Part shown: positions 1 through 64,000 of the stretch, one piece after another
How the letters are laid out: every line of letters begins with the position of its first letter
How positions within the stretch are numbered: position 1 is the stretch's first letter
Position numbers and translations under genes: made by a program
NCBI GenBank assembly: GCA_030606215.1
Contig: JAUWGW010000007.1
Span: 1,615-65,614 of the forward strand
DNA: 64,000 nt
Direction of reading: 5' to 3'
Source: a bacterium
Lineage (GTDB): Bacteria; NPL-UPA2; JAUVJM01
Notes under the pieces: model-generated
The model's database searches: none
Told to the model about the DNA's origin: nothing
Seen by the model: the letters and a program-made list of their open reading frames with translations, nothing else

Positions 1-1
1 G

Positions 2-322
2 GTGCCTCTTGCAAGCGGATTTCTAACAGGCAAATTCCGCAAGGGCCATACCTTCCCTGACAATGACCATCGCTCGTCCATGTCCCGCGAAGAAATTGAT
101 TCCACTATAGGACGCGTTGAACGCCTGTGGCCCCTCGCCGGCCGACGCGGACAAACCATGGCACAACTGGCGCTTTCCTGGATTTTGAGCCACACTGAAG
201 TGAGCGTTGTCATTCCCGGCGCAAAAACAGTCCGGCAGGTTCGGGACAACGCTGCCGCGGGTGAGGCGCCGCTCTTGAATGACGAGGAAATGAGAACTGC
301 TGCCGAAGCAGTTGCCGGATAA
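2..322 (+). CDS. Aldo/keto reductase, C-terminal fragment (5' end lies outside the window)
   Basis: ORF open at the window edge. C-terminal AKR-like sequence (..IPGAKTVRQVRDNAAA..). Confidence 0.55.
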   Translation: MPLASGFLTGKFRKGHTFPDNDHRSSMSREEIDSTIGRVERLWPLAGRRGQTMAQLALSWILSHTEVSVVIPGAKTVRQVRDNAAAGEAPLLNDEEMRTAAEAVAG

Positions 323-407
323 ACTGGGTATTACGGATGAGACAAGATGTTAACCAGCTACTTTTCTCCGCTGGTGCGTATGGTAAAGATACCAGGAGGG
401 TACTACG

Positions 408-1598
408 ATGTCTCAACAAATAGGTAAGATTGGAATGGGAGTGATAGGTTGTGGAAGTATTGCAGAGATTGCTCATTTACCATCCATTGACAGGACACCA
501 GGTGTGGAGCTTATTGCAACGTGTGATACCGATGAGGCAAGGGCTCGGGAGGCAGCCGAAAAATGGGGTGCACATGCGTGGCATACTGATTATGAGAAAA
601 TGCTTGATGAACAGCACAATAATCTTGATGCAGTCATCATTGCCTCTCCACCCAATGTGCATTGTGAACAAGGGGTGGCAGTAGCAGAGGCAAAGTTACA
701 TCTAATTGTTGAAAAACCTCTGGCAGTTACTAATCGAGAGGCATGGGATATTGTTGAGGCATGTAAGAAAGCAGGCGTAAAACTAATGGTTGGATGCGAC
801 CGTCGCTTCTGGCTTCAAAATCAATGGGCAAAACAACTGGTTGAGGATGATGTAATTGGTAAAGTTATGATGGGGCGAGCTACTATGCATGAGCATGTTA
901 GATTTTATCAGGACAATTTTGCCAAGACTGACTTTCGCCTCAAACCAGAGATTGTAGGGGGGTCAGCAGTCTCAGATACAGGAGCACATGCAATTGATCT
1001 CCTGATATGGCTCCTGGGTAGCCGAGTAAAGCGTGTTGTGGGTGTAGCAAAACGGAATGTCCTGCCGGAGAGTTATTCCAAAGCCGACGATACAGCAGTT
1101 ATCATGATGGAGCATGAAAATGGCGCTTTTGGATATGTAAGCTGTAACCGATTTACACCTGCGGTTTCGCAATTCACTGAACTCTATGGGGATGAAGGTA
1201 CTATTATGACAACATCAGATGCAACCAACCCATATCAGACTGCACCGTTGGCTGTTTTTACAAATAGAGATTACGAGCACAATAAGATACCGGAGATCAT
1301 CCGTAAGTACCGATGGCCACAGATATTCTGGGCTGAGGATTTGATGACTCATCCTGTACAGAAACGGTGGGTATCTATCTACCCTCCACGTGAACCGAAC
1401 AACTACGACAGGCTATGTCAACATTTTCTTGATTGCCTTATCAATGATAAAAAGCCTCTGGTCAGCGGAGAGGATGGAGCACATGCTATTGAGGTTATGT
1501 GCGGGGTCTTCAAGTCTATGGAAACCGGAGGGTGGGTTGAGTTACCGCTGAAGGAGGAGGTAATACCACCTTTGTATAAGCCACGTAGAAAAAGATAA
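408..1598 (+). CDS. Gfo/Idh/MocA family NAD(P)-dependent oxidoreductase
   Basis: N-terminal Rossmann GxGxxG (IGMGVIGCGSIA). EKP motif (LHLIVEKPLA) typical of Gfo/Idh/MocA. RBS GGAGG upstream of the ATG. Confidence 0.8.
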   Translation: MSQQIGKIGMGVIGCGSIAEIAHLPSIDRTPGVELIATCDTDEARAREAAEKWGAHAWHTDYEKMLDEQHNNLDAVIIASPPNVHCEQGVAVAEAKLHLIVEKPLAVTNREAWDIVEACKKAGVKLMVGCDRRFWLQNQWAKQLVEDDVIGKVMMGRATMHEHVRFYQDNFAKTDFRLKPEIVGGSAVSDTGAHAIDLLIWLLGSRVKRVVGVAKRNVLPESYSKADDTAVIMMEHENGAFGYVSCNRFTPAVSQFTELYGDEGTIMTTSDATNPYQTAPLAVFTNRDYEHNKIPEIIRKYRWPQIFWAEDLMTHPVQKRWVSIYPPREPNNYDRLCQHFLDCLINDKKPLVSGEDGAHAIEVMCGVFKSMETGGWVELPLKEEVIPPLYKPRRKR

Positions 1599-1624
1599 CC
1601 AATATGATATAAGGAGGTTTTGTT

Positions 1625-2713
1625 ATGGCAGAGATTAGAATTGCGCTTATAGGAGTAGGCAATTGCACAAGTTCATTAGTTCAGGGAAGCTTTTACTATC
1701 AGAATTTTAAGATAAAGGAAGGTGAAATAATACCGGGATTAATGCATCCAGCATTAGGAGGATATAAAGTAAGTGATATAGTTCCTGTAGTTGCATTTGA
1801 CGTAGATGCTCGTAAGGTAGGTAAAGACTTATCTGAAGCAATCTGGGCTGCTCCCAATTGCACAGAGAAGTTTTCAGAAGTCCCCAATCTTGGAGTAAAG
1901 GTTTTAATGGGACCGGTATTGGACGGAGTGACAGAGCACTTAAAAAAGTATGTGGAAGTTTCATCCGAAAAAGAGATTGACGATGTTGATAAAACAGCGC
2001 AGATTTTGAAAGAAGCTAAAGTTGATGTTCTTGTGATTAACCTTCCCACTGCTTCAGAGGAAGCGAGCTGGTTTTATGCTGAGGCTGCCTTAAAAGCCGG
2101 GGCAGGCATTGTTAATGGTATCCCTGTGTTAATTGCCAACAATAAAGAGTTTGCTAAGAAAGCGGAAGAGAATAAAGTCCCCATAGTAGGAGATGACTAT
2201 AAGAGCCAACTTGGAGGAACAATCTTAGATAGAGACTTACTCAATCTCTGTATCCAGAGGGGAATAAAGATTGTTAAATCTTATCAGTTAAATTATACAG
2301 GAAATACAGACTGTTGGAATTTAATTGAGTGGGAAAGAGGTAAAACTAAACATGCTTCCAAAAAGAGAGGTGTAGATGCAGTAATGAAATATGAAGCCCC
2401 TTTTGATGTAAATGTTTCCCATTTAAAAGTGTTAAATGATGATAAGATTTGCCGAATAGAGATCTGGGGACAAAACTTTGGCGGGACGCCAATAAAATTA
2501 GAAGCAAAGCTTCATGTTGTGGATAGTCCAAATTCTGCAGGAGTAATGGTAGATGCTATAAGGTGCTGTAAGTTGGCTCTTGATAGAGGGATAGGTGGAG
2601 TATTGGAGAGTGCATCTTCCTACCTTATGAAAAGCGGACCAACTCAATATCCTTCAGATGAAGAAGCAAGAAAAGCAATGGATGAGTTTATTGAAAGAAA
2701 AAGGGAGCGGTGA
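1625..2713 (+). CDS. myo-inositol-1-phosphate (inositol-3-phosphate) synthase, bacterial/archaeal type
   Basis: N-terminus IALIGVGNCTSSLVQG is characteristic of MIPS. Length ~360 aa fits the short prokaryotic form. Strong RBS AAGGAGG. Confidence 0.7.
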   Translation: MAEIRIALIGVGNCTSSLVQGSFYYQNFKIKEGEIIPGLMHPALGGYKVSDIVPVVAFDVDARKVGKDLSEAIWAAPNCTEKFSEVPNLGVKVLMGPVLDGVTEHLKKYVEVSSEKEIDDVDKTAQILKEAKVDVLVINLPTASEEASWFYAEAALKAGAGIVNGIPVLIANNKEFAKKAEENKVPIVGDDYKSQLGGTILDRDLLNLCIQRGIKIVKSYQLNYTGNTDCWNLIEWERGKTKHASKKRGVDAVMKYEAPFDVNVSHLKVLNDDKICRIEIWGQNFGGTPIKLEAKLHVVDSPNSAGVMVDAIRCCKLALDRGIGGVLESASSYLMKSGPTQYPSDEEARKAMDEFIERKRER

Positions 2714-3617
2714 GGTGGATTTGATAATTCTTGGACATCTTGTAAAAGAAAAAATTATCTTTTCTGATGGGAGGGAAATGGGTCCGGTATTGGGTAGTCC
2801 GGTAGCATATGGCTCTGTAGCAGCAGCAAAATTGGGACTCAAGGTAGGTATTGTTACCAAAATAGGGAAGGATATGCCTGAAGTGCTGTTAAAAGTATTT
2901 AAAGAGGCAGGAGTTGATACTGAAGGACTTAGAATAGGTGATAATACTTCTACTAACTTCCTGATTTATGAAAAATCGGGAAAGAAAAGATTGGAGTTTT
3001 TGAAAAAAGCAAATGATATTACTTTCAAGGATATACCCGAAAAATATTTAAATTGTCCTGTCTTTCTAATCTGCCCGGTAGATTATGAAGTTCCATTTGA
3101 GCTTTTGCAAAAATTATCTTTTTTAAAGAAAGAGATGGCAGTCGATTTGGGTGGTTACGGAGGAGCTTCTTCCAGAGCGGATCGTTTCGCCGAAAAAGAG
3201 AAGTTATCATATCTAAAAAAGATAATCCCATTTTTTAAAATGGTTAAGGCAGGGAGAGAAGATTGTCAATGTTTGTTTGAGCAGGATTCAATAAATGAGA
3301 AAGAGATAGTTACTAAATTTATTGAATGGGGAGCAGAAATAGGTATAATTACCCTTGGCAATCAAGGAGCAATCGTGGCTATCAAGAGAGGTAGCTTTCA
3401 GGTTCCAGCCTTTCAATCTGAAGCTATTGATTGTACTGGTGCTGGTGATGTGTGGCACGCTGGTTTCTTGGTAGAATATTTAAGGAGTAAAGATGTGGAA
3501 AAATCAGCTTTATTTGCTTCTGCTACTGCCTCCTTAGTGATTGAGAAAACTGGTGGTGTATTCGCTTCCAGGATGCCTACTGCTGAGCAAGTGCATGAAA
3601 GGCAGAGACAATTCTAA
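2658..3617 (+). CDS. PfkB/ribokinase-family carbohydrate kinase (true start probably GTG near 2715, just after the upstream stop)
   Basis: C-terminal DCTGAGDVWHAGF matches the PfkB signature 2 motif (DTxGAGD). The ORF 5' end overlaps the MIPS gene, so a downstream start is likely. Confidence 0.7.
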   Translation: MKKQEKQWMSLLKEKGSGEVDLIILGHLVKEKIIFSDGREMGPVLGSPVAYGSVAAAKLGLKVGIVTKIGKDMPEVLLKVFKEAGVDTEGLRIGDNTSTNFLIYEKSGKKRLEFLKKANDITFKDIPEKYLNCPVFLICPVDYEVPFELLQKLSFLKKEMAVDLGGYGGASSRADRFAEKEKLSYLKKIIPFFKMVKAGREDCQCLFEQDSINEKEIVTKFIEWGAEIGIITLGNQGAIVAIKRGSFQVPAFQSEAIDCTGAGDVWHAGFLVEYLRSKDVEKSALFASATASLVIEKTGGVFASRMPTAEQVHERQRQF

Positions 3618-3666
3618 GAACAATGGAGAGTGATTGGTAAAAACATCTAAGAATTATTAGAATTCT

Positions 3667-4491
3667 ATGGTAAACAGGGCTAAAATAATAAAAGACCTTC
3701 AGAAAAAAGCCAGGATTATAAGGAGAGACATTATCCAAATGCTTTATGAAGCAGGTTCTGGTCACTGTGGGGGGTGTCTTTCCTCAACAGATATAGTAAC
3801 TGCTCTTTACTTTCATCATCTTTGTTATAAACCAGACAATCCAGATTGGCCAGAGAGAGATAGGTTTATTCTGTCTAAAGGTCACTGCGTTCCTCTTCTT
3901 TATGCAGTATTGGCAGAGGGTGGTTATTTCCCTAAAGGTGAACTGAAAACACTAAGAAAGATTGGCAGTCACTTACAAGGCCATCCTGATATGAGAAAGA
4001 CAAAAGGAGTGGAGGCTTCAACAGGCTCCTTAGGGCAAGGTTTATCCATAGCCTGTGGTATAGCTTTGGGTGGAAAAATGGATAAAAAAAGTTATACTGT
4101 ATATGCCCTTTTAGGTGATGGAGAGATACAGGAAGGTCAAGTTTGGGAAGCAGCGATGTTTGCTAACCATTATCATTTAGATAATATAGTAGCTATCATT
4201 GACCGAAATCGACTTCAGGTAGATGGACCAACAAATAAAATAATGACTATAGAGCCATTGGTAGACAAATGGAAGGCTTTCGGATGGAAGGTAATTACAA
4301 TTGACGGGCATGATATGAGTCAGATTTTAGATGCTTTAGAGAAAGCTAAAGAAACGAAAGATAGGCCAACTGTTGTAATTGCTAATACTATCAAAGGTAA
4401 GGGTGTGTCTTTTATGGAAAATCAAGTAAATTGGCATGGCAAAGCACCTAATAAAGAAGAAGCTGAAAAAGCGCTGTCAGAGTTAACTTAG
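3667..4491 (+). CDS. Transketolase, N-terminal (TPP-binding) subunit
   Basis: SGHCGG and GDGE motifs of the transketolase PP domain. Split-transketolase arrangement with the next ORF. Confidence 0.85.
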   Translation: MVNRAKIIKDLQKKARIIRRDIIQMLYEAGSGHCGGCLSSTDIVTALYFHHLCYKPDNPDWPERDRFILSKGHCVPLLYAVLAEGGYFPKGELKTLRKIGSHLQGHPDMRKTKGVEASTGSLGQGLSIACGIALGGKMDKKSYTVYALLGDGEIQEGQVWEAAMFANHYHLDNIVAIIDRNRLQVDGPTNKIMTIEPLVDKWKAFGWKVITIDGHDMSQILDALEKAKETKDRPTVVIANTIKGKGVSFMENQVNWHGKAPNKEEAEKALSELT

Positions 4492-4501
4492 AAGTTGCTG
4501 T

Positions 4502-5473
4502 GTGGATATTAAAATGAAATCTACAAGGGATGCTTATGGAGAAGCCTTAGTTGAATTGGGCAAGAGCAATAAAAATGTAGTGGTGCTGGATGCTGATGTA
4601 TCCAAGGCAACGAGAACAAAGAAATTTGCTGAGCAATTCCCTGGTAGATTTTTCAATTGTGGTTGTGCTGAACAGAATATGATGGGAGTAGCTGCTGGTC
4701 TCTCCCTTACAGGTAAGATCCCATTTGCTTCTACCTTCGCTGTATTTGCTACCTGTCGAGCATTGGATCAAGTGAGAAATACCATTGCCTATCCTCGGTT
4801 GAATGTTAAAATAGTCGCTACCCACGGAGGCATAACAGTCGGGGCCGATGGTCCGTCCCATCAGTCGTTAGAAGATATGGCTATTATGAGAGCAATTCCC
4901 AATATGATTGTAATAGTCCCTGCTGATGCTATTGAAACAAAAAAGGCTGTTAAGGAATCCGTTAAATATGAGGGGCCTATATACATTAGATTGGGAAGAG
5001 CAGAAGTACCTATAGTAACAAATAAGGATTCTCCCTTTGCCATTGGGGAGGCTAATGTCATACAAGAAGGAGATGATATTACCATTATTGCCTGTGGTAT
5101 TATGGTAGCTGTATCTTTAGAGGCAGCTCAACTATTAGAGAAAGAGGGAATAAAAGCTAAAGTTGTAAATATGCATACTATAAAACCGATTGATGAAGAT
5201 TTAATTATTAAAGTAGCTAGAGAAACAAAAGCTATAGTTGTAGCAGAAGAACATAATATCATTGGTGGACTTGGTAGTGCTGTTGCAGAGATATTGTGTA
5301 ATAAAATCCCCACACCGTTTGAACAGGTAGGAATGAGAGATACCTTTGCAGAATCCGGTAAACCGGAAGAATTACTGGCAAAGCATGGGTTAACAGCGAA
5401 TACGATAGTTGATGTAGCAAGAAAAGTTTTAAAGAGCCTGAAAGGTTGTTTGATTATAGAAAAAAAATCTTAA
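4502..5473 (+). CDS. Transketolase, C-terminal (pyrimidine-binding) subunit
   Basis: Pyr and C-terminal transketolase domain features. Immediately follows the N-terminal subunit. Confidence 0.85.
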   Translation: MDIKMKSTRDAYGEALVELGKSNKNVVVLDADVSKATRTKKFAEQFPGRFFNCGCAEQNMMGVAAGLSLTGKIPFASTFAVFATCRALDQVRNTIAYPRLNVKIVATHGGITVGADGPSHQSLEDMAIMRAIPNMIVIVPADAIETKKAVKESVKYEGPIYIRLGRAEVPIVTNKDSPFAIGEANVIQEGDDITIIACGIMVAVSLEAAQLLEKEGIKAKVVNMHTIKPIDEDLIIKVARETKAIVVAEEHNIIGGLGSAVAEILCNKIPTPFEQVGMRDTFAESGKPEELLAKHGLTANTIVDVARKVLKSLKGCLIIEKKS

Positions 5474-5676
5474 CCTATCGTATATCATTACTTAGTAGCA
5501 AGGGAAAGATTAATAAAAACTTTGGCTTATTTGATATTATAGGTGCGGATTATAAAAATTTCTCCAAATATTCGTTTATGTATATTGATATAGATAAAGG
5601 TAATCTATGCATGGATATTCCTAAACTTCTACGAGAAATAAGCTTTAATAAAATGAAGATGGGAGATAAAACATAG

Positions 5677-7896
5677 ATGAAAGAGAATAGAGAAAAAGTA
5701 TTTCCATATGGGACACATATTTACAGAGTCCCCAATTTACCCATTCCAGAATTAAAGAAAGATATGGTTCTTCTCAAAAGATTAGGCTTTAATATGGTCA
5801 AAATTCAAGAATCGTGGAGCCACGATGAAGTAAAAGAGGGAGAGGTGAACTTATCTGATGTAGAAGAATTGGTAAAAGAGGCAGAAAAACTTTCTCTTTT
5901 TGTTTGCTTAGGAATTACCATGGAGCAAGCACCAGCATGGCTCTGGAGAAAATATCCTGATTGCAGACTTGTTTATAACACTGGAGAACCACACAATGAC
6001 CCCACCCAGTATCTTCTCCCTGCAGATGGGAAACCCGGTCCTTGCTGGGACCATCCAGAAGCAAGAAACGCTGGCGAAAAATTTATAAAAGAATTGGTAA
6101 AGAAACTCGGAAAATACAAAAACATTATTACCTGGAATGTATGGCAGGAAGTTGAATTCCGGCCTATGTATCTCGGTAAATTAGGTTTCTGTTATTGTCC
6201 TCACACTCTGGCTAAATTCAGAAAATGGCTGAGGAAAAAATATGGTTCTTTAGAAAAACTCAATGACACATGGAAAACTTCCTATGGAGAATGGGAAGAA
6301 GTTGAACCACCAAGGTTTCATCCCTATGTCCATTCATGGATTGACTGGCGTTATTTTATGGATGATGTATATTTAGCAACTGCTATTAAATGGAAGGTAA
6401 GTGCATTTAAAGATAATGACCCACTAAAAAGACCGGTATTTTGCCACGTAGGCTCACCTACTACTGGTAGCGGAAAAGATTGGAGATATGCTAAAGAGGT
6501 AGATTTCTTCGGTTCTTCCTGTTATCCCGCATGGGACTCTCTGGGCAAATGGGATGCTGGGTTTCCCAGCACAGGTGGGACAATTTCCAAAGAAAAGGCT
6601 CTAAAAGCCGAGATGTGGAATAGCATCTCTTTACGCTTTGATTATATAAGAGGTGTATCTAAAGAGAAAGAGTTCTGGGCCGCAGAGTTTCAGGGCGGAC
6701 CGGCAGTTGGTTTTTTACATAAGGGCAGAACACCGACGAAGGAAGATATAAGGAGGTGGGTATTAACTGCTCTTTCAACTGGCATTTCCGGGCTTTCCTT
6801 CTGGAATCACAGAGTAGAAATCTCCTGGCAGGAAGCTTATGGTTTTGGTCTCCTACCATTAGAAGGAAATATAACCGACAGAGCAAAAGAAGCAGGAGAT
6901 TTAAGTAAGGCAATAAATAAATATGGTGAGTTTTTTAAAAAAAGTAATGTAGCAGAATCTCAAGCAGCCATCTTTATAAATGAAGACCTCTATCACTTCT
7001 GCGAAGGCACACCTATTACTTCCTGGGATACCTATAGTCTGACTAACAACCTCTCTTCTCATTTAACTCACACCATCAGAGGAATCTATAAGATGCTATG
7101 GGAAGAAGGAATCCTGGTAGATTTTGTTGAAGAAAAAGAAATTAAAACTGGTGAGATGGAAAAATACAAAGTTATTATTCTTCCCTTCCCTTTAGCAATA
7201 TCTGATGAATTGATGGAGAGGCTCAGAGATTATGTTAATAGTGGCGGCGTATTGATTTCAGAAGCTTGTCCAGGTAGGTATGATAAACATGGTTTTGCCC
7301 GTCCTGGAGAGATAAATAGTGTTGCTGAACAACTTTTCGGAGTACAACATAAGGATGTGATTTTGTGCCAGGAACCAGAAGAAAATCATTGGACGCCAAC
7401 GGAATGGAGCTACGGGGAAATCCTACTGCCAACAAGATTTACTGGAACAGGTGTTTTTAATGGGCATTCAGTCCTGGCGAATCTCTATGTAGAAAGTTTT
7501 TCTCTGAAGGAAGCAATTCCAATTCTACTGAATGGTGAGGACATAACTGGTGTGGTTAACCGCTATGGTAAAGGAAAAGTATATCTAATTGGAACATTTC
7601 TTGGTCATGCTGGTGCCACTTATGAAGACAAACCCACCCAGAACTTTATAGTGAAATTAATTACCGATGCAGGAGTCAAGCAGGAGAAATGCGGAAAATT
7701 ACTTAGACGAAAGCGTATTTTGAATGATAAAGAAGCATGGTTTTTAATTAATCCAACTGCTGATACTATATCTGAAGCCATAGACTTTAGAGATTTTGCT
7801 AAGGTTGAGGACTTATTAGAAAGTTCATTCAATAAAAATAAGTCTGTTGAAGTCCAGCCATTTTCTGTAAGAGTTATTATTCTCGGAAAAGAGTAA
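5677..7896 (+). CDS. GH42-like glycoside hydrolase (beta-galactosidase family)
   Basis: 739 aa. N-terminal TIM-barrel region resembles GH42 (..LKRLGFNMVKI..APAWL..). Overall trimerisation and C-terminal domain architecture fits. Confidence 0.55.
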   Translation: MKENREKVFPYGTHIYRVPNLPIPELKKDMVLLKRLGFNMVKIQESWSHDEVKEGEVNLSDVEELVKEAEKLSLFVCLGITMEQAPAWLWRKYPDCRLVYNTGEPHNDPTQYLLPADGKPGPCWDHPEARNAGEKFIKELVKKLGKYKNIITWNVWQEVEFRPMYLGKLGFCYCPHTLAKFRKWLRKKYGSLEKLNDTWKTSYGEWEEVEPPRFHPYVHSWIDWRYFMDDVYLATAIKWKVSAFKDNDPLKRPVFCHVGSPTTGSGKDWRYAKEVDFFGSSCYPAWDSLGKWDAGFPSTGGTISKEKALKAEMWNSISLRFDYIRGVSKEKEFWAAEFQGGPAVGFLHKGRTPTKEDIRRWVLTALSTGISGLSFWNHRVEISWQEAYGFGLLPLEGNITDRAKEAGDLSKAINKYGEFFKKSNVAESQAAIFINEDLYHFCEGTPITSWDTYSLTNNLSSHLTHTIRGIYKMLWEEGILVDFVEEKEIKTGEMEKYKVIILPFPLAISDELMERLRDYVNSGGVLISEACPGRYDKHGFARPGEINSVAEQLFGVQHKDVILCQEPEENHWTPTEWSYGEILLPTRFTGTGVFNGHSVLANLYVESFSLKEAIPILLNGEDITGVVNRYGKGKVYLIGTFLGHAGATYEDKPTQNFIVKLITDAGVKQEKCGKLLRRKRILNDKEAWFLINPTADTISEAIDFRDFAKVEDLLESSFNKNKSVEVQPFSVRVIILGKE

Positions 7897-7898
7897 AA

Positions 7899-9014
7899 AT
7901 GAAAGATATTCTTTCTAAGAAGGAAAGAGTGGAAAGAACCCTAAATTTTCTTCCTGTGGATAGAATAGCAATTCATGACCAGGTAAGCTACAATCCCGGT
8001 GTTATTTCCTTGTATACTGGTAAGAAAATAGAGGGTTTCAATTATTCTATTGAAGATATATGTGAGGCAATAAGAAAAACCCTGGATGCATGCTTTCCCG
8101 TTTTTGCACCGCGCGGGAAAGAGAAAGTGACAACCGAAGAGGGCTTTGTTATGCAGATGGATAACTGGACAAGCTGGGTAGTTAAACGCCCTTTCAATGA
8201 TACCAAAGGATTAAAAGAATTTTTCTTAAGGCGAATTGAAAAGATGAAGACTACCAAATTCAATGCTGGAGAAGAAAGGGAAGCTTACCGTGAAAAATTT
8301 CTGGACATACAGAAGCTGATAGGTGATACAGTGTTTATAGATTGGAGCGAAGTTGGGTTGTGTTCTTGCTGGTCAGCAGGGGGGATAGAATTATTTACTT
8401 ATTTATACTATGATGAGCCGGAGATTATTTCTAACTACATCCAAACATACTTAGAAAGGGAAATTAAAAGGGTCCATGCAATAGCAGATAGAGAGTTATC
8501 TTCAGTTATTTTAATTCCTGATGATTTAGCTTCCAAATCGGGCCCCATATTTAGCCCTGATTTTCTAAGAAAAGAATATTTTCCAAGATTAACTCATTTA
8601 GTGAAAGCCTGGCACAGTCATGGCTTTAAGGTGCTTTATCATAGCGATGGAAACTGGAAGATGCTTATTTCTGATTTTCTGAAATGTGGAGTAGATGGAT
8701 TTTATTGTCTTGAGCCTGCTGTTGGTATGGATATCATAGAATTGAAGAAAAAGTATCCAAAAGTAATTTGGGCAGGTGGACTTGATGGGGTTGACTTGAT
8801 GGAAAGAGGAAACCCTCAAGAGGTTAGAAAAGAAGTAAGAAGACAGATTGAGGAAACAGATGCTTTAAATACTGGAGGGCTTTTTCTTGGTACATCCAGT
8901 GAAATTAATCCTCCTATAAAGCCAGAGAATTACCAAGCAATGGTAGAAGAGGCAACTTCAATCTATAATAAGAATTTTTCTGAAGGAGAAAACGAGAAAT
9001 GGCAGAAAGATTAG
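7899..9014 (+). CDS. Uroporphyrinogen-decarboxylase (URO-D/MtaA) family protein
   Basis: N-terminal ..KERVERTLNFLPVDRIAI.. resembles the URO-D family N-terminus (..RVLAALNGEPVDRVPV..). Size is typical. Confidence 0.55.
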   Translation: MKDILSKKERVERTLNFLPVDRIAIHDQVSYNPGVISLYTGKKIEGFNYSIEDICEAIRKTLDACFPVFAPRGKEKVTTEEGFVMQMDNWTSWVVKRPFNDTKGLKEFFLRRIEKMKTTKFNAGEEREAYREKFLDIQKLIGDTVFIDWSEVGLCSCWSAGGIELFTYLYYDEPEIISNYIQTYLEREIKRVHAIADRELSSVILIPDDLASKSGPIFSPDFLRKEYFPRLTHLVKAWHSHGFKVLYHSDGNWKMLISDFLKCGVDGFYCLEPAVGMDIIELKKKYPKVIWAGGLDGVDLMERGNPQEVRKEVRRQIEETDALNTGGLFLGTSSEINPPIKPENYQAMVEEATSIYNKNFSEGENEKWQKD

Positions 9015-10288
9015 CGATTAATGGTGGAGAAAAGGTTATGCCAGATGATGTTAAGAAGGTTCGCTGGCCGGTAATTACTGATGAAGATAAAGAGGCAGTG
9101 ATGAGGGTATTGGATAGTGGGATTCTATTTGGTCCCTATGCCTCTGAGGTGGTTGCTTTACAGAAAGAGTTCGCAGATTATATTGGAACAAAATACTGCA
9201 TTGCCACAAATTCAGGAACAGCAGCTTTACATATGGCTGTGGCGGCAGCAGGTATCGGTCCAGGTGATGAAGTTATAACAAGTGCCTTTTCTTTCCTTGC
9301 ATCAGCTACCTGTATCTTGCATCATAATGCTATCCCGGTATTCGTTGATATAGATCCGGCTACTTACAACATTGACGCAGATAAGATTGAGGAAAAAATA
9401 GCGGAGAGAACAAAGGCAATAATTCCGGTGCATATCCACGGTCTACCTTGTGATATGGATAAGGTACTGGAGGTTGCCAAAAAACATAGTTTAGTGGTGA
9501 TTGAAGATGCCTGTCAATCTCATGGTGCAACTTACAAGGGAAAGAAAACAGGAAATTTTGGAGAGATGGCTACTTTCAGTCTAAATTCTACAAAGAATCT
9601 TCCAGGAGGAGAAGGAGGTTTGTTTGTTACAAATGATGAAGAGCTAAGAGCCAAAGCAAATATGACAAGGATGTTTGGTGAATATGTAAAGGAAGGGGAG
9701 GGCAGAAGTTATAAAGCCTACACCATGGGATGGATGTATAGAACTCAAGAGATGTCTGCTGCCCTTACAAGAAGTCAATTGAAGAGACTTAATCATTATA
9801 ATGAAATTTCGAGAAAGAATGGAGATTATCTCACACAAGAATTATCAAAAATAAAAGGGCTTATCCCTCCTGTTACACCCCAGGATAGAACCAATATCTA
9901 CCATAAATATAGAGTAAGACTTAACCCGAGAGCGCTCGGTATTAACATAGAATCAGTTAAATTTCGGGATTTGGTAATGAAAGCGCTAATTGCTGAAGGA
10001 GTGGATGTCGTTTTATGGCAGCATCATTCTCTCCCAGCAAATCCTTTATTCCAAGAAAGAGAAGGATATGGAAAAGGATGTCCATGGAGTTGTCCATATT
10101 ACGGGAAGGAGATTTCTTATAATGTAGAGAACTATCCGGAGATTAATAAACTCATTGAAAGTTCTCTGGTCGTTTGCTCTGAACCATACCCTATTTACTG
10201 TCAGAGTTTAGAGCTAATGAAGTATTATGTGGAAGGGTTCAGAAAAGTATTTGAAAATATTGAGGAAGTAATGGAACAAGGAATTTAG
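8999..10288 (+). CDS. DegT/DnrJ/EryC1/StrS-family PLP-dependent (sugar/cyclitol) aminotransferase
   Basis: ATNSGTAALHMAV motif near the N-terminus. Active-site lysine region FSLNSTKNL. Confidence 0.85.
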   Translation: MAERLAINGGEKVMPDDVKKVRWPVITDEDKEAVMRVLDSGILFGPYASEVVALQKEFADYIGTKYCIATNSGTAALHMAVAAAGIGPGDEVITSAFSFLASATCILHHNAIPVFVDIDPATYNIDADKIEEKIAERTKAIIPVHIHGLPCDMDKVLEVAKKHSLVVIEDACQSHGATYKGKKTGNFGEMATFSLNSTKNLPGGEGGLFVTNDEELRAKANMTRMFGEYVKEGEGRSYKAYTMGWMYRTQEMSAALTRSQLKRLNHYNEISRKNGDYLTQELSKIKGLIPPVTPQDRTNIYHKYRVRLNPRALGINIESVKFRDLVMKALIAEGVDVVLWQHHSLPANPLFQEREGYGKGCPWSCPYYGKEISYNVENYPEINKLIESSLVVCSEPYPIYCQSLELMKYYVEGFRKVFENIEEVMEQGI

Positions 10289-10334
10289 AAATGGTATCCG
10301 AAACTATCAGAAAGATTTATTGTAGGGAGGAACT

Positions 10335-11534
10335 GTGATGAGGGAACATACCTTCACGACGGTAGGAGAGGTAAAACGGAAGAAAGGAGAGATTCCAGAA
10401 ATAGGGATTGCAGTAATAGGATTCGGCTTTATGGGGAAGGCTCATCTCAATGCTTATAAGAAAATTCCTTATATCTATTGGCCTCCGGTGGTAAAGATTA
10501 ATTTAAAGAAGTTATGCGGAATTCCTGAGGAACAGGTTAAAGAGAATCAGATCAGGTATGGATTTAAAGAATACACCACTGATTGGAAAGAACTAATTAA
10601 AGATGAAGGTATTCAAGTTTTTGATAACTGTGGACCAACAAATCTACATAAAGAACCCTGCATAGAAGCAGCAAAAGCAGGTAAGAATATCTTTTGTGAA
10701 AAGCCTTTAGGGAGAAATGCAGGAGAAGCTAAGGAAATGCTGGATGCAGTTGAGAAAGTTGGGGTCAAGCATATGTGTGGGTTTAATTACCGTTTTGTTC
10801 CCGCAATCAGATTGGCGAAAGATCTGATTGAGAAAGGTGAATTAGGCCAGATTTATCATTTTAGAGCCCGTTATTTACAGGAATGGATTGCTGACCCTAA
10901 CTTTCCCTTTGTCTGGCGGTTAAGTAAGAAAGTATCCGGTAGTGGTGCTCTTGGTGATCTGGGAGCTCATTCTATAGATTTAGCAAGATTTCTCATAGGA
11001 GAACCAAAATCAGTTATGGGAATAACCAAAACATTTGTTAAGGAAAGACCAAAAGCAGAAGGTTCAAGAGAAAAGATGCCAGTTGATGTTGATGATGCAG
11101 TGGCAGTAGCTATTGAATTTGAAAATGGGGCAATAGGGACTTTAGAAGCTTCGCGTTTCTGTCCGGGTAAAAAGAGTCAGAATATATTTGAGATTAATGG
11201 TTCAAAAGGAAGTCTTTCCTGGGATATGTTACGCTTAAACGAGCTACAGTTCTATTCTACAAAAGATGAGGCTAAAGGTATAGGAGGAAGTAGAACAATT
11301 TCAGTAACAGAATCTTTCCACCCTTTTTATAAAGAATGGTGGCCACATGGTCATATCATTGGCTGGGAGCATACAACTATCCATGAAATAAAACACTTTT
11401 TAGAAGCGGTAGTTAAAGGAGAAGAGATATCTCCTTATGGAGCTACTTTTGAGGATGGTTATAAGTGTGCGGTTATCTGTGATGCTATTTTAGAATCAGC
11501 AGAAACCGGAAAAAGAATAGAAATCGGATATTGA
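10335..11534 (+). CDS. Gfo/Idh/MocA family oxidoreductase (inositol-dehydrogenase-like)
   Basis: GIAVIGFGFMGKAH Rossmann motif. CEKPLG motif. Confidence 0.8.
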   Translation: MMREHTFTTVGEVKRKKGEIPEIGIAVIGFGFMGKAHLNAYKKIPYIYWPPVVKINLKKLCGIPEEQVKENQIRYGFKEYTTDWKELIKDEGIQVFDNCGPTNLHKEPCIEAAKAGKNIFCEKPLGRNAGEAKEMLDAVEKVGVKHMCGFNYRFVPAIRLAKDLIEKGELGQIYHFRARYLQEWIADPNFPFVWRLSKKVSGSGALGDLGAHSIDLARFLIGEPKSVMGITKTFVKERPKAEGSREKMPVDVDDAVAVAIEFENGAIGTLEASRFCPGKKSQNIFEINGSKGSLSWDMLRLNELQFYSTKDEAKGIGGSRTISVTESFHPFYKEWWPHGHIIGWEHTTIHEIKHFLEAVVKGEEISPYGATFEDGYKCAVICDAILESAETGKRIEIGY

Positions 11535-12769
11535 GAATGAAATCTGAATTAAGTTCACGGGAGCGGTTATTAGGTACTATCAACAGAGAAGAAGTGGACC
11601 ATATTCCTCTTTATTGCTGGTGTTTTGGTTTTACGGCACCTAAACATTTACGCTGGAAGAAAGACGGTAAGGAAGTAGAACATTGGTATACAATGAGATT
11701 GGAACATATCCATGCCCTTCCTCAAGCCTGGGATATTTCTGATGATTTTAAAAGGGTGAAGACGTGGCTGAATTTGGGAATTGATGATATACTGGACGTT
11801 TCTTTTCCATGGAGTATTCATCCAGAGGTTAAAATAAGAGATTGGAATGAAGAAAATATTCTTTGCAGAATTTATGAGACACCAGAAGGAGAGATTCTTC
11901 AGAAAGTTAAGAAGACAGAAGAGAAAATTCCTCCCGGTTGGGTAATCCAGCCAGATAAGCCAAAATTATTTGAAGATTTCAATCTTCCGAGAAGTACAAA
12001 GTTTCCAGTTACAATGAGAGAAGACCTCTCAAAGCTAAAGTATCTATTATGCAAACCAGGTAAAAAGCAGATTGAGGATTATAAAGAAAGAATATCCCTG
12101 GTTAAAAAGTTTGCAGAAAAGAACGGAGTTTTTGTCCAGGGATGGAGTGCTTTTGGGATGGATGCTGTTATATGGCTTATGGGAGTAGAAAATGCAATTA
12201 TGGCTGCAATGACAAAACCAGAGTTTTTTCAGGAATTAGTAGATACTATTTATGATTTTGACCTGATGCGAACAGAAATGATGCTTGATTTCGGGGAAGT
12301 TGATATGATTGTACAGAGGGGATGGTATAGCTCTACTGATTTCTGGTCTCCGGAATTATTCAAAAAATATGTTCTTCCTAACTTGAAGAAACTTGTAAAA
12401 CTGGTGCATGAGAAAGGTTTAAAATTTGGTTATGTAATGACTACAGGAGTTATGGATATGCTTGAGGATTTATCTGAATCCGGAATTGATCTCTTATATT
12501 TTGTTGATCCTGAACAGGATAAACTTGATTTGAAGATCTTCAAAGAAAAATTGAATGGTAGGTTTGCAGTAGCTGGTGGCATAAATAGCAGTATTACCTT
12601 AGGTAGAGGGGAAAAAGAAGAAATAGAGAGCAAGGTGAAAGGTGCAATGGAAATTTTTGGTAAAAAAGGGTTCATTCTTTCTCCTGTAGATGCGCTTTTC
12701 CCGGATACTCCCTCGGAAAAAGTAAAGGTTATGATTGATACATGGAGAGAAATAAATGATTTCCAATGA
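11531..12769 (+). CDS. URO-D-like family protein (second copy)
   Basis: N-terminus ..RERLLGTINREEVDHIPLY.. matches the URO-D family entry motif. Weak overall. Confidence 0.4.
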   Translation: MRMKSELSSRERLLGTINREEVDHIPLYCWCFGFTAPKHLRWKKDGKEVEHWYTMRLEHIHALPQAWDISDDFKRVKTWLNLGIDDILDVSFPWSIHPEVKIRDWNEENILCRIYETPEGEILQKVKKTEEKIPPGWVIQPDKPKLFEDFNLPRSTKFPVTMREDLSKLKYLLCKPGKKQIEDYKERISLVKKFAEKNGVFVQGWSAFGMDAVIWLMGVENAIMAAMTKPEFFQELVDTIYDFDLMRTEMMLDFGEVDMIVQRGWYSSTDFWSPELFKKYVLPNLKKLVKLVHEKGLKFGYVMTTGVMDMLEDLSESGIDLLYFVDPEQDKLDLKIFKEKLNGRFAVAGGINSSITLGRGEKEEIESKVKGAMEIFGKKGFILSPVDALFPDTPSEKVKVMIDTWREINDFQ

Positions 12770-14207
12770 AAGACCAAAGGTTGGGCTCCTTTTACTCACT
12801 GCTGAATGGTTCACCCAGATAGGAGCAAGCAAAGGTTATTATAAGGAACTTCCCAAATTGATTGATGAGGATGCTATTAAAATAAATAAAATCCTGAAAG
12901 AAGAGCTAAACATAGTTAATCCAGGAATAGTAAACTCCAGGGAAAAGGTTAAGAAAGCGACAGAACTTTTTAAGAGAGAAAATATTGACCTGTTAATCAT
13001 CTGCTATCTTACCTGGGGAGAGGATAGATTAATAATTGAAGTCATAGAAAAACTCTCAGGAATCCCTATTCTTCTCTGGTGTTATTCTCCTTTTCAAAAA
13101 CTTCCTGAAACAATGAATATGCTTGACCTTTTCAGGAGTAGTGGACCTGTTGGAACAGTCCAGGCAAGTGGACCTTTAAAAAGGATGGGAAAAAGTTTCG
13201 GTTTTGCTTTTGGCTCATACAAAAACAAAGAGACTATTAGAAAAATAGTTGATTATAGCAAAGCAGCAAAATTAGCAAAAGACCTCAAGAAAGTAACTGT
13301 TGGGCTCCTGCCTTATAGATGTGATGCAATGACAGGGACGTATGTTGATGAATTCAGATTGAAGAAAGAGATTGGGCCAGAGATAAGATATATTTCAGTT
13401 AAGGAGTATTATTCAATCAGTCAGGAAATTCCCGCGAAAAAAATAGAAGAATATGTAAAAGAGCTAAAAGAGAATTACAAGATCTCTGGAGTAAATGACA
13501 GAGCTCTATTTAAAGGTGCAAGAGCCTCATTGGGATTGGCTGAAGTTGTAAATAGATTCGGATTGGATGCTTTAGCTATTCAGGATTTAGCAGAGGAACT
13601 TCATAAAACAATTGGTCTCAGGCCTTGTCTCTATGTACCTTCTCTGTTTGAAAAAGCAGTAGTAAGTATGGAAGCAGAAATAGGAGGAGCAGTTGCCCTT
13701 TTAATCTTAAAGAAACTGACTGATAAGCCACCTATGTATACAGAAATCTTTACATTTGACGAAGAAGAGAATACCATTTTAGCAGGTCATGCTGGCATCC
13801 ATGATGTAAATTTAGCGGAGAAAAGAGCTGATATAGCAATTACGCCTGATGCCGAATATATGGAAACAGAGCTTGAGACATGCTGGATGCAGTTCAGAGC
13901 TAAAGGGGGAGAAGTAACTTTACTCAGCCTATTCTGTGATGTAGATAAATTCAAAATGGTAATTTCTTCGGGAAATGCTCTGAGTGGTAAGGAAAAACTC
14001 CACGGCTCGCCTCATATCTATATTAAACTAAAAACCCCCTTAAAAGAATTTTTTGAAAAAATAGTCAAAACTGGAATGACACAGCACTGGGCAATTGTCC
14101 ATGAAAATGTGGTTAATCAATTAGAATACTTAGCTGATATCCTTAACCTGGATAAACTTATTATAGAAGAGTGGAACCTATTGAGATATCCTGGTTCAAA
14201 TAGATAA
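12756..14207 (+). CDS. L-arabinose/L-fucose isomerase family protein
   Basis: N-terminal pattern (VGLLLLTAEWF..IDLLIICYLTWG) resembles the AraA/FucI N-terminal domain. ~480 aa. Confidence 0.5.
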   Translation: MISNERPKVGLLLLTAEWFTQIGASKGYYKELPKLIDEDAIKINKILKEELNIVNPGIVNSREKVKKATELFKRENIDLLIICYLTWGEDRLIIEVIEKLSGIPILLWCYSPFQKLPETMNMLDLFRSSGPVGTVQASGPLKRMGKSFGFAFGSYKNKETIRKIVDYSKAAKLAKDLKKVTVGLLPYRCDAMTGTYVDEFRLKKEIGPEIRYISVKEYYSISQEIPAKKIEEYVKELKENYKISGVNDRALFKGARASLGLAEVVNRFGLDALAIQDLAEELHKTIGLRPCLYVPSLFEKAVVSMEAEIGGAVALLILKKLTDKPPMYTEIFTFDEEENTILAGHAGIHDVNLAEKRADIAITPDAEYMETELETCWMQFRAKGGEVTLLSLFCDVDKFKMVISSGNALSGKEKLHGSPHIYIKLKTPLKEFFEKIVKTGMTQHWAIVHENVVNQLEYLADILNLDKLIIEEWNLLRYPGSNR

Positions 14208-14269
14208 CACACAACTAAAAATTGTAACTGAGATGAAAAGTAAAAAAGGAGTAAAAAAGGAGTTTGTAA

Positions 14270-14297
14270 TTGACATATGTATAATTAGGTGTATAAT
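14270..14297 (+). promoter_or_regulatory. Near-consensus sigma70-type promoter (TTGACA, 16 nt spacer, TATAAT) with tandem TGTATAATT direct repeats (14278-14286 and 14290-14298) upstream of mazE
   Basis: Motifs read directly from the sequence. Positioned 20-45 nt upstream of the antitoxin ATG. Confidence 0.5.
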
Positions 14298-14317
14298 TTA
14301 TACAGGAGGTGTTGTGC

Positions 14318-14539
14318 ATGAAAAGGCTTAATATAACTATACCTAATACTTTAGCTGAAAGAATGAAGGACGTTCCTAATAAGAGCGGTCTTATTACTGA
14401 GGCTTTACAGGAAAAACTCCGGAGGATTGAGAAGGAAAAGTTAGATAGACTTTTAGTAGAAGGATATAGAGCAACGAGAAAGGAAGATAAAGCGATGGAT
14501 GAGGGATGGGAGAAAATAACTCTTGAAGGATGGAAATAG
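14318..14539 (+). CDS. mazE: Antitoxin of a MazEF/PemIK-type type II TA system (RHH/MazE-like)
   Basis: Small acidic protein directly upstream of, and translationally coupled (TAGATGG) to, a PemK/MazF toxin. The 14318 ATG follows GGAGG; the ORF-track GTG start at 14309 is less likely. Confidence 0.55.
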   Translation: MKRLNITIPNTLAERMKDVPNKSGLITEALQEKLRRIEKEKLDRLLVEGYRATRKEDKAMDEGWEKITLEGWK

Positions 14540-14884
14540 ATGGATTTTCCTGAAAGGGGTGAAATCTACCTTGTTTCCATGGAACCTGTGATTGGTTCAG
14601 AGACAGGTAAGACCAGACCCGCCTTGGTAATCTCCAATAATAGAAATAATGAGTTTGCTGATACAGTTACCGTTCTTCCCATTACTTCCAAAACGGCAAA
14701 AGTCTATCCATTTGAGGTGCTTCTGCATAAGGAAGAATCAGGACTGCACAAAGATTCCAAAATCAAATGCAATCAGATTAGGACATTGGATAATAAGAGA
14801 CTTATCAAATGTTTAGGCTATCTGACGAATTCGAAATTAATGGAGGCAGAAAAAGCTCTTTTGATTCATTTAGAGATTGGCTAA
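14540..14884 (+). CDS. mazF: PemK/MazF-family endoribonuclease toxin
   Basis: RGEIYLV..GSE..GKTRPALVIS..VLPITS signature of MazF/PemK. Confidence 0.85.
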   Translation: MDFPERGEIYLVSMEPVIGSETGKTRPALVISNNRNNEFADTVTVLPITSKTAKVYPFEVLLHKEESGLHKDSKIKCNQIRTLDNKRLIKCLGYLTNSKLMEAEKALLIHLEIG

Positions 14885-15509
14885 TTATTTACTTATGATT
14901 CATGGTATCTACGCTATAATTGATTTGAAACTTGTTCGAGGAGACCTTTGTGAGGTAACAGGAGATATTATTGAGGGGGGGGCAGGTATTATTCAACTTC
15001 GGGCGAAGGAAGCTTCTACAAAAGAATTTTTGGAAGCAGGGGCTGAGGTGAAGAAACTCTGTGAAGGGGAAGTGCTCTTTATCATAAATGACAGGGTGGA
15101 CGTTGCACTTGCGCTTGATTCAGATGGGGTGCATCTCGGGCAGGATGATATGCCTGCAAATGTTGCAAGGGATATTCTCGGTAGTGGAAAGATAATCGGG
15201 TGTTCAGTTCATTCTATTGAAGAAGCAAGAATGGCGAATGAGGAAAGTCCAGATTATATCGGAGTAGGTTCTGTATTTTTCACAAGCACGAAAACAGGTG
15301 TTTCTCCCGTTGGAATAGAGCTGATTAGAAAAATAAAAGAGGAGATTGATATACCTGTTGTCGCGATAGGCGGGATAAATGAAGGGAATATTGCTGAGGT
15401 TATTTCTGCGGGAGCTGACGCAGTAGCTGTTTGCTCTGCAATCCTCTCTTCGGATGATGTTAGAGCGGCAACAGAGGGACTTGTATCAATTTTTAAGAAA
15501 GCCTCATAA
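14877..15509 (+). CDS. thiE: Thiamine-phosphate synthase (probable true start at 14895, MIHGIYAIID..)
   Basis: YAIID.., GAGIIQLRAKE.. and C-terminal GADAVAV motifs of ThiE. Confidence 0.85.
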   Translation: MANYLLMIHGIYAIIDLKLVRGDLCEVTGDIIEGGAGIIQLRAKEASTKEFLEAGAEVKKLCEGEVLFIINDRVDVALALDSDGVHLGQDDMPANVARDILGSGKIIGCSVHSIEEARMANEESPDYIGVGSVFFTSTKTGVSPVGIELIRKIKEEIDIPVVAIGGINEGNIAEVISAGADAVAVCSAILSSDDVRAATEGLVSIFKKAS

Positions 15510-15585
15510 ATGAGGCGACTACATCTTAATAACGTTCTGTAGTTGCTCGATTTATCGAGCTAAGGAGTTTATACTTGGAGAAGAA

Positions 15586-16893
15586 ATGACTCAGATTCTT
15601 TCTGCAAGACGCGGCAATATAACCCGGGAAATGAAGCGGGTGGCAAAGAATGAGAAGGCGGCACTTGATAAAATTATCCAGGGGTTAACAGATGGGACTT
15701 TAATCATACTTGCTAATAGAAACCATAAAGGAGTTACTCCCATTGGAATTGGAAAGGGGCTCAGAACCAAGGTAAATACAAATATAGGGACATCGCAGGA
15801 TAAGGTTTCTCTCAGAGAAGAACTTAAAAAGTTAAAGGTTGCAATAAAAGCGGGAACTGATACTGTGATGGACCTGAGCACAGGTGGAAATCTTGATAGA
15901 ATCAGGAGAAAAATTCTTGAGAATTGCTCTCTTCCGCTTGGAACGGTTCCGGTTTACCAAGCTGCAGTGGAGGCTGCGAGGAAGAAGAAAGCATTGGCAA
16001 ATATGGAGAAAGACGATATATTTTCTGTTATAGAGAAGCAGGTATCTGAAGGTGTAGATTTTGTAACTGTTCACTGCGGGTTGACAAGGGATGCTCTTGA
16101 ACGAATAAGGAGGGAAGGCAGGATTACGAATGTTGTAAGTCGTGGCGGGGCATTCCTCATTGAGTGGATGATATACAGGGACAAGGAAAACCCGCTTTAT
16201 GAGGATTATGACCGCCTGCTTGAAATAGCAAAGAAGTACGATGCTGTCTTGAGTCTTGGCGATGGTATGAGACCCGGGTGTATTGCTGATGCTACTGACA
16301 GAGCCCAGGTTCAGGAGTTAATCCTTCTCGGTGAACTTGCCGGGATGGCACTTGAAGCGGGAGTTCAGGTAATGATTGAGGGCCCCGGGCATATACCAGT
16401 TCATGAAATCCAGGCAAATGTCCTCCTTGAAAAATCACTCTGTCACGGCGCACCATTTTATGTGCTGGGTCCTCTTGTAACTGATATCGCACCTGGATAC
16501 GACCATATAACTTCAGCTATAGGTGGAGCAATTGCCGCGTCCAGCGGGGCTGATTTCCTCTGCTATGTAACTCCTTCGGAGCATCTTAGACTGCCAACAA
16601 CAGAAGATGTTAGGGAAGGGGTAATTGCAACGAGAATTGCCGCACATGCGGCTGATATTGCAAAAGGAGTTCCCGGAGCATTTCAAAAGGACCTTGAACT
16701 TTCAAGAATGCGCGAGAAGAGAAACTGGAGCAAACAATTAAAATTTGCTATTGACCCTGTGAGAGCACGGAGGTACAGAAGAGAGGATTTGCCTCACAAC
16801 GGAGATGTCTGCACAATGTGCGGACAGTACTGCGCTATCAAGAAAGTGGAAGCTTTCTTCCGGCAGCATAAACGAAGGAGAGTAAAGTCATAG
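15586..16893 (+). CDS. thiC: Phosphomethylpyrimidine synthase
   Basis: Full-length ThiC-like sequence including the C-terminal CxxCxxxxC cluster (CTMCGQYCA). Confidence 0.9.
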   Translation: MTQILSARRGNITREMKRVAKNEKAALDKIIQGLTDGTLIILANRNHKGVTPIGIGKGLRTKVNTNIGTSQDKVSLREELKKLKVAIKAGTDTVMDLSTGGNLDRIRRKILENCSLPLGTVPVYQAAVEAARKKKALANMEKDDIFSVIEKQVSEGVDFVTVHCGLTRDALERIRREGRITNVVSRGGAFLIEWMIYRDKENPLYEDYDRLLEIAKKYDAVLSLGDGMRPGCIADATDRAQVQELILLGELAGMALEAGVQVMIEGPGHIPVHEIQANVLLEKSLCHGAPFYVLGPLVTDIAPGYDHITSAIGGAIAASSGADFLCYVTPSEHLRLPTTEDVREGVIATRIAAHAADIAKGVPGAFQKDLELSRMREKRNWSKQLKFAIDPVRARRYRREDLPHNGDVCTMCGQYCAIKKVEAFFRQHKRRRVKS

Positions 16894-18391
16894 CAAGTAT
16901 CAGCTTGGCAAAGATATCTCCGTAGCGTGTATAGAATGTTTTTCTTGATGCGGGGGAAAGTTCTCCAATTAGAACACCAACTCTGTTATAGTCCAGATTT
17001 TTTTCTATCGTGCCTATCGGATTGATTACCCGGGACACTCCTGAATTACCTACTCTTACAAAATAGGTATGGTTCTCCACTGCGCGAAAAGTTGCAATGC
17101 TTGCATGCTGGTAGTGGGAGGTTTTACTGTGAGACCAGGCATCGTTTGTTATATTGACGAGGAAATCTGCTCCCTCATTAACAAATCTGCGTGTTAAATC
17201 TCCGAATATTCCTTCAAAACAGATTAAAACGGAAAACTTTGCGCTTTTGCGAAAATTCCCTCTTCCGGGGATTTCAAAAATTGTATACTTTTCTCCAGGT
17301 GTAAAATCTCCTGCCTCTTGAAGCAAATATTCAAGTAGTTTGCTGTGCCTCCAGAATGGGAAATATTCTCCGGCGGGGACAAGATGGATTTTATCGTACC
17401 TGCCCAGTAGTTTACTGGATGGCGAGATAAGAAAAGCGCTGTTGTAGTCTTTCCCATCACTGCTATATGGAGCACCTGTAAGTAGATACGCGTCAGTTTC
17501 CTTCAAAACCTGTTGAATCTTTCTTCTGAGCCGCTTGTCTCCCTCCTTAATCCTCCCCCCAACTGCAGTCTCGGGCCAGATTATCAAATCAGGATTTTCA
17601 AGTCCTGCTTCGAAACTGAGTGTAGTTAACTTTTCCATTATCATTGAAGAATTTTCATACCATTGGCAATCTGTGCTAAAGTTTGGCTGGATAAGAGCTA
17701 CTCTTATGGGTTCCCTATCTGTCTGAAGGGGTCTTTTTATCATCAGACTACCGTAGGAAATGCACAACCCTAATGCAATCCCAACTACTACCATGATTCT
17801 CAAAGCGCTCTTGGGTCTGTGGAAAGATTTGAAGGCGAGAGCAATGCCAGTGTTGACAAATACAATCAGGAAACTCACGCCGAATACTCCTGTGAATTCT
17901 GCCGTCTGGATAACAGGGAGAAACTTATATTGCGAGTAGCCGAGACTATTCCATGGAAATCCGAGAAAACCGAGAGACCGAATATACTCAAGAGAAGTCC
18001 ACAAGAGTGGTGCAATCCACATCAAAGCTAACGGATTTCTTCCCTTAAGAAATTTGTTTAATCCTAAACAGAAAAAAGCAGGGTAGAAAGAAAGGAGGAA
18101 AACAACAAGTGGCAAAGCCAGTGGATGGTATACGTGCGTCCAGTAGAGCGAGCCGATATTCCAGATAATTCCACATAGGTACCCGAGGAGAAAAGAGTTT
18201 CGCGGGGTTTCTCCTGCAACTCCAAGAAGTAGAGGCACAAGACAAAACCACGCGACTACTTCAAGGTTCAAAAGAGGAAAGGGAAGTATGAGAAGGATTC
18301 CTGAAAACAAAAAGGGGACGGTATAGAACCGTCCCTTTTTTTCACTCCGCATCCGCTGAAGTTGTCCCGGTGATGGTGACAGGTGTGCCAA
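16838..18391 (-). CDS. lnt: Apolipoprotein N-acyltransferase
   Basis: N-terminal polytopic membrane domain plus C-terminal CN-hydrolase domain. 517 aa. Confidence 0.8.
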   Translation of the reverse strand: MAHLSPSPGQLQRMRSEKKGRFYTVPFLFSGILLILPFPLLNLEVVAWFCLVPLLLGVAGETPRNSFLLGYLCGIIWNIGSLYWTHVYHPLALPLVVFLLSFYPAFFCLGLNKFLKGRNPLALMWIAPLLWTSLEYIRSLGFLGFPWNSLGYSQYKFLPVIQTAEFTGVFGVSFLIVFVNTGIALAFKSFHRPKSALRIMVVVGIALGLCISYGSLMIKRPLQTDREPIRVALIQPNFSTDCQWYENSSMIMEKLTTLSFEAGLENPDLIIWPETAVGGRIKEGDKRLRRKIQQVLKETDAYLLTGAPYSSDGKDYNSAFLISPSSKLLGRYDKIHLVPAGEYFPFWRHSKLLEYLLQEAGDFTPGEKYTIFEIPGRGNFRKSAKFSVLICFEGIFGDLTRRFVNEGADFLVNITNDAWSHSKTSHYQHASIATFRAVENHTYFVRVGNSGVSRVINPIGTIEKNLDYNRVGVLIGELSPASRKTFYTRYGDIFAKLILAMTLLSFVYAAGRKLPLS

Positions 18392-19529
18392 CAGGTACGA
18401 GCTTATATAACTCTTCTACATCTCTGTTGTACAATCGGATACAACCGCGCGAGGAATGTTCCCCAACAGTCTCCGGTTGTGTTGTTCCATGAATCCCGTA
18501 GCCAAGTTTATCCAGTCCCATCCAGCATACTCCAAGTATGTTCTTTGGGTGTCCATAAGGATAAATACCATCTTCAGCGTACCATACAGGTTTCAACTGT
18601 TTGTTGACAATCTTGAATGTGCCGGTTGGTGTGCTTCCGAATTTACCTGTTCCGATGGGATATTCTTTGAAGAATCTCCCATTCAACTTAAGAGTCAGTT
18701 TATTTGAATCCGCATCCACATAAATTTCAAAATTCCCGGGAGTAATTTTCAATCTTTTCCCAAATGAGAGTATTACCCCTTTAAGCCTGTTCGCTTGTTT
18801 TATGAGAGCAACGGTGGTGTTAAACTCTTTAGCAATTTTCTCAAGTGTATCACCTTTTTTCACTTCATATATTATGCTGTCTCCTGTGGTTATAGGTGAG
18901 AAAATCAGTTTTATGTCCATAGCTCCAAGTTTTTCTTTTGCTTTTTCAACAATCGGATTTTCTGGATAGGACAGAAGCACTTCTTCATACCTTTTCCTTG
19001 CATCCTCCCATTTTTTGAGTTGCTGGAGGCAGTTCCCGGAACTTACCAGGACTTCAGGAATTACATCAGAATCTCCAAATTCAGATAGTATCCTGTTGTA
19101 GGAACTAATAGCTTTATCATACTCTCCCGCAATTTCTTCTAAGTGTGTGAGCTCATATAAACTTGCAGGATAATATTCACTGTCAGGTTTACCACTGATG
19201 ACTTTCTTCCACAAAACCTTTGCTTTTGAAGGAGCCCCGAGATTATTCAAACAGACTCCACGCAGATAGGCAATCGTCCTCTTGTGAAAACGTGGGTATT
19301 CTTTTGAGGTTTTTTCAAAAATATCGAGTGCGTCTTCAAATTTCTTTTCAGAATAGAGGGATTTCCCTTTTTCAAATCTCTCTTCAACTTTCCTCCCAAT
19401 GGCAATCCTGAGAAAGCTCCCTGCCACAATACCAGCAACAATTAAAAGAACCAGTATTCGTTCCGCCCTTCTGCCTGTGGTGCGTTTTTTCACTTGTTGT
19501 TTAGTAGATTTACCCTTTCTCTTTGCCAA
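18342..19529 (-). CDS. L,D-transpeptidase (YkuD domain) with N-terminal TM anchor, TPR repeats and a LysM domain
   Basis: YkuD catalytic motif HGT..SRGCIRL. LysM (YEVKKGDTLEKIAKEF). TPR-like repeats. Confidence 0.75.
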   Translation of the reverse strand: MAKRKGKSTKQQVKKRTTGRRAERILVLLIVAGIVAGSFLRIAIGRKVEERFEKGKSLYSEKKFEDALDIFEKTSKEYPRFHKRTIAYLRGVCLNNLGAPSKAKVLWKKVISGKPDSEYYPASLYELTHLEEIAGEYDKAISSYNRILSEFGDSDVIPEVLVSSGNCLQQLKKWEDARKRYEEVLLSYPENPIVEKAKEKLGAMDIKLIFSPITTGDSIIYEVKKGDTLEKIAKEFNTTVALIKQANRLKGVILSFGKRLKITPGNFEIYVDADSNKLTLKLNGRFFKEYPIGTGKFGSTPTGTFKIVNKQLKPVWYAEDGIYPYGHPKNILGVCWMGLDKLGYGIHGTTQPETVGEHSSRGCIRLYNRDVEELYKLVPVGTPVTITGTTSADAE

Positions 19530-20283
19530 TTTGCCTCCTCCTTATAGCGTAAATGCACACGCAACTGAATACTATGGTGGCACCTGCCACAACCTGTGTC
19601 CATGGCATTTTCATATTCCATAAATACATGGAATCTGCCCGGAAAAATTCTATTCCAGACCTGAGTACTGAATACATAATAGCATACAGCAAAAAAATGG
19701 AGCCGTCAGCCATTTTTTTCATTCTCAGTCTGTAAAGCAGAAGGAAGATTGAGAGATTTCCCACTATTTCATAAAGCTGTGTTGGGTGTAAAGGGACATT
19801 TACCGGAGCCATTGATTGAGGATTTCTGAATATGACTGCCCACGGAAGAGTGGTTTCCTTCCCGAAACAACAACCATTAAGAAAACATCCAACTCTCCCT
19901 ATAGCTTGTGCCAGGATGATGGCAGGGGCTCCTGCATCAGCAAATTTCCAGAAGGGAATACCCCTCCTCTTTGTAAACCATATTCCTGCGAGGAATCCTC
20001 CAAGAATTCCTCCATGAAAAGCGAGCCCTCCCTGCCATATTTTAACAATATCCAGGGGATGTTCCAGGAAACAATCAATGTGCAGAATTACATAATATAA
20101 TCTGGCTCCGAGAATGCCGCTTATGATTGCAAGAGAAGCAAAATCAATCATACATTCAGAACCGAGTCCTTTCCTCCTGGTTTCATTCTTTGCCAGATAA
20201 ATAGCGATGAGGAAAGCAGTCGCTATCATCACGCCATAGAGGCGAATTGTAATTGGACCAAGTTTAAGAAGAACTGGATACAT
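19510..20283 (-). CDS. lgt: Prolipoprotein diacylglyceryl transferase
   Basis: Lgt-like N-terminus and a conserved G-rich loop (GGLAFHGGILGG). Confidence 0.85.
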   Translation of the reverse strand: MYPVLLKLGPITIRLYGVMIATAFLIAIYLAKNETRRKGLGSECMIDFASLAIISGILGARLYYVILHIDCFLEHPLDIVKIWQGGLAFHGGILGGFLAGIWFTKRRGIPFWKFADAGAPAIILAQAIGRVGCFLNGCCFGKETTLPWAVIFRNPQSMAPVNVPLHPTQLYEIVGNLSIFLLLYRLRMKKMADGSIFLLYAIMYSVLRSGIEFFRADSMYLWNMKMPWTQVVAGATIVFSCVCIYAIRRRQIGKEKG

Positions 20284-21094
20284 TTTCTCTCACAATGAGA
20301 ACTTTTGCAGGGCATTTCTCCACTGCTTTTGCAATCTTCTCCATATTATCTGAATGGATATGCGGGAGATTACCATCCATTGTAATTGCCTGAGGTGCGA
20401 CCTTTGCACATATCCCACAGCCGAAACAACCGACATTACAGATTTCCCTCACATCTTTCCCTCTATCTTTTGAAACGCATGCCACATACGCTTTTGTCTC
20501 TCTTGGAATAAGCTGAATGATATTTCCTGGACATACTTTCACGCAGAGCCCACATCCCGTGCATGCATCCTCATCCACGACAGGCAAGCAATTCTCATCC
20601 ATTTTAAGCGCACCAAAAGGGCAGGCATCAACACATGACCCAAACCCTAAACATCCATATGGACATCTCTTACCGCCACCCTGGAGGAGAGAGGCGGCAA
20701 GACAATTATTAATCCCTTGATAGATAAATTTTTCTTCTACTTTGTTCTTTCCTCCTCTGCAGCAGACTACAGCTACCTGTGGCACGGATTCTTCCAATTC
20801 GGCTCCCATTACTTCGGCTAATTTCATGTTGACCTCATTCCCGCCGGCAATACAGGCGTTTACAGGCGCTTTCCCGCTCACTACTGCAGCTGCATAAGCC
20901 TGACATCCCGGAAATCCACATGCGCCACAATTTGTTCCGGGAAGTACTTGCATCACTTCTTCTTCATGTCTGTCCACTGCGACGCCAAACTTCTTCGCTG
21001 CAATACCAAGACCTATCCCGAGAATTAACCCGATACCCGCAAGACTTAGAATTGCCAGAAATGCAGTCATCTTTCCCTCAGTAGTTTGGCACAT
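20264..21094 (-). CDS. rnfB: Rnf complex subunit B (Fe-S)
   Basis: N-terminal TM helix, CGACGFPGC cluster motif and two 4Fe-4S ferredoxin motifs. Confidence 0.8.
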   Translation of the reverse strand: MCQTTEGKMTAFLAILSLAGIGLILGIGLGIAAKKFGVAVDRHEEEVMQVLPGTNCGACGFPGCQAYAAAVVSGKAPVNACIAGGNEVNMKLAEVMGAELEESVPQVAVVCCRGGKNKVEEKFIYQGINNCLAASLLQGGGKRCPYGCLGFGSCVDACPFGALKMDENCLPVVDEDACTGCGLCVKVCPGNIIQLIPRETKAYVACVSKDRGKDVREICNVGCFGCGICAKVAPQAITMDGNLPHIHSDNMEKIAKAVEKCPAKVLIVRENVSSSS

Positions 21095-21795
21095 ATAGTT
21101 ACCATATGAACCCAGAGACTGCTTCTATTAGTAATCAGTCTGGCAGAATGCAGGTTTCGTAGAAATTCTTGAGGAGTATTGAAACTGTTTAGCTCCACAT
21201 ATGCCCTTCCTACCTCAGAGTTTAAATGAGCATCACTTCCTACCACCATGGCAAATCCATTCTCTCGTGCTAAGCTCAATGCTTTTTGGTTGTCTTTTAC
21301 ATATATATTTCTTGAGTTAAATACTTCTATAATATCTACTCTTTTTACCTCGTCCTTGTGCGCAAGAGCGGGGTTTATGAGCCTCTCCAGAGCATCCTTC
21401 TTTATCTTAGATTTCCTAAAAGAGCCAAAAGGATGAGGGATTCCAACCAGCCCCCCTTGAACTTTTATCCGCTCAATAGTTTCCTCCAGAGGCAGTTGCG
21501 GAGGGATTGCCTCCTCCAGGAAATAACCCATAATTTCCCCTTCCTGAGTGTCAATTTCTTCCCCTACAATCACCTTGAAATCAGGAGGAGCTAATTTCTT
21601 TAATGCCAGAGCTCCCTCAATAGTATTATGGTCGGTAATGGCTACTCCGGTCAGCCCTCTTTTAGCACAAGTTGAAATTATGGCTTTTTCTGACAGGAGA
21701 CTATCCGGGGAATAACGAGTATGGACATGCATATCTATCTTAAGCATAAGTTGTACTTTCACCAATATAATATTATCCCTGCTGTTATCGCCCAC
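21067..21795 (-). CDS. PHP-domain metal-dependent phosphoesterase
   Basis: MHVHTRYSPDS.. and ..DHNT.. PHP motifs. Confidence 0.6.
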   Translation of the reverse strand: MGDNSRDNIILVKVQLMLKIDMHVHTRYSPDSLLSEKAIISTCAKRGLTGVAITDHNTIEGALALKKLAPPDFKVIVGEEIDTQEGEIMGYFLEEAIPPQLPLEETIERIKVQGGLVGIPHPFGSFRKSKIKKDALERLINPALAHKDEVKRVDIIEVFNSRNIYVKDNQKALSLARENGFAMVVGSDAHLNSEVGRAYVELNSFNTPQEFLRNLHSARLITNRSSLWVHMVTICAKLLRER

Positions 21796-22637
21796 AAAAT
21801 GATATCAATCATCAAAGGCTTATCTGTAACTAAAATATCTTCCGGCTTTCCGCCTGTTCCCTTTTGGTGAATGAGATACAGGTATCTGAAAATGCCATAC
21901 AGGACAAAAGGAACGGTAAACACAAGGTTCCTGGTGCCAAACTTTCCTATTGTTTTTTCAGACATGGTATACAGGGCATAAGCCACCACAGTTGAAGCAG
22001 TAACTACTGAGATCATCTGATCTAACAGATAAGAACTATATTCCGCCAGAACCTGTCTATGATTTTGTGCTCCCCCCTCCAGCTCTACCACTTCATATCT
22101 TCTCTTACTCAATCCTAAGAAGAGAGAGAGAAGAATTGTGCAGATTATTAGCCAGGAGGAAATCTCTACATTAATGACCACTGCGCCAGCCACAACCCTG
22201 AGTACAAAACCACAGGCAATAGTGAAAACATCTAAAATGACTATGCGCTTCAGTAGAAAAGAGTAGGCTAATTGGAGTAGGAAATAAGCCAGAGTAACCA
22301 GGAAAAAAGACGGGCTTAAGTAATAGGACGCTGCTAACAAAGGAGGTATTAAAATTGTCAGAGTGAGCACAGCATGGGAAATTTTAAGCCTTCCTGAAGC
22401 AATTGGTCTATGAGATTTATCCGGATGGCGTCTGTCCTGTTTTAAATCAGAAAGGTCGTTGAGAATGTAGATTGAGCCGGAAAGAAGGCAGAAAATAAAA
22501 AATGCAAATGTTACTTTGAAGAGCAAGGGGAAATTGAAAATGTTTTGAGAAAACAAAATTCCGGCGAAGATGAAGAGGTTCTTCGTCCACTGTTTAGGAC
22601 GAAGGCTTTCCCATACACAGACAAGAAAATTCATCAT
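21759..22637 (-). CDS. UbiA-family prenyltransferase, decaprenyl-phosphate phosphoribosyltransferase (DPPR synthase)-like
   Basis: NDLSDLKQDRRHPDKSHRPIASG motif (NDxxDxxxDRxHPxKxxRPIAsG signature of DPPR-synthase-like UbiA members). ~8 TM helices. Confidence 0.7.
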   Translation of the reverse strand: MMNFLVCVWESLRPKQWTKNLFIFAGILFSQNIFNFPLLFKVTFAFFIFCLLSGSIYILNDLSDLKQDRRHPDKSHRPIASGRLKISHAVLTLTILIPPLLAASYYLSPSFFLVTLAYFLLQLAYSFLLKRIVILDVFTIACGFVLRVVAGAVVINVEISSWLIICTILLSLFLGLSKRRYEVVELEGGAQNHRQVLAEYSSYLLDQMISVVTASTVVAYALYTMSEKTIGKFGTRNLVFTVPFVLYGIFRYLYLIHQKGTGGKPEDILVTDKPLMIDIILWAITAGIILYW

Positions 22638-22653
22638 TCTCTCCTAATGTAAA

Positions 22654-22696
22654 CCAGTGAACCGTGTGTCATTCTGAACGAAGTGAAGAATCTCAT
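22654..22696. repeat. GTCATTCTGA-family intergenic repeat (copy 1), between the epimerase stop and the UbiA start
   Basis: ccagtgaaccgtgtgtcattctgaacgaagtgaagaatctcat; extended similarity to copy 3. Confidence 0.5.
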
Positions 22697-23727
22697 AGGA
22701 ATTTTTTAAACAATGTCAGTATCCCCTGTTTCCATGGGACGCGATGTGTAACACCTGACCCCGTAATCTCATGAGTGTGCTCAAGATAGTGTCTATACGA
22801 TCTTATCAAAGATTCTGCATTGCTATACCGTGGTGTCCAGCCGAGTATTCTTTCAGCTTTCTCTATTGAAACAAAGGAATCCTTATCTGCGGTTCCATAA
22901 ACCCATTTATAGAGGGGCGAAACTCTAATTATCCAGAACAGTTCAAGTAAAGGCTTTACGACCCAGGAAGGCACAGGAAAAACATGAGCGCCGGTTTTAG
23001 CATAGTCACACAACGCTCCAACATCTTCCAATACAGTACCAAATTCTTTAGCTCCTGCATTGAAGGTATCGTTAACCTTTTCTTCCGGCAGTGTCATCAT
23101 TAAATAAACCGCATCCACTAAATCGTCAACCTCCAACAATTGATAGCGATTTTTCCCACTCCCTATAATCGGAATTTTTTTCCCACTCCTGACCCAATCA
23201 TACAGAATCTGGAATACACCGAGCCTGCCCATCCCGATGAAAGTTTTTGGCCGAACTACAGGGATGCACAACCCCTTCTGCCTGTATTCTTCGCATATCT
23301 TTTCCGCCTCAATCTTACTTTCTCCGTATGGGCCTACCCCAACAAGCGGGTCATTTTCGTAAATAGGGTGTTTCTCAGGGACGCCGTATACAGCAGTTGA
23401 AGATATAAGAACAACTCTCTTTATACCATTCTTTACAGCAGATTCAAAGACACATCTTGTGCCTCCGACATTTGTGCTGAAGATGTCTTTTTTCTTCCAC
23501 AATGGTAAAGCTGCTGCAGTATGTATAACAACATCTGCATTTGCAAGTATTTTATCCAGAGATTCAAAGTCCCGAACATCAGTGTTGAAATACTTAATAT
23601 TATCAGGATATTCCGCAGGGTCTATTGGCGCAATATCAATAACAAGAATCTCATCAAACTTCTCAGCAAACCTGTTACACAGGTGAAAACCTAAAAATCC
23701 TGCTCCTCCAGTTACAGCAAGCTTCAA
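22693..23727 (-). CDS. NAD-dependent epimerase/dehydratase (extended SDR)
   Basis: VTGGAGFLG Rossmann motif. YxxxK region. Confidence 0.75.
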   Translation of the reverse strand: MKLAVTGGAGFLGFHLCNRFAEKFDEILVIDIAPIDPAEYPDNIKYFNTDVRDFESLDKILANADVVIHTAAALPLWKKKDIFSTNVGGTRCVFESAVKNGIKRVVLISSTAVYGVPEKHPIYENDPLVGVGPYGESKIEAEKICEEYRQKGLCIPVVRPKTFIGMGRLGVFQILYDWVRSGKKIPIIGSGKNRYQLLEVDDLVDAVYLMMTLPEEKVNDTFNAGAKEFGTVLEDVGALCDYAKTGAHVFPVPSWVVKPLLELFWIIRVSPLYKWVYGTADKDSFVSIEKAERILGWTPRYSNAESLIRSYRHYLEHTHEITGSGVTHRVPWKQGILTLFKKFL

Positions 23728-23748
23728 GATAAATCCTCCTCATGATTT

Positions 23749-24351
23749 TTAATGTGGCACAATGCCTGCAAATCCGAAGAATGCCATGGACATAAGTCCT
23801 GCAGTTATGAAAGCGATTGCTGCCCCCTTAAAACTTTCAGGAACATTGGCAAGTTCAAGTCTTTCCCTGATACCTGACATTAGGAGCATTGCAATTGTAA
23901 ATCCAACCCCTGCTCCAAACCCGTGAACAACACTTTTCAGGAAGCTTAGCTCGGCCACCTCTCCGTTGTGGAAGAACATATTTATATTTAAAACAGCAAC
24001 GCCCAGGACCGCACAGTTTGTTGTAATAAGCGGCAGGTAGATTCCAAGCGCTCTGTAAAGCGCAGGACTCAGTTTCTGAATTACAATCTCTACAAACTGA
24101 ACGAAACTTGCTATTACAAGGATAAATGCAATGGTCCTCAAGAATTCAAGATTGTATGGAAGAAGAATATAACGGTATACAAGCCATGTTACAGAAGATG
24201 CAAGAGTCATTACAAATATGACAGCCATCCCCATACCGATTGCCGGCTCAGTCCTTTTTGATACACCAATATATGGACAGAGTCCCAGGAATCTTGAAAG
24301 GACGAAATTGTTGACGAAAACTGCGCTGACAAATATTAAGACAATCTCCAT
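23749..24351 (-). CDS. rnfA: Rnf complex subunit A
   Basis: ~200 aa polytopic protein of the Rnf-Nqr family, in the D-G-E-A gene order. Confidence 0.8.
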
Positions 24352-24371
24352 CCTATCTCCTTCGCTGGCAT

Positions 24372-24956
24372 TTATCTCTTTCTCTTCATCTGTTTAAGTG
24401 CAAGAATAAACCCTATTGTGAGAAAAGCTCCTGGAGGAAGGAGCATAAGAGCAACCGGCTCAAATTCGGTTGATATGCTCACCCCAAAAATCTTCCCCGA
24501 GCCCAGTGCTTCCCTTATAATTGAAATAATGAGCAAGCCTGCCGTAAATCCAAAACCCATACCCAGCCCGTCCACAACTGCTCTCGCAGGAGAATTTCTT
24601 GAAGCAAATGCTTCTGCCCTTCCAAGAATTATGCAGTTAACGACAATCAGCGGGATGAATATACCAAGCTGCCTGTTTAGCTCTGGTAAATAGGCAGAAA
24701 GTATACGTTCCACAATTACTACAAATGTGGCGATGATGATAATGAAACACGGAATCCTCATTCTTTGAGGGAAAAGTTTCCTCGTGATAGAGATTGTCAG
24801 GTTTGATGAAACAAGCACAAAGGTTGTTGCAATTCCCATCCCGAGACCATTCGCGAATGAAGTTGAAACAGCCAATGTCGGACACAAGCCAAGCATCAGC
24901 ACAAATACAGGATTTTCTTTGAATAGCCCTTTTAAAAATTCTCTCAACATATTCAT
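24372..24956 (-). CDS. rnfE: Rnf complex subunit E (start taken at MNMLREF; the ORF-track extension to 25004 runs over an intergenic repeat)
   Basis: Rnf-Nqr family membrane protein adjacent to rnfA. Confidence 0.8.
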
Positions 24957-24968
24957 AACACCGTATTT

Positions 24969-25004
24969 GTCATTGCGAGGAGTGGAGCGACGAAGCAATC
25001 TCAT
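24969..25004. repeat. GTCATT..GA..GAAG.AATCTCAT-family repeat (copy 2), between the rnfG stop and the rnfE start
   Basis: gtcattgcgaggagtggagcgacgaagcaatctcat. Confidence 0.45.
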
Positions 25005-25605
25005 CTATTTTCTCTCTCACAGAATCAATAACAGCCTTTGAGGAAATTGTTGCGCCGGTAATTGCCTCCATCTTCTCTGTGTGCAGGTCCTCTGACTTTT
25101 TCCCGGCAAATTGTTTTTGGAACCATGGTTTTTTATCCACTCTTACTTTCTTCACATCTCTCCGGAAAATATCCCTGATGGTTTTGCCTGAAGGAACTTC
25201 CTCAATTCTTGCTCCAAGACCTGGGGTTTCCTGCTGGCTCAGGATTTTAAGTCCTGTAATTTCCCCCTCGGGAGTTATACCGACCATAGTCCTTATAGTA
25301 CTGCTGTAACCTTTCCCCTCAGCAATAAAGGCTATTCCCACTATCTTTTCTCTATCTCCGGATTCATACCCGATGTAATAAAAGATGTCCCGCTTTTTCA
25401 CAGGCTCAAAGACTTTTGCAGTCGGAAGAACCTCAAGCAGGGCTTTCTGCTTTTCCTCCTCCAGGACTTTCTTCCTTCTCTCCTCAGTAACATTATAAAC
25501 AATGGCAAGTGAACCTGCTGAAAATGCCGCTACAACCATCAATATAATTCCAAACCTCACTATGTCACGCATTTCCATATCTTCTCGGCTTGGCATACCT
25601 ATCAA
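24970..25605 (-). CDS. rnfG: Rnf complex subunit G (FMN-binding)
   Basis: N-terminal TM helix plus FMN-binding domain with the TGATISS motif. Confidence 0.75.
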   Translation of the reverse strand: MIGMPSREDMEMRDIVRFGIILMVVAAFSAGSLAIVYNVTEERRKKVLEEEKQKALLEVLPTAKVFEPVKKRDIFYYIGYESGDREKIVGIAFIAEGKGYSSTIRTMVGITPEGEITGLKILSQQETPGLGARIEEVPSGKTIRDIFRRDVKKVRVDKKPWFQKQFAGKKSEDLHTEKMEAITGATISSKAVIDSVREKIDEIASSLHSSQ

Positions 25606-26599
25606 TCATAGGAGTAGCCGCATTCATCAGAAGAATTGCAAATGAAACTCCTTCAGGATAACCTGCATACAGACGGATTATAGCGGTGAGGAACCCGCAT
25701 CCGAGTCCGAAGATAATTTTCCCTTCGCCAGTCATTGGGGATGTTACCATATCAGTAGCCATGAAAAATGCTCCGAGAATTGCTCCTCCTGAAAAAATGT
25801 GAAAAAGAACATTTCCGTGGAAAGGTTTGCTTGCTCCAGGAATCCAGAGGAGCCATGCAAAAACTGCTAAACTCCCGAGGAAACTTAAAGGAATATGCCA
25901 GCTAATTATACCCTTTACGAGGAGAAAGATTGCTCCAATAATGAGGAGCAAAGCGGCAGTTTCTCCAATGCATCCCCCAATATTACCTGTAAATAGTCTA
26001 AGTAAAGTATCCGAAGAATGCAAATCATTGAGGTGCTGAGAAGCTAATACTTTTACATTTTCCGCTGCATTTGGGTCAGAAAGCGTACGGTTTGCATCAA
26101 GCCATGCGGTTAGAGGAGTTGCTGACGTAATTCCATCTATTGAAATAATTCCAGCTCTCGGGGTTGCCCATCCTGTCGTCATATATCTACTGTAGGAAAG
26201 AAGAAGAAAAACCCGTCCACCGAGTGCAGGATTGAATATATTATGCCCAAGCCCTCCAAATGTCTGTTTCACAACACTGATAGCAAAGGCTGAGCCAAGA
26301 GCAGGCAGCCATAACGGTATATCCTGCGGTAGATTCAACGCAAGGAGTAAACCTGTAAGAAAAGCGCTCCCATCAGAAATTGCAACTGGCTTCTTCCTTA
26401 ACCATAAAATAATTGCTTCGGTGATGATAGCTGAAAGTATACTTACGCCGATAATTTGAAGCACCTTAACTCCAAAGAAATAAACTGCTCCGACTATAGC
26501 CGGAAGGAGTGCCAGAGACACTGACCACATAATCTTATTAACTGTTACCCCGGAACTCAAATGCGGGGCAGGGGATACAATGAACTTCTGCTCTCTCAC
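25565..26599 (-). CDS. rnfD: Rnf complex subunit D
   Basis: NqrB/RnfD-family polytopic protein, with the conserved Thr near the C-terminus (..DMVTSP..). Confidence 0.8.
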   Translation of the reverse strand: MREQKFIVSPAPHLSSGVTVNKIMWSVSLALLPAIVGAVYFFGVKVLQIIGVSILSAIITEAIILWLRKKPVAISDGSAFLTGLLLALNLPQDIPLWLPALGSAFAISVVKQTFGGLGHNIFNPALGGRVFLLLSYSRYMTTGWATPRAGIISIDGITSATPLTAWLDANRTLSDPNAAENVKVLASQHLNDLHSSDTLLRLFTGNIGGCIGETAALLLIIGAIFLLVKGIISWHIPLSFLGSLAVFAWLLWIPGASKPFHGNVLFHIFSGGAILGAFFMATDMVTSPMTGEGKIIFGLGCGFLTAIIRLYAGYPEGVSFAILLMNAATPMIDRYAKPRRYGNA

Positions 26600-26721
26600 A
26601 GGAGACTCCTTATTCGGCAGAATAAGCTTTGGAATTCTAATATAGTAGAATATACTCTCCTGCCAGCCTGGTCAAGACAAAAAAGGTTGCATTGGATGAG
26701 GGGAAGTTGTAATCTACCAAT

Positions 26722-27741
26722 ATGAATAAACTGAGGCATATAACATCACTCTCCAGAGTTTTTCTAAACTATAAAAGAGGGAAAACTTGCCTCCGCTCAC
26801 TTCCAATCAGACTCTGGATAGAAACATCAAGTATCTGCAACTTGAGGTGTGTTATGTGTTTGAACAGAGCTCTTCCCAAGAGTGAGAAAGGACTTATGGA
26901 TTTTGGTTTATTCAGAAAAATTATAGATGAGGCAAAATCTTATGTCTATGACGTTTACCTGCATCATCGCGGCGAATCGTTAATTCATCCGGAGTTTCCA
27001 GAGATGATTGAGTATGCTAAGAAATCAGGTCTCAGAGTGAAGTTCCACACAAATGGAACACTTATGACCCCGGAGCTTTCGCTAAAAATACTTGAGGCAG
27101 GTCCTGACCTTGTTTCCTTCTCAGTAGATGGATTTACGAAGGAAGTTTATGAAAAGATCAGAGTGGGTGCAAATTTTGTTGGAACAGTTAATAATATTTC
27201 TTATTTTCTAAAATTAAAAAGGGAGAAGGGTTTAAATAAACCATATACGATAATTGAGGAGATTGAGTTTCCTGAGGTTATTGCTTCTTCTTATGAAGAT
27301 AGGAAGAAGTTTACGGAATATTTCAGGAAACTGGGGCTTGATGAAATAATCTTTAAAAAACTTTACAACTGGGCAGGTTACCTTGGCGAACCGAGTGGTG
27401 AGAGAACATATACAACGTGCACATTTTTGTGGTATTCCTGCGTGATTTTCTGGGATGGAACTGTTTCACCATGCCCGCAGGATTATTACGGGAAGATAAA
27501 GCTCGGGAATATCAAACATAATTCTCTGAGAGAGATATGGAATGGTACAGAGTATGTATCGCTCAGAAAACAGATGCTGAGGGATGTTGAAAAGCTTATC
27601 CCCTGTAATAAATGCGACAGACTCTGCAGGAAGAAAATAGCAGGCATCCCTTTCCAATATCTTATCTCCTACCTGAATGATAACATCATTGGTTACGGGA
27701 AACTGAGGAAAATATTCGGCTCCTATGAGAGAAATGAGTAG
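26722..27741 (+). CDS. Radical SAM protein with C-terminal SPASM-like Cys-rich domain
   Basis: CNLRCVMC (CxxxCxxC). Downstream cysteine clusters (..SPCPQDYYG.., CNKCDRLC). Confidence 0.75.
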   Translation: MNKLRHITSLSRVFLNYKRGKTCLRSLPIRLWIETSSICNLRCVMCLNRALPKSEKGLMDFGLFRKIIDEAKSYVYDVYLHHRGESLIHPEFPEMIEYAKKSGLRVKFHTNGTLMTPELSLKILEAGPDLVSFSVDGFTKEVYEKIRVGANFVGTVNNISYFLKLKREKGLNKPYTIIEEIEFPEVIASSYEDRKKFTEYFRKLGLDEIIFKKLYNWAGYLGEPSGERTYTTCTFLWYSCVIFWDGTVSPCPQDYYGKIKLGNIKHNSLREIWNGTEYVSLRKQMLRDVEKLIPCNKCDRLCRKKIAGIPFQYLISYLNDNIIGYGKLRKIFGSYERNE

Positions 27742-28453
27742 AAAAGTTAAATCAGTGTTGAAACAGCAGAAGATAAAAATGATTCTTTCATACATCGGCG
27801 ATACTTCAGAAAAAAAATGTCTTGATATCGGAAGTGGCAGTGGAATTATCAGTCTTATCCTTCGGGAGAATGGTGGTGATTGGGCAAGCGCTGAGACGGA
27901 AGGAGAAGGCATGGATTCTATCAGGAAGGCAGTTGGAGAAAATGTTTATAAAATAGATGGTCAGTCTACTCCTTTTGGAGAAAGAAGTTTTGATATAGTT
28001 GTAATAGTTGATTTTCTTGAACACATTGATACTGATAGAGAATTTGTCGTAGAACTTTACCGGATAATGAAATATGGAGGGATTCTCATCATAAATGTGC
28101 CGCATCTCAGGAGATGTGCGCCCATCCCGGCGCTTCGTAATCTGATAGGACTAACCGATGAGAAACATGGGCATGTGCGCCCGGGGTATACACTTACGAT
28201 GCTAAAGAATTTGCTTGGTAAGGAATTTGAGATAGTGAGACACTCAGTGTATGTAAAGTTTTTTTCTGAACTCATTGAAACTGTAATTAATTTTGCGGGT
28301 AAAGGTGAGAAGAGGGAAGAGGTAACTGAAAAAGGACTTACGTTCAGGCTATATTCAATAATATATCCTTTCCTTTGCTTAATTTCAAAACTTGATTATC
28401 TCTTTTTTTTCACAAGAGGCGCGCGTTTGATTGTAGAAGCAAGGAAATGCTAG
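27725..28453 (+). CDS. Class I SAM-dependent methyltransferase
   Basis: LDIGSGSGII motif I. Acidic motif II. Confidence 0.7.
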   Translation: MREMSRKVKSVLKQQKIKMILSYIGDTSEKKCLDIGSGSGIISLILRENGGDWASAETEGEGMDSIRKAVGENVYKIDGQSTPFGERSFDIVVIVDFLEHIDTDREFVVELYRIMKYGGILIINVPHLRRCAPIPALRNLIGLTDEKHGHVRPGYTLTMLKNLLGKEFEIVRHSVYVKFFSELIETVINFAGKGEKREEVTEKGLTFRLYSIIYPFLCLISKLDYLFFFTRGARLIVEARKC

Positions 28454-29379
28454 CCCTTTTTCTTATAATACATTACTGTTTTTTCAAATCCTTCTTCAAG
28501 TGTATGGTCTGGCTTCCAGTTAATTTCTTGCCCGGCTTTTCCCGCATCGAGTGATATGCGTTCTACTTCTCCCGTTTTTGCATCTGCATACAGAGGTGGT
28601 TTATTGAAACCGATAATCCTTTTCAGCAATTTAAAAAGTTCAACGACTGAAGTTTCTCTACCGGTACCGAGATTGTAAATTTCCCCGTTTCCTTTTTCCA
28701 TACAGAGGATATTTGCAGAAGCCACGTCTTCTACATACACATAATCCCTTGTTTGTTTTCCTGTGCCAAATATTGTAGGGGATTCCCCCTGGAGCATTTT
28801 ACCGGTAAAGATAGCTACTACACCTGCTTCACCATGTGGATTTTGTCTTGGACCGTAGACATTTGCGTAGCGCAGGACTGTATATTTCAATCCTGCGTTA
28901 TGCGAGTAAAGGTAGAGATAATGTTCCACAGCATGTTTTGAAACTCCGTAAGGCGATAGTGGATTAACGGGATATGTTTCATCTACAGGGAGAGAGTCCG
29001 GCTCTCCATAAATTGCTCCTCCAGTAGATATATAGATAAATTTTTTCACCCCATTTGCTAAAGCTTCTTCTATCAGGTTTATACTGCCGATGACATTTGA
29101 CTTCAGGTCAAAAATTGGGTTACTTACTGATTTGCGGACATCAATTTGAGCGGCATGATGACTTACATAATCAGGTTTTTCGACCTCAAAAATTTCCTTC
29201 ACTTTTTCTCTATCACAGATATCTGCAAGATAGAATTTTGCATCCGGATTGATGTTCTCCTTGAGTCCTGTTGAAAGGTTATCCAAGACCACCACACTGT
29301 ACCCTTCCTTCAAAAGTCTGTCTACAACATTTGAACCTATGAAACCTGCTCCGCCTGTCACCAGCACCTTTTTAGTCAT
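28450..29379 (-). CDS. NAD-dependent nucleotide-sugar epimerase (GalE-like)
   Basis: VTGGAGFIGSN, YxxxK (YGVSK). Confidence 0.8.
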   Translation of the reverse strand: MTKKVLVTGGAGFIGSNVVDRLLKEGYSVVVLDNLSTGLKENINPDAKFYLADICDREKVKEIFEVEKPDYVSHHAAQIDVRKSVSNPIFDLKSNVIGSINLIEEALANGVKKFIYISTGGAIYGEPDSLPVDETYPVNPLSPYGVSKHAVEHYLYLYSHNAGLKYTVLRYANVYGPRQNPHGEAGVVAIFTGKMLQGESPTIFGTGKQTRDYVYVEDVASANILCMEKGNGEIYNLGTGRETSVVELFKLLKRIIGFNKPPLYADAKTGEVERISLDAGKAGQEINWKPDHTLEEGFEKTVMYYKKKG

Positions 29380-29392
29380 AATTTTTCCCTCC

Positions 29393-30463
29393 TCATAACC
29401 ATGGGCTGAGGTAAGATTTTAGCCTTTCTTCCATCTTTTCTTTACTGAAGTATTTCAGTCTTTTTCCCTGTTTCCTGATAACTTTTTCCCTCAAGTTTTT
29501 TCCATTGAGCAGTAAATCTGCCATCTCTGCAATTTCTGCAAAATTTTTCTTTTTAACAAGAATTCCAGCATCTCCGAGAGTTTGAGGAACAGCAGCCCCT
29601 TTATATGCCATAATCGGTATTTCAAAATGCATTGCTTCAAGAAGTGGGAGACAAAAACCTTCATGCTCACTCATACAAATGAAAATATCAGCCAGACTAT
29701 AATAGGCTATTAAATCGTCAAAGTTAACATGCCCGAGTAGATATACAGTCTTCAAACCGAGCTGAAGTGTAAGAGACCTCAAATAATCAAAATACATTTC
29801 TGTGCCTGCGTATGAGCCGATGAGAAACAGTCTTGAATCAGGGTTGATAAACTTGTTGTAATAGTTGAAGACAAGAATTACATCCTCAAACTTCTTGTTC
29901 GGGACGAAACGACCTACGAATATAAAATGCTTGATATGAGACTGGTTATATACTGCTGTTGTATATGGATTTGGGCGCCTGGCGAAGAGTTGCCTGTCCA
30001 TGGTTAACGGAAGAACATCTGTATTCTCAAAACCCATGTCAACCAGCTCCTGGCGATTGTAGTCTGAATCTGCGAGGGAGAGCTCTGGAATATGGGCAAA
30101 AGAACGCAATTCCTTCCTTCCTTCTTCCAGTTCCTGTGCAATTCTATCATTTACCACCCTTAGATATCTTGCGGGGGTGATGTTGTGGTAGATAAGGATT
30201 TTTCTATCCGGAATAGAGCAAAAATACTCATTTACGGGTGAAGCTGTTGAGAAATGGAGTATTGTCAGATTCTCCTTTGAACTGCGCTCCTTGTGAAGGT
30301 GAAAATCGAAGCATTCTCTTCTCACTCGTGGATTTATATGTCTTGAGACTGAGTAGATTTCCGATGTAAAGCCCCAGGACCTGAGAATTTTCTGAATCAA
30401 TTTTGCCTGGATGCTGATTGCATCCCCGTAACTCATACCTGCAACAAGCTGATGTATTTCCAT
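29393..30463 (-). CDS. Glycosyltransferase family 4 (GT-B); start at MEIHQ.., the longer ORF overlaps the upstream GT
   Basis: EGFCLPLLEAM motif of the GT4/GT1 C-terminal domain. Confidence 0.8.
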   Translation of the reverse strand: MEIHQLVAGMSYGDAISIQAKLIQKILRSWGFTSEIYSVSRHINPRVRRECFDFHLHKERSSKENLTILHFSTASPVNEYFCSIPDRKILIYHNITPARYLRVVNDRIAQELEEGRKELRSFAHIPELSLADSDYNRQELVDMGFENTDVLPLTMDRQLFARRPNPYTTAVYNQSHIKHFIFVGRFVPNKKFEDVILVFNYYNKFINPDSRLFLIGSYAGTEMYFDYLRSLTLQLGLKTVYLLGHVNFDDLIAYYSLADIFICMSEHEGFCLPLLEAMHFEIPIMAYKGAAVPQTLGDAGILVKKKNFAEIAEMADLLLNGKNLREKVIRKQGKRLKYFSKEKMEERLKSYLSPWL

Positions 30464-30464
30464 T

Positions 30465-31631
30465 TTAAAACTTTTCCAGTGCGTTCTTGAACCTTTCAAT
30501 AACTTTTTCCCAGCTATAATTTTCCTTAACATATTTTTTCCCATTGATGCCCATTTTAAGTCTCGCATCAGGATTATTGAGAAAAAAGTTTATACATTCC
30601 TCAAACTCAAAATAGGTATCAAAATAAAGACCTCCATTACTTTTCTGGCAGTGGAATTGTGTAACGGCACAGCTTGCATTGACAAGAACAGGGACTCCGG
30701 CAAGCCATGATTCCATTATTGTAATTGAAAGGCTTTCATTAACTGAAGGTTGACACAGAAAAGTTGCAGAGGCATGTGCGGCGTATTTGTCCTCTATTGA
30801 AACATAACCCAGATCTATTATATCCTGAGAATCTCCTGAGATTGCCACATCTCCGCTCCCGATAAGGACAAGCTTAAGTTTATTTCTGTTATATCTTTTA
30901 TACATATTGAAGTAGTTGATAAGAAGCGGCGTATTTTTTCCTCCTTCTCTTCTCCCGGCATATAGACAGAAATCATCTTTAATATCATACCTCCTTCTGA
31001 ACCGTTCAGCCGAAGCGTCTTTCCTTTCGTCAAAACCAAGAGCAACGATTGCAATTTTTCTCTCGCTGAGATTATATAACTTTTTCCCCAGTTCTCTCTC
31101 AGGAGGGGTGCTGAACATAATACCTCTGAATCTTTGAAACATATCTTTGAAAATTTCAAGGTAAGCATATACTTCATCGTGAAGGGTTGGTATTAGGAGA
31201 GATTTTTCAGGGCACACTTTTGAACCATTGATTGTAGTCCCGAACATGTATGGTATGAAGATAAAATAGTCATAATCACCACAATTTCTTTCAATGTACG
31301 AATACATAGAACTGCTATTAACACTTTCCTTCGCCCAGGTCAACTGGTCTTCATATGAAACTTTCTCCTTGGCAATAATCCTGTTCTGTATCTTGAGGAA
31401 TGTGATTGTATTTCGCTCATCAACTTTAAATCTTCTTACCGTTATACTGTTAATCTCTTCCTTGCCCGGAGGATAGTAGTTTTCCCAGCCAAAATGGTCC
31501 CTTGCGCATGTTGTGAGAATCTCAACGGAAAAGTTTGCCTCTTTCAAACGCTCTGCAAGCCATTCAATATGAATTGCGGCTCCCCCTGCCGCATCAATTC
31601 CGTACCTCGGACATATGAAAGCAATTCTCAC
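30465..31631 (-). CDS. Glycosyltransferase family 4 (GT-B)
   Basis: ESLSITIMESWLAGVPV motif. Confidence 0.8.
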   Translation of the reverse strand: MRIAFICPRYGIDAAGGAAIHIEWLAERLKEANFSVEILTTCARDHFGWENYYPPGKEEINSITVRRFKVDERNTITFLKIQNRIIAKEKVSYEDQLTWAKESVNSSSMYSYIERNCGDYDYFIFIPYMFGTTINGSKVCPEKSLLIPTLHDEVYAYLEIFKDMFQRFRGIMFSTPPERELGKKLYNLSERKIAIVALGFDERKDASAERFRRRYDIKDDFCLYAGRREGGKNTPLLINYFNMYKRYNRNKLKLVLIGSGDVAISGDSQDIIDLGYVSIEDKYAAHASATFLCQPSVNESLSITIMESWLAGVPVLVNASCAVTQFHCQKSNGGLYFDTYFEFEECINFFLNNPDARLKMGINGKKYVKENYSWEKVIERFKNALEKF

Positions 31632-32104
31632 TGCCTTTCCTTTCGCTTCAAAATAGAAATTTCTTTCTCAAGCTCCACTATCCTGTCATATAATCCTTTG
31701 ACAAGTTGGACGATATGTCTGTTGAAATCAATCTGTTGGTTGAAAACACCCCTCGTATGAAACCTCAGAAACCGCCTGATAAATTCTTTCACTGCGAGCA
31801 CAATATGTCCGAGTATGGGACGGTTCAGGAACGGTGGGATACCGAATTTATAATGTTCTATATCTATGTTGCAGAGGACCTCGGCTGTCTTGATATAGTG
31901 TCTCGTGAAATCTGCGTGTTCAGGTGTATCACCAATTTTCAGTTTCTCTGCTTCGGCAAGTTTTTCGCTGGATAGAATTCCTTCTCTTTTCTTCTTTTCA
32001 ATATTCGCGCGAATTTCCTCCATTAACTCCTCAACATTTATGTCAGTATCCTTTATCTCAAAGGTCTCTTCCATCGTATTTATACCTCCAATTCCCATCT
32101 GCAT
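31628..32104 (-). CDS. Hypothetical coiled-coil protein downstream of wzt
   Basis: ORF with operon context only. No recognisable domain. Confidence 0.35.
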   Translation of the reverse strand: MQMGIGGINTMEETFEIKDTDINVEELMEEIRANIEKKKREGILSSEKLAEAEKLKIGDTPEHADFTRHYIKTAEVLCNIDIEHYKFGIPPFLNRPILGHIVLAVKEFIRRFLRFHTRGVFNQQIDFNRHIVQLVKGLYDRIVELEKEISILKRKERQ

Positions 32105-33261
32105 GGTAATTTAAGAAAACCATCTTCCTCGCGGAGATTTTCCACTTCTATCTGATGTGTGAAATCAAGGTGGTGATACTGTATTCTGTGGTCCTGTGAG
32201 TGGAGAGAAAAATTGAAGAAGAAAGCCCCTTTGAAAAGGGTAAGGCGCTCGATTGTAAGTTTTATTTTTCCCTCACCCTCAATGTGGTCTATAGGATAGT
32301 TTTCAAGTTTGGTGTTCGTCCCGAAGAAGTTTTTGCCATCCTGGCCATGGATAGAAATGCCAAAGACCGGGGAATCAACTCGCTTGGGTGCGAGGTAACT
32401 TATCTCCATAATCACAGGCTGCCCTGTGAAAAAGCGTTTTTCTTCTTTGCCGCCGCTTCTTAGAAAACGCACACCTGTAATAAAAGCTTCTTTTGTTCCC
32501 CATTCTCTTGGTCTTAAACGTTCATCTCTCTCCTGAACCATTTTCCTGTACAATCTCAGAACGTCTCTTGGTCTGCCTTCCTCCCTGACATGTCCCTGCT
32601 CAAGAAGAATTACGCGACTGCAGACTTCTTCAACAAGTTCAAGAGCGTGTGACACGAAGAGGATTGTTTTTCCTCTTTTCTGAAAATCTTCTATCCTTCT
32701 GAGACATTTCTTCTGAAAATGTTCGTCTCCGACAGCAAGCACTTCATCAATCAATAATATGTCGGGGTCAACTTCAACTGCAATTGCAAAGCCAAGCCTG
32801 ACATACATACCGGAAGAGAAATGTTTCACAGGCATGTTTATAAACTTTTCAAGCTCGGAAAATTCGACTATTGCCTTATACCTTTCATCCATCTCTTTTT
32901 TCGAAAAACCGAGTATTGACCCGTTGAGATAGATATTCTCCCGCCCGCTCAAATCTCCGTGAAAACCAGCTCCGAGTTCAAGGAGTGTTGCAACGGAACC
33001 CTGGACTTTTACCTCTCCTGAGGTCGGTTTCAATATCCCGGCGATAATTCCAAGCAGTGTGCTTTTGCCCGAACCATTCTCTCCTATAACGCCGACAGTT
33101 TCTCCCTTCTGAATTTCAAAACTGACATCCTCAAGAGCGTGAAAGGCTTTGAAAGGTTCCCTCCTTTTCAGCCAGTCCATTATTGCCCCTTTGAAAGTTG
33201 GTTCTTTCCCCCGCTGAATAAGATAGTTTTTTGAAACGCCTTTAATACTTATAACGATCAT
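32080..33261 (-). CDS. wzt: Polysaccharide (O-antigen/teichoic-type) ABC exporter ATP-binding protein with C-terminal substrate-binding extension
   Basis: Walker A (GENGSGKST), ABC signature (LSGGM-like FSSGM), Walker B (LLIDE). ~150 aa C-terminal extra domain. Confidence 0.8.
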   Translation of the reverse strand: MIVISIKGVSKNYLIQRGKEPTFKGAIMDWLKRREPFKAFHALEDVSFEIQKGETVGVIGENGSGKSTLLGIIAGILKPTSGEVKVQGSVATLLELGAGFHGDLSGRENIYLNGSILGFSKKEMDERYKAIVEFSELEKFINMPVKHFSSGMYVRLGFAIAVEVDPDILLIDEVLAVGDEHFQKKCLRRIEDFQKRGKTILFVSHALELVEEVCSRVILLEQGHVREEGRPRDVLRLYRKMVQERDERLRPREWGTKEAFITGVRFLRSGGKEEKRFFTGQPVIMEISYLAPKRVDSPVFGISIHGQDGKNFFGTNTKLENYPIDHIEGEGKIKLTIERLTLFKGAFFFNFSLHSQDHRIQYHHLDFTHQIEVENLREEDGFLKLPCRWELEV

Positions 33262-33279
33262 TATTCTGCGCTCCGCATT

Positions 33280-34089
33280 TCAAAGTTGATCCACAATTAT
33301 TCCTTCCACCTTAATCAAAAAGCGATATCCAGCTATAAGTACTGCTATTGAGATTACAAGTGGTATATATATAAGTTGAGGGGGAGGGAAGTTACCGTGA
33401 TAAAGAATGCTTTGATAACTTACAATTATACATGCCATCGGATTAAGGAAATACAGTAAACGCAGATGCTCCGGGACAACAAGTGTGTATGGATAGATGA
33501 CAGGCGTGAGGAAAAAGCCGGCGAACAGAATAACCTGCAGCATATGTTCCACATCACGGAATAGGACATTCAAGGAGCTGATAAAGAAGGATAACCCGCA
33601 TGCAAGCATAAGTTCGATAAGAATCAGAAGCGGGAGCATTAGGAGACAGATTCCGGAGGGATTTTCCCATCCGGAAGGGATTTTCCACATTATGAGCAGA
33701 GTGAAAACCACTACAAGTGAAAGGATAAAGTTCACGAGGTTAGTCAGCACGGCTGAGACTGGCAAAATAATTCTTGGGAAATAAACTTTCTTTACGAGAC
33801 TGACATTCCCTACGAAGGAAGTTGCCGAGTCGCTGATTGAGCCGGCAAAGAAGTTCCATGAAAAAAGACCAACTACCAAATATGCTGCGTAATTCTCTAT
33901 ACCTGCCTTCCGCCATCCTGTGAAAACACTTGAGAAGACAGCCCAGTAAACCAGGGTCATAAGAAGTGGATTGAGAAGCGACCAGAGAAAGCCCAGGGAA
34001 GAACTTTTGTATCTGACCTTGAGATGTCTTGTAACAAGATTTTTTACAAGTTCACGCCGCTTTAATAATTCATGCCACTGTCCAGGCAT
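33280..34089 (-). CDS. wzm: ABC-2 type polysaccharide exporter permease
   Basis: 6-TM ABC-2 permease immediately upstream of wzt. Confidence 0.7.
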   Translation of the reverse strand: MPGQWHELLKRRELVKNLVTRHLKVRYKSSSLGFLWSLLNPLLMTLVYWAVFSSVFTGWRKAGIENYAAYLVVGLFSWNFFAGSISDSATSFVGNVSLVKKVYFPRIILPVSAVLTNLVNFILSLVVVFTLLIMWKIPSGWENPSGICLLMLPLLILIELMLACGLSFFISSLNVLFRDVEHMLQVILFAGFFLTPVIYPYTLVVPEHLRLLYFLNPMACIIVSYQSILYHGNFPPPQLIYIPLVISIAVLIAGYRFLIKVEGIIVDQL

Positions 34090-35081
34090 ATTTCCACCTT
34101 TTCCATAACTTCAGATACTCCAATCTCTTTCATACATTTGATACTCTTGCATTTTTTTCGCCAGCAGCCGGAGCATGGCATTTTCTTCCATACCACAAAA
34201 TTTCTCTCCCCATAGGGACCGTTACGCGCGGGGTCCGTTGGGCCATATAATCCTATTACCCTTTTACCGAGAGCAGCTGCCAGATGTAAGGGGCCTGTAT
34301 CTGAACCGATAAAAAGTTCACATTTGTCAAGTAAAGCAATCAGTTGAGAAAGGTTCATACCGTTTGCAATGACTATATCTTCTCTGCGGAATTTCTCCGC
34401 AGGTTTCTCTTCACCAGGTCCTGCAGTAATCACAATCGTAGTATCAGCAAACTTCTTAACGATTTCCCGGGAAAGGTGTGCATAATTCTCAATCGGCCAT
34501 TTCTTCGTCTCCCACGTGACACCTGGATGCATTATTACTATTCTCTTATTATAAACATTTCTTGATTTCAGGAAATCATCTATATATCTTTTTGCAGACT
34601 CCTCAACCGGGACCTTAAATAATATATCCCCTGCATCTGCTTCCAGCTCCCTGGCAAAGCCCAGGTTTCGTTCAATGATGTGAGAGCCCTCTTCGGTAAC
34701 CTTCCGGTTTGTGAAAAATGTGCTTATTGCCTCAACCCTGAAACTTCCTCTTTTGAAACCCATCCGCCATCGGCAGCCGCTGAGAAATGTGACAATACCC
34801 CCCTTGAGATTTCCCTGTAAATCAATAATTATATCATACTTCTTACTTCTTATTTTTCCAATGAATTTTATGAAGGAAAGAAAGTTTTTGAAAACCCCTT
34901 CTCTTTCAAAGACAATTATTTCATCCACAGAAGGATGATTCTTAATTAAACCTGAAAATCTTTTCTCAATCGCCCAGCCAATATGAGTATCCGGATATTT
35001 TCTCCGCAATATATTCACAAGTGGCAGAGTATGGATAACATCTCCCAGAGAACTAAGCTTTAATATAAGAATGCTCTTCAC
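34062..35081 (-). CDS. Glycosyltransferase family 9 (LPS heptosyltransferase)
   Basis: N-terminus ILILKLSSLGDVIHTLP typical of the GT9 WaaC/WaaF family. Confidence 0.8.
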   Translation of the reverse strand: MKSILILKLSSLGDVIHTLPLVNILRRKYPDTHIGWAIEKRFSGLIKNHPSVDEIIVFEREGVFKNFLSFIKFIGKIRSKKYDIIIDLQGNLKGGIVTFLSGCRWRMGFKRGSFRVEAISTFFTNRKVTEEGSHIIERNLGFARELEADAGDILFKVPVEESAKRYIDDFLKSRNVYNKRIVIMHPGVTWETKKWPIENYAHLSREIVKKFADTTIVITAGPGEEKPAEKFRREDIVIANGMNLSQLIALLDKCELFIGSDTGPLHLAAALGKRVIGLYGPTDPARNGPYGERNFVVWKKMPCSGCWRKKCKSIKCMKEIGVSEVMEKVEICLDSGMNY

Positions 35082-36235
35082 TGAATATTTGCCTTCAAAT
35101 TCTTGTTTATAAGAAGTGCGAGCCCCATCATAATATATACCATCATCACTACTTCAGAATCCCCGAAGTTAAATTCAACAAGGCCATTTATGAGAAAACC
35201 GATAAATGCGGAGAAAATACCAAGCATGAGAGCTTTCTCATAAGAATTTTTATCTTTAATCCTGTGAAACGTGTGGAATGATAATTTGATAAAGACAATC
35301 ATCCACCAGAGAAATGCTATAAACCCGATAGGTCCCATCTCTGCAAGTATTTGCAGAGGTGTACTGTGGAGGTGATCACGCCTGTGTTCAATCCCAGAGT
35401 TATAGTGATACATAACACTGCCAACATTATCTATCCCAACTCCCATTGGATGGTCTCTCAATATTGATGGTGTAATCTCCCACATTGCAAGTCTCCCACC
35501 CCGCACCGGTGAAAACTCATCCTTCAGATTCATAAGCCTGTCTTTCGCTGGCTGGAAAAGCGCGAGAATTGCCACTGCGGCACAAATTACAGTTAAAATC
35601 ATTTTCCTGGACCTAATCCATCCCTGAATACCGAGTACAAACATGAGTGATATCCAGGAACCGCGTTTGAAATTGAGGATTTCAGCGGCAATCATAAGCA
35701 TGAGAGCAATTGACAGGAGCACTTTTATCTTCCTTTCTTCCCGGTAAAGCAGGATTGCCGTTGTAATTCCAATAATAATGAGAAGCTGGCCTGCCTCACT
35801 CATACTTCCAGCCAGCACAGGGTCAGAGCCCTGGGTGATTTTTGATAGGCGGTTAACTATCGTGAAAAGTGATAAAATTGAAGTCCCGCAAATAAGAGTT
35901 CTCACAAGCGTCCTGATTTTGTGAGATGCTACATTATTCAGAATGAGGTAGATAATGAGAATAAGACCATAAGTCCTGAAACCAATCAGACTGTTTTTAA
36001 CATCTACGCCCCAGAATGAACTAAGAAAAGCAACCACTACAAAAGCTAAAACCGGCAGATCCAACGGGGTTTTCTGCCAGTGAAATTCTTTACCTAAAAT
36101 CATCTTCACAATCCACCCAATTAAGCCAAGAACAAATACTCCCTCTGAAACAGCTATTGATAGAGGCAAAGTAAAAGCAAACAGGATGAGCGATATATAT
36201 ATATAATTGTCAAAGTGTCTTGTCAATCTTTTCAT
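35078..36235 (-). CDS. O-antigen ligase/polymerase-family (Wzy_C-like) membrane protein
   Basis: ~12 TM helices with a periplasmic loop; ligase-like by cluster context. Confidence 0.55.
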   Translation of the reverse strand: MKRLTRHFDNYIYISLILFAFTLPLSIAVSEGVFVLGLIGWIVKMILGKEFHWQKTPLDLPVLAFVVVAFLSSFWGVDVKNSLIGFRTYGLILIIYLILNNVASHKIRTLVRTLICGTSILSLFTIVNRLSKITQGSDPVLAGSMSEAGQLLIIIGITTAILLYREERKIKVLLSIALMLMIAAEILNFKRGSWISLMFVLGIQGWIRSRKMILTVICAAVAILALFQPAKDRLMNLKDEFSPVRGGRLAMWEITPSILRDHPMGVGIDNVGSVMYHYNSGIEHRRDHLHSTPLQILAEMGPIGFIAFLWWMIVFIKLSFHTFHRIKDKNSYEKALMLGIFSAFIGFLINGLVEFNFGDSEVVMMVYIMMGLALLINKNLKANIQ

Positions 36236-37004
36236 TACTTAATCCTGTCTTTTGTAGTTCCCACAGCTTGGAATATTTCAAGAAAACATAAAATGAAGAA
36301 GCGGCTGCAATTATCAATCCCGGGATACCATCTTTGAATCCACCCCTGATTGCATATCCTGTGATAAACCTTATAATAGGGCGAAGGAGAATCTGGAAGG
36401 GATGAAATACTTTTCCATGTTTTGCCATTTCCTCCGCTGAGATTGAAGAAAATTTATTCAGAGTTTGCAACTGGTCAAAAATGTTCTCATAGGTAAAATG
36501 CCACAGGTCTTGCTCCAAATATTTAACCCGCCCTCCGGATACCTCAACTTTCTCATGCGGTTCAACACCTCCTATACGCCCTTTCACCCTTCTGAACAGG
36601 CGAAGTTTGTAGTCAGGATACCATTCACCATGCTTGATCCATCTTCCGAGATAATAGACGAGCCTTGGGAAATAAAATCCGTCATACTCTCCGCTATCTT
36701 CAGAGAGTCCCTTTTTTATTTCCTCAATCAATCCGGGCGACAACCTTTCATCAGCATCAATCAATAAGACCCAGTCATATTTTGTACTGCTTAGCGCAAA
36801 ACTTTTCTGGTCAATCTGTCCTTTCCACTCTCGCTGCATTATCTTATCAGTGAATTCTCTGCATATGTTTACGGTCTTATCACTGCTGAATGAATCCACA
36901 ATAATGATTTCATCAACCCATGCAACTGATTTGAGACAGTCACGGATATTTTTCTCCTCATTATATGTAACAATACATACTGAAACGGAGAATTTACCTG
37001 CCAT
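36210..37004 (-). CDS. Glycosyltransferase family 2
   Basis: VSVCIVTYNEE.. and DxD (IDADE) motifs. Confidence 0.75.
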   Translation of the reverse strand: MAGKFSVSVCIVTYNEEKNIRDCLKSVAWVDEIIIVDSFSSDKTVNICREFTDKIMQREWKGQIDQKSFALSSTKYDWVLLIDADERLSPGLIEEIKKGLSEDSGEYDGFYFPRLVYYLGRWIKHGEWYPDYKLRLFRRVKGRIGGVEPHEKVEVSGGRVKYLEQDLWHFTYENIFDQLQTLNKFSSISAEEMAKHGKVFHPFQILLRPIIRFITGYAIRGGFKDGIPGLIIAAASSFYVFLKYSKLWELQKTGLSNEKIDKTL

Positions 37005-38040
37005 CTCTTAATTTTTCCTCCGCTGAGAGAAGAACCTCTTCCACCTGAATTTCTTTAAAACACCTGTAATCTCCGCGCGGGCATTTTCTGGAAAAACATG
37101 GACTGCAATCAACTCTCTTGTAGAAAACAGTATGCTCTTCACCTCGTGGACCTGTTCTTGCAGGGTCAGTGGAGCCAAATATTGCCACAACAGGGGTTTT
37201 AACTGCAGTAGCTATGTGCATAGTCCCGCTGTCATTTGTAATGAGAAGTTTGCACATACTGAGTAATGCTCCGAGCTGACGCAGGCTTGTCTTTCCCGCA
37301 AGATTGACACACTTCTCTTTCATATATCTACAAATCTCATCTGTGATTTTCTCTTCCTTAGATGTCCCAAAAAGTAAAATTTTTACAGATTGTTTTTTAA
37401 TCAGTTCATCTCCCACATCTGCAAAATTTCTCGGGAACCATCTTTTCGCAGGTCCGAATGTTGCCCCTGGATTAATTCCAATCAATCTGTCAACGCTTTT
37501 GATTTTGTTTTCTTCAAGAAGTCTCTTAGCTTCTTCCTTTTCTTGTTGAGTTACAACCCATACAAGTTCATGATTTACGGATTCCCTTTTTGAATCATGA
37601 AAGTCCTCAATAAGATGAAGGTAGTAGTTTACCTGATGTTCCCTGAGTAACTTCCTGGTAGGTTCCAGAGCGCAAGTCAACAGGAATCCTCTTGCATCTC
37701 TTCTATAGCCGAGAGTTTCTTCCGCTCCTGAAATGCGAAAAAAAAGGGCCGATGAAAAGGAATTTGGAAAAAGGATTGCCCTGTCATATTTGTCTTTTCT
37801 GAGCTTAAAAGCTTTTAACCAGTAGAATAAATTATTCTTCTCGGGTAATATGATTATTTCATCAACAGCAGGATTGTGGAGGAAACAATCACTCACGCTC
37901 CTTCTGGCGAGAAGTGAGATATGTGCTCCGGGATACTTTTCTCTCAACGCAGTCAGCGCAGGAGTTGAGAGAACAGCATCTCCAATCCAGTTAGGCGCTC
38001 TTACAATTATCTTATTTTCTATCTTTGAATTGCATCTCAT
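36994..38040 (-). CDS. Glycosyltransferase family 9 (LPS heptosyltransferase II-like)
   Basis: IIVRAPNWIGDAVLSTPAL N-terminus. C-terminal GT-B nucleotide-binding region. Confidence 0.8.
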   Translation of the reverse strand: MRCNSKIENKIIVRAPNWIGDAVLSTPALTALREKYPGAHISLLARRSVSDCFLHNPAVDEIIILPEKNNLFYWLKAFKLRKDKYDRAILFPNSFSSALFFRISGAEETLGYRRDARGFLLTCALEPTRKLLREHQVNYYLHLIEDFHDSKRESVNHELVWVVTQQEKEEAKRLLEENKIKSVDRLIGINPGATFGPAKRWFPRNFADVGDELIKKQSVKILLFGTSKEEKITDEICRYMKEKCVNLAGKTSLRQLGALLSMCKLLITNDSGTMHIATAVKTPVVAIFGSTDPARTGPRGEEHTVFYKRVDCSPCFSRKCPRGDYRCFKEIQVEEVLLSAEEKLRDGR

Positions 38041-39787
38041 ATAGCCGCTTGTACACTTCCCCTCGTTTAATCAACTCTTCATGAATGCCAGATTCCACAA
38101 TTCTGTCCTTGTCAAGGACTATGATTTTGTTTGCATGCTTTATGGTGGAAAGTCTGTGCGCAATTACAAATACTGTTCTATCCTTCATAAGATTATTTAT
38201 TGCTCCCTGTATCATCTCTTCAGATTCGGAATCCAGCGATGATGTTGCCTCATCAAGTATCAAAATCGCAGGGTCTTTAAGCACAGCTCGCGCAATAGTA
38301 ATTCTCTGTCGTTCGCCTCCAGAGAGGAGAACGCCACGGTCTCCGATGACTGTATCATATCCGTTTGACAGGTTCATTACAAAGCTATGGGCATTTGCCG
38401 CTTTAGCTGCTCGGATAATTTCTTCCTCTGAAATATTCGCATTCCCGTAGCAGATATTGTTTGCCACAGTGTCATTGAATAAAATGACCTCTTGAGTCAC
38501 TATGCCAATCTGAGCTCTCAGGGATTTGATTGTTACCTCTTTTATGTCCTTCCCGTCAATAGTTATTGAGCCCGAGAGACAATCGTAGAATCGTGGAATG
38601 AGATTCACGAGAGTTGTTTTCCCAACACCACTTGTCCCAACGATGGCTATAATCTCTCCTACTCTGGCTTTGAGGTTTATGTCAGTAAGCACATTTCTCC
38701 CTTTTGTATATGCAAAAGATACATTGTCGAAGCTTATTTCCCCTCCTAATCGTGGAACATCCAAAGCCCCTTCACATTCTACGACCTCAGGTTGAATATC
38801 AAGTATTTCAAAAATCCTCATTGATGCGGCTTTTGCCTGCTGCATCATATTGTTAACTCTGGTCAGATTCTTGCAAGGTGCATACAGGCAGAAAACTGCC
38901 CCGAGGAATGTGACGAAGTCACCAGATGTCATAGAACCAGCTCCTGGCATGACCCTGTAGCCGGCATAGAGCAGTATGGCTGCTATTCCAACTGCGGCTA
39001 AAAATTCCATCACCGGGGATGAAACTAAATAAATACGCGCAGACTTCATCGTTATCTGGAAGAATTTCTTAGTTTCCCCAAAGAATCTCTTCCTCTCATA
39101 CTCTTCCATCCCGAAAGCCTGAACAACCCTGATTCCTGAAAGAGTTTCCTGAAGTATAGAAGTGATATCGGCAATTCTCACCTGAGCTTCTCCGGTAAAT
39201 TTTCTTACCTTCTCACCAAGTTTCTTAATCAAAACTGCAACTGGTGGGAATATGACCAGAGACACAATCGCAAGACCGGTATTTAGATAGAAAATAAAAA
39301 TGAGAAATCCTAAGATTGTTACAGGTTCACGAATAAGACTTGCCAAGGATTCTGTTATGCTCTGCTGAATGACATTGATATCGTTGGTGAATCTTGATAT
39401 TAACTCCCCGGTTTTTCGTCGTGTGAAGAAACCGGGGCTCAAACCTGTAACATTGTGGTATAGGTCATTCCGCAGGTCATTTACCACTTTCTGTGCAACG
39501 AAGTGCATGAGATAAGTCTGCCCGTACCCTGCAAGCCCTTTCATGGAGACTATTGCCAAAACGAAAATTGCAAGGAATTTGACGCAAACAGTCCTTTCAG
39601 CTGTGAACTCTGCTTTCAGGAATGGGATTTCAACAGTGACTATTTTCTCTGGAGTGAATATCCTGTCGATAATAGGTTTCAGCGTCCATATTGAAATGAC
39701 TGAAAAGAGAGCGAAGAAAATCATACAGATGAAAGCAAAAGCTAATTGCCGTTTATAACGACTTATATAACTGAAAAGCCTTTTCAA
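38012..39787 (-). CDS. msbA: Lipid A export ABC transporter, fused permease/ATPase
   Basis: 6-TM domain plus NBD with Walker A (GTSGVGKTT), signature LSGGERQR, Walker B ILILDEATS. Confidence 0.85.
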   Translation of the reverse strand: MKRLFSYISRYKRQLAFAFICMIFFALFSVISIWTLKPIIDRIFTPEKIVTVEIPFLKAEFTAERTVCVKFLAIFVLAIVSMKGLAGYGQTYLMHFVAQKVVNDLRNDLYHNVTGLSPGFFTRRKTGELISRFTNDINVIQQSITESLASLIREPVTILGFLIFIFYLNTGLAIVSLVIFPPVAVLIKKLGEKVRKFTGEAQVRIADITSILQETLSGIRVVQAFGMEEYERKRFFGETKKFFQITMKSARIYLVSSPVMEFLAAVGIAAILLYAGYRVMPGAGSMTSGDFVTFLGAVFCLYAPCKNLTRVNNMMQQAKAASMRIFEILDIQPEVVECEGALDVPRLGGEISFDNVSFAYTKGRNVLTDINLKARVGEIIAIVGTSGVGKTTLVNLIPRFYDCLSGSITIDGKDIKEVTIKSLRAQIGIVTQEVILFNDTVANNICYGNANISEEEIIRAAKAANAHSFVMNLSNGYDTVIGDRGVLLSGGERQRITIARAVLKDPAILILDEATSSLDSESEEMIQGAINNLMKDRTVFVIAHRLSTIKHANKIIVLDKDRIVESGIHEELIKRGEVYKRLYEMQFKDRK

Positions 39788-39810
39788 CTTTATTTCCCCG
39801 TGTCTTTCCC

Positions 39811-40704
39811 TCAGGCAGAGCAGAATTTACAAATCGGCACTTTGTCAAACTCTCCTCTCAGGTGAAACTGTCTTATTTCTTTTAGACACTTCCCCTTCCA
39901 TACATCTGCGATTGTGTTCTCACAGACATTCCCTAAAACGATCTGGCCATCATAATCGACACAGCATAAGGCGACTTCACCGTTCCAGAGAATTGTCAGC
40001 TTTGACCATAGACGAAAACATGGTAGTTTCCTAACAGCAGGAGATTTTTTGAAGTTGCGTAGATTTCCCCAATTATGGACTTTTCCTATTGAAACATTAT
40101 CAACCCTTCTTCTCCAGTAATGAAGAAATTTATTTTTTGCCTTGGTATCACTACTAAGATCTAAGCAGGAAATTGAAACTTGCGGCTTTTTAAAATGTTT
40201 CTTTTGTCTCATTTCCATGAATTCATTTATGTTTCTTTGTACTTCATCAAAGCTTAACCCACGCCGTGTAGTTTCATACAGGTTCTTGTCAATTCCGTCA
40301 AAGCTAATTTTCAACTTATCAAGTCCACTATTCAGAATTCTTTCAGCCATATCACCGGTTAGCAAAGATCCGTTCGTAAATATCTTGACCTCTGCGATAC
40401 CGAGCCTTTTGGCATGTTTTATCCGATCTGGCAGGTCATCTACAAGGAGCGCCTCACCAAAATTATGGAGATGAACTGAGTGAACTTTGTGCTTTGCGCA
40501 TTCGTTAACCACTTTTTCAAACAGTTCCCAGCTCATAATTCCTATTTTTCGTGTCATCCTGTCTCTTGTGCACATTGTGCAGTTCGAGTTGCATGCATTA
40601 GTTGTTTCAATCTCAACAGTGCGAGGGAATTTCCATATAGCGCTTGCCACTCCACCTGAAACAGTAAAAAACGTTTTTTCTAATAGAGGAAACTTATTAT
40701 GCAT
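39811..40704 (-). CDS. Radical SAM protein with SPASM-like C-terminal domain (paralog of 26722-27741)
   Basis: CNSNCTMC (CxxxCxxC). C-terminal clusters (CCVDYDGQ.., CKFCSA). Collinear motif similarity to the 26722 ORF. Confidence 0.75.
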   Translation of the reverse strand: MHNKFPLLEKTFFTVSGGVASAIWKFPRTVEIETTNACNSNCTMCTRDRMTRKIGIMSWELFEKVVNECAKHKVHSVHLHNFGEALLVDDLPDRIKHAKRLGIAEVKIFTNGSLLTGDMAERILNSGLDKLKISFDGIDKNLYETTRRGLSFDEVQRNINEFMEMRQKKHFKKPQVSISCLDLSSDTKAKNKFLHYWRRRVDNVSIGKVHNWGNLRNFKKSPAVRKLPCFRLWSKLTILWNGEVALCCVDYDGQIVLGNVCENTIADVWKGKCLKEIRQFHLRGEFDKVPICKFCSA

Positions 40705-40722
40705 ATTGTATATGATTCCGCG

Positions 40723-41583
40723 TTATTTCCCAAGTACAAACAGCATTTTATTGCCAAATTTCGTTTTGTCATAAAGAAAAGTCAGTAAGGGGTTGGGACT
40801 TCGGCTTAGAGTAGTCCAATACAGGATTTGCAGTCCTGCTGATGCTGCAAGTCTTCTGAAAGTCGCAGAGTTAAATTCATACAGATGTTCAGGCATTGAA
40901 AAATGGCACCAGGGATGCTTTTTTAGACGGTATCTGCTCAAAAAATTCTTAACTCTAATATCTATCCCTGCAACATTTGGCAGTTCCACAAAGATATATC
41001 CGTTACTTTTTATGAGACGGTAGAGGTAACGGAGTGTTCCCAGTGGGTCTGGCATGTGCTCAAGAACATGCCACAGAGTAACAATGTCAAACTGTCCAGC
41101 ATGAAAATTCATTTCTTCCAGTTTGCCTGCTCTGACATCTATATGCAGGGTTTCCTGCGCCCACTTTATTGTTTTCTGCGATATATCTATGCCTGTGGCT
41201 GAGAAACCAAGCCCGGCTGCTTCCTGGACAAAGAAGCCTAACCCGCACCCGACATCAAGCAGATTGCCCGAGGATTTATATCGCTGGACATATTTTAACC
41301 TGCGCTGGATTTGAAAGTACTGGTTGGTTTTCTTAAAACGGGTGAAGTCAAACTGAGCAAGGTCAAATTCCTTATACCATGCGTAGTCAAGATCGTTGTT
41401 TAGTTTCTCATAATCTTCCGGTGCTGGCGCCGGGTGGCGATAGAGCAGACCACAGTTACGGCATTGCATAAGGTTATTTATTTCCTGCCTGGCTATTTGA
41501 ATTGTATCACTTACCTTGCAAAGCGGGCACCGCCCAATGAGCTGGGTCATATCAGTTTCCAGCGTTGATGGAGCCAGAACCAC
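40723..41583 (-). CDS. Class I SAM-dependent methyltransferase with N-terminal zinc-ribbon
   Basis: CPLC..CRNC N-terminal ribbon. LLDVGCGLGFF motif I. Confidence 0.7.
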   Translation of the reverse strand: MVLAPSTLETDMTQLIGRCPLCKVSDTIQIARQEINNLMQCRNCGLLYRHPAPAPEDYEKLNNDLDYAWYKEFDLAQFDFTRFKKTNQYFQIQRRLKYVQRYKSSGNLLDVGCGLGFFVQEAAGLGFSATGIDISQKTIKWAQETLHIDVRAGKLEEMNFHAGQFDIVTLWHVLEHMPDPLGTLRYLYRLIKSNGYIFVELPNVAGIDIRVKNFLSRYRLKKHPWCHFSMPEHLYEFNSATFRRLAASAGLQILYWTTLSRSPNPLLTFLYDKTKFGNKMLFVLGK

Positions 41584-42437
41584 TGTGCAGGGAAGCGCCT
41601 GACATAGCTCTCGATAATCCTGGTTAGCCTGGCTGTATTCATATATATGTCTTCTTCTCTGTTGCCTGTAGAGGAAAGTTCAAGTACGGGTTCAATTATC
41701 ACCGCATGCTTATCACCCGGCTCCCGCAGTGAAAACATCGGGACAATGCCTGCTCCCGTCCTCATGGCAAGAACTACAGGACCTGTTGCAGTTCCTGCAG
41801 GATGATTGAAGAAGTCTACGAATACACCTCCCCGAAGTTCTCGCTGGTCACCGAGCATACACACAATTTCATTCTGTCGCAAGCGCTTTAATAATTCAGT
41901 TGTCGCTTTTTTTCTTGGTAGAGCGGGGACGACACCTATGCCGAGATGTTCAAGACAGGAATGGAAAATTTCAGCAATCTGTTCAACTTCAGGGTCACGC
42001 ATAATGAAACTGAAAGGGTATCCCTCAGCCGCAAGTCTTGCCCCTAACAAACCGAAATTCCCTAAATGAGCGCTAAAACCGATGACACCTTTACCCTTCT
42101 TCAGAGCAGATTCAAGATTTTCTTTCCCTTCCAATCTTATAAGCTTTCTTATCTCGCGGCGAGAGAATCGGATAGAACTTGTTGCCTCACATAATCCCTT
42201 CCCGAGATTTATATAAGTCTCGCGGGCAATTGCTGCGAGTTCTGACTGATTCATCCTGTTACCGAATGCAAGTTTCAAGTTATCCAGTGTAATTTTATGA
42301 TACCTTCCGGAAAGGAAATACGCGAGCTGCCCCAAAGATTTACCGGAGAGCTGTACTCCTCTCCATGGTAGGAGACCTATAATTTTCATCACGGAATGCA
42401 TAGCAAGAATTGAGGCGAGACGGTCAATTTTTCTCAT
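41547..42437 (-). CDS. lpxL: Lipid A biosynthesis (Kdo2-lipid IVA) secondary acyltransferase, LpxL/HtrB family
   Basis: LPLAT-superfamily architecture and HtrB-like N-terminus. Sits next to lpxK. Confidence 0.7.
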   Translation of the reverse strand: MRKIDRLASILAMHSVMKIIGLLPWRGVQLSGKSLGQLAYFLSGRYHKITLDNLKLAFGNRMNQSELAAIARETYINLGKGLCEATSSIRFSRREIRKLIRLEGKENLESALKKGKGVIGFSAHLGNFGLLGARLAAEGYPFSFIMRDPEVEQIAEIFHSCLEHLGIGVVPALPRKKATTELLKRLRQNEIVCMLGDQRELRGGVFVDFFNHPAGTATGPVVLAMRTGAGIVPMFSLREPGDKHAVIIEPVLELSSTGNREEDIYMNTARLTRIIESYVRRFPAQWFWLHQRWKLI

Positions 42438-43504
42438 CGTTCACACTTCCATCTTTTAAGAATTTCTTTTCCACGAATAATTTTCAACTCAATAATAAGA
42501 GCGAGAATATTCCCATCGCAGATTCCTTCCAGCCGCATGGCGTCTTTCTGGGTGGTGATAATTGTTTCTACTCCTTTTTGCTGTGCGAGACGGCGGATTT
42601 TATCAATTTCCCTGAGTGAATATCTGTGATGGTCGAGGAAGCGAAAAGAATCCCGCACATTAGCTCCGAGCTCCTTTAATGTTTTCTCAAAAGATTGTGG
42701 ATTTCCAATGCTGGAGAGAGCAAAAATATCCTTACCTGTAAGAAAATTCAATTCAAGATGTTTCCCTGTTGCAATATCCTGGAGGCGCACAGGGGAATGT
42801 ATGCTCTCTATAATTGGAGCGGTTGGATTGATTGCTCTTAGTTCCTGCTTTAAGTTTTCAAGGTTGTTAGACTCGTCAGTATGTGTAAGCAGGAAAAGAT
42901 TTGCCCGCTTCAGTTTGTTCTTTGGTTCCCTGAGAGTCCCTCTCGGTAGAAGATGACCATTCCCGAAAGGGCAGATTGCATTGATAACTGCTATATTTAG
43001 GTCTCTCTTCAAAGCTAAATATTGATACCCATCATCAAGAATAATCGCATCACAACCGTACTTATTTATAGCGAGGTTTCCTGTGAGAAAACGGTTTTTC
43101 CCAACGAGCACAGCTACTCCTGGCAGATTCTTTGCGAGTAACTGTGGTTCATCTCCTCCTTCTTCACTCCCGAGCAGAATTGTCTTACCATCCGAAACAA
43201 CGCCGAAACTGGCCGTCCTTTTTGTAGGTTTTCTCCTGTAACCTCTGCTCAGGATAGCTACCCTGCACCCCCGGGTTGTAAGTATCTTAGCGAGCATTTC
43301 TACCGCAGGAGTTTTTCCTGTTCCTCCAAGCACAATATTGCCTACACTTATCACAGGGCGCTGTAATCCTTTTTTTCTCCTCGTGAAATGCCGTACAGTA
43401 ATAGCGAAAAGGTAGATTTTTGAGAGGGCCCATAGTGATATGTGAAAAATTCGGTTTTCACTTATGCGCAACAGAAACTGTGAAGATTTCTCACAAATAT
43501 TCAT
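42434..43504 (-). CDS. lpxK: Tetraacyldisaccharide 4'-kinase
   Basis: P-loop VISVGNIVLGGTGKTP characteristic of LpxK. Confidence 0.85.
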   Translation of the reverse strand: MNICEKSSQFLLRISENRIFHISLWALSKIYLFAITVRHFTRRKKGLQRPVISVGNIVLGGTGKTPAVEMLAKILTTRGCRVAILSRGYRRKPTKRTASFGVVSDGKTILLGSEEGGDEPQLLAKNLPGVAVLVGKNRFLTGNLAINKYGCDAIILDDGYQYLALKRDLNIAVINAICPFGNGHLLPRGTLREPKNKLKRANLFLLTHTDESNNLENLKQELRAINPTAPIIESIHSPVRLQDIATGKHLELNFLTGKDIFALSSIGNPQSFEKTLKELGANVRDSFRFLDHHRYSLREIDKIRRLAQQKGVETIITTQKDAMRLEGICDGNILALIIELKIIRGKEILKRWKCER

Positions 43505-43508
43505 TTAT

Positions 43509-44318
43509 CTACATTGTGATAATTTCAGGTTCTCCATCTGTAACAATAATTGTATGCTCAAAATGTGCTGATGGTTGTCCGTCGCGGGTAACCGCCGTCC
43601 AGTTATCCTCTTGGACTTCAACTTCAAAAGTCCCCATATTGACCATCGGTTCAATAGCGAGAACCATACCAGGTTTCAGCCTTGGCCCTTGCTTTGGCTT
43701 ACCAAAATTTGGAATCTGTGGTTCTTCATGGAGGTTGCTTCCGATACCATGTCCAACAAAGTCGCGTACCACTGAGAATCCATTCTTTTCCACATGGGAT
43801 TGGACGGCATGTGATATATCTGATAGTCTATTACCTGCCCTGACTTTTTCTATACCTTTGAATAGAGCTTCCCTGGTAACTCTTAGTAGTTTATGAATAT
43901 CTGAGCTTATTTCTCCGACAGCTACTGTGATTGCTGAGTCACCAAAGAAACCTTTATACTCAACGCCAATATCCACGCTTATAATATCTCCTTCTTTTAC
44001 AACTCTGAATCCAGGGATTCCATGAACAATTTCTTCATTGATAGACGCGCAGATTGTTGCTGGAAAACCTTTATACCCCTTAAAAGCTGGAGTTCCTCCT
44101 CTTTTCCTGATCATTTCCTCTGCAATTTTGTCAAGTTCCGCAGTCGTTACACCCGGCTTTATAAGTTTTGTTAGTTTCTTAAGAACTTCAGCTACAATTC
44201 TGCTACTGGCACGTATTAACTTAAGTTCTTCCTCAGAATGGATGATAATCATGGTTAAAAGAGGATTTCGATTGCTTTGTAGGGACATGCTCTGACACAA
44301 AGCCCGCAGGCAATGCAT
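43509..44318 (-). CDS. map: Methionine aminopeptidase, type I
   Basis: Pita-bread fold motifs (..DIGVEYKGFFGD.., HGIGSNLHEEP). Confidence 0.9.
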   Translation of the reverse strand: MHCLRALCQSMSLQSNRNPLLTMIIIHSEEELKLIRASSRIVAEVLKKLTKLIKPGVTTAELDKIAEEMIRKRGGTPAFKGYKGFPATICASINEEIVHGIPGFRVVKEGDIISVDIGVEYKGFFGDSAITVAVGEISSDIHKLLRVTREALFKGIEKVRAGNRLSDISHAVQSHVEKNGFSVVRDFVGHGIGSNLHEEPQIPNFGKPKQGPRLKPGMVLAIEPMVNMGTFEVEVQEDNWTAVTRDGQPSAHFEHTIIVTDGEPEIITM

Positions 44319-44662
44319 CGCTCTTTCTCAAAGGAGATAAGATGTTTTTCTCTGTCAAGTACGAAAGCGCCTGCAGGGCAGAGCGGGATACAAGCTGTGC
44401 AGTGTATACATTTATCCTGGTGCCAGAGGACATCTTGTGCAAGAGGTTGCATTCCAACCCCGAGTTGAGAGAGGTAGTTGAGACCTTTTTCTAAAGCTTT
44501 TCTCTCCCCGCTTATCTCCACCACAAGTCTTCCTTCCTCACGCGGGGTTACTGTAGCCTGAAGTATATTAATCATCAAATCATAATCTCTTATCAACTGG
44601 TATGTTATAGGTTGTTCTACTAACTCTGGAGGAAAACGCAGGACAAGTCTTTTTTTCGTCAT
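44255..44662 (-). CDS. NIL-domain 4Fe-4S ferredoxin (MA1822-like homocysteine-synthesis partner)
   Basis: N-terminal NIL-like domain followed by two CxxCxxCxxxCP motifs. Confidence 0.75.
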   Translation of the reverse strand: MTKKRLVLRFPPELVEQPITYQLIRDYDLMINILQATVTPREEGRLVVEISGERKALEKGLNYLSQLGVGMQPLAQDVLWHQDKCIHCTACIPLCPAGAFVLDREKHLISFEKERCIACGLCVRACPYKAIEILF

Positions 44663-45819
44663 CGTTCTGCCCCCGGGAGAAATGCAACAGGTTCACTCAG
44701 CAAGAATTCTCCCTTTTCTATCCATTGTTTCAGAATATCTGCGATATCCCTTGCCCGCGCATAACTTGAAAGTCCGCCGGCAGGGATTTCCTTCCCTTCA
44801 ATAGTTATTTTCCCTTCCCTGAGCTCGTGATAATTCACTGTGCCAAGGATTTTGTCTTTGCCCTGCGGATAATCTTTGCTATAGTCTACAACCTGTGCAT
44901 GAATATCCTCATCACTCACAGCAGTATACTCAGCCATTTTTTCATCAAGAATTGGTATTGCTACTCCTATACCTAAAGTCAATGTTACTCCATAGCCTGT
45001 AAAACTTGCGCCGCGTATCCATTCAAGCGACATTTCTTTAAGATTCCCCGTAACTGCGAGCGTCCCTGCTGGAGCCCGGGGGAGACCATTTTTGTCACGG
45101 GGAACGTCCGGATTGTGTTGAGTTCCTGCTCCCCAGACATAACCCTGCGCTCCACCAAGGAATATTCGTGTTCCAACACCGATGGTTCTGTAGAGAGGGT
45201 CATTCAAAAGAGGGCTTAATTGACCGGCGCTACAGTAATTGGCATTTCCCATACGAGGTTGAAGAATTCCCATATATGTGTAAATCACTCTATCTGATTT
45301 GTTGACAGCTACATTATAGTTCTGATAAGCATTTCTGGGATTTGTAAGAATTGCCTGCGGAATGTCCCGTATCGTGATAGTTTTTTCAATTTCGCGGTTT
45401 GGATAACAGTTAGTGCCGTAGGCGAGACCTTTCAGCTTCACAGGTCTACCTGCAACAAGGTCTTCAATTACATGACCTCCGCCGTAGCGAAATTCGCCGG
45501 GGAAAACTTTGTTCTCAGGGTCATCTTCAGAAAGTTCTGTCGCTCCGAGGTAGACATCTACAGCTGCCAGTCCTGTATACGCCGGGACATTGTTCAGCCA
45601 CACTTTGCGAAATTTGATTCTCGGTTTTGAGTGCCCGAGGTTCAGAAAAACACCTGAGGAACACATCGGACCAAAAGTCCCGGTTGTAACAACATCCACT
45701 TCCCGAGAAGCTTTTTTTACACCTTTAGTCTTTACAATTTCAATCATCTCTTCGGCAGTTACAACTACAACCTCACCCATGGCTATTTTCTGATTAATTT
45801 GTGAATATGTCTTTGGCAT
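44659..45819 (-). CDS. DUF39/COG1900 homocysteine biosynthesis protein (MA1821-like, no CBS domains)
   Basis: 386 aa. N-terminal region matches the DUF39 family (..VDVVTTGTFGPMCSSG..). Translationally coupled to the NIL-ferredoxin gene. Confidence 0.7.
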   Translation of the reverse strand: MPKTYSQINQKIAMGEVVVVTAEEMIEIVKTKGVKKASREVDVVTTGTFGPMCSSGVFLNLGHSKPRIKFRKVWLNNVPAYTGLAAVDVYLGATELSEDDPENKVFPGEFRYGGGHVIEDLVAGRPVKLKGLAYGTNCYPNREIEKTITIRDIPQAILTNPRNAYQNYNVAVNKSDRVIYTYMGILQPRMGNANYCSAGQLSPLLNDPLYRTIGVGTRIFLGGAQGYVWGAGTQHNPDVPRDKNGLPRAPAGTLAVTGNLKEMSLEWIRGASFTGYGVTLTLGIGVAIPILDEKMAEYTAVSDEDIHAQVVDYSKDYPQGKDKILGTVNYHELREGKITIEGKEIPAGGLSSYARARDIADILKQWIEKGEFLLSEPVAFLPGAER

Positions 45820-46584
45820 TTAGCGCTCCTTCAGTCTTATCTTTCCCCATATTCCAAGTTTATCCCCGAAAATGATGACAACACCTCTCACACCATTTAT
45901 TGAGCGGGCAAAATCTACGGCTTTTTCAATGTCAGAATGGCTCTTCACAAGATTGCAGGTAGCGGTTGCTGCAGCATCAGCAAGGATTGCTGAAGGAGAA
46001 TAAATTACTACTGCGTCAGCGTTGCCAAAACTTAAAGAATGACCAACTGTTCCAGAAGAAGTGCATATGCCCAGAGGAGTCTCATCAGGTTCTATTTCCA
46101 GAGCTATCTGTTGGGTGAATATTGAATCTCCTGCATATATTGCTACAACCCTCCTGCAGTGAGATTTAAGGAAAATGTCTCCACCGTTTTCCACAATAAT
46201 TTCACTGGATTCAGAAAGTAAATTTTCACCTACATATTGTGCAATTGCTCCTGCGACAGTTGCCATCGGACCAACACCCGCTTTACATGATTCAGAAATC
46301 ATATCCTTAATAATGCGAGGAGCTCCTTCCTCGATATCTACCGGAGACAGACTCTTCAAAAATTCCCCCCTCTTTCTTATATAGCTTTCAATCTCCTGTC
46401 TATAGCGTATGACAGATGTAAGTGCCTGTTTCTTTAAATTTTCGAAGTTTTGTGGGAGACATCCCCGCCTCGCCGGCGGGCGGGTCCTGATGTCGAGTGA
46501 AATCAGGAGGTCAGTTTCTTTTTCACATATGGTGAAAGTTCCCAATCCCCCTGTCCCAACCCAGCTTCTATAAGTCTTATTCAT
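45820..46584 (-). CDS. UPF0280/COG2122 (ApbE-superfamily-like) protein
   Basis: Gly/Ala-rich ApbE-like core (GPMATVAGAIAQ.., GICTSSGTVGHS). Abuts the DUF39 gene. Confidence 0.5.
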   Translation of the reverse strand: MNKTYRSWVGTGGLGTFTICEKETDLLISLDIRTRPPARRGCLPQNFENLKKQALTSVIRYRQEIESYIRKRGEFLKSLSPVDIEEGAPRIIKDMISESCKAGVGPMATVAGAIAQYVGENLLSESSEIIVENGGDIFLKSHCRRVVAIYAGDSIFTQQIALEIEPDETPLGICTSSGTVGHSLSFGNADAVVIYSPSAILADAAATATCNLVKSHSDIEKAVDFARSINGVRGVVIIFGDKLGIWGKIRLKER

Positions 46585-46627
46585 CCTTAACGATAATGGT
46601 ATGTCAAAGTTGAGAGTTAGTCAATAG
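46558..46627. repeat. Copy A of a ~70 bp imperfect direct repeat: first 8 codons plus upstream promoter region of the COG2122 gene
   Basis: ~85% identical to 49298-49366 by manual alignment. Confidence 0.6.
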
Positions 46628-46717
46628 AAAAGGCGGTGATTGTGGATAGTTATGGATAATTAAAAGGAGCAACAAACAATTGACACCATACTCCCAAAGC
46701 GGTATTATTGAGCAGAG

Positions 46718-46945
46718 ATGAAATGTAGTATTGAAGGATGCCCAGGTGAGTACGAGGGACGAAAGATTGTACATACTGTGCGGTTTCAAGGAAAGGTGGT
46801 TGTTATTGACCATGTCCCAGCAAAAGTCTGCTCAGTATGTGGGGATACACTGCTGAATCTAAAAACTACGCAGCGAATCGAGGGGATGTTACAGAAAACA
46901 ACCAAGCCGGAGGCAGAAGTTCCACTCTACGAATATGCTAAATAG
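46718..46945 (+). CDS. YgiT-type (MqsA N-terminal-like) zinc-ribbon protein, solo
   Basis: CPxC...CxxCG pattern with ..VVIDHVPAKVCSVCGDTLL.. reminiscent of the MqsA N-terminal zinc finger. No HTH domain. Confidence 0.5.
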   Translation: MKCSIEGCPGEYEGRKIVHTVRFQGKVVVIDHVPAKVCSVCGDTLLNLKTTQRIEGMLQKTTKPEAEVPLYEYAK

Positions 46946-47080
46946 GGATGACCTTGGCCATTTCGCCTTTTTGGGCTCCAGAAGCGAAGTTTTTGGCTAG
47001 AATAAGCCATGGCAAACTCAGAGCAAAATTTGACGATTCAAAGAATTTCTTTAAGTAGATGGTTGGAGGGGCAGAGCGTC

Positions 47081-47413
47081 ATGAAAACACGCGGTTTTCT
47101 AATTATTGTTTGTTTCGTTTTTCTCTTGGCCTCCTGCGGACCGAAGCCGGAAAAAACTATAATCGGTAAATGGGAGAGAATAGGAGATTCCAAGACTATC
47201 GAGTTCTTTAAAGATGGCACCGTAAGCATTGTTAAAGGGGAAATGTGTGCGGGTGGAGACTACAAGTTCATTAGTGCCAAGCGAATAAGGCTTGAGTTGG
47301 GTGGTGTATGGGCGTTGATTGGCCCTATCATCTACAACGTCTCTATCGTCCAAGACAAACTCATTTTGACCACTGCTGACGGGGAGTCTTCTGAATATCA
47401 AAAAGTCAAATGA
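47081..47413 (+). CDS. Small lipoprotein (signal peptide with lipobox LLASC)
   Basis: MKTRGFLIIVCFVFLLASCGP N-terminus. The ORF-track start at 47009 is probably too far upstream. Confidence 0.5.
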   Translation: MKTRGFLIIVCFVFLLASCGPKPEKTIIGKWERIGDSKTIEFFKDGTVSIVKGEMCAGGDYKFISAKRIRLELGGVWALIGPIIYNVSIVQDKLILTTADGESSEYQKVK

Positions 47414-47853
47414 ACCTATTTAAGAATTTACTTTCCGAGCTCGAAGGCAAGCTCAAAAATCACGGCTCATTTATCCTTCTTCCTGGGGAATCTATTAATG
47501 ACATCGTTAATCGGTTCGGTGTTTCTTCTGAACCTGGAGTTTATATAATCTACGGTTGTGCTTCTAAGAAAGAGAAAGTTATTTATATCGGTAGTAGTGG
47601 ACGTATAAAACAAGACGGGTCATTTGGGAAACAAACACTCAAAAAGCGTCTTACAATGAAGCAATGCGGAGAATATCGAAGAAAATTCTTCGGAAACATT
47701 CTTGCAAAGGGGAAATATTCCAAACTTCTTTTTAAGTGGTTCATTACTTTCGATTCATGCAATAAATTGCTCCCAGCTAACATTGAAGGCGATTTAATGC
47801 AAGCTTATTATGATGATTTTAAATGTCTTCCGGAATACAACAAATCATATTGA
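47410..47853 (+). CDS. GIY-YIG-domain protein (putative small nuclease)
   Basis: PGVYIIYG..(9 aa)..VIYIGSSGRI matches the GIY/YIG spacing. Start overlaps the lipoprotein stop (ATGA). Confidence 0.4.
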   Translation: MNLFKNLLSELEGKLKNHGSFILLPGESINDIVNRFGVSSEPGVYIIYGCASKKEKVIYIGSSGRIKQDGSFGKQTLKKRLTMKQCGEYRRKFFGNILAKGKYSKLLFKWFITFDSCNKLLPANIEGDLMQAYYDDFKCLPEYNKSY

Positions 47854-47939
47854 GTAAAGTTTATTGGCCTAACTGGCCCACCCAACATCCTGTGAAAAAG
47901 AGCTTGTGGCGCAACTTATAAAAATTTCTCATTTTATCC

Positions 47940-47967
47940 TTGACAAAAACGCTGTGCGGTGTATAAT
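47940..47967 (+). promoter_or_regulatory. Sigma70-type promoter TTGACA-16-TATAAT with tandem TGTATAA repeats (47960-47966 and 47974-47980) upstream of vapB
   Basis: Read directly from the sequence. RBS AGGAGGTGA follows at 47981-47989. Confidence 0.5.
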
Positions 47968-47994
47968 GTAGGATGTATAAAGGAGGTGAGAACC

Positions 47995-48252
47995 ATGGGT
48001 AATTTACATCGGACTCAAATCTACATTGAGGAAGATCAAATGCACCAGCTCAAACTTGAAGCAGAGAGAGAACACCTCGCTGTGTCTAAATTAATCCGCC
48101 ATGCGATCGACCGGCTCTTAAAAACAAGGGCCAACAATATTGACTGGGACAGGGACCCTCTCACCAAAGCCATTGGCAAGATTAAACTCACGGTAACTAA
48201 CGCCGCTGTGGATCACGACCACTATTTATACGGGCGGAGAAAAAGGAGATGA
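47995..48252 (+). CDS. vapB: VapB-type antitoxin (RHH/CopG-like)
   Basis: Small protein with N-terminal ..TQIYIEEDQ..L..LIRHAIDRLL consistent with a ribbon-helix-helix. Directly upstream of the PIN toxin. Confidence 0.5.
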   Translation: MGNLHRTQIYIEEDQMHQLKLEAEREHLAVSKLIRHAIDRLLKTRANNIDWDRDPLTKAIGKIKLTVTNAAVDHDHYLYGRRKRR

Positions 48253-48255
48253 TTT

Positions 48256-48663
48256 ATGGAAAAGGTATTTGTAGACACCAGTGGTTGGGTAGCCCTCTTT
48301 GTAGCAAATGATAAAGATCATAAAAAGGCAGCTCCCATTTTTGATGACCTTAAGCGGTTAAAGGTGCTCATTTATACCTCGGACTATGTCATTGATGAAA
48401 CCATTACAACCATTTTGGCAAGAGGAAACCACAAACAATCTGTCTTTGCAGGCAAAGTTCTCCTCACAAGTGAAATCATCAAGATAGTGCATATTTTCCC
48501 AGACTATTTTCAAAGTGCCTGGAAACTTTACCAAAAGTACAAGGATAAAAATTTTAGTTTCACAGATGTTACCTCCTTCACAGTAATGAAGGATCTCAAT
48601 ATCAACAGGGCTTTTGCTTTCGATAGAGAATTTATACAGGCGGGAATCGAACTGATAGGATAA
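48256..48663 (+). CDS. vapC: PIN-domain toxin
   Basis: VFVDTSGWVALF N-terminal acidic motif. Conserved downstream acidic residues (..DETIT.., ..FTDVTSF..). Confidence 0.85.
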   Translation: MEKVFVDTSGWVALFVANDKDHKKAAPIFDDLKRLKVLIYTSDYVIDETITTILARGNHKQSVFAGKVLLTSEIIKIVHIFPDYFQSAWKLYQKYKDKNFSFTDVTSFTVMKDLNINRAFAFDREFIQAGIELIG

Positions 48664-48668
48664 TCTCT

Positions 48669-49013
48669 ATGAGCTTTTGGAACTATTTTGTCGGAGAAGC
48701 ATACTGTCTCTACGACGCTTGCAAGGATAAAAAGATAAAAGTCTGTACGGCTAATTCTCTGAAAGAATTTTTCAAAGATCTGAAAAAGACCAAACGCATT
48801 AAGTGGCAAATAATAAAGAATCCTTCCTACATAAACAGTAAACCTTTTTGCAAGAGCCCTGGCAGGATGACATGGAAGAAATTTTCGAAATGTATTGGGG
48901 AGGGGCACCAGAAACGCTGCCCATTTTTGGGATATGTATTAGCAGATAAAGAAGAATTTATTGCTGCAGTAAAGGCAATAGAAAATAGCCCAAGAGAAAA
49001 AAAGACCCGATAA
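48669..49013 (+). CDS. Hypothetical Cys-rich small protein
   Basis: ORF only. Six Cys, no recognisable domain. Confidence 0.3.
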   Translation: MSFWNYFVGEAYCLYDACKDKKIKVCTANSLKEFFKDLKKTKRIKWQIIKNPSYINSKPFCKSPGRMTWKKFSKCIGEGHQKRCPFLGYVLADKEEFIAAVKAIENSPREKKTR

Positions 49014-49297
49014 ACTCACATATTTAGCCTTATTCAGAATTTTGCTCCACCCCGATGATAAAAACCCGCCTCTTCGGAGGGTCACCGATGAGGCGACCCT
49101 TTCAAATTTGCCATACACAGCCATTTCTCGACCCTGTTAGACCAGAGTATGTAGGTAAACTCTCTCCTGAAAGTGCAGACCCCCTCTCAGAGCCCGAATT
49201 TTTATCACCATAAATTCCCCTTCTAACTCTATTTTTGCCAGTTTTGCATAGAGAAGTTGGAGCAAATGGTATTCTAATATGGAAAGGGAATTAGGAA

Positions 49298-49366
49298 GAC
49301 CAGTTTCTATAAGTTTTATTCATGATAACGATAATAATATGTCAAAATTGAGGGTTGGTCAAGCGG
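49298..49366. repeat. Copy B of the ~70 bp direct repeat. On the minus strand it carries a truncated duplicate of the COG2122 gene start (MNKTYRNWSS*)
   Basis: Aligned by eye to 46558-46627. The minus-strand reading gives 8 identical codons, then a stop. Confidence 0.6.
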
Positions 49367-49453
49367 GTAATAAAAATTTCTTGCAATTCAAGTAAAACCA
49401 CTCTAAAATCAGAATTTAGAATTCGGTCTTCGGGTTTCGGTAAAGGTAGATAC

Positions 49454-49537
49454 CCAGTAAACGCCGTGTCATTCTGACCCTGAGTGAAGGGGAAGAATCT
49501 ACAAGAGATTCTTTGTCGCGTTGCTCCTCAGAATGAC
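49454..49537. repeat. GTCATTCTGA-family intergenic repeat (copy 3) with its inverted partner. Forms a long imperfect hairpin: gtcattctga..gaagaatct / agattctt..tcagaatgac
   Basis: Outer 10-bp and inner 8-bp complementary arms read from the sequence. Confidence 0.55.
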
Positions 49538-49582
49538 AGATTGGGACGCATTTGCTGAATGTTTACGTGAGGGTTTATTCAG

Positions 49583-50701
49583 ATGAAAGCAGTATTGGTG
49601 TTAGAAGATGGCAGCACATTTCACGGTCTCTCAGCAGGAGTAGTCGGAGAGAAGGTAGGAGAGGTTATTTTAAATACTGCTGTTGTTGGGTATCAGGAGA
49701 TTATGACAGATCCGGCAAATGCCGGTAAGATTTTGGTTTTGACATATCCCTTGATAGGTAATTATGGTGTAGCCAAAAAATTTTCCGAGTCCGGGAAATG
49801 CTGGTTATCTGCACTGGTTATAAAAGAAAACAGCAACATGTATTCCAATTGGCAAGCAGAGGATACTTTTAGCAATTTCTTGAAGAAAGAAGGTCTTGTT
49901 GCAATGAGTGAAGTTGATACAAGGACATTAACTGTTAAGATCAGGGATAGCGGTCAGATGCTTGGAATAGTTTCAAGTCAAGAGGTAAAGAAAAGTGCCC
50001 TGCTTAAGAAACTGAAAGACTATAAAAGAGAAATGAAAAGAGATTTTATAAAAGATATCTCTGTAAAAAGGATTAAACAAATTAAGGGGAATCCTTCAGG
50101 CCCAAGAATAGCCATACTAAATTTGGGAATCTTGAATAGTTTTCTTGAACAATTAAGGGAGCTTGGATGCAATCTTACATTGTTACCCTATAACACTGAT
50201 GCAGACAAAATTCTTGGATTGAATCCCGACGGTTTAATTATTTCTAATGGGCCGGAGGAAGATGAGGCAATTTCTAAAATTGTAGTGGTAGTTCAGAAAC
50301 TCCTCGGGAAAATTCCCATTTTAGGTATTTCTACCGGATGTGAAATTATTTATCTTGCTTTGGGAGGAAAGCTTAAAAAGATGAAGATAGGTCACCATGG
50401 CTTAAATTATCCGGTGCGCTCACCCGAATCATATAAAGGTGATATCACAGTTCAGAACCATTCATATGCTTTAGATGAGAATTCTTACCCATACCTATCT
50501 CTTCCCCAAATCCCCCTACCCCCTTTACAAAAGGGGGAGAAAGGGATTAAAATTACCCTGCGGAATGTCAATGATAACTCTATTGAGGAGATAGAGAGTC
50601 TACCGTTAAAGTTTATCTCCGCCCAGTACTATCCGGTAAGTCCCGGGTCTGGAGAGGTGAATGAATTATTCATAAGGTTTTTGAAGTATGCCAAAGCGTA
50701 A
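49583..50701 (+). CDS. carA: Carbamoyl-phosphate synthase small subunit homolog with substituted glutaminase catalytic triad
   Basis: Collinear with E. coli CarA. The nucleophile-elbow motif GICLGHQ reads GISTGCE, and the C-terminal FQGHPE reads AQYYPV. Confidence 0.85.
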
Positions 50702-53700
50702 AGATATAAAGAAGATTTTAATGATAGGCTCTGGTCCTATTATTATAGGACAGGCTTGTGAATTTGATTATTCTGGTTCTCAAGCCTGTAAGGCTTTAAG
50801 AGAAGAAGGTTACTTTACAATCCTTATAAATAGTAATCCGGCTACCATTATGACAGACCCTGACATGGCAGATGTGACATATGTTGAGCCGCTTACAGTA
50901 GAAGTTATTACTGAGATAATAAAAAAGGAGAGACCTGATGCCATTCTACCTACATTGGGTGGTCAGACAGGGTTGAACCTTGCCTATTTTTTGATGAGGG
51001 AAGGTATTCTAAAAAAGTATGGGGTAGAGTCTATAGGGGCCAGTGTTGAGGCTATCTCAAGAGCTGAAGATAGAGAACTATTCAAAAAGGCAATGCGAGA
51101 GATAAACATAGACACTCCAAAAAGCGGCATTGCTACAAATCTAAGTTCCGGTGTAAAGATTGGACTTGAAATAGGGTTCCCATTAATTTTGAGGCCTGCG
51201 TACTGTTTGGGAGGAAGCGGTGGTTCTACTGCTTATAATAAGGAGGAATTGGAGGAGTTTTTGGTAAAGGGACTTGAGATAAGCCCGGTCCATCAGGTGT
51301 TGGTTGAACAATCTGTATTAGGGTGGAAAGAAATAGAGTACGAGGTAATGAGAGACTGTGTTGATAATGTTATTATGATTACTTCTATGGAGAATGTTGA
51401 TCCAATGGGGGTGCATACCGGTGATAGTATTGTAGTTGCGCCATCCCAGAGTGTAAGCATGAATGAGTACTCAAATTTTGTGAATCTATCCAGAAGGATT
51501 ATAAGGAAGATCGGTGTAGCGGGAGGGGGTGCAAATATTCAATTTGGCCAGAATCCGGATAATGGACACATTGTGATTATAGAGGTTAATCCGAGACTTT
51601 CAAGGAGTTCAGCCTTGGCGTCCAAAGCTACGGGTTTCCCTATTGCAAGGGTTGCTACAAAGTTGGCTGTTGGCTTGACTCTCCCTGAAGTTCTAAATCA
51701 GATTACGGGAAAGACAACATCGTTCTTTGAGCCGACGGTTGATTACTGCGTATTTAAGATCTGTAGATTTACTTTTGAAAAATTTCCTCAGGCTCAAAGG
51801 GTTTTAAACACATCTATGAAGGCAGTTGGTGAGGCAATGTCTATTGGCAGGAATTTCAGGGAAGCGCTTCAGAAGGGAATAAGGTCTACTGAAACAGGTA
51901 GGTCTGGACTGGGTTCAGACGGAAAAGACAAAATTACGGATGAGGTGTTAGAATCAGCATCAGAGGATTTGATTGAGGAAATAAAGAAAAAAATAAGGAT
52001 TCCCAGCGATGAGAGGTTATTTTATATCAGGTATGGTATTAAACTTGGATTAACAGTTGATGAGATTTATGAGCTCTCAAAAATTGACAGGTGGTTTATA
52101 AATAATATGAGGCAGATTGTAGAATTGGAGGAAGAGATAAAAAAGTTCAGGATTAAGGATTCAGGATCCCGAATCCCACCGGAGTTGCTCAGGAGGGCGA
52201 AGATGAACGGTTTCTCAGATGCACAGCTTGCTTATCTGCTAAATTCAACGGAGAGAAAAGTTCGTTCCTTACGAAAAAAGCACAATATAGAGGCAGTTTA
52301 TAAATTGGTAGATACATGTGGAGGGGAATTTAAAGCGAGCAAACCTTACTATTATTCTACATATGAGACCAGGAACGAGAGTGAGCCCTCTCAAAATAAG
52401 AAAGTTCTTATCCTCGGAGGTGGACCTAATAGAATAGGGCAGGGGATAGAATTTGATTATTGTTGTTGCCATGCTTCCTTTGCTTTGAAGGAAGAAGGAG
52501 TTGAAAGCATTATGGTAAATTGCAATCCGGAGACTGTCTCTACAGATTATGATACTTCAGACAAGTTGTATTTTGAACCTTTGACAGTTGAGGATGTATT
52601 AAATATTGTAGACATTGAAAAACCTTTCGGTGTAATAGTTCAATTCGGAGGTCAGACTCCTTTGAACATATCCGGGGAACTCGCGAAGGCGGGAGTGAAA
52701 ATCTTGGGGACCAGCCCTGATTCTATAGACAGAGCAGAGAATAGAAAAAGATTTCAACGGACGCTCAAACAATTGCAACTCATTCAGCCTGATAATGGGA
52801 TAGCAGGCTCGTTCGAAGGAGCAAGGAAGATTGCTGGAAGAATAGGATATCCGGTAGTGGTAAGACCTTCTTATGTCCTCGGTGGTAGAGCTATGGAGAT
52901 AGTCTATGATGACGAGGACTTAAATGGTTTCATGGAGAAGGCTGTAGAGGCATCTCCTGAGCGTCCAATTCTTATTGACAAGTTTTTGGAGGATGCGATT
53001 GAGGTCGATGTGGACGCAATTGCAGATGGCAGGAAGTGCGTGATAGGCGGGATTATGGAGCACATTGAGGAGGCAGGAATACATTCTGGCGACAGTGCAA
53101 TGGTCATTCCTCCATATACGCTGGGTAAAGATATAATAGAAGTTATAAGGGATAATACATACTTGCTTGCAAAGGAATTGAATGTAAAGGGATTTTTGAA
53201 TATCCAGTATGCTGTCAAGAATAATGTAGTCTATGTCTTAGAAGTGAATCCAAGAGCAAGCAGAACAATCCCGTTTGTGAGTAAGGCAATAGGAGTTCCT
53301 CTGGCAAAGTTAGCAACCAAGATAATGCTCGGGAGGACACTCGAAGAATTGGGTTTTATGAAGGAAAAGGAAATAGAGCACGTGGCGGTGAAAGAATCCG
53401 TATTTCCTTTTATAAGGTTTCCTGGTGTAGACGCAGTTCTCGGACCGGAGATGAAATCGACGGGGGAGGTCATGGGAATTGATTCTACATTCGGTGTAGC
53501 TTATGCGAAGAGCCAGATAGCTGCCGGGCAAAAGTTGCCGAAGAAAGGAAATGTATTTGTAAGCGTGAAAAACCAGGATAAGAGAAGTATAGTTTTCATT
53601 GCTAAGAAGCTTGTTGATCTTGGCTTCAGGATTATGGCGACTTCGGGTACGGCAGATGTCCTTAAGAAGAATGATATAGAAACAAAAGTCCTTCCTAAAC

Positions 53701-53957
53701 TTCATGAAGGGAGACCCAATATCATTGATTTAATAAAAGATGGCAAGGTAGAACTTATGATAAACACTCCTGCGGGAAAAGCAACTAAGGAAGATGAAAC
53801 AAAGATAAGGTCTCATGCGATTCTCTATGGTGTTCCTCTTATAACCACGATTGCTGGTGCTGAGGCTACTGTCAACGGAATTGAGAATCTGGTTAACAGG
53901 AAAAAGATGGGTGTGAAATCGTTACAGAAATATCATGAGCCAGTGAAAAATTCTTGA
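50688..53957 (+). CDS. carB: Carbamoyl-phosphate synthase large subunit
   Basis: 1089 aa with duplicated ATP-grasp halves, oligomerisation and MGS-like domains. Confidence 0.95.
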
Positions 53958-53982
53958 CATAAAACTGACTGTGTGGTATTTT
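53954..53982 (+). promoter_or_regulatory. Putative promoter TTGACA-17-TGgTATTTT (extended -10) for the small basic protein gene
   Basis: Read from the sequence. Overlaps the carB stop codon. Confidence 0.4.
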
Positions 53983-54024
53983 TTAAGACGGGGAATGAAG
54001 GTTTTTGAAAAGGAGGTGAGATAG

Positions 54025-54189
54025 ATGGCGCAGAAGGTAGCAAGAGTTAGGATTAAAAAAGAGCCGGGCTACCTGTATTTTGTCGACAAAGACGGGGATA
54101 TTTCCAGGGCAAAGATGGCTCGGGGTGGACGGAAGAAGAAAAAGAAAGTTGTAAAGAAAGCGAAGAAGGCGAAAAAGAGAAGAAGATAA
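54025..54189 (+). CDS. Small (54 aa) highly basic Lys-rich protein, unannotated in the ORF track
   Basis: ATG preceded by AAGGAGGTGA. Translation MAQKVARVRIKKEPGYLYFVDKDGDISRAKMARGGRKKKKKVVKKAKKAKKRRR. Has its own promoter-like motif and an intrinsic terminator. Confidence 0.45.
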   Translation: MAQKVARVRIKKEPGYLYFVDKDGDISRAKMARGGRKKKKKVVKKAKKAKKRRR

Positions 54190-54198
54190 ATCATTTTT

Positions 54199-54241
54199 AG
54201 AGGCAGTTAGGAAAGGTGTCCAACTGCCTCTAATTTTTTTG
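54199..54241 (+). terminator. Rho-independent terminator (10-bp stem agaggcagtt/aactgcctct followed by aattttttt)
   Basis: Perfect inverted repeat followed by a T7 run on the plus strand only. Confidence 0.6.
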
Positions 54242-54254
54242 CAATTTCAGTGGA

Positions 54255-54794
54255 TTATTTTACCACGACTAGATCCTTCAACCGCTTAAAGGTTTCTTCT
54301 CCTATACCGGGGACATTTTTCAATTCTTCCACAGATGTGAATGGACCATGTGTATTTCTATAATTGATGATATCGCTGGAGCGAACTTCCCCGATATGGG
54401 GGAGTGTCCTCAACTCTTCCCCGGTTGCTTTATTTATATTTATCTTTCTCTGATAGCTTCTGGATGCAGAACTGCCTTTAACCGAAACAACAATCTTCTG
54501 ACCATCTTTGAGAAAGGCAGCTCTGTTAATAGCGTCTAAATCTGCATCTGGTCTCAGCATGGCTCTCACCAGGACATCTTCAACGCGCGCTCCCTTCTCC
54601 AGTTTATAGACGCCAGGTTTCCAGACCGCACCACTTACATCAACACAGATAATCTCACTTTCCTCCAGAGATTCACCTATAACCTGTGGTGTTACAGGAG
54701 GTGTTGTGAAGCTGCGGTGATATAAGACCACAAGACCACAGATTGATGCACCTATCAGAAAGAGAACAATCCCTCTTTCCTGCTTTGTCAGCAT
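54255..54794 (-). CDS. comEA: ComEA-family DNA-binding competence protein (SLBB + helix-hairpin-helix)
   Basis: N-terminal TM helix, SLBB-like region, C-terminal HhH motifs (..INKATGEELRTLPHIG.., ..LKNVPGIGEETFKRL..). Confidence 0.8.
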   Translation of the reverse strand: MLTKQERGIVLFLIGASICGLVVLYHRSFTTPPVTPQVIGESLEESEIICVDVSGAVWKPGVYKLEKGARVEDVLVRAMLRPDADLDAINRAAFLKDGQKIVVSVKGSSASRSYQRKININKATGEELRTLPHIGEVRSSDIINYRNTHGPFTSVEELKNVPGIGEETFKRLKDLVVVK

Positions 54795-54810
54795 ATCATC
54801 AATTTATGTT

Positions 54811-54909
54811 TTATCTTTTCTTCTTGTGAGCAGCACAAAATTTGGATTTGCCAGATGCTTTATTCTTACATCTCTTTCCTGCTGCAGTTTTTGCGGCACA
54901 TCTTGCCAT
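54811..54909 (-). CDS. Candidate 32-aa Lys/Cys-rich peptide (MARCAAKTAAGKRCKNKASGKSKFCAAHKKKR)
   Basis: Strong RBS GGGAGGTGA 6 nt upstream of the ATG. C-x9-C-x10-C-x2-H spacing. Not in the ORF track because it is under 60 aa. Confidence 0.3.
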   Translation of the reverse strand: MARCAAKTAAGKRCKNKASGKSKFCAAHKKKR

Positions 54910-54978
54910 TCAACTCACCTCCCTTTTTTTAAAAGTGTAACACACCACTCCATCAGATGCAAACAAAATTATCTCATG

Positions 54979-56565
54979 TCAAACATCATTTCCTTTTTCT
55001 TCAAGGTATTCTTCTTCGATGTTGACAGCCCAAATATTGTCCTTAGTTTTAATATCATTGATGGTATTCTCTACAGCTACCATTGCGGAGAGCATAGAGT
55101 GGTCCTGATTGTTGTATCTATGCATGCCATTCCTGCCGATCAGGAACAGGTTTTCAAATTTATTCAAGTAATTTTGCAAAACATCAAAGTTGTCGTAACT
55201 TCCGGAATAGACCGGATAAGTTTTTGGAGTTCTGATTACTACGCTATCCAGCGCATCTTTTTTTTCAATCATATCTATCTTTTCCAGTTCATCTATCGCA
55301 AATTTTGTAAACTCTTCATCCGGCATGCTCCATAATTCATCACCTTCATTGCAGATATATTCAAGCCCTATCCATACCTTGCTATTGTCTTTAACCAGGT
55401 ATGGTGACCAGTTACTGTAAATTTGGATCCTGGCAAGCTTAACATCACTTTCTTGTACATAGATCCAGTTATCTGGAATCATACCTCCTATTGTCTTTGT
55501 TTTGGATTTGTTTTTTATCTTTAGCTTGTTGAGTAGAAGTCCTACTGTAATGAAGTCTCTGTACGTTAAACCATTGGCAACTTCCTTAACATTCTGCGGC
55601 ACATCACCAAAGGAATTTATTAGATCTCTAATTGGCATCGTCGAAAATAAATAATCTACTGTCATGCTTTTTGTCTCGCCGCTTTTTCCATCCATAACCC
55701 TTACATCAATCACTTTATTATTTCTGTGCTCGACTCCTACCACCTTATGTCTTAGACATATTTCGCCATCCTTTTTCATTATTAAATTTGCCACCTCTTC
55801 CCACAACTGCCCTGGTCCATATTTAGGATAAAGAAATTGTCTGATTAGAGATGTTTCGACTTTCTTCTGAGAGACATCTTCGGCCTTCACAAATAATCCT
55901 CTAATTGAATCTTGAATTGCCCTGCTTATGGATAAACCTTTAATGCGCTGCTTCCCCCATTTTGGGTCTATCCTGCTGCAGGGGATTCCCCATACCTTCT
56001 CCGTGTAATTTTCGAAGAAAACCGAATACAATTTCTTACCGAAGCGATTTATAAAGAAATCCTCCAATGTTTTCTCTTCTCTGATAGGGAAAACCCTTGC
56101 CTTGACATAGCTCATTGCTATTTCCAGAACATTAACTATTCCAAGATTCAAAAGGGTATTCATATTTAATGAAATGGGATAATCAAAGAATTTTCTGGAA
56201 AAGAAAATCCTGGAAATTCTTCCGCGAAGTAACATTACGTTGTCTTCCTTTTCCGGGTCCGGCCCATTTTCGGCTAACGGTATCTTTCTATTAAGAATTA
56301 AATCATCTCTGGATGGTTTCCCTTGTAATGGAAATATATTTTGCCACCACATCATAACCCTGTCTGATTTGGAAAAAAATCTATGCCCACCGATATCAAT
56401 TCTATTTCCCCTGTGATTTACTGTCTTAGATATGCCGCCGATACTATCTGTCATCTCATATATTATCGGCTTAATATCAGTTTTAGCCAGCAGCTCATAG
56501 GCTGCTGTCAATCCGGCCGGTCCAGCACCAATAATTACGGCTATCCTTTCCATGTTTTTCTCCAC
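54979..56565 (-). CDS. FAD/NAD(P)-binding oxidoreductase (amine-oxidase/PPO/UGM-like superfamily). Start probably at MERIAVIIG (56553)
   Basis: [13 protein letters not shown] dinucleotide-binding motif followed by ..[15 protein letters not shown]. Confidence 0.7.
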
Positions 56566-56618
56566 GGGGTTATATTACAGGCTGAAACCTGCCAATGCAA
56601 GAATTTTACCAATTCTGA

Positions 56619-59102
56619 TTGACATGCTCGGCGGAGGTAGGATATACTTCTCGTCATACTGTGGAGAGAGAGCCTGTGACCAAATCGTCCAGAATAGTCA
56701 TTCACCTTCTGATAACAATTCTAACAGGGATATTGTTGGGATTATTTTTCTGGAGCTGCAAATATAATGAATATCCTTCCTTTATTGAGATTTGCAGAAA
56801 GCTTGCTGAAGTTGGGGGAGTTCAAAGAGCCGCCATTCGGGGCATTTTCTCTCTTGGTGTGTTGTGGCTGTTTGCGTCATCGCTGCTAAGATACTTGAGG
56901 AGAGAAACCTTCTATGTTACATCAGGTAAAGTAGTCAAATCGTTCTTTCCGTTTTTCCTGCTCTTTCTGCTTTTCATAAAGCGATGGCCTGGTGTTCATT
57001 CCGACTTTATAATAATTGCTTTTATCTTTTCCTTTTCTTTGGCTGCGGGATTTCTGGCATCTCTATTCATACAGTTTGGAAGGTTTCACCTGCATGACAA
57101 GGTTTTCAAGATTATACTACTGTTTCTAATAGTTCTGGCGTCTACCTGGTTTATACATATTGTCCTTATCGCTTTTAATGACTTTAGATTTATATGTGAA
57201 GATTTTGCGGTATTTGATACCTCAATACATAGCGTACTGCGCGGCCAATGCCTCCGCTCATCTCTCCATCTTTACAAATCGCAATTGGGTTGCCACTTCT
57301 CCCCCATATTATTTCTCATTGCGCCATTTTATCTTATCTATAATAATCCAAGGACATTGATTTTCTTCCAGGTTGTTCCTGTATTATCAGCGGCTTTCAT
57401 TGTCTATCTCATTGCGAAGGAAAGATTGAGAAATCCCTTGCTTGCATTCTGCTTCGGAACCGGGTATCTTTTGCTGCCGCATGTCCATGCAGTAGCTTTT
57501 AACGAATTTCATGCCGCCAACATGATTCCTCCATTTGTCCTGTTGACATTCTATTTTCTCATGAGAAGAAATTTCAAAGCCTACTGGCTTTCTCTTCTCT
57601 TGATGATTTCCTGCAGGGAAGAGCTCTTCTTTACCGGAGCAACCATTGGAATCATAGCTTTCTTCTTCCCGTGGAAAACTGCTCATGAGAGAGCACAGAA
57701 CAGACGTATTGGGTTAGTCACTTTTTTTGTATGTTCTATTCTGGGTATAATAGCTGTGAAATATCTCATCCCATTTTATGCCGGCAATTTAGGAAAGGGG
57801 CATCCAAATTACCCTCTGTTTGACTGGCTTGGGAAAACACCAAAAGAGATGGTTGCCACTTTATTCTGCCATCCTGGTGAAATTCTCAAGTTTCTCTTCT
57901 TTGATGAGAGGTGGGGACTTTACAGGTGGAGAAGTCTGTGTTTTGCATTCCTTCCGATGATATTACTTCCTTTCTTTGGCAGGATGACGTTCTTACTGCC
58001 ACTTGTATCCGTCGGAGTGCTTCTGATGAGTCAGAGCCACTACTTATTCCGTCTTTCCATGCACTATTCCGCAGGTGTTTCACCTTCTGTTGCCATCTCA
58101 GCTATTTTTGGTGCAGGCTGCCTCATTAGTTTCTCAAAAGGTTCATCAAAACTTAAGAGGAAGATAGTTGGGTTTTTGGGACCGGGGTCGGCAATGTCAA
58201 TGATTGGAATTGGGTTGCTCGCTTCCTGTCTTATGTATAGCTGCTTTTTCGGCTATCTTCCTTTTTCCAGGGATTTTGATGAAAGGGGAAATGTTTTCTA
58301 TGGACCGGTGGAAAGGCCTTTTAGGAAGAATCTAAAAATAAGTGATGAGTCAAGAGTTGTGTTGGACTGTATAAAGATGATTCCTAAGGATGCTTCAGTA
58401 TGCACACAATTGAGAATTGGTCACCATCTTGGCCACCATCCAAACTTCCAGCGCTTCTGGGGATATAATGAACATGTGTCCGGTCCTGATAGACGCGACT
58501 ATGTTCTACTGAATACCCGGTGGAAAGTCAGGTCATCGGACCTGATACAACTTCTGCATGCGGGAGAATATGGAGTCCTTAGATATAAAGACGGGGTATT
58601 GCTTCTCAAATCAAACTATCCTACAGAGAAAAATGAATGGGCCTACAGGGAGATATTTCTCACCTATGATGGTCATCTTCTCATTTCAACAGGATGTCCT
58701 GAGGTTCCTGACTCTGAGGCAATTGATGGCAGAGCCAGGTTTGCGTCGCCGGGGAAGGATGAGTTCAAGTATGTCGCCCTGAGCAGGTACAGGGAATGTT
58801 TTAAGGGTAACTACAGAATTGATTTTTTCGCGAAAACTGACGTTTTAACTCCTGAGACGATAGCCAGGATAGATTGCATAAGGAAAAAGGGAGTTATCAC
58901 TGTTACTGGACGGGATATTAAAGGTACAGATTTTAAGGAGGTGGGAAAATACAAACGTTTCAGTCTGTCTTTCGAGTTGCCACTAACTACAGTATTGCAG
59001 TTCCGCGTCAGGTATTTGGGGGGAGCCAATCTATGGGTGGACCGAATTCAGTTTGAATCGGATGCCATGAGCCTTGAGCGAGCATACAGGCGGCTTAAAT
59101 GA
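56619..59102 (+). CDS. Large polytopic membrane protein with C-terminal soluble domain (GT-C-like / DUF2079-like?)
   Basis: 827 aa. More than 12 predicted TM segments in the N-terminal 500 aa, hydrophilic C-terminal ~300 aa. Function inferred only from architecture and neighbours. Confidence 0.45.
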   Translation: MTCSAEVGYTSRHTVEREPVTKSSRIVIHLLITILTGILLGLFFWSCKYNEYPSFIEICRKLAEVGGVQRAAIRGIFSLGVLWLFASSLLRYLRRETFYVTSGKVVKSFFPFFLLFLLFIKRWPGVHSDFIIIAFIFSFSLAAGFLASLFIQFGRFHLHDKVFKIILLFLIVLASTWFIHIVLIAFNDFRFICEDFAVFDTSIHSVLRGQCLRSSLHLYKSQLGCHFSPILFLIAPFYLIYNNPRTLIFFQVVPVLSAAFIVYLIAKERLRNPLLAFCFGTGYLLLPHVHAVAFNEFHAANMIPPFVLLTFYFLMRRNFKAYWLSLLLMISCREELFFTGATIGIIAFFFPWKTAHERAQNRRIGLVTFFVCSILGIIAVKYLIPFYAGNLGKGHPNYPLFDWLGKTPKEMVATLFCHPGEILKFLFFDERWGLYRWRSLCFAFLPMILLPFFGRMTFLLPLVSVGVLLMSQSHYLFRLSMHYSAGVSPSVAISAIFGAGCLISFSKGSSKLKRKIVGFLGPGSAMSMIGIGLLASCLMYSCFFGYLPFSRDFDERGNVFYGPVERPFRKNLKISDESRVVLDCIKMIPKDASVCTQLRIGHHLGHHPNFQRFWGYNEHVSGPDRRDYVLLNTRWKVRSSDLIQLLHAGEYGVLRYKDGVLLLKSNYPTEKNEWAYREIFLTYDGHLLISTGCPEVPDSEAIDGRARFASPGKDEFKYVALSRYRECFKGNYRIDFFAKTDVLTPETIARIDCIRKKGVITVTGRDIKGTDFKEVGKYKRFSLSFELPLTTVLQFRVRYLGGANLWVDRIQFESDAMSLERAYRRLK

Positions 59103-59112
59103 CAGCTTTGTT

Positions 59113-59139
59113 GTCATTGTGAATGAAGTGAATCAATCT
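59113..59139. repeat. GTCATT..GA..GAAGTGAA..AATCT-family repeat (copy 4), preceded by the small inverted pair atgaca/tgtcat
   Basis: gtcattgtgaatgaagtgaatcaatct in the intergenic region 59103-59156. Confidence 0.45.
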
Positions 59140-59156
59140 TAGAGGAGGGAAAAATT

Positions 59157-59573
59157 ATGGCAGAAGAAATTTCTCAGGAAAAAGAAAAACCCAGGATGCA
59201 TGGTTGTTTGAAGGGATGTTTAATCTTTCTGGGAGTATGTGTATTGGCATTCGTTGTAATGGTGGGTGTTGTCTATTACAAAGGGGAAGCCATTAAGACG
59301 TGGGCTGTTGAAAGGACGTTTGATACAATAGAGACAAGGTTTATGGATAATCTCCCGGAAGGTGTTGACAAAGAAGAAGTCAAGGAAACGCTGGAGCGTT
59401 TAAAAATAGTGGTCATTGAGGGGGAACTTTCAAGGAACGAAGTGAAAAAAATGCTGTCTGAATTTGAACGAGCGATGGAAGATGAGAAACTGGATGCTGA
59501 TGAAATCAATCATCTCCTTGAGGTAATTAATGAAGCTATAGAGCAAGGTTTCCCTGAAACAAGTTCAATATAG
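59157..59573 (+). CDS. Hypothetical membrane-anchored protein
   Basis: Single N-terminal TM helix, acidic C-terminal region. RBS GGAGG. Confidence 0.4.
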   Translation: MAEEISQEKEKPRMHGCLKGCLIFLGVCVLAFVVMVGVVYYKGEAIKTWAVERTFDTIETRFMDNLPEGVDKEEVKETLERLKIVVIEGELSRNEVKKMLSEFERAMEDEKLDADEINHLLEVINEAIEQGFPETSSI

Positions 59574-59574
59574 T

Positions 59575-60453
59575 ATGGAGGTTGGTGAAATGGAAGATAC
59601 GATAACTGCTGTAGTGCCTGTGTATAATGAAGAGGAGGCATTACGAGAAGTAATTGAAAAATTAAAGGTTGTGTTAAGCCAGGGCCAGTTCAAGTATGAA
59701 ATTATTGTAGTTGATGACGGTTCCAGTGATGGGACTTCCGAGATCTTAAGCAAGATTGATGGGATTCAGGTAGTTACTCACCCAACCAACTCGGGATATG
59801 GTAAAGCGTTGAAAACAGGTATAAGTCGTGCGAAAGGAAATTGGATCCTCATCATTGATGCTGATGGAAGCTATGAGGCAGGAGATGTGCCTGAGTTATT
59901 GGAACGCAGGAAGGAATGCGACATGGTGATTGGTTTAAGAAGAGGGAGAAAAACTTATGATTCACTTCTGAGAAAGCCGGCAAAGTGGTTTCTTAATAAA
60001 CTTGCAGGTTATCTCGCTGGAATAAACATTCCTGATTTGAATTCAGGATTGAGGGTGTTTAGAAAAGACCTCGCTCTCAAGTTCTGGCATCTTTTCCCGG
60101 ACCGTTTCTCTTTTACTACTACATTGACAATGTGTTTTTTAGCCAGCGGCCATACTATAGAATATGTAAACATAAATTACCTGAAGAGAATTGGCAAATC
60201 AAAGATCATGCCATCTAACTTTTTACAGTTCATAAACCTTGTGATTAGACTTGTGATCTATTTTGAACCGCTGAAAATTTTTGTTCCGGTGAGTCTTATT
60301 ATTTTCCTGCTCGGGGTCTTTTTTGCGCTTTATAGTTTTTTCTATCTTGATAGAATCATGGATGTTACGGTGGTAGTGCTTCTCCTTACATCCTTACAGA
60401 TCTTTTTCTTCGGGCTGCTTGCTGAACTAATAGTTAAAAGGTCGAGCAAATAG
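59575..60453 (+). CDS. GT2-family polyprenyl-phosphate sugar synthase (DPM1/GtrB/ArnC-like) with C-terminal TM helices
   Basis: VVPVYNEEE.., VVDDGSSDGT, DADG (DxD) motifs. Two C-terminal TM segments. Confidence 0.8.
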   Translation: MEVGEMEDTITAVVPVYNEEEALREVIEKLKVVLSQGQFKYEIIVVDDGSSDGTSEILSKIDGIQVVTHPTNSGYGKALKTGISRAKGNWILIIDADGSYEAGDVPELLERRKECDMVIGLRRGRKTYDSLLRKPAKWFLNKLAGYLAGINIPDLNSGLRVFRKDLALKFWHLFPDRFSFTTTLTMCFLASGHTIEYVNINYLKRIGKSKIMPSNFLQFINLVIRLVIYFEPLKIFVPVSLIIFLLGVFFALYSFFYLDRIMDVTVVVLLLTSLQIFFFGLLAELIVKRSSK

Positions 60454-62150
60454 TGGGATATAATTCCGAGCTACGCAATGTATATGCCATAAAGGCTCTG
60501 TCTCAGATAAATCGCCTCCTTGGTCTTCAGGACCGAAATTCGTTTTCTCCTACCTACGGATGTTTTCATCGTGACTACTGGTTGTATAAAACCTCTGATT
60601 TTCCAGATGCTGTGCGGCAGTTTGGTGTTCATGCATTAGCCATGGTTTACAAATATGACTTTCCAGAGAACATTTACAGAGGGAATCAAAGAGTGAGGGA
60701 TTGGGCGATTGCAGGACTTAGCTTCTGGACAAATATCCAGCATAAAGACGGCTCTTTTGATGAATTTTATCCTTATGAGCGGGGTTGGGTTGGACCAACA
60801 GCGTTTACTACCTTTGCATGTATTGAAGCTTATCAGATATTAAAGGATGAAATTCCAAAAGATGCGAGCAGAAACATAATTTCAGCTATCCGTCGAGCAG
60901 CCTGTTTCATAGCTCGGGGTGAGGCAGAAAAGGATGACCTTGCCAACCACCACGCTATGGCTTGCCTGGCACTATGGAAAGCATATGAGCTTCTGTCAGA
61001 TGACAATCTGAGAATTGGTTTTGATAAGGCGTGGAAGAATTTCCTTTCTTATCACAATAGTGAAGAGGGATGGTCACGGGAATATGATGGAGTTGACCCG
61101 GGCTATCTTTCAGCTACCGTCTCATTCCTTGGCAAGATTTATCAGACAAATCCTGCCACGGAAATACTTGATGTGCTTCACCAGTCAGTTAAATTCTGCA
61201 GTTTTTTTCTTTACCCGGATGGTTTTTATGGCGGAAGTCTCGGCAGCCGTAACACGCTGCATTTTTATCCTCATGGTTTTGAAATTCTGGCGGGTAAGAT
61301 TCCGCTGGCAGCGTCAATTGCGGAAGCAGGGCTGCGCGCATTGGCTGAAGGGAAATTGGTGCCGCCTGAGATTATGTCCGACAGATATGTTTTTTATCGT
61401 GTGCCTGAATTTTTGCAAGCTTATCTGGATTATTCACCAAGACCGGTTGAATTGTCTCCTTTACCTTACGAAGAAACTTCTTTTGTTCATTATTTTCCTG
61501 GGGCAGGCATCTTCGTCGCTGCCAGAGACAAAAATTATATAGTTGCCAACCTTTCTAAGGGAGGCGTGGTCAAAATCTTTGACCGTGAGCGTAAAAAGAT
61601 ACTCCTTAATGATTGTGGGATAATTGGGTGTTTATCCAACGGTAAAGCTGTGACATCGCAGTGGATAGACTTAGGATACTCACGCAGTGTGGATGGTATG
61701 AGTTGGGAGGTAACCGGTTATATGAATGAGGTGCCATCAAATAAACTGTTGACTCCCTTAAAGAATATAGTTTTCAGGATGGTGCTGGTAGCTTTAGGGT
61801 GGAATCCTCGTCTATCCCACATACTTAAAGGCAGGATTCGCAGTGCACTCATTCTTGGCTGCCGTAGAGCGCCGGTTTGGTTCAAGCGCTCTTTCTCCAT
61901 GAATGGTAATGGGGTGGTAATAACAAATGAATTGAATCTGGAGGGTAATGCGCGGTTTCAAACATTATCGATAGGTGGAGAATTCTCTGTGCGTTATGTT
62001 CCACAAAGCAGGTATTTTCAAAGTCAGGAACTTTGTTCTCCAAACGGGGAGCTGAACCGGGAAGAGATAGATAGATTTAACAGAAGTAAGACAATAAAGG
62101 TAAATTGTGTGCTGGCACCTGATACTACTTTGCATTGGACAATTAGATGA
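60453..62150 (+). CDS. Hypothetical 565-aa protein (no recognised domain; possibly a glycan-active alpha/alpha-barrel-like enzyme)
   Basis: Long ORF in operon context between the GT2 and UPF0104 genes. ATGA overlap with the GT2 stop. Confidence 0.4.
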   Translation: MGYNSELRNVYAIKALSQINRLLGLQDRNSFSPTYGCFHRDYWLYKTSDFPDAVRQFGVHALAMVYKYDFPENIYRGNQRVRDWAIAGLSFWTNIQHKDGSFDEFYPYERGWVGPTAFTTFACIEAYQILKDEIPKDASRNIISAIRRAACFIARGEAEKDDLANHHAMACLALWKAYELLSDDNLRIGFDKAWKNFLSYHNSEEGWSREYDGVDPGYLSATVSFLGKIYQTNPATEILDVLHQSVKFCSFFLYPDGFYGGSLGSRNTLHFYPHGFEILAGKIPLAASIAEAGLRALAEGKLVPPEIMSDRYVFYRVPEFLQAYLDYSPRPVELSPLPYEETSFVHYFPGAGIFVAARDKNYIVANLSKGGVVKIFDRERKKILLNDCGIIGCLSNGKAVTSQWIDLGYSRSVDGMSWEVTGYMNEVPSNKLLTPLKNIVFRMVLVALGWNPRLSHILKGRIRSALILGCRRAPVWFKRSFSMNGNGVVITNELNLEGNARFQTLSIGGEFSVRYVPQSRYFQSQELCSPNGELNREEIDRFNRSKTIKVNCVLAPDTTLHWTIR

Positions 62151-63082
62151 TGGAGTTATCAAAACTTAGCGGGTGGAGACAGCGTAAAACGGTAGTGCGT
62201 GGCATAGTGCTATTTGCACTAACAGCCGGGATATTCCTTTTGTTGTTCAGGCGAATTAATCTGAGGTTGGTTCTTTCAACACTGAAAGAAATTTCGCCTG
62301 TTTACCTTGGATTGGCAACATTACTTACTTTATCTTTTCCTGTAATATCAGCACTGCGTTGGCAGATGATTCTAAGAACTATGGGACACAAAGTTGCATT
62401 CACTCGCTGCCTGCTAATCATTGTTGGTGTTTGGCCGATAAGTGCCATCTCGCCATCCAGAATAGGGGATCTTCTTAAGGTATATAGTCTGCGGCAGAGT
62501 GTTGATGCTTTGACGGTAACCGGCAGTGTGATTGCGGAACGTACCTTTGATATAATAGTGCTGGCCAGTCTTGCTCTATTCGGTGGTATCTTTTTTCGAA
62601 ACACGTATATAGTTTCCATATCAGCGGCTGTGTTTCTTCTTATCATCGTGGGTTTTCTACTCATACGTATTGACTTTCCCTTCCCCGGGAAAAAGAAGAT
62701 TCAGGTGAGAATCAATGAGCTATTCAATTCACTGCGGAAGATTGGCAAGAATTCAGGAGTACTTATTTTGATTATACTGCTAACAGTTGTCAATTGGTTT
62801 TCTTCAATTGTGCAGACAAAGGTTTTGTTTGAAGGAGTGGGAGCTAATGTTCCCTTGGGCTTCACTTTAGCGGCGCTGCCCGTGGCAATCTTTATAGGAC
62901 TACTTCCGATAACCATTGCGGGGATGGGGACAAGGGATGCGGCAATGATATCCTTATTTTCCGCTTTTGCAAGCAGTCATGAGACGCTTGCAGTAGCACT
63001 ACTTTACTCGTTTTTTGGTTACTGGCTTATGTCCATCATTGGCCTGCCGTTTATAAGAAAAGCACTGCAATTCAGGCGGTGA
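62147..63082 (+). CDS. UPF0104 / lysylphosphatidylglycerol-synthase-TM-like flippase-family membrane protein
   Basis: ~8 TM helices. N-terminal pattern (..RRINLRLVLSTLKE..) typical of UPF0104 proteins that pair with GT2 enzymes. ATGA overlap with the upstream stop. Confidence 0.6.
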   Translation: MMELSKLSGWRQRKTVVRGIVLFALTAGIFLLLFRRINLRLVLSTLKEISPVYLGLATLLTLSFPVISALRWQMILRTMGHKVAFTRCLLIIVGVWPISAISPSRIGDLLKVYSLRQSVDALTVTGSVIAERTFDIIVLASLALFGGIFFRNTYIVSISAAVFLLIIVGFLLIRIDFPFPGKKKIQVRINELFNSLRKIGKNSGVLILIILLTVVNWFSSIVQTKVLFEGVGANVPLGFTLAALPVAIFIGLLPITIAGMGTRDAAMISLFSAFASSHETLAVALLYSFFGYWLMSIIGLPFIRKALQFRR

Positions 63083-63118
63083 TAAGATATGGAACAGCTT
63101 TCACATCTTTCTATTCTT

Positions 63119-63991
63119 TTAGTCTGCAGTCTGTTCTAAAGATATCCATCCAGAAGGTTCCCCTTTTTCTTCAATCTTTGATATTAAGGATTCCAACCCA
63201 TCCGGGATTGGAGTGATAGTCATCTCATTGAAGGTAATTTGTGATTTTTCTCCCGCATCCTGAGACTTAAGTTCTACCCTGATTCTATTAACATTCCGTG
63301 ACAGGTTCATCTCAACCTCGTGGGAGAAGTTGCCTTTGGCATCTACATATGCGTAGGGGTGGGGCTTGTCCCCACCATGGGCGACCGCAAGGGTCGCCCC
63401 TACGCCGCACAACTCCTTACGTTCTGAGATGTCAAGTATAGTTATTGTTCCTCTGGAGCGGGGTTTACCAGTGCCAGTGATATGGAAACGATACATTCCT
63501 TTTGCAAGGTCTAAAGAGGTTGGGAGCTTTTTCTTGATTTCTATGGACCAGGACAATTCCTCCTGAGTTTTATCCCTGCCTTCGGCAGGCGGGAACCCAT
63601 GAACAAGATACCTGTAGAGTCCTCTCCCCAATGGCGGGTGCGCAATAGCACCCCTATTGTGTTTCCCCACACAATTTGTACTCGTATTCCAGGGGATAGG
63701 GGAGGGAGTATCAAAATGTGTCTTCATCCATCCAGCGCTGACAAATATCCAGAGAATAGTGAGTGCCATTCCTGTGAACATGAACCTCATTCTTCCTCTG
63801 CCCTCTTTGAGCAGTAAAAGCACCCAGAACAGGGCGAGCAATGCAAAACTCACAGTTACTGCCCCAACATGTGTCCATGGGAAATTGTGGAAGCTTCTGC
63901 CAAATCCAGGGAGGTGAAAACAGACAGTGCGAAATCTCTGCTCTAATAGTGGCAGATGACGGATTGGAAGTCCGAGCCCACCGGGGTTCAC
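63119..63991 (-). CDS. Hypothetical membrane-anchored protein
   Basis: ORF with one TM segment (VTVSFALLALFWVLLLL). No recognised domain. Confidence 0.35.
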   Translation of the reverse strand: MNPGGLGLPIRHLPLLEQRFRTVCFHLPGFGRSFHNFPWTHVGAVTVSFALLALFWVLLLLKEGRGRMRFMFTGMALTILWIFVSAGWMKTHFDTPSPIPWNTSTNCVGKHNRGAIAHPPLGRGLYRYLVHGFPPAEGRDKTQEELSWSIEIKKKLPTSLDLAKGMYRFHITGTGKPRSRGTITILDISERKELCGVGATLAVAHGGDKPHPYAYVDAKGNFSHEVEMNLSRNVNRIRVELKSQDAGEKSQITFNEMTITPIPDGLESLISKIEEKGEPSGWISLEQTAD

Positions 63992-64000
63992 GATAAAAAA

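Follow-up and report, generated by a model that had tools for sequence, protein, structure and literature searches.

An rnf operon without rnfC, interrupted by a putative pentofuranose-donor gene cassette

Organization of the locus

We analyzed a window of 64,000 nt (the whole stretch of DNA under study) from contig JAUWGW010000007.1 of assembly GCA_030606215.1, together with loci from relatives that are denoted by L-numbers. The minus strand encompasses, in this order, rnfD-rnfG-rnfE-rnfA, three genes encoding an SDR epimerase, a UbiA-type phosphoribosyltransferase and a PHP phosphoesterase (hereafter, the cassette), and then rnfB, lgt, a LysM/YkuD gene and lnt. The locus is indeed atypical, as a preliminary description had it, with three genes between rnfA and rnfB, and all eight of its gene assignments (8/8) hold.

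16838..20283, minus strand: lgt, LysM/YkuD L,D-transpeptidase gene and lnt, co-directional with rnfB, gaps short or overlapping
20264..21070, minus strand: rnfB; PF04060 and Fer4 domains; full-length alignment to 7ZC6_B, E 9e-67
21067..21747, minus strand: PHP-family metal phosphoesterase gene; TGA stop overlaps the rnfB ATG
21071..23746, minus strand: insertion of 2,676 bp, from the rnfA stop (+2 nt) to the rnfB ATG; junction compared with L090
21759..22637, minus strand: UbiA-family polyprenyl-phosphate phosphoribosyltransferase gene (DPPR-synthase type); NF008977, 306.5 against a cutoff of 234
22693..23727, minus strand: SDR epimerase/dehydratase gene, extended type, first gene of the cassette; PF01370 match, 7e-39
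23749..24351, minus strand: rnfA; TIGR01943, 277.9 against a cutoff of 229.3; two conserved Cys
24372..25004, minus strand: rnfE; TIGR01948, 243.8 against a cutoff of 213.4; two conserved Cys
24970..25578, minus strand: rnfG, periplasmic FMN-binding subunit; TIGR01947, 108 against a cutoff of 102; PF04205
25565..26599, minus strand: rnfD, first gene of the operon; TIGR01946, 342.8 bits against a cutoff of 207
26600..26721, no strand: divergent intergenic region of 122 bp between rnfD and a radical SAM/SPASM gene
54255..54794, minus strand: comEA-like gene, ortholog of the gene just downstream of the cassette in L097, E 8e-85
59157..59573, plus strand: gene for an uncharacterized protein of 138 aa, ortholog of the gene immediately downstream of the L097 cassette, E 1e-52

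The start of rnfG was taken from the gene call in L002, and the start of rnfB was placed at 21070 (ATGACTGCATTT, identical in L090), correcting 21094; the PHP stop and the rnfB start overlap as ATGA, and the rnfA TAA stop occupies 23751-23749. From gene spacing only, we infer that rnfDGEA, the cassette, rnfB, lgt, ykuD, and lnt are transcribed as one operon. The 122 bp region upstream of rnfD is likely to contain its promoter; promoter-like hexamers are found at 26675-26639 (minus strand), although such sites are no more frequent than in shuffled sequence. In all lineage members with contigs long enough to show it, the rnf genes are followed by lgt, ykuD, and lnt; the operon adjoins an LPS/O-antigen cluster.

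The Rnf subunits and the state of the pump

The RnfD, G, E, A, and B proteins are full-length homologs of the subunits of the Clostridium tetanomorphum and Acetobacterium woodii Rnf complexes (7ZC6 and 9ERI). RnfD (344 aa, with PF03116 as the sole domain match) aligns over residues 6-343 to residues 7-308 of 7ZC6_D, and aligns to 9ERI_D as well (E 3e-76 to 6e-78); it contains the covalent-FMN threonine motif DGITSATPL, conserved throughout the lineage, and a conserved N-terminal arm, KFIVSPAPHLSS. The flavinylation motif of RnfG, TGATISS, conforms to the S/T-G-A-T site type, and RnfA and RnfE each retain the two conserved Cys expected for the intramembrane Fe-S center, such that both flavinylation threonines and both Cys pairs are shared with the solved complexes. 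RnfB, which belongs to the same long polyferredoxin form, consists of an N-terminal membrane helix, the FeS (PF04060) domain and polyferredoxin domains, with 22 Cys, and aligns over its full length to both 7ZC6_B and 9ERI_B; it passes TIGR01944 and scores slightly below the NF005503 cutoff (245.7 against 252). The N- and C-terminal arms of RnfD that hold RnfC in the solved complexes are present too. In contrast to those systems, rnfC is missing from the operon and from the 64 kb as a whole, 2.7 kb separates rnfA from rnfB, and the operon runs on into lgt, ykuD, and lnt.

The absence of rnfC from the operon and the displacement of rnfB could be taken as signs that the rnf genes represent a remnant in decay or that the arrangement is an assembly chimera. 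This is extremely improbable: every reading frame is intact, the cofactor motifs are preserved, and the dN/dS values of the rnf genes against two relatives are 0.05–0.21, indicating purifying selection. Moreover, the segment that spans the radical SAM gene, rnfDGEA and the epimerase recurs in L002, an independent Logan assembly, with agreement base for base at the protein level; the PHP/rnfB junction lies outside that span. With purifying selection, cofactor motifs and conserved parts that contact RnfC, the pump looks intact. Most likely, it is a conventional, ferredoxin-driven Rnf with predicted ferredoxin:NAD+ activity and ion translocation.

The related Na+-NQR has a homologous membrane core (NqrB/RnfD, NqrC/RnfG, NqrD/RnfE, and NqrE/RnfA), and the preliminary description had considered that the D, G, E, and A genes might actually encode Nqr subunits, with nqrA or nqrF nearby. 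They do not: the Rnf models pass their cutoffs and none of the Nqr equivalog models does, no NqrA-like protein was found in the window, and no NqrF-type domain is present among the scanned ORFs, the place of NqrF being taken by RnfB. An NqrB-type RnfD was likewise rejected given that the protein has no N-terminal extension, with the alignment starting at NqrB residue 124.

Absence of rnfC from the operon

Neither of two RnfC queries found a counterpart. Escherichia coli RsxC compared with the six-frame translation of the window yielded only weak ferredoxin-domain matches (E 0.017–0.035), hence no RnfC is encoded in the window; the RnfC of KSB1 (L094) produced no match in the window or in any of the lineage loci, about 150 kb in total. 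The absence of rnfC from the operon and the window, noted in the preliminary description, is thus upheld. Upstream of rnfD, 122 bp separate it from the start of a divergent radical SAM/SPASM gene, and this intergenic region is too short for rnfC and contains no remnant of it. The operon begins at rnfD in five lineage members (the window, L083, L086, L089, and L092), each with at least 10 kb of sequence upstream of rnfD. The relatives among them, with 56–78% RnfD identity to the window, likewise have rnfD as the first gene, and the upstream context differs in each of the five members; the rnfC-less operon is a trait of the lineage.

The nearest outgroup, L094 of KSB1 (55% RnfD identity), has rnfC directly upstream of rnfD, as do 76 of the 80 other relatives; among the remaining four, L020 lacks it, and in three the contig stops at rnfD or close to it. 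The listed RnfC homologs are dominated by KSB1 sequences, with none from the lineage among them. It is common for rnf operons to be split: in about 20 of the 80 relatives rnfB is not adjacent, and several relatives carry genes inserted between rnf genes. In L092, neither rnfB nor rnfC is found near rnfDGEA, suggesting that the core may have other partners.

Conserved docking surfaces and the possible whereabouts of RnfC

In 7ZC6, the N-terminal arm of RnfD is "completely buried inside RnfC" (PMC9588780). Within the lineage, the identity of this arm is 0.60–0.70, compared with 0.66 for the whole protein, and that of the RnfB segment contacting RnfC is 0.57, compared with 0.61 for the whole of RnfB. 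Both docking elements are as conserved as the rest of the respective proteins, which favors the presence of rnfC elsewhere; most likely, the gene is encoded at another site in the genome. Arguably, this conservation could instead reflect a different partner or contacts with RnfB alone.

An alternative that we consider unlikely, if worth weighing, is that RnfC has been truly lost in this lineage, with RnfDGEA(B) transferring electrons from ferredoxin through the membrane to an acceptor that is not NAD+, such as an unrelated cytoplasmic partner bound to RnfD, a periplasmic acceptor reached via the RnfG flavin, or a membrane quinone. rnfC is found in none of the lineage loci, the trait is stable across 56–100% RnfD identity, and L092 lacks rnfB as well; literature searches retrieved no description of an RnfC-less Rnf, which we counted on the same side. 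There is also a precedent in the partial, flavinylation-associated NQR/RNF-like systems, which have incomplete gene sets and have been proposed to function as one-way transmembrane electron carriers (Meheust et al. 2021, PMC8238504). The present locus resembles these in the incompleteness of its Rnf gene set, but RnfA, E, G, and B are all encoded here, and RnfD is not fused to the NqrF-like NAD-binding domain (PF00175) found in those systems. Other observations also speak against RnfC loss: constraint is not relaxed on the buried arm of RnfD or on the RnfB-RnfC interface segment; the two additional N-terminal helices that make up the quinone site of NqrB (PMC12174285) are missing from RnfD, the NqrB profile match starting only at about position 120; no conserved candidate for a replacement gene adjoins the operon; and the loci examined are a small part of any lineage genome. 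Overall, the evidence leans against true loss, and it seems rather doubtful that the lineage has dispensed with RnfC and employs RnfDGEA(B) to pump ions at the expense of ferredoxin, or to conduct electrons through the membrane, with a non-NAD+ acceptor. Under such an arrangement, electrons could leave the RnfD and RnfG flavins to a new cytoplasmic or periplasmic/envelope acceptor, and an RnfC-free core would be a third output type beside Rnf (NAD+) and Nqr (quinone), that is, a new electron output for this pump family with a bearing on anaerobic bioenergetics. If rnfC is simply elsewhere, the locus illustrates the plasticity of rnf operons in uncultured bacteria and calls for caution with pathway callers that need six adjacent genes or call Rnf incomplete.

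Insertion of the cassette between rnfA and rnfB

In four relatives, L090, L083, L091, and L086, rnfA is directly followed by rnfB, with the junction TAA-aa-ATG; these insert-free relatives show 86%, 78%, 72%, and 61% RnfD identity to the window. The flanks of the insertion in the window are identical to the rnfA/rnfB junction of L090, and the 2,676 bp are located exactly at the junction point. There are no flanking repeats, and the GC content of the insertion, 41.4%, is near that of the flanks (43%). In one relative at 85% RnfD identity, other genes come after rnfA. The junction is thus variable within the lineage, and, among the relatives compared, the cassette occupies it in this organism only. 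The rnfD-first, rnfC-less operon noticed in the preliminary description is shared by relatives, whereas the insert is not.

Enzymes encoded by the cassette

The epimerase gene starts with TTG, in front of which lies a GAGGAGG ribosome-binding site, and its product contains the TGGAGFLG and YGESK motifs (of the TGxxGxxG and YxxxK types). The UbiA protein is a full-length match (residues 3-288, E 4e-39) to Mycobacterium tuberculosis Rv3806c (8J8J). The PHP phosphoesterase, which is always encoded beside the UbiA gene in the copies of the cassette, is unrelated to the known phosphatases of such pathways and has weak PDB matches. By analogy, the cassette resembles the donor-synthesis half of a polyprenyl-phosphate pentofuranose pathway, in which the PHP protein would be a candidate 5'-phosphatase for lipid-linked ribose-5-phosphate, and the SDR presumably acts as an epimerase that diversifies the pentose. 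The analogy draws on mycobacterial DPA synthesis (Rv3806c, Rv3807c, and DprE1/E2), with which the PRPP-dependent UbiA-type phosphoribosyltransferase is shared, and on the three-component system for the Citrobacter youngae O-antigen (Kelly et al. 2024, PMC11127046). As in both pathways, a phosphoesterase and an SDR epimerase are encoded alongside the UbiA gene, and the setting among LPS and O-antigen genes is likewise shared with these pathways. In contrast, the known pathways employ a PAP2 phosphatase or the 'PRP' module rather than a PHP-family enzyme, and DprE1/E2 or a different SDR rather than the single SDR encoded here.

Origin of the cassette and its relationship to Rnf

The three inserted genes, previously described as unrelated, in fact comprise a conserved epimerase-UbiA-PHP unit that occurs in other contexts in L097, L098, and L099. 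The homology among the copies extends from the start codon of the epimerase to near the PHP stop, and the epimerase is 79–84% identical to its orthologs in L097 and L099. One sample yielded both L097 and L083, and the divergence of the L097 cassette (dS 1.5–2.1) matches that of the rnf genes (dS 1.1–2.3). Orthologs of the L097 cassette neighbors are encoded 54.3 and 59.2 kb into the window, about 33 kb from the cassette, and the comEA-like gene probably marks its former neighborhood.

Functional coupling of the cassette to Rnf, suggested in the preliminary description, would imply that its position is selected, for instance, with glycolipid synthesis using the reducing power or the ion gradient of Rnf. 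The tight junctions (a ribosome-binding site on the 5' side of the cassette and the ATGA overlap with rnfB on its 3' side) are compatible with this possibility, as is the presence of the envelope genes lgt, ykuD, and lnt together with rnf in an operon alongside the LPS/O-antigen cluster. However, with the arrangement confined to one organism, rnfA abutting rnfB or followed by other genes in relatives, and the cassette retained whole in two or more other settings that have no rnf genes, coupling appears very unlikely. Of the two options offered there, simple operon capture is upheld, with the insert occurring only here and the cassette elsewhere in relatives.

Taken together, the reading we favor, as a reasonably probable one, combines a conventional Rnf with rnfC elsewhere and operon capture without functional coupling. 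Under this scenario, rnfDGEA and rnfB would provide a functional, conventional membrane core and the ferredoxin-side subunit, transcribed in one long envelope-associated operon through the cassette, rnfB, lgt, ykuD, and lnt, and RnfC encoded at another genomic site would dock on RnfD and RnfB as in the solved complexes. The cassette would be a pre-existing unit native to the lineage that makes a lipid-linked pentofuranose donor for envelope glycans, by analogy with mycobacterial decaprenyl-phospho-arabinose and the Citrobacter O-antigen pathways. In this organism only, and recently, it would have moved about 33 kb, in a clean event not involving a transposon, to the spacer of 2 nt that separates rnfA from rnfB, acquiring the strong 5' ribosome-binding site and the 3' ATGA overlap after the move. 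The insert would then represent a clean, datable case in which a stop/start junction within an operon has received a whole functional cassette, and the hallmarks of mobile elements are absent.

Next to the cassette there is neither a flippase gene nor one for a GT-C glycosyltransferase. A DUF2079 membrane protein (56619-59102) is encoded beside the orthologs of its former neighbors, and a gene for a multi-pass protein of 774 aa precedes the cassette in L099.

Gene content of the rnf locus

The interval 20264–26599 on the minus strand extends exactly from the stop codon of rnfB to the start codon of rnfD. The preliminary description of this region as an atypical Rnf locus proved sound: the locus is real and precisely located, and every gene assignment was upheld by Pfam and NCBIfam.

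Genes of the interval 20264–26599 (−), from rnfD to rnfB, with supporting matches
rnfD: TIGR01946, score 342.8 (cutoff 207)
rnfG: TIGR01947, score 108 (cutoff 102)
rnfE: TIGR01948, score 243.8 (cutoff 213.4)
rnfA: TIGR01943, score 277.9 (cutoff 229.3)
Extended SDR “epimerase”
UbiA-family protein: NF008977 (equivalog, decaprenyl-phosphate phosphoribosyltransferase), score 306.5 (cutoff 234)
PHP phosphoesterase
rnfB: the product aligns end-to-end with the solved C. tetanomorphum RnfB (7ZC6_B, E 9e-67)

The alternative that the D, G, E and A genes encode Nqr subunits is refuted because all Nqr equivalog models score below their cutoffs. On the 5′ side of rnfD, a divergent radical SAM/SPASM gene begins beyond a 122 bp gap, and a large LPS core and O-antigen cluster (LpxK, acyltransferase, MsbA, GT9 heptosyltransferases, Wzy_C, Wzm/Wzt and GT1 enzymes) is located further upstream. 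On the 3′ side of rnfB, lgt, a LysM/YkuD transpeptidase gene and lnt follow in the same direction, overlapping or with short gaps. A promoter and terminator scan of the sequence yielded no enrichment compared to shuffled sequence and is neutral with respect to a single transcript.

Absence of rnfC in the lineage

Comparison of E. coli RsxC with the six reading frames of the window produced only two ferredoxin-domain matches (E 0.017 and 0.035), and a KSB1 RnfC query produced no match, which bears out the earlier statement that the 64 kb contain no rnfC. A species-level genome scan with RnfD yielded at least 80 loci with RnfD identity of 45–54%. Among the 80 listed, rnfC is located upstream of rnfD in 76, directly so in most, with 0.5–2 kb of inserted genes separating the two in six; three contigs stop at or near rnfD, and one locus, L020, lacks rnfC. 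The latter (JAUXEQ010000050.1, 2070–6906; RnfD identity 50%) represents a second, more distant lineage that also has the order rnfD-G-E-A-B, with divergent genes replacing rnfC on the 5′ side of rnfD.

A protein search for closer relatives delineated a tight group at 56–100% RnfD identity (hereafter, the lineage), the contigs of which were compared.

Gene order at the rnf loci of the closer relatives (locus, RnfD identity to the window, arrangement)
L090, 86%: rnfDGEAB-lgt
L102, 85%: rnfDGEA, then two unrelated small genes
L083, 78%: rnfDGEAB-lgt-ykuD-lnt
L089, 76%: rnfD is the operon start
L091, 72%: rnfDGEAB-lgt-ykuD-lnt
L086, 61%: rnfDGEAB-lgt-ykuD-lnt
L092, 56%: rnfDGEA-lgt-ykuD-lnt, without rnfB

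No rnfC was detected in any of the five lineage loci with at least 10 kb visible upstream (the window, L083, L086, L089 and L092), and the genes upstream of rnfD are different in each of these. The next relative out, L094 (RnfD identity 55%), has the order rnfC-D-G-E-A, with an RnfC that groups with candidate division KSB1. Given the absence of rnfC upstream of rnfD in the lineage and its presence in L094, the departure of rnfC from the operon dates to the base of the lineage. Within this group, the lack of rnfC in the operon is a stable feature of gene order. A search with the L094 RnfC for an orphan RnfC of the lineage was uninformative, the best 120 matches all coming from KSB1/Calditrichaeota at 59% identity or higher, and a literature search for RnfC-less Rnf or rnfDGEAB-type operons returned nothing relevant.

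Integrity of the Rnf complex and the location of RnfC

All rnf reading frames are intact, and dN/dS is 0.05–0.21 for every rnf gene in comparisons with L090 and L083, values that reject pseudogenization. RnfD and RnfG retain their flavinylation threonines, RnfA and RnfE their cysteine pairs, and RnfB about 21 cysteines. Decay and an assembly artifact are both unlikely because the rnf genes are under purifying selection and the stretch between the radical SAM gene and the epimerase gene, both included, is covered by an independent Logan assembly.

In the 7ZC6 structure, the N-terminus of RnfD is “completely buried inside RnfC” over approximately 20 residues, the C-terminal arm of RnfD rests on the surface of RnfC, and the RnfC interface of RnfB consists of residues 91–140 (PMC9588780). 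The window RnfD aligns with 7ZC6_D from residue 6, that is, with the N-terminal arm included. Within the lineage, identity in this arm is 0.60–0.70 (0.66 for the whole protein), compared to 0.46–0.53 (0.55) in rnfC-linked outgroups; for the RnfB segment at the RnfC interface, the values are 0.57 (0.61 for the whole protein) and 0.40 (0.46), respectively. These comparisons indicate that constraint on the RnfC-holding surfaces of RnfD and RnfB is not relaxed. The rnf operon is frequently split among the relatives: rnfB is not adjacent in about 20 of the 80 listed, the KSB1 outgroup included, and, in addition to the six loci with genes between rnfC and rnfD, one carries an SDR gene between rnfE and rnfA.

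Because the RnfC-contact surfaces are unrelaxed and split operons are common, a normal Rnf complex, with rnfC encoded elsewhere in the genome, appears to be the probable arrangement, and a split operon, not a novel type of complex, is the most likely reason for the absence of rnfC. A complex truly devoid of RnfC, although compatible with the absence of rnfC throughout the lineage loci, is rather improbable. In NqrB, two N-terminal helices build the quinone site (PMC12174285); these helices are missing in the window RnfD, which makes an Nqr-like quinone output unlikely and speaks against a quinone-reducing RnfD. An RnfD-NqrF fusion, the defining feature of the known partial NQR/RNF-like systems (PMC8238504), is absent from the window. 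Complete genomes of the lineage without rnfC, if such is the case, would sharply raise the significance of this locus, which otherwise is modest.

A gene cassette inserted between rnfA and rnfB

The rnfA/rnfB junction of L090, the 86% relative, reads ...CCACATTAA-AA-ATGACTGCATTTCTGGCAATT, and the window flanks are identical to it, with 2,676 bp between them (23746..21071). At its 5′ end, the insert has a GAGGAGG ribosome-binding site and the TTG start codon of the epimerase gene; at its 3′ end, the TGA stop codon of the PHP gene overlaps the ATG of rnfB. A repeat search at its borders revealed no target-site duplication, direct repeats or terminal inverted repeats. The GC content is 41.4% in the insert and 43% in the flanks.

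The three inserted genes, previously described as unrelated, turned out to be a unit: the epimerase (344 aa)–UbiA (295 aa)–PHP (214 aa) trio recurs away from rnf genes in three other loci, L097, L098 and L099, and homology among the copies extends from the epimerase start codon to near the PHP stop codon. L097 and L083 originate from one ENA sample; compared to the window, the L097 cassette shows dS of 1.5–2.1 and protein identity of 68–79%, and the L083 rnf genes show dS of 1.1–2.3 and identity of 61–82%. Similarly, the divergence of the L099 cassette matches that of L090 (dS about 0.6). Because its divergence parallels that of the rnf genes, the cassette looks vertically inherited; horizontal acquisition was rejected given this divergence and a GC content like that of the flanks. 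The two genes immediately 3′ of the L097 cassette have orthologs in the window at 54255–54794 (E 8e-85) and 59157–59573 (E 1e-52). Under the simplest reading of these data, the cassette would have moved about 33 kb within the genome, into the rnfA/rnfB spacer, once the organism had diverged from the 86% relative. Of the two interpretations offered initially, operon capture, here of a coherent cassette for a putative envelope-glycan donor, stands; functional coupling to Rnf is not supported, the combined arrangement being found in one organism only.

The rnfA/rnfB spacer is variable within the lineage, the states being direct abutment, the cassette, other genes (L102) or no rnfB at all (L092), and the 3′ junction of rnfA appears to be a rearrangement hot spot. 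In L102 (3150–4306), a promoter-like TTGACA/TAGAAT pair follows rnfA, and two small genes without assigned function, one of them encoding a secreted protein, occupy the place of rnfB.

Predicted function of the cassette

Residues 3–288 of the UbiA-family protein align with the M. tuberculosis DPPR synthase Rv3806c (8J8J, E 4e-39), and the SDR protein contains the TGGAGFLG and YGESK motifs. In mycobacteria, Rv3806c converts PRPP to decaprenyl-phospho-ribose-5-phosphate, from which Rv3807c removes the 5′-phosphate, and DprE1/E2 then perform the epimerization that yields the arabinose donor. In Citrobacter O-antigen systems, a homolog of this synthase works with a phosphatase module, a flippase, a GT-C enzyme and, optionally, an SDR epimerase to add pentofuranose side chains in the periplasm (PMC11127046). 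By analogy, the cassette is predicted to make a polyprenyl-phosphate pentofuranose donor, in which case the PHP protein would be the candidate 5′-phosphatase. Its PDB matches are weak and, unlike in the mycobacterial and Citrobacter pathways, this candidate belongs to the PHP family, which differs from the known pathway phosphatases.

The orthologs of the probable former neighbors of the cassette adjoin a group of genes for DUF2079, GT2 and other membrane proteins at 56.6–63 kb, which may be users of the lipid-linked donor, that is, periplasmic glycosylation machinery.

56619–63082, one direction: DUF2079 membrane protein (827 aa), 138 aa protein without assigned function, GT2 enzyme, 565 aa protein without assigned function, LPG_synthase_TM protein

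Gene-order variants and other genes in the window

In every lineage member with a long enough contig, lgt, a gene for a TPR-LysM-YkuD L,D-transpeptidase, and lnt come after the rnf genes (the window, 16838–21070; L083, L086, L091 and, despite the lack of rnfB, L092). Conservation of this linkage, which joins an energy-conserving complex to genes for lipoprotein and peptidoglycan maturation, far exceeds that of the cassette insertion. Partial echoes outside the lineage are L080, where lgt comes after rnfB, and L072, where a YkuD gene does. Between rnfC and rnfD, three outgroup lineages, including one of Zixiibacteriota, carry a conserved co-directional ORF pair (L024:4174–5441, L029:8691–9949, L038:8644–9899); the products, of about 200 and 230 aa, match no Pfam family, have signal-peptide-like N-termini, are 39–67% identical between loci, and may assist Rnf as accessory proteins of the envelope. 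The order rnfC-G-D-E-A-B, in which rnfG precedes rnfD, is seen in L040 (Planctomycetales) and L049 (Omnitrophota); in L041, D-G is in the usual order and about 1.1 kb separates rnfC from rnfD.

Several other loci in the window merit mention.

26722–28453 (+) and 39811–41583 (−): paralogous pairs, each a radical SAM/SPASM protein and a class I methyltransferase, inside or beside the LPS/O-antigen cluster; in L083, the first pair is missing from the corresponding position
44255–45819 (−): homocysteine-biosynthesis sulfur-incorporation enzyme (PF01837, 524 bits), then a NIL-domain 2×[4Fe-4S] ferredoxin
5677–14207 (+): GH42 beta-galactosidase, two URO-D-like proteins, DegT aminotransferase, GFO/IDH/MocA oxidoreductase, arabinose-isomerase-like protein

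The PF01837/NIL-ferredoxin homocysteine pathway is typical of strict anaerobes and methanogens. Next to the 5677–14207 cluster are genes for a split transketolase, PfkB kinase and inositol-phosphate synthase; the cluster seems to be an unusual locus for sugar handling.

Follow-up and report, generated by a model that had tools for sequence, protein, structure and literature searches.

The question raised by this locus is what two related radical SAM genes, each adjoining a methyltransferase gene, contribute to a gene cluster for lipopolysaccharide (LPS) assembly in an uncultured member of the Omnitrophota, and whether their products act on peptides, lipids or sugars. The window, i.e., the whole stretch of DNA that was analysed (64,000 nucleotides), holds these four genes:

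26722-27741, plus strand: rSAM1, predicted BtrN-like Twitch radical SAM enzyme, 339 aa (Pfam, invariant residues, profile, AF2)
27725-28453, plus strand: MT1, class I SAM methyltransferase, 242 aa (Methyltransf_11, E 7e-14), overlapping the 3' end of rSAM1 by 17 nt
39811-40704, minus strand: rSAM2, predicted BtrN-like Twitch radical SAM enzyme, 297 aa (Pfam, invariant residues, profile, AF2)
40723-41583, minus strand: MT2, class I SAM methyltransferase with an N-terminal Cys4 zinc ribbon (Methyltransf_23, E 5e-27), between lpxL and rSAM2

In the reading favoured here, which we consider probable though well short of certain, rSAM1 and rSAM2 are BtrN-like Twitch enzymes that tailor the carbohydrates of envelope glycoconjugates and not peptides, with rSAM2 and MT2 acting on an inner-core sugar and rSAM1 and MT1 on another glycoconjugate. 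Homology, motifs for cluster binding, fold, synteny and fused genes are what the analysis shows; from these we infer the substrates and the reaction outcomes of both radical SAM enzymes.

All the motifs that an earlier, sequence-only reading of this DNA had picked out in both radical SAM open reading frames were present in the translations at the coordinates given, and pairwise alignment of the two proteins, which had been called paralogous, was significant (32% identity across ~294 residues, E 6e-49). Profile-profile comparison of the rSAM1 family with the rSAM2 family gave a probability of 100% (E 1e-63), and judged by their sequences the two are true homologues, distantly related. Both scored above the Radical_SAM and SPASM thresholds of Pfam (PF04055: 64 and 68 bits for rSAM1 and rSAM2, cutoff 29.5). 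The CX3CX2C motif lies at C39/C43/C46 in rSAM1 and at C38/C42/C45 in rSAM2, invariant in the respective family alignments (A3 and A1), and the AF2 models (pLDDT 86.4 for rSAM1, 89.5 for rSAM2) show the radical SAM fold, with the core starting at ~residue 30 and the motif near residue 38 after one helix.

Both proteins had been described as SPASM-type, a domain recognised by seven Cys (CX9-15GX4C ... CX2CX5CX3C ... C) and two auxiliary [4Fe-4S] clusters. This seven-Cys pattern was absent from family alignments A1 and A3: the invariant C-terminal Cys are exactly C233, C251, C295, and C298 in the rSAM1 family (A3) and exactly C229, C247, C292, and C295 in the rSAM2 family (A1), and the CX2CX5CX3C block is shrunk to CX2C in both. 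Twitch is a truncated SPASM domain with a single auxiliary [4Fe-4S] cluster, and four Cys ligate the cluster of BtrN (PMC9012708). Since just four C-terminal Cys are invariant per family, in the BtrN register, the C-terminal domains are by this pattern Twitch domains with one predicted four-Cys auxiliary cluster and not full SPASM; a truncated domain of this kind is expected to match PF13186 above threshold.

The suggestion of a BtrN-like enzyme was borne out. BtrN was the best PDB relative by profile, matching both domains including the C-terminal one (rSAM2 family E 9e-36, rSAM1 family E 4.7e-21; second-best match MoaA, 1e-14), and Foldseek placed BtrN (4m7t) first for both confidently predicted AF2 models, with DesII and BlsE, which act on sugars, ranked next. 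As the identity of rSAM1 and rSAM2 to BtrN is only 16-19%, their chemistry may differ from that of BtrN (dehydration, decarboxylation, C-C bond formation). A BtrN orthologue (DOIA dehydrogenase) would be expected in a 2-deoxystreptamine aminoglycoside cluster with 2-DOI synthase and aminotransferase neighbours; this candidate was rejected given the neighbours (lpxL, msbA, GT9, GT4) and the low identity, and no aminoglycoside genes were found among 169 related loci.

The Pfam SPASM match also bears on another explanation, in which both proteins are SPASM-type peptide or protein maturases (RiPP, anaerobic sulfatase, metalloenzyme) that lie beside LPS genes by chance. The best partial NCBIfam matches (TIGR04317, TIGR04311) are indeed maturases and anSME is among the fold matches, but all NCBIfam models stayed far below cutoff (TIGR04317: 134 bits vs 380), and four auxiliary Cys are conserved instead of seven. 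An anSME, marked by NF010321 above cutoff, an eight-Cys SPASM domain, and sulfatase synteny, was rejected on the score (37.6 bits, cutoff 441), the four Cys, and the neighbourhoods, where only 1 of 89 loci had a sulfatase-family gene within 10 kb; the company is that of glycan and LPS genes, as had been proposed, and not of peptide or sulfatase genes. A RiPP maturase was likewise rejected: an N-terminal RRE/PqqD-like domain is absent, the radical SAM core beginning too early to leave an RRE-sized domain, the flanking intergenic gaps of 18-122 bp cannot fit a precursor gene, and no conserved small-ORF cluster was found among neighbouring ORFs of at least 90 aa. A role in the maturation of peptides or sulfatases is all but excluded, and we rate the explanation as a whole as highly improbable.

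Each radical SAM gene adjoins a class I methyltransferase gene, as previously stated. Methyltransf_11/23/25 scored above cutoffs for MT1 and MT2, which contain the GxGxG-type motifs LDIGSGSG and LDVGCGLG, and the zinc ribbon of MT2 (CxxC...CxxC) was located in the translation at C19, C22, C41, and C44, with only a weak match to Zn_ribbon_LapB. The likely start of MT2 is the ATG at 41550, yielding 275 aa, as in the gene call of L001. MT1 and MT2 share 26% identity over 122 aa (E 1e-6); because this likeness is confined to the generic SAM-binding core, they are not a specific paralogous pair, so that of the two proposed paralogous pairs only the radical SAM halves stand. TylC3/NovU-type NDP-sugar C-methyltransferases were rejected, as neither the zinc-binding Methyltransf_13 domain nor the C-terminal Methyltransf_14 domain of that type was detected in MT1 or MT2 (E <= 0.01).

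The surrounding genes are as follows:

42434-43504, minus strand: lpxK (Pfam LpxK, E 7e-81)
41547-42437, minus strand: lpxL (Pfam Lip_A_acyltrans, E 3e-50)
38012-39787, minus strand: msbA, lipid A flippase, directly downstream of rSAM2 (ABC_membrane, ABC_tran; TIGR02203 571 bits, cutoff 602)
36994-38040, minus strand: GT9, heptosyltransferase II-like (TIGR02195 226 bits, cutoff 134.6)
36210-37004, minus strand: GT2 (Pfam)
35078-36235, minus strand: Wzy_C ligase (O-antigen ligase; Pfam)
34062-35081, minus strand: GT9, heptosyltransferase I-like (TIGR02193 178 bits, cutoff 185)
33280-34089, minus strand: wzm (Pfam)
32080-33261, minus strand: wzt (Pfam)
within the 28450-34089 block, minus strand: ORF of 158 aa, no assigned identity
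29393-31631, minus strand: two GT4 genes (Pfam)
28450-29379, minus strand: GalE-like SDR, convergent with MT1 (NCBIfam: nearest GalE, not HldD)

The genes between 34062 and 38040 are assigned to core assembly, and those between 28450 and 34089 to O-antigen export and assembly. With lpxK, lpxL, msbA, and heptosyltransferase genes, this is an LPS lipid A/inner-core cluster, in which MsbA and HepI fall just under their equivalog cutoffs and the GT9 at 36994-38040 passes its own. All the genes among which both pairs had been placed were thus found, and embedding holds for one pair: rSAM2-MT2 lies inside a co-directional lipid A/core operon with lpxK and lpxL as its upstream genes, and msbA intervenes between rSAM2 and the closest GT9 gene, while rSAM1-MT1 sits at the cluster edge, convergent with the SDR gene and adjoining an rnf operon.

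The family comprises 1,473 representative clusters at E <= 1e-30. In the rSAM2 family, GT9 is the conserved partner: 46 of 80 genome loci carried a GT9 gene no more than 300 bp away, an adjacency that chance cannot explain, and these loci came from Planctomycetota, "Deltaproteobacteria"/Desulfobacterales, Nitrospiraceae, Auribacterota, and Verrucomicrobiota; as the 80 loci are mostly from Pirellulales, these counts are not phylogenetically independent. LptF/LptG genes adjoin the family in ~11 loci, and LpxL, LpxK, and MsbA are further partners, e.g., in the orders LpxK-GT9-rSAM-LpxL (L013), LpxB-MsbA-ArnT-like-rSAM-GT9-GT9 (L072), and rSAM-GT9-rSAM-GT9-GmhB-like HAD-GT2-LpxL-MTase-GT4 (L023). 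The rSAM1 family has GT4 as its conserved partner (32 of 50 loci), its members being accompanied by GT4, GT2, GT-C, and LPG_synthase_TM genes; a glycan-type partner was present within 5 kb in 43 of the 50 loci with enough flank. A methyltransferase gene is not the conserved partner of either family: one was found within 1.5 kb in 2/80 rSAM2 loci and within 5 kb in 4/50 rSAM1 loci. L090, L093, and L096, the closest relatives, still pair rSAM1 with MT1; L092, L004, and L005 keep the pairing with an inserted gene. With their own orthologues in other phyla and different partner genes, rSAM1 and rSAM2 belong to separate sister families whose split is, on this distribution, ancient. Taken together with the unspecific likeness of the methyltransferases, this speaks against a duplicated rSAM-methyltransferase cassette as the origin of the two pairs.

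Genes homologous to the rSAM1-MT1 flankers of L004 and L005 (E 7e-19, 2e-28, 4e-14) were found elsewhere in the window and are likely functional partners of rSAM1/MT1:

56619-63082, plus strand: region of the candidate rSAM1/MT1 partners (Pfam)
within 56619-63082, plus strand: DUF2079 membrane protein (Pfam)
59575-60453, plus strand: GT2 (Pfam)
within 56619-63082, plus strand: 565-aa protein without Pfam match
62147-63082, plus strand: LPG_synthase_TM (Pfam)

Natural fusions join rSAM2-family proteins to a Kdo-transferase N-domain (P0308), a CMP-sugar synthetase-like CTP_transf_3 cytidylyltransferase (P0351), GT2 (P0315), and class I methyltransferases (P0228, P0254), and all five proteins scored higher with the rSAM2 than with the rSAM1 profile. 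The C-terminal half of P0254 aligns with residues 1-253 of MT2, zinc ribbon included (E 5e-23), and a functional coupling of rSAM2 to an MT2-type methyltransferase is backed by these natural fusions. The link to Kdo consists of the GT9 adjacency and one example per fusion, and a single fusion could be an assembly or frameshift artefact.

These fusions also weigh on the idea that rSAM2 alters the acyl chains of lipid A by radical C-C/C-H chemistry, like tetraether or other lipid synthases (GDGT-MAS/Tes type). Its gene lies between lpxL and msbA, and weak N-terminal matches to GDGT-MAS (E 9e-9) and NCBIfam Tes (E 3e-11, far under cutoff) were obtained; however, these are restricted to the generic radical SAM core, BtrN matches much better over both domains, the family's conserved neighbour is a glycosyltransferase gene, and the fusions involve glycosyltransferases and a cytidylyltransferase but no acyltransferases. 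We regard acyl-chain chemistry as improbable.

For the favoured carbohydrate-tailoring reading, the following course of events is proposed. Both enzymes would bind a SAM-cleaving [4Fe-4S] cluster and one fully Cys-ligated auxiliary [4Fe-4S] cluster. rSAM2, as part of the lpxK-lpxL-MT2-rSAM2-msbA-GT9 operon, would most likely oxidise or epimerise a sugar of the inner core by radical chemistry: the 5'-deoxyadenosyl radical would remove a hydrogen at a carbinol carbon of Kdo or heptose, whether this sugar is bound to lipid A or present as the nucleotide-activated donor. The substrate radical would then have two possible fates, namely oxidation by way of the auxiliary cluster, yielding a keto sugar in the manner of BtrN, or quenching from the opposite face, yielding an epimer. 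Afterwards, the same sugar would probably be methylated by MT2. rSAM1 and MT1 may perform analogous chemistry on a different glycoconjugate, made by the GT4, GT2, GT-C/DUF2079, and LPG_synthase_TM proteins.

Between these two outcomes, one may ask whether the enzymes are radical sugar epimerases and not dehydrogenases, returning a hydrogen from a Cys thiol to the sugar carbon from which it was abstracted and, e.g., replacing or supplementing the SDR epimerase HldD for the heptose donor. The rSAM2-family signature G-x4-C-C-x-D contains an extra Cys right after an auxiliary-cluster ligand in 142 of the best 150 rSAM2-family representatives (C-F-E-D in BtrN), and Cys is the hydrogen donor in the radical SAM epimerases NeoN and EpeE/YydG, of which EpeE is among the fold matches. 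E. coli hldD shares an operon with GT9 genes, and the sole SDR at the locus is GalE-like and scores below the HldD cutoff. The rSAM1 family, however, has a CPQD motif without the extra Cys, HldD is oxygen-independent, so that there is no obvious pressure for its replacement, and hldD may be located elsewhere, as the view is limited to 64 kb of the genome. The closest relative, BtrN, is moreover a dehydrogenase. We regard the epimerase explanation as unlikely, if far from negligible.

That the function was apparently undescribed, as the sequence-only reading had supposed, agrees with the literature searches, in which no paper linking radical SAM chemistry with LPS core or lipid A assembly was found, and no cultured organism with known core structure was found to bear the gene. 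The adjacency of the uncharacterised rSAM2 family to heptosyltransferase genes in several phyla suggests that the LPS inner core undergoes a radical modification not yet described, and the tight association of this branch of a large family with heptosyltransferase and LPS-export genes implies an unrecognised step in inner-core building. Tentatively, and with less confidence than in the favoured reading, we propose that rSAM2-type Twitch enzymes alter the Kdo/heptose inner core by an oxygen-independent radical reaction not known so far (giving a keto sugar, an epimer, or, with a fused or adjacent methyltransferase, a methylated or branched sugar), and that this modification would occur widely among Planctomycetota, Desulfobacterota, Nitrospirota, and Omnitrophota. 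The inner core is the most conserved and an immunologically important part of LPS; if the proposal is true, these phyla, poorly represented in culture, possess a major chemical variant of it. The radical SAM, GT9, and methyltransferase genes are concrete, testable candidates for new sugar-tailoring radical chemistry, and small "radical SAM/SPASM" proteins should not be annotated automatically as peptide maturases.

Among known systems, the window proteins resemble BtrN (2-deoxy-scyllo-inosamine dehydrogenase of the butirosin pathway, PDB 4M7T) in their small size (250-340 aa) and in combining a compact radical SAM core with a Twitch domain with one four-Cys auxiliary [4Fe-4S] cluster, and the substrate of BtrN itself is a small, carbohydrate-like compound and no peptide. 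They differ from it in lacking nearby 2-deoxystreptamine pathway genes, their context being LPS core/glycolipid assembly, in the extra conserved Cys (CC-x-D) of the rSAM2 family, and in a conserved C-terminal tail of ~40 aa in the rSAM1 family (GIPxQY..GY..G..ERN). DesII, BlsE, and the Twitch dehydrogenase SpeY, also among the top fold matches, perform radical chemistry on sugar carbinol carbons in glycoside biosynthesis (deamination/oxidation, decarboxylation, and dehydrogenation), but they belong to antibiotic secondary metabolism, use nucleotide-sugar or nucleoside substrates, and gave far weaker profile matches (E 1e-12 or worse). With SPASM maturases (anSME, PqqE, AlbA, SuiB), the radical SAM core, the first half-motif C-x9-15-G-x4-C, and the PF13186 match are shared, whereas those enzymes bind two auxiliary clusters through seven or eight Cys, in many cases carry an RRE, and act on peptides or proteins; the window proteins have four auxiliary Cys and lack both an RRE and neighbouring peptide or sulfatase genes. 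In the hopanoid HpnI-HpnJ-HpnK-HpnL logic, a sugar is joined to a lipid, deacetylated, and radically rearranged. Neighbourhoods of the rSAM1 family are reminiscent of this module in combining GT2, radical SAM (often with an extra B12-binding radical SAM), deacetylase, and LPG_synthase_TM genes, but hopanoid genes are absent, the deacetylase is Polysacc_deac_1 and not YdjC, the radical SAM protein is of the Twitch and not the B12-binding type, and GT-C and DUF2079 proteins are present.

The two radical SAM genes and their neighbouring methyltransferase genes were located in the window as follows, the radical SAM products scoring above the Pfam thresholds for Radical_SAM and SPASM and the others being assigned by Pfam.

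26722-27741, plus strand: rSAM1, radical SAM protein of 339 aa
27725-28453, plus strand: MT1, class I SAM methyltransferase
39811-40704, minus strand: rSAM2, radical SAM protein of 297 aa
40723-41583, minus strand: MT2, class I SAM methyltransferase

All motifs quoted in the sequence-only reading, which had proposed a duplicated cassette of both genes in a lipopolysaccharide (LPS) locus, were recovered in the translations, as was the zinc ribbon of MT2 (N-terminal CxxC...CxxC), and rSAM1 and rSAM2 aligned end to end (32% identity, E-value 6e-49). MT1 and MT2 are both class I SAM methyltransferases as claimed, but have no more in common than the generic SAM-binding core (26% over 122 aa, E-value 1e-6). 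The surrounding genes matched the LPS listing and are ordered on the minus strand as lpxK, lpxL, MT2, rSAM2, msbA, GT9, GT2, O-antigen ligase-family protein, GT9, wzm, wzt, a 158-aa ORF, two GT4, and a GalE-like SDR. The GT9 after msbA scored above the heptosyltransferase II equivalog cutoff, and the one between the ligase-family gene and wzm is heptosyltransferase I-like. Pair 2 (rSAM2 and MT2) lies within a tightly packed co-directional operon; pair 1 (rSAM1 and MT1) occupies the other strand at the far end of the cluster, where it converges with the SDR gene and has a divergent rnf operon upstream of it. A scan of the window for promoters and terminators gave counts near the shuffled expectation.

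Several other genes were recorded. The 158-aa ORF that separates wzt from the GT4 genes (31628-32104, minus strand) is without a Pfam match. The rnf genes (20264-26599, minus strand) encode an RnfB-like protein, two Rnf-Nqr membrane subunits, an FMN-binding subunit, and RnfD, and are split at 21067-23727 by genes for a PHP-domain protein, a UbiA-family prenyltransferase, and an SDR; RnfC did not turn up in the stretch examined. Directly upstream of lpxK and on the same strand (43509-45819, minus strand), genes for a methionine aminopeptidase, a NIL-ferredoxin protein, and HcyBio (sulfur-incorporating homocysteine biosynthesis) mark an anaerobic lifestyle. The nearest named relatives of CarB (50688-53957, plus strand; 79-84% identity) come almost entirely from Candidatus Omnitrophota/Omnitrophica MAGs, which makes an anaerobic member of Omnitrophota the most likely source of the window.

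No NCBIfam family was hit above cutoff by rSAM1, rSAM2, MT1, or MT2; the best partial matches (tungsten-cofactor maturase, metalloenzyme maturase, UbiG) covered generic domains only, and for the radical SAM proteins no curated model scored close to its cutoff. Besides CX3CX2C, exactly four C-terminal cysteines are invariant in each radical SAM family: across 34 sequences of the rSAM2 family these are C229, C247, C292, and C295, and across 22 of the rSAM1 family C233, C251, C295, and C298. The CX2CX5CX3C block of true SPASM domains is shrunk to CX2C in both, and the SPASM type assigned earlier was replaced accordingly: the C-terminal domains are of the Twitch type, i.e., truncated SPASM domains predicted to bind a single auxiliary cluster. 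The auxiliary cluster of BtrN, a sugar-oxidising radical SAM enzyme, has four Cys ligands (PMC9012708). Searched against the PDB, the family profiles matched BtrN at E-values of 9e-36 (rSAM2) and 4.7e-21 (rSAM1) with both core and C-terminal domain aligned, the next-best match being MoaA (1e-14). AlphaFold models of both proteins were confident (pLDDT 89.5 for rSAM2 and 86.4 for rSAM1) and have a BtrN-like fold: in Foldseek searches of the PDB the top hit of either model was BtrN (4M7T), with DesII, BlsE, SuiB, and the anaerobic sulfatase maturase anSME coming next.

The two families are related yet distinct (hhalign probability 100%, E-value 1e-63). Orthologues of rSAM1 (about 50% identity) were found in Omnitrophota and Kiritimatiellia, and Planctomycetota, Desulfobacterota-type MAGs, Nitrospirota, and others carry orthologues of rSAM2 (40-46% identity); at an E-value of at most 1e-30, rSAM2 was matched by 1,473 representative clusters. 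Since each family has its own orthologues in other lineages, the duplication is ancient, and a local duplication of the cassette was discarded.

For the genomic context of the rSAM2 family, one genome per species was scanned with a 14-sequence alignment (A2), yielding 279 relatives, of which the best 80 loci were analysed with 10 kb on either side of the match (about 20 kb each). Among these best 80 of 279, the radical SAM gene had a GT9 gene no more than 300 bp away in 46 loci; in 6 further loci the distance was up to 3 kb. Such adjacency would be expected by chance in well under 1%, because only a handful of GT9 genes is expected per genome. It was seen in Planctomycetota, 'Deltaproteobacteria'/Desulfobacterales, Nitrospiraceae, Auribacterota, and Verrucomicrobiota MAGs, with gene orders such as LpxK-GT9-rSAM-LpxL (L013), LpxB-MsbA-ArnT-like-rSAM-GT9-GT9 (L072), and rSAM-GT9-rSAM-GT9-(GmhB-like HAD phosphatase)-GT2-LpxL-methyltransferase (Methyltransf_23)-GT4 (L023). 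Where Planctomycetota loci lacked a GT9 neighbour, genes for the LPS-export permeases LptF/LptG were adjacent or within 5 kb in about 11 cases. A second radical SAM paralogue was present within 2.5 kb in 10 of the best 80 loci. The proposed methyltransferase partner did not hold for the family: no more than 2 of these loci had one within 1.5 kb. The interleaved order rSAM-GT9-rSAM-GT9, with one Twitch radical SAM gene per heptosyltransferase, was observed in deltaproteobacterial MAGs (L011, L012, L014, L015, L017, L018, L021, L023) at about 8000-12000 of each full-length locus.

A role as maturase of a peptide, sulfatase, or metalloenzyme is contradicted by this GT9 linkage, by the Cys count, and by the absence of an RRE domain and of precursor or sulfatase genes. 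Sulfatase synteny, named in the sequence-only reading as evidence that would speak against its own proposal of a sugar or lipid modification, was looked for within 10 kb, and a sulfatase-family gene was found in only 1 of 89 loci, on which basis the sulfatase-maturase role was rejected. The only pointers to a modification of lipid acyl chains by rSAM2 are the location of its gene and weak hits confined to the generic radical SAM core. A role of rSAM2 as substitute for GnnA (UDP-GlcNAc 3-dehydrogenase for GlcN3N lipid A) was also set aside: the family is partnered by GT9 rather than by a DegT aminotransferase, and the window has a GnnA/GnnB-like pair of its own (8999-11534). This pair, a DegT aminotransferase followed by a second GFO/IDH/MocA oxidoreductase, belongs to a sugar/cyclitol metabolism cluster (408-14207, plus strand) with a first GFO/IDH/MocA oxidoreductase, an inositol-1-phosphate-synthase-like protein, a PfkB kinase, a split transketolase, GH42, two URO-D-like proteins, and an AraA-like protein, which could be a source of amino sugars for lipid A or core.

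Six of the 150 best rSAM2 representatives were long proteins, all scoring higher with the rSAM2-family than with the rSAM1 profile. According to Pfam, the radical SAM domain is fused to a Kdo-transferase N-domain (P0308), a CTP_transf_3 cytidylyltransferase (P0351, weak match, E-value 2e-5), GT2 (P0315), DUF362/ferredoxin (P0336), or a class I methyltransferase (P0228, P0254). Residues 1-253 of MT2, including the zinc ribbon, matched the methyltransferase half of P0254 (E-value 5e-23). The fusion genes belong to glycan clusters with many ulosonic-acid genes (NeuB, CTP_transf_3, NeuC-like, DegT). Together, fusions and clusters indicate that, in some lineages at least, rSAM2 is truly coupled to a methyltransferase of the MT2 type, and that the rSAM2 family would act beside enzymes activating or transferring 2-keto-3-deoxy sugar acids. 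In an LPS core operon the corresponding acid is Kdo, the acceptor of heptosyltransferase I. Fusions of the Kdo-transferase N-domain, CTP_transf_3, and zinc-ribbon methyltransferase types were placed at L170 4374-6713, L171 2211-3728, and L172 8001-9950; these clusters also hold PglD-like, Wzx, PMT_2, and B12-radical SAM genes, and L172 is archaeal-looking, with a Pelota/eRF1-family gene at the contig edge.

The rSAM1 family was followed in 80 metagenomic loci, with counts based on the 50 having at least 3 kb of flank. A glycan-type partner lay within 5 kb in 43/50, namely one specific GT4 (32/50), a polyprenyl-phosphate-type GT2 (13/50), a GT-C/PMT_2 protein (12/50), a B12-binding radical SAM protein (9/50), or an MT1-like methyltransferase (4/50). 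Pairing with MT1 was retained only in the nearest relatives of the window (L090, L093, L096; with one gene inserted in L092, L004, L005), where a GT2 gene and genes for DUF2079-like membrane and LPG_synthase_TM proteins flank the pair. All three have homologues in the window, grouped in one cluster.

Within 56619-63082, plus strand: DUF2079 membrane protein, 827 aa
Within 56619-63082, plus strand: 138-aa ORF
59575-60453, plus strand: GT2
Within 56619-63082, plus strand: 565-aa protein without Pfam match
62147-63082, plus strand: LPG_synthase_TM protein

Homologues of the genes at 56619-63082 adjoin rSAM1-MT1 in L004, L005, and L092. The arrangement suggests an operon split in this genome, and rSAM1 and MT1 are thus likely to work in lipid-linked glycosylation by a system other than that of the lipid A core.

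In the literature searched, no report tied radical SAM enzymes to Kdo or nonulosonic acids, nor to heptosyltransferases or lipid A/core genes; the genes listed in a Geobacter paper naming both terms are unrelated. We regard rSAM1 and rSAM2 as putative carbohydrate-tailoring Twitch radical SAM enzymes, a new variant set by genomic context. The 5'-deoxyadenosyl radical would remove hydrogen at a carbinol carbon of the sugar, after which either an electron would pass to the auxiliary cluster, resulting in a ketone as in BtrN, whose reaction is a two-electron oxidation (PMC9012708), or a thiol would give a hydrogen back, resulting in the epimer. The methyltransferase would next methylate that sugar, at either O or C. 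PDB matches of MT1 and MT2 were generic (UbiG, uncharacterised methyltransferases) and gave no substrate clue; TylC3-type sugar C-methyltransferases carry extra domains, which MT2 lacks. A radical epimerase instead of a dehydrogenase is a less likely alternative, to which the near-universal extra Cys of the rSAM2 family would point: G-x4-C-C-x-D was present in 142 of the 150 best representatives, the doublet motif C-C-x-D spanning residues 247-250 of rSAM2 (gene 40704-39811) right after G-x4. The rSAM1 family has a single Cys at the doublet position, and BtrN reads C-F-E-D, with a single Cys where the rSAM2 family has two.

Follow-up and report, generated by a model that had tools for sequence, protein, structure and literature searches.

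How did the start of one conserved gene come to stand at both ends of an islet of about 2.7 kb? The question arises in a 64,000-nt stretch of DNA (the window) from a bacterium of the lineage NPL-UPA2, where the islet lies between carA and a conserved operon headed by a UPF0280 gene (COG2122-HcyBio-NIL/ferredoxin-MAP-LpxK...). From the sequence alone, the initial annotation had proposed an insertion or recombination event that duplicated the target region. Our analysis indicates that the islet is most likely a scar left by ordinary recombination at a hot spot of the genome and not a new kind of mobile element.

Two versions of one promoter and gene start flank the islet

The features of the operon end, the two repeat copies and the carA side are:

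45820–46584, minus strand: UPF0280/AbpE_bact (COG2122) gene, 254 aa (NCBIfam NF003323, 299 bits against a cutoff of 271; PF27030)
46435–46482, minus strand: GC-rich palindromic in-frame insertion of 48 nt inside the COG2122 gene, encoding the 16 aa LDIRTRPPARRGCLPQ
46561–46624, minus strand: repeat copy A, working promoter and 5′ end, running straight into the gene body; −35 TTGACT 46619–46624, −10 TACCAT 46596–46601, ATG 46582–46584, codons 1–8 MNKTYRSW
49300–49362 (core; whole feature 49291–49362), minus strand: repeat copy B, orphan but intact promoter; −35 TTGACC 49357–49362, −10 TATTAT 49334–49339, ATG 49321–49323
49291 (end), minus strand: copy B ORF of 10 codons, MNKTYRNWSS*, whose likeness to the gene stops right past codon 8
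49363–49582, plus strand: carA upstream region
49381–49409, plus strand: candidate promoter in this region, back-to-back with copy B
49468–49537: strong hairpin in this region (fold −32.4 kcal/mol, z = −4.06)

Direct alignment of the two cores gave identity at 54 of 64 positions (84.4%) with one 1-nt indel. Within the window, blastn recovered the pair at E = 4e-14 and found no third copy, leaving A and B as the sole such pair, and their local alignment score of 43 compares with 8.3 ± 1.6 for shuffles. The direct repeat of about 70 bp and about 85% identity reported in the initial annotation is thus real, although its bounds (46558–46627 and 49298–49366) are slightly wider than the alignable cores; the flanks of both copies showed, on both sides, no similarity above shuffles. 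The mismatches are evenly scattered, the longest exact run is 10 nt and there is no clear core. On the minus strand the copies have in common TTGAC(T/C)-17 nt-TA(CC/TT)AT ... ATG AAT AAR ACT TAT AGA ARC TGG, and they are two versions of one functional unit, namely a conserved sigma-70-type promoter, a very short leader and, from the ATG, the first 8 codons of the UPF0280/AbpE_bact gene. The promoter of copy B scores 10/12 against the consensus and that of copy A 9/12. The 10-codon ORF of copy B is as first described, and the flank comparison revealed no further remnant of the UPF0280 gene beyond codon 8.

The 16-aa insertion in the COG2122 gene is missing from its five closest homologues in the protein alignment; its 48 nt fold as DNA with z = −3.0 and occur as a single copy within the window.

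The islet is a mosaic with truncated genes and elements

Between the repeats, the following features were found, with L numbers denoting related contigs:

46680–46708, plus strand: zinc-ribbon gene promoter, TTGACA-17-TATTAT (consensus 11/12)
46718–46945 (feature 46680–46945), plus strand: solo YgiT-type zinc-ribbon gene, 75 aa (YgiT finger TIGR03831, 32 bits against a cutoff of 20.2)
46999–47872, plus strand: HU-lipoprotein-p3 shared module, 93.7% nucleotide identity over 874 bp to L085 6810–7682
about 47005–47058, plus strand: HU-like gene, 3′ remnant only (SHGKLRAKFDDSKNFFK*), truncated at 46999
47081–47413, plus strand: lipoprotein gene (lipobox LLASC read in the sequence; weak DUF5640 match)
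47410–47853, plus strand: orphan 147-aa gene p3, overlapping the lipoprotein gene by 4 nt
47940–48663, plus strand: vapBC-type toxin-antitoxin pair (PF01402 and PF01850)
47940–47967, plus strand: vapB promoter, TTGACA-16-TATAAT (consensus 12/12)
47995–48252, plus strand: vapB, RHH antitoxin gene (PF01402, 23.7 bits against 20.5)
48256–48663, plus strand: vapC, PIN toxin gene (PF01850, E = 1e-11)
48587–49067, plus strand: shared Cys module (PIN 3′ end, Cys-rich ORF and 54 nt downstream), 89% nucleotide identity over 481 bp to L117–L122 and 88% to L114 10001–10399
48669–49013, plus strand: Cys-rich ORF, 114 aa, of a small but real conserved family
49011–49144, plus strand: truncated copy of an intergenic element of ~118 nt, aligned with related arrays and cut off past GTTAGACCA
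49147–49268, plus strand: fragment like the region upstream of 347–355-aa genes in related arrays (66–78% identity to L085 3691–3807 and 4818–4936 and to L114 2310–2372)

All islet genes lie on the plus strand and adjoin an 18 kb minus-strand block, in agreement with the initial annotation. Its zinc ribbon, lipoprotein, vapBC pair with consensus promoter and Cys-rich ORF were also recovered, but the GIY-YIG label given to the 147-aa p3 protein was not: PF01541 scored 11.4 bits (E = 0.43) against a cutoff of 22.6, and a PDB profile search gave no match. A search of 5.8e9 proteins gave p3 a family of only 3 relatives, the AF2 model of the protein has a pLDDT of 47, and the defence-HMM search that had been suggested returned only two weak PDC-S14 matches for it (E about 1e-3). 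The zinc ribbon failed the full-length MqsA model (18.5 bits against 61.8), and no cluster mates at 90% identity were found for it. In the Cys-rich family E10, C13, C61, C84 and P85 are invariant and C75 is nearly so. The islet genes would be expressed from their own consensus promoters, and vapBC is probably an ordinary addiction or stress module.

Parts of this DNA recur elsewhere. Hypervariable gene arrays of subsurface metagenomes contain, in other contexts, the HU-lipoprotein-p3 module, the Cys-ORF module and the intergenic elements at 72–94% nucleotide identity. L085 carries an intact 74-aa HU gene (6644–6868; PF00216, E = 1e-9), L114 gives a second match to the HU-lipoprotein-p3 module at 4025–4552, and in L117–L122 the Cys ORF is still preceded by a leftover of the PIN 3′ end. 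The related arrays yielded no relatives of the zinc ribbon or an intact vapBC. The ~118-nt element, found always on the plus strand in L086 and L114–L122, marks the 3′ ends of modules there (repeat family D3 in L114) and showed no conserved secondary structure; the truncated islet copy bears a hairpin insertion of ~32 nt at about 49065–49096. The 347–355-aa gene itself is missing from the islet, where only the fragment of its upstream region is present. Junctions cut through genes in the islet and in the related arrays alike (HU at 46999, the PIN remnant in L117–L122, the element end at 49144), so illegitimate joins are routine in this gene pool.

The islet is thus a mosaic, and at its internal junctions both genes and intergenic elements are truncated. 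The earlier view of it as accessory DNA of the insertion or recombination type holds in that parts of it occur elsewhere in other contexts, but not as a single element. In composition the islet resembles native DNA, with a GC content of 0.407 and a tetranucleotide correlation of r = 0.874, where window segments give 0.911 ± 0.025. Contigs of 0.49 GC carry the Cys module at 89% identity, whereas core genes of a 0.48-GC relative are only about 73–83% identical (protein), which argues that modules have been exchanged between lineages. The source of the modules and intergenic elements appears to be a pool of hypervariable gene arrays in this bacterial lineage and its relatives.

We also considered whether the contig is sound. 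An independent Logan assembly of SRR14876848 is 100% identical from copy A through vapB (contig L001) and also covers carA onward (contig L084, which begins within the carA-upstream hairpin). It breaks at about 48291 and 49521 and lacks any full-length PIN or Cys ORF of identical sequence; the part with vapC, the Cys ORF and copy B is carried by the NCBI contig alone. These breaks would be expected if the metagenome-assembled contig had joined two loci or strains through a vapBC or Cys-ORF module repeated in the metagenome, so that A and B do not really lie 2.7 kb apart, and related arrays do hold paralogous Cys-ORF modules. We regard such a chimera as very unlikely: the NCBI contig runs across the region, any repeat or variant is enough to interrupt a unitig-style assembly, and even in a mis-joined contig each half would have a promoter copy abutting array-type DNA (A per L001, B per the NCBI contig), so the core observation would largely survive.

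Relatives point to a recurrent breakpoint at the operon 5′ edge

Three relatives, of about 65–73% protein identity, have kept the UPF0280 operon promoter. The likeness of copies A and B to the orthologous promoters of L082, L083 and L124 starts exactly at the −35 hexamer, and since this edge of the repeat is also where the similarity of the orthologues begins, it marks the end of conservation and need not be a breakpoint. The promoters of A and B agree at 26 of 31 positions, and each agrees with that of L083 at 27/31 and 28/31; in the coding part A and B agree at 22/24. Of the two, the orphan copy B stands nearer to the outgroups, with about 3 derived states against about 7 in the working copy A, a small count that rests on about 55 alignable bases.

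This polarity bears on the duplicated target region of the initial annotation, if taken as a target-site duplication. In that case the repeat would have arisen in situ, the 64-bp target having been doubled by a staggered break or an error of replication when foreign DNA was inserted, and copy B would since have drifted as a pseudo-promoter. A direct duplication around an insertion is the classic signature of such an event. However, A and B are no closer to each other than to L083, and their divergence and polarity do not fit a single copy decaying after duplication. The 16% divergence would make the event old, yet B has an intact −35, a better −10 than A, an ATG and 8 codons; the islet modules are 88–94% identical to other copies and so younger than the A/B split implies. 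In addition, 64 bp far exceeds known transposase target duplications, and no terminal inverted repeats were found. On these sequence comparisons simple duplication followed by decay is disfavoured, and we give it little credence.

An old duplication with both copies kept under selection would account for the better consensus score of the B promoter and its closeness to the outgroup promoters. Copy B would then drive a short leaderless peptide or RNA, or antisense transcription into the vapBC-Cys unit, and a hairpin followed by a T-run does lie about 230–260 nt downstream of B on the minus strand (about 49060–49100). This reading seems quite improbable, as promoter function alone leaves the conservation of 8 codons unexplained, an Rfam search gave no match, the RNA downstream of B folds unremarkably (z = −1.6 and −1.0) and the arrangement was seen in no second genome.

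The upstream neighbour of the operon differs in four of four lineages, the relatives having an MBL-fold gene, an AMP-binding gene with a carB-like gene, or PfkB/RecG, while synteny downstream in the operon is retained in L082 and L123. The operon 5′ edge is a recurrent breakpoint. In L083 the promoter is divergent from a carB-like gene, 55% identical and without carA, an arrangement that weakly supports copy B at the ancestral position. None of the three closest relatives carries the islet. The initial annotation had expected the COG2122 gene to adjoin carA where the islet is absent; no such site was found, every relative having another upstream neighbour. No relative with the same gene order and both copies was observed. 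Our search found no donor, recipient or empty-site genome.

No recombinase gene accompanies the islet

The segment between the repeats had been described as lacking an integrase or transposase, and this was confirmed: neither the islet nor the adjoining DNA, to about 12 kb each way, contains a recombinase gene, and no transposase, inverted repeats or attC-like sites with structure were found. A tyrosine recombinase gene (228 aa), with 21-nt tandem repeats ahead of it, is present in the related array L085, which has one module in common with the islet; the protein matches Pfam Phage_integrase and, weakly, MrpR_C_cat, with no IntI-type match recorded.

CIMEs are non-autonomous derivatives of integrative elements, and the islet might be a decayed or non-autonomous element of this kind, inserted at the UPF0280 5′ end by a tyrosine recombinase such that the element supplied a surrogate promoter and 5′ end and the two copies are attL and attR. 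The accessory DNA does lie between direct repeats where a conserved gene begins, the proximal copy restores function, and the L085 recombinase belongs to an array with a shared module. Precedents are SXT/R391 in the prfC 5′ end (PMC5812530) and dusA-targeting genomic islands (PMC8409611). Against this stand the absence of a recombinase gene, the lack of a clear core between A and B, the absence of the 64-bp sequence from all array contigs, the truncated fragments that make up the interior and right end in place of a coherent element, and the failure to find a second such islet among about 15 billion proteins and in the contigs scanned. An integrative origin is thus unlikely.

A homology-anchored recombination is the favoured reading

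We favour, with a probability of roughly 0.45, a one-off homology-anchored recombination at the operon 5′ edge, in which the incoming DNA brought its own promoter and 5′ end. From the observations above we infer both the recombination mechanism and which copy was resident. The event would be akin to homology-facilitated illegitimate recombination or a Campbell-type homeologous crossover. The incoming DNA would have carried copy A with array-derived genes upstream of it, recombined through the UPF0280 gene on one side and been joined illegitimately on the other, leaving the resident promoter and 8-codon stub, copy B, stranded beside carA. The operon would now be driven by copy A, and B would be an orphan that retains the appearance of a functional promoter. 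The gene is sharply truncated past codon 8 with no further remnant, and only one illegitimate junction is needed. An A/B divergence equal to that from L083, together with the fewer derived states of B, fits two working promoters that evolved in separate lineages. Most documented cases of homology-facilitated illegitimate recombination come from naturally transformable bacteria, which counts against a displacement here. A comparable model of displacement is in the literature for T6SS effector-immunity arrays, where displacement of Rhs C-termini is mentioned as related (PMC5361080).

Comparison with known systems

Sedentary chromosomal integron cassette arrays (such as the Vibrio VCR arrays) resemble L086 and L114–L122 in their co-oriented modules with a sequence-conserved repeat of ~118 nt between them, and one related contig bears a tyrosine recombinase. 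In contrast to integrons, the repeat has no conserved hairpin and no R''/R' symmetry, the recombinase is 228 aa long and co-oriented with the genes, and the modules are multi-gene and span 2.7–6 kb; the window has one truncated repeat copy only.

Integration of the SXT type at a gene 5′ end, with the proximal repeat giving a new promoter and start, was reportedly described by Hochhut and Waldor in 1999. As at the islet, SXT/R391 at prfC places accessory DNA between direct repeats where a conserved gene begins, and promoter and start are restored by the proximal repeat (PMC5812530). Unlike such 5′-end-targeting elements (SXT/R391, dusA islands, CIMEs), the islet has no integrase, excisionase or transfer gene, its repeats have no clear identical core, it is a mosaic of truncated fragments, and no second occurrence is known.

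In T6SS effector-immunity and Rhs/CDI displacement scars, homology to the conserved part of a gene anchors an incoming module, the resident variable part is displaced and kept as an orphan stub, and repeated events yield mosaic arrays with truncated genes (PMC5361080), all of which the islet resembles. The displaced piece differs, being a housekeeping promoter and 5′ end at the islet and a toxin 3′ end with its immunity gene in those systems; at the islet one event is visible, and we infer its mechanism.

Small vapBC islets at variable intergenic hot spots share with this one a canonical RHH and PIN pair with its own strong promoter, orphan-gene neighbours, a divergent intergenic setting and native-like composition. 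What sets the present islet apart from them is the duplicated promoter stub at its flank and, equally unusual, neighbouring modules that are demonstrably held in common with large arrays elsewhere.

The repeat bounding the islet is a diverged copy of one promoter and gene start

The ~70 bp direct repeat described in the initial annotation proved real. Repeat search, MAFFT and blastn all aligned copy A (46561-46624) with copy B (49300-49362), giving 54 matches over 64 positions with one 1-nt indel (84% identity, 16% diverged). Within the window this 64-bp core reached a blastn E-value of 4e-14 as the only pair, with no third copy, and its local alignment score was 43 compared with 8.3 ± 1.6 for shuffled sequence. 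The edges of the repeat are sharp, because the 160 nt flanking it on either side were no more alike than shuffles. The longest exact runs were 10, 10, 9 and 8 nt, and the mismatches were evenly distributed. No inverted repeats were found at the islet ends (46625 and 49299).

Read on the minus strand, both copies consist of TTGAC(T/C), 17 nt, TA(CC/TT)AT, ~10 nt and ATG AAT AAR ACT TAT AGA ARC TGG, namely a nearly leaderless sigma-70-type promoter and codons 1-8 of the gene encoded on the minus strand at 45820-46584. Copy A continues straight into that gene. Copy B opens a reading frame of 10 codons (MNKTYRNWSS and a stop), as had been noted before, and is sharply truncated after codon 8. No gene remnant was found past this codon, which ruled out a pseudogene extending from copy B. 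Folding of the RNA downstream of copy B revealed no unusual structure, and Rfam returned no match either at gathering thresholds or at E <= 5.

The repeated promoter lies at the head of a conserved UPF0280 operon

The gene at 45820-46584 encodes a UPF0280/AbpE_bact protein (COG2122; NF003323, 299 bits; PF27030) and heads an operon that continues with HcyBio, NIL-ferredoxin, methionine aminopeptidase, LpxK and more LPS genes; the LPS genes indicate a diderm host, and the best GTDB matches, at 54%, are spread over several phyla. Among 5.8 billion proteins, its nearest homologues were 65-73% identical. We located the promoter in the three closest relatives carrying the operon (contigs L082, L083 and L124). 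In L082, TTGACTAAATTTTAATCTTGTCATATCATTA stands immediately upstream of ATGAACAGAACTTACAGAAACTGG; in L083, TTGACTGACCCTCAATTTTGACATATCATTA lies upstream of an AMP-binding gene, which precedes the UPF0280 gene; and in L124, TTGACTAACACCTGATCCTGACATATCATT lies ~60 nt upstream of the start. The predicted promoter is thus conserved across lineages with ~30% protein divergence. The similarity starts at the -35 TTGAC in every relative, so the upstream edge of the A/B repeat marks the end of conservation and not necessarily a breakpoint.

The distance from promoter to ATG is ~10 nt in the window (46596-46624 and 49334-49362) and in L082 (963-1003), which would imply a leaderless or near-leaderless mRNA. 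In L124 (4015-4045) the promoter is followed by a ~60-nt leader, and in L083 by a 236-nt leader and the additional AMP-binding gene. The public NCBI call for the UPF0280 gene, P0001 (179 aa), takes an internal TTG as its start and lacks the first 75 residues, including the N-terminus MNKTYR.. common to all homologues; the predicted 254-aa reading is supported by homology. Near the N-terminus, a 48-nt GC-rich palindromic in-frame insertion (46435-46482, ~80 nt from copy A) adds 16 aa (LDIRTRPPARRGCLPQ). It occurs once in the window, is absent in the five closest homologues and is reminiscent of short palindromic elements found inserted in coding sequence.

The islet is a mosaic of truncated modules

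The DNA between the copies carries the following features, several of which recur in metagenome contigs with gene arrays (L085, L086 and L114-L122). Here p3 denotes an orphan 147-aa protein, and Cys ORF a Cys-rich 114-aa ORF at 48669-49013.

Features of the islet
46680-46945 (including promoter), plus strand: solo YgiT zinc ribbon, 75 aa (TIGR03831, 32 bits vs 20.2; promoter 11/12)
46999-47872, plus strand: module of HU remnant, lipoprotein and p3 (93.7% identity to L085 over 874 bp)
47940-48663, plus strand: vapBC pair (RHH, PF01402; PIN, PF01850)
48587-49067, plus strand: module of PIN 3' end and Cys ORF (89% to L117-L122, 88% to L114)
49011-49144, plus strand: truncated ~118-nt element with a 32-nt hairpin insertion (the element ends modules in L086 and L114-L122)
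49147-49268, plus strand: fragment resembling the upstream region of the 347-355-aa genes of the arrays, the gene itself being absent here

Two gene assignments made from the sequence at the outset, the solo zinc ribbon and the vapBC pair with its own consensus promoter, were upheld by domain models and by the promoter match. The zinc ribbon lacks a C-terminal HTH (TIGR03830, 18.5 bits vs 61.8; PF15731, 18.4 vs 30), and no toxin ORF adjoins it, its neighbours being the copy A promoter and the HU remnant. A full MqsA/YgiT antitoxin was rejected: the N-terminal CxxC...CxxC ribbon is present, but the HTH and an MqsR-type toxin partner are absent. In the vapBC pair, the RHH antitoxin matched at 23.7 bits vs 20.5 and the PIN toxin at 46 bits vs 23.6 (E=9.8e-12), with acidic residues D7, E48, D103 and D122 read from the sequence. 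The antitoxin stop (48252) and toxin start (48256) are 3 nt apart, and the promoter at 47940-47967 matches the consensus at 12/12 positions, so that a PIN toxin and an upstream DNA-binding antitoxin share one operon. The most likely role of the pair is that of a conventional addiction or stress module. The islet genes appear to have their own strong predicted promoters.

The GIY-YIG label given to p3 found no support in domain searches. Its match to PF01541 reached 11.4 bits vs 22.6 (E=0.43) and covered residues 43-68 only; NCBIfam and a PDB profile search returned nothing, and the label rests on GVY...YIG...R motifs seen by eye. The AF2 model has a secondary-structure order compatible with a beta-beta-alpha-beta-alpha fold, at an unreliable pLDDT of 47. 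As for the suggestion of a defence islet, a defence-system search (PADLOC) yielded two weak PDC-S14 matches, both to p3, and nothing else.

L085 carries the same lipoprotein and 147-aa genes downstream of a complete HU gene of 74 aa, of which the window retains only the last 17 codons, so the left module junction of the islet cuts through a gene. The Cys ORF follows a peptidase C1 gene in every context other than the window. In L117-L122 the spacer between these two genes still holds a PIN 3'-end remnant, which makes the vapC-Cys adjacency of the window the older state. The Cys ORF family is real but tiny (11-12 matches), with E10, C13, C61, C84 and P85 invariant and C75 nearly so; no fold was recognised (pLDDT 64; only noise in Foldseek against the PDB). 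Truncated sequence marks both internal junctions as well as the right end of the islet, a signature of illegitimate joining and not of a coherent element. Judged from these boundaries, the islet is a mosaic and not a single element. Its composition is native-like (GC 0.407; tetranucleotide r=0.874 vs 0.911 ± 0.025 for window segments).

Module arrays in subsurface metagenomes share parts of the islet

L085 and L086 overlap to form one 11.8 kb stretch, and L114-L116 come from one subsurface metagenome that was sampled in three ways. Long arrays of co-oriented genes occupy these contigs, with histone-fold, HU, lipoprotein, metallophosphatase and peptidase C1 plus Cys ORF genes and toxin-antitoxin pairs, together with paralogous, unannotated 347-355-aa genes. 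In L086 and L114-L122, modules end at the 3' side in the ~118-nt element, which is conserved in sequence, unstructured and always on the same strand. The arrays of L085/L086 and L114-L116 resemble the window in composition (GC 0.41-0.43; tetranucleotide r=0.90-0.91), and L117-L121 have a GC of ~0.49, like the relative L083. The Cys module is nevertheless 89% identical at the nucleotide level in L117-L121, compared with ~73-83% for core proteins, which argues that modules move between lineages.

The arrays (L085, 1-8132, with L086; L114-L116; L117-L122) are hypervariable, with paralogous modules repeated, and were recovered from metagenomes of the subsurface and of groundwater. In L085, a short 228-aa tyrosine recombinase (1382-2068) that opens the array is encoded directly downstream of about five 21-nt tandem repeats (TGTGTTGTTTTAACCGAGTTT; 1097-1215), which resemble iterons or arm-type sites.

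We consider it very unlikely that the islet is an outpost of an undescribed gene-capture system of module arrays in an uncultured subsurface lineage. Such a system would consist of multi-gene modules, each ending in a co-oriented ~118-nt element and among them the 347-355-aa protein, histone-fold, HU, metallophosphatase, peptidase C1 plus Cys ORF, and toxin-antitoxin types. A small tyrosine recombinase with iteron-like repeats would serve the arrays, and the two stubs A and B would mark a capture site under or beside a strong conserved promoter.

No recombinase gene was found in the islet or its flanks

The initial observation that the islet lacks an integrase or transposase was confirmed and extended. 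No recombinase or transposase domains were found in the islet proteins or in the flanking genes ~12 kb on each side (L001 and L084, contigs of an independent Logan assembly of SRR14876848), a tblastn search with the L085 integrase as query gave no match, and no tRNA was found. Target duplications of transposons and IS elements are short (2-15 bp) and identical. The duplication here is 64 bp and 16% diverged, and it comes with neither a transposase nor inverted repeats at 46625/49299, so we rejected a transposon or IS insertion. An integron cassette array was likewise rejected, as consensus folding of the ~118-nt element predicts no base pairs and the window has no IntI; reading this element as attC fails for lack of conserved structure. 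A phage or plasmid origin was rejected with no DNA match in INPHARED or PLSDB. IMG/VR contained no relatives of the Cys ORF, p3, PIN or zinc ribbon, nor the ~118-nt element.

One rival is an integrative element, now decayed, that was flanked by att sites and brought in a substitute 5' end, like SXT at prfC (PMC5812530). It would account for the direct repeats present at both ends (64 bp, 84%); no recombinase gene lies in or beside the islet, and we regard this origin as doubtful.

The 5' edge of the operon is a recurrent synteny breakpoint

Upstream of the operon lie an MBL-fold gene in L082, an AMP-binding gene with a divergent carB-like gene in L083, and PfkB with RecG in L124. The downstream synteny is kept in all three, which identifies the operon 5' edge as a recurrent synteny breakpoint. 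An empty site, with the COG2122 gene directly beside carA, had been expected but was not found: both the islet and the carA adjacency are absent in the three relatives, and none of 80 GTDB UPF0280 loci (all <=55% identical) has carA or islet genes nearby. A metagenome scan with the promoter pattern returned L083 again and generic sigma-70 promoters, with no further relatives.

In L083, the relative at 73% identity, the carB-like gene (3-1037) is divergent and ~270 nt from the promoter (1311-1341), without carA. Copy B lies 220 nt from carA in a similar layout, which weakly suggests that it occupies the ancestral position, the L083 carB-like gene being just 55% identical to carB of the window. 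The carA leader contains a strong predicted 70-nt hairpin at 49468-49537, GTCATTCTGA...TCAGAATGAC (-32.4 kcal/mol, z=-4.06). L084 starts inside this hairpin, which suggests a multi-copy or variable element; no other copy was found in the window or the retrieved loci.

These assembly breaks also bear on whether the islet is an assembly chimera. The Logan assembly has breaks at ~48291 and ~49521, and the exact PIN and Cys ORF sequences are missing from it; neither is on record outside the NCBI contig. Against a chimera, copy A also adjoins the stretch of zinc ribbon, lipoprotein-p3 module and vapB in the independently assembled L001, and we judge an artefact improbable.

The orphan copy is less derived than the working copy

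In the 31-nt promoter, matches numbered 26 for A-B, 27 for A-L083 and 28 for B-L083; in the 24 coding bases, they numbered 22 for A-B, 21 for B and outgroups and 19 for A and outgroups. Polarised on a five-way alignment, the differences assign ~7 derived states to the working copy A and ~3 to the orphan copy B. Those of copy A are TACCAT in place of TATCAT at the -10, one inserted nucleotide and GG before the ATG, AAG, AGC and one spacer change, and copy B retains the ancestral Asn7 and the better -10.

A duplicate formed in situ and drifting neutrally should be the more derived, and copy B is not. These small counts disfavour target-site duplication followed by decay, and with it the duplicated target region of the initial annotation; duplication in situ with later drift is accordingly an unlikely origin. 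The polarity fits either two working promoters that evolved apart and were then joined, or two copies still under constraint. The latter would correspond to an old duplication with copy B retained as a functional promoter, to which we attach little probability.

Homology-anchored recombination is the most likely history, with a probability of about 0.45. Incoming DNA from a related lineage, bringing its own promoter and 5' end with array-type genes upstream, would have recombined through the UPF0280 gene on one side; on the other, an illegitimate join would follow codon 8 of the resident copy and strand its promoter stub (copy B) beside carA. The locus has the layout of a displacement scar, like that of homology-facilitated illegitimate recombination: one copy runs into the gene and the other is a sharply truncated stub with nothing gene-like after it. 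Displacement needs just one illegitimate junction, and it explains the sharp gene-side edge of the repeat, its upstream edge exactly at the -35, the deep A/B divergence despite younger islet content, and the ancestral-like copy B. As a separate prediction, RecA-dependent recombination between the 64-bp copies could occasionally delete the islet, leaving a hybrid promoter beside carA. Of the original reading as an insertion or recombination event, what stands is accessory DNA acquired by recombination, without a recombinase; the target duplication and the single element do not.

Implications and comparison with known systems

Under displacement, the locus would show clearly how a housekeeping operon can survive the arrival of foreign DNA at its promoter: that DNA would have supplied a working promoter and start codon, and the old copy would be left as a datable scar. 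An apparent target duplication can thus be two xenologous versions of one site, a point to consider wherever repeats serve to identify mobile elements or to estimate the age of insertions. The locus also points to a pool of shuffled accessory modules common to poorly known subsurface bacteria, and the arrays outside the window are likely more interesting than the islet.

The islet itself belongs to known kinds, as a toxin-antitoxin genomic islet combined with a recombination-displacement scar. Displacement has been proposed for T6SS effector-immunity and Rhs arrays (PMC5361080), and the history favoured here mirrors that model.
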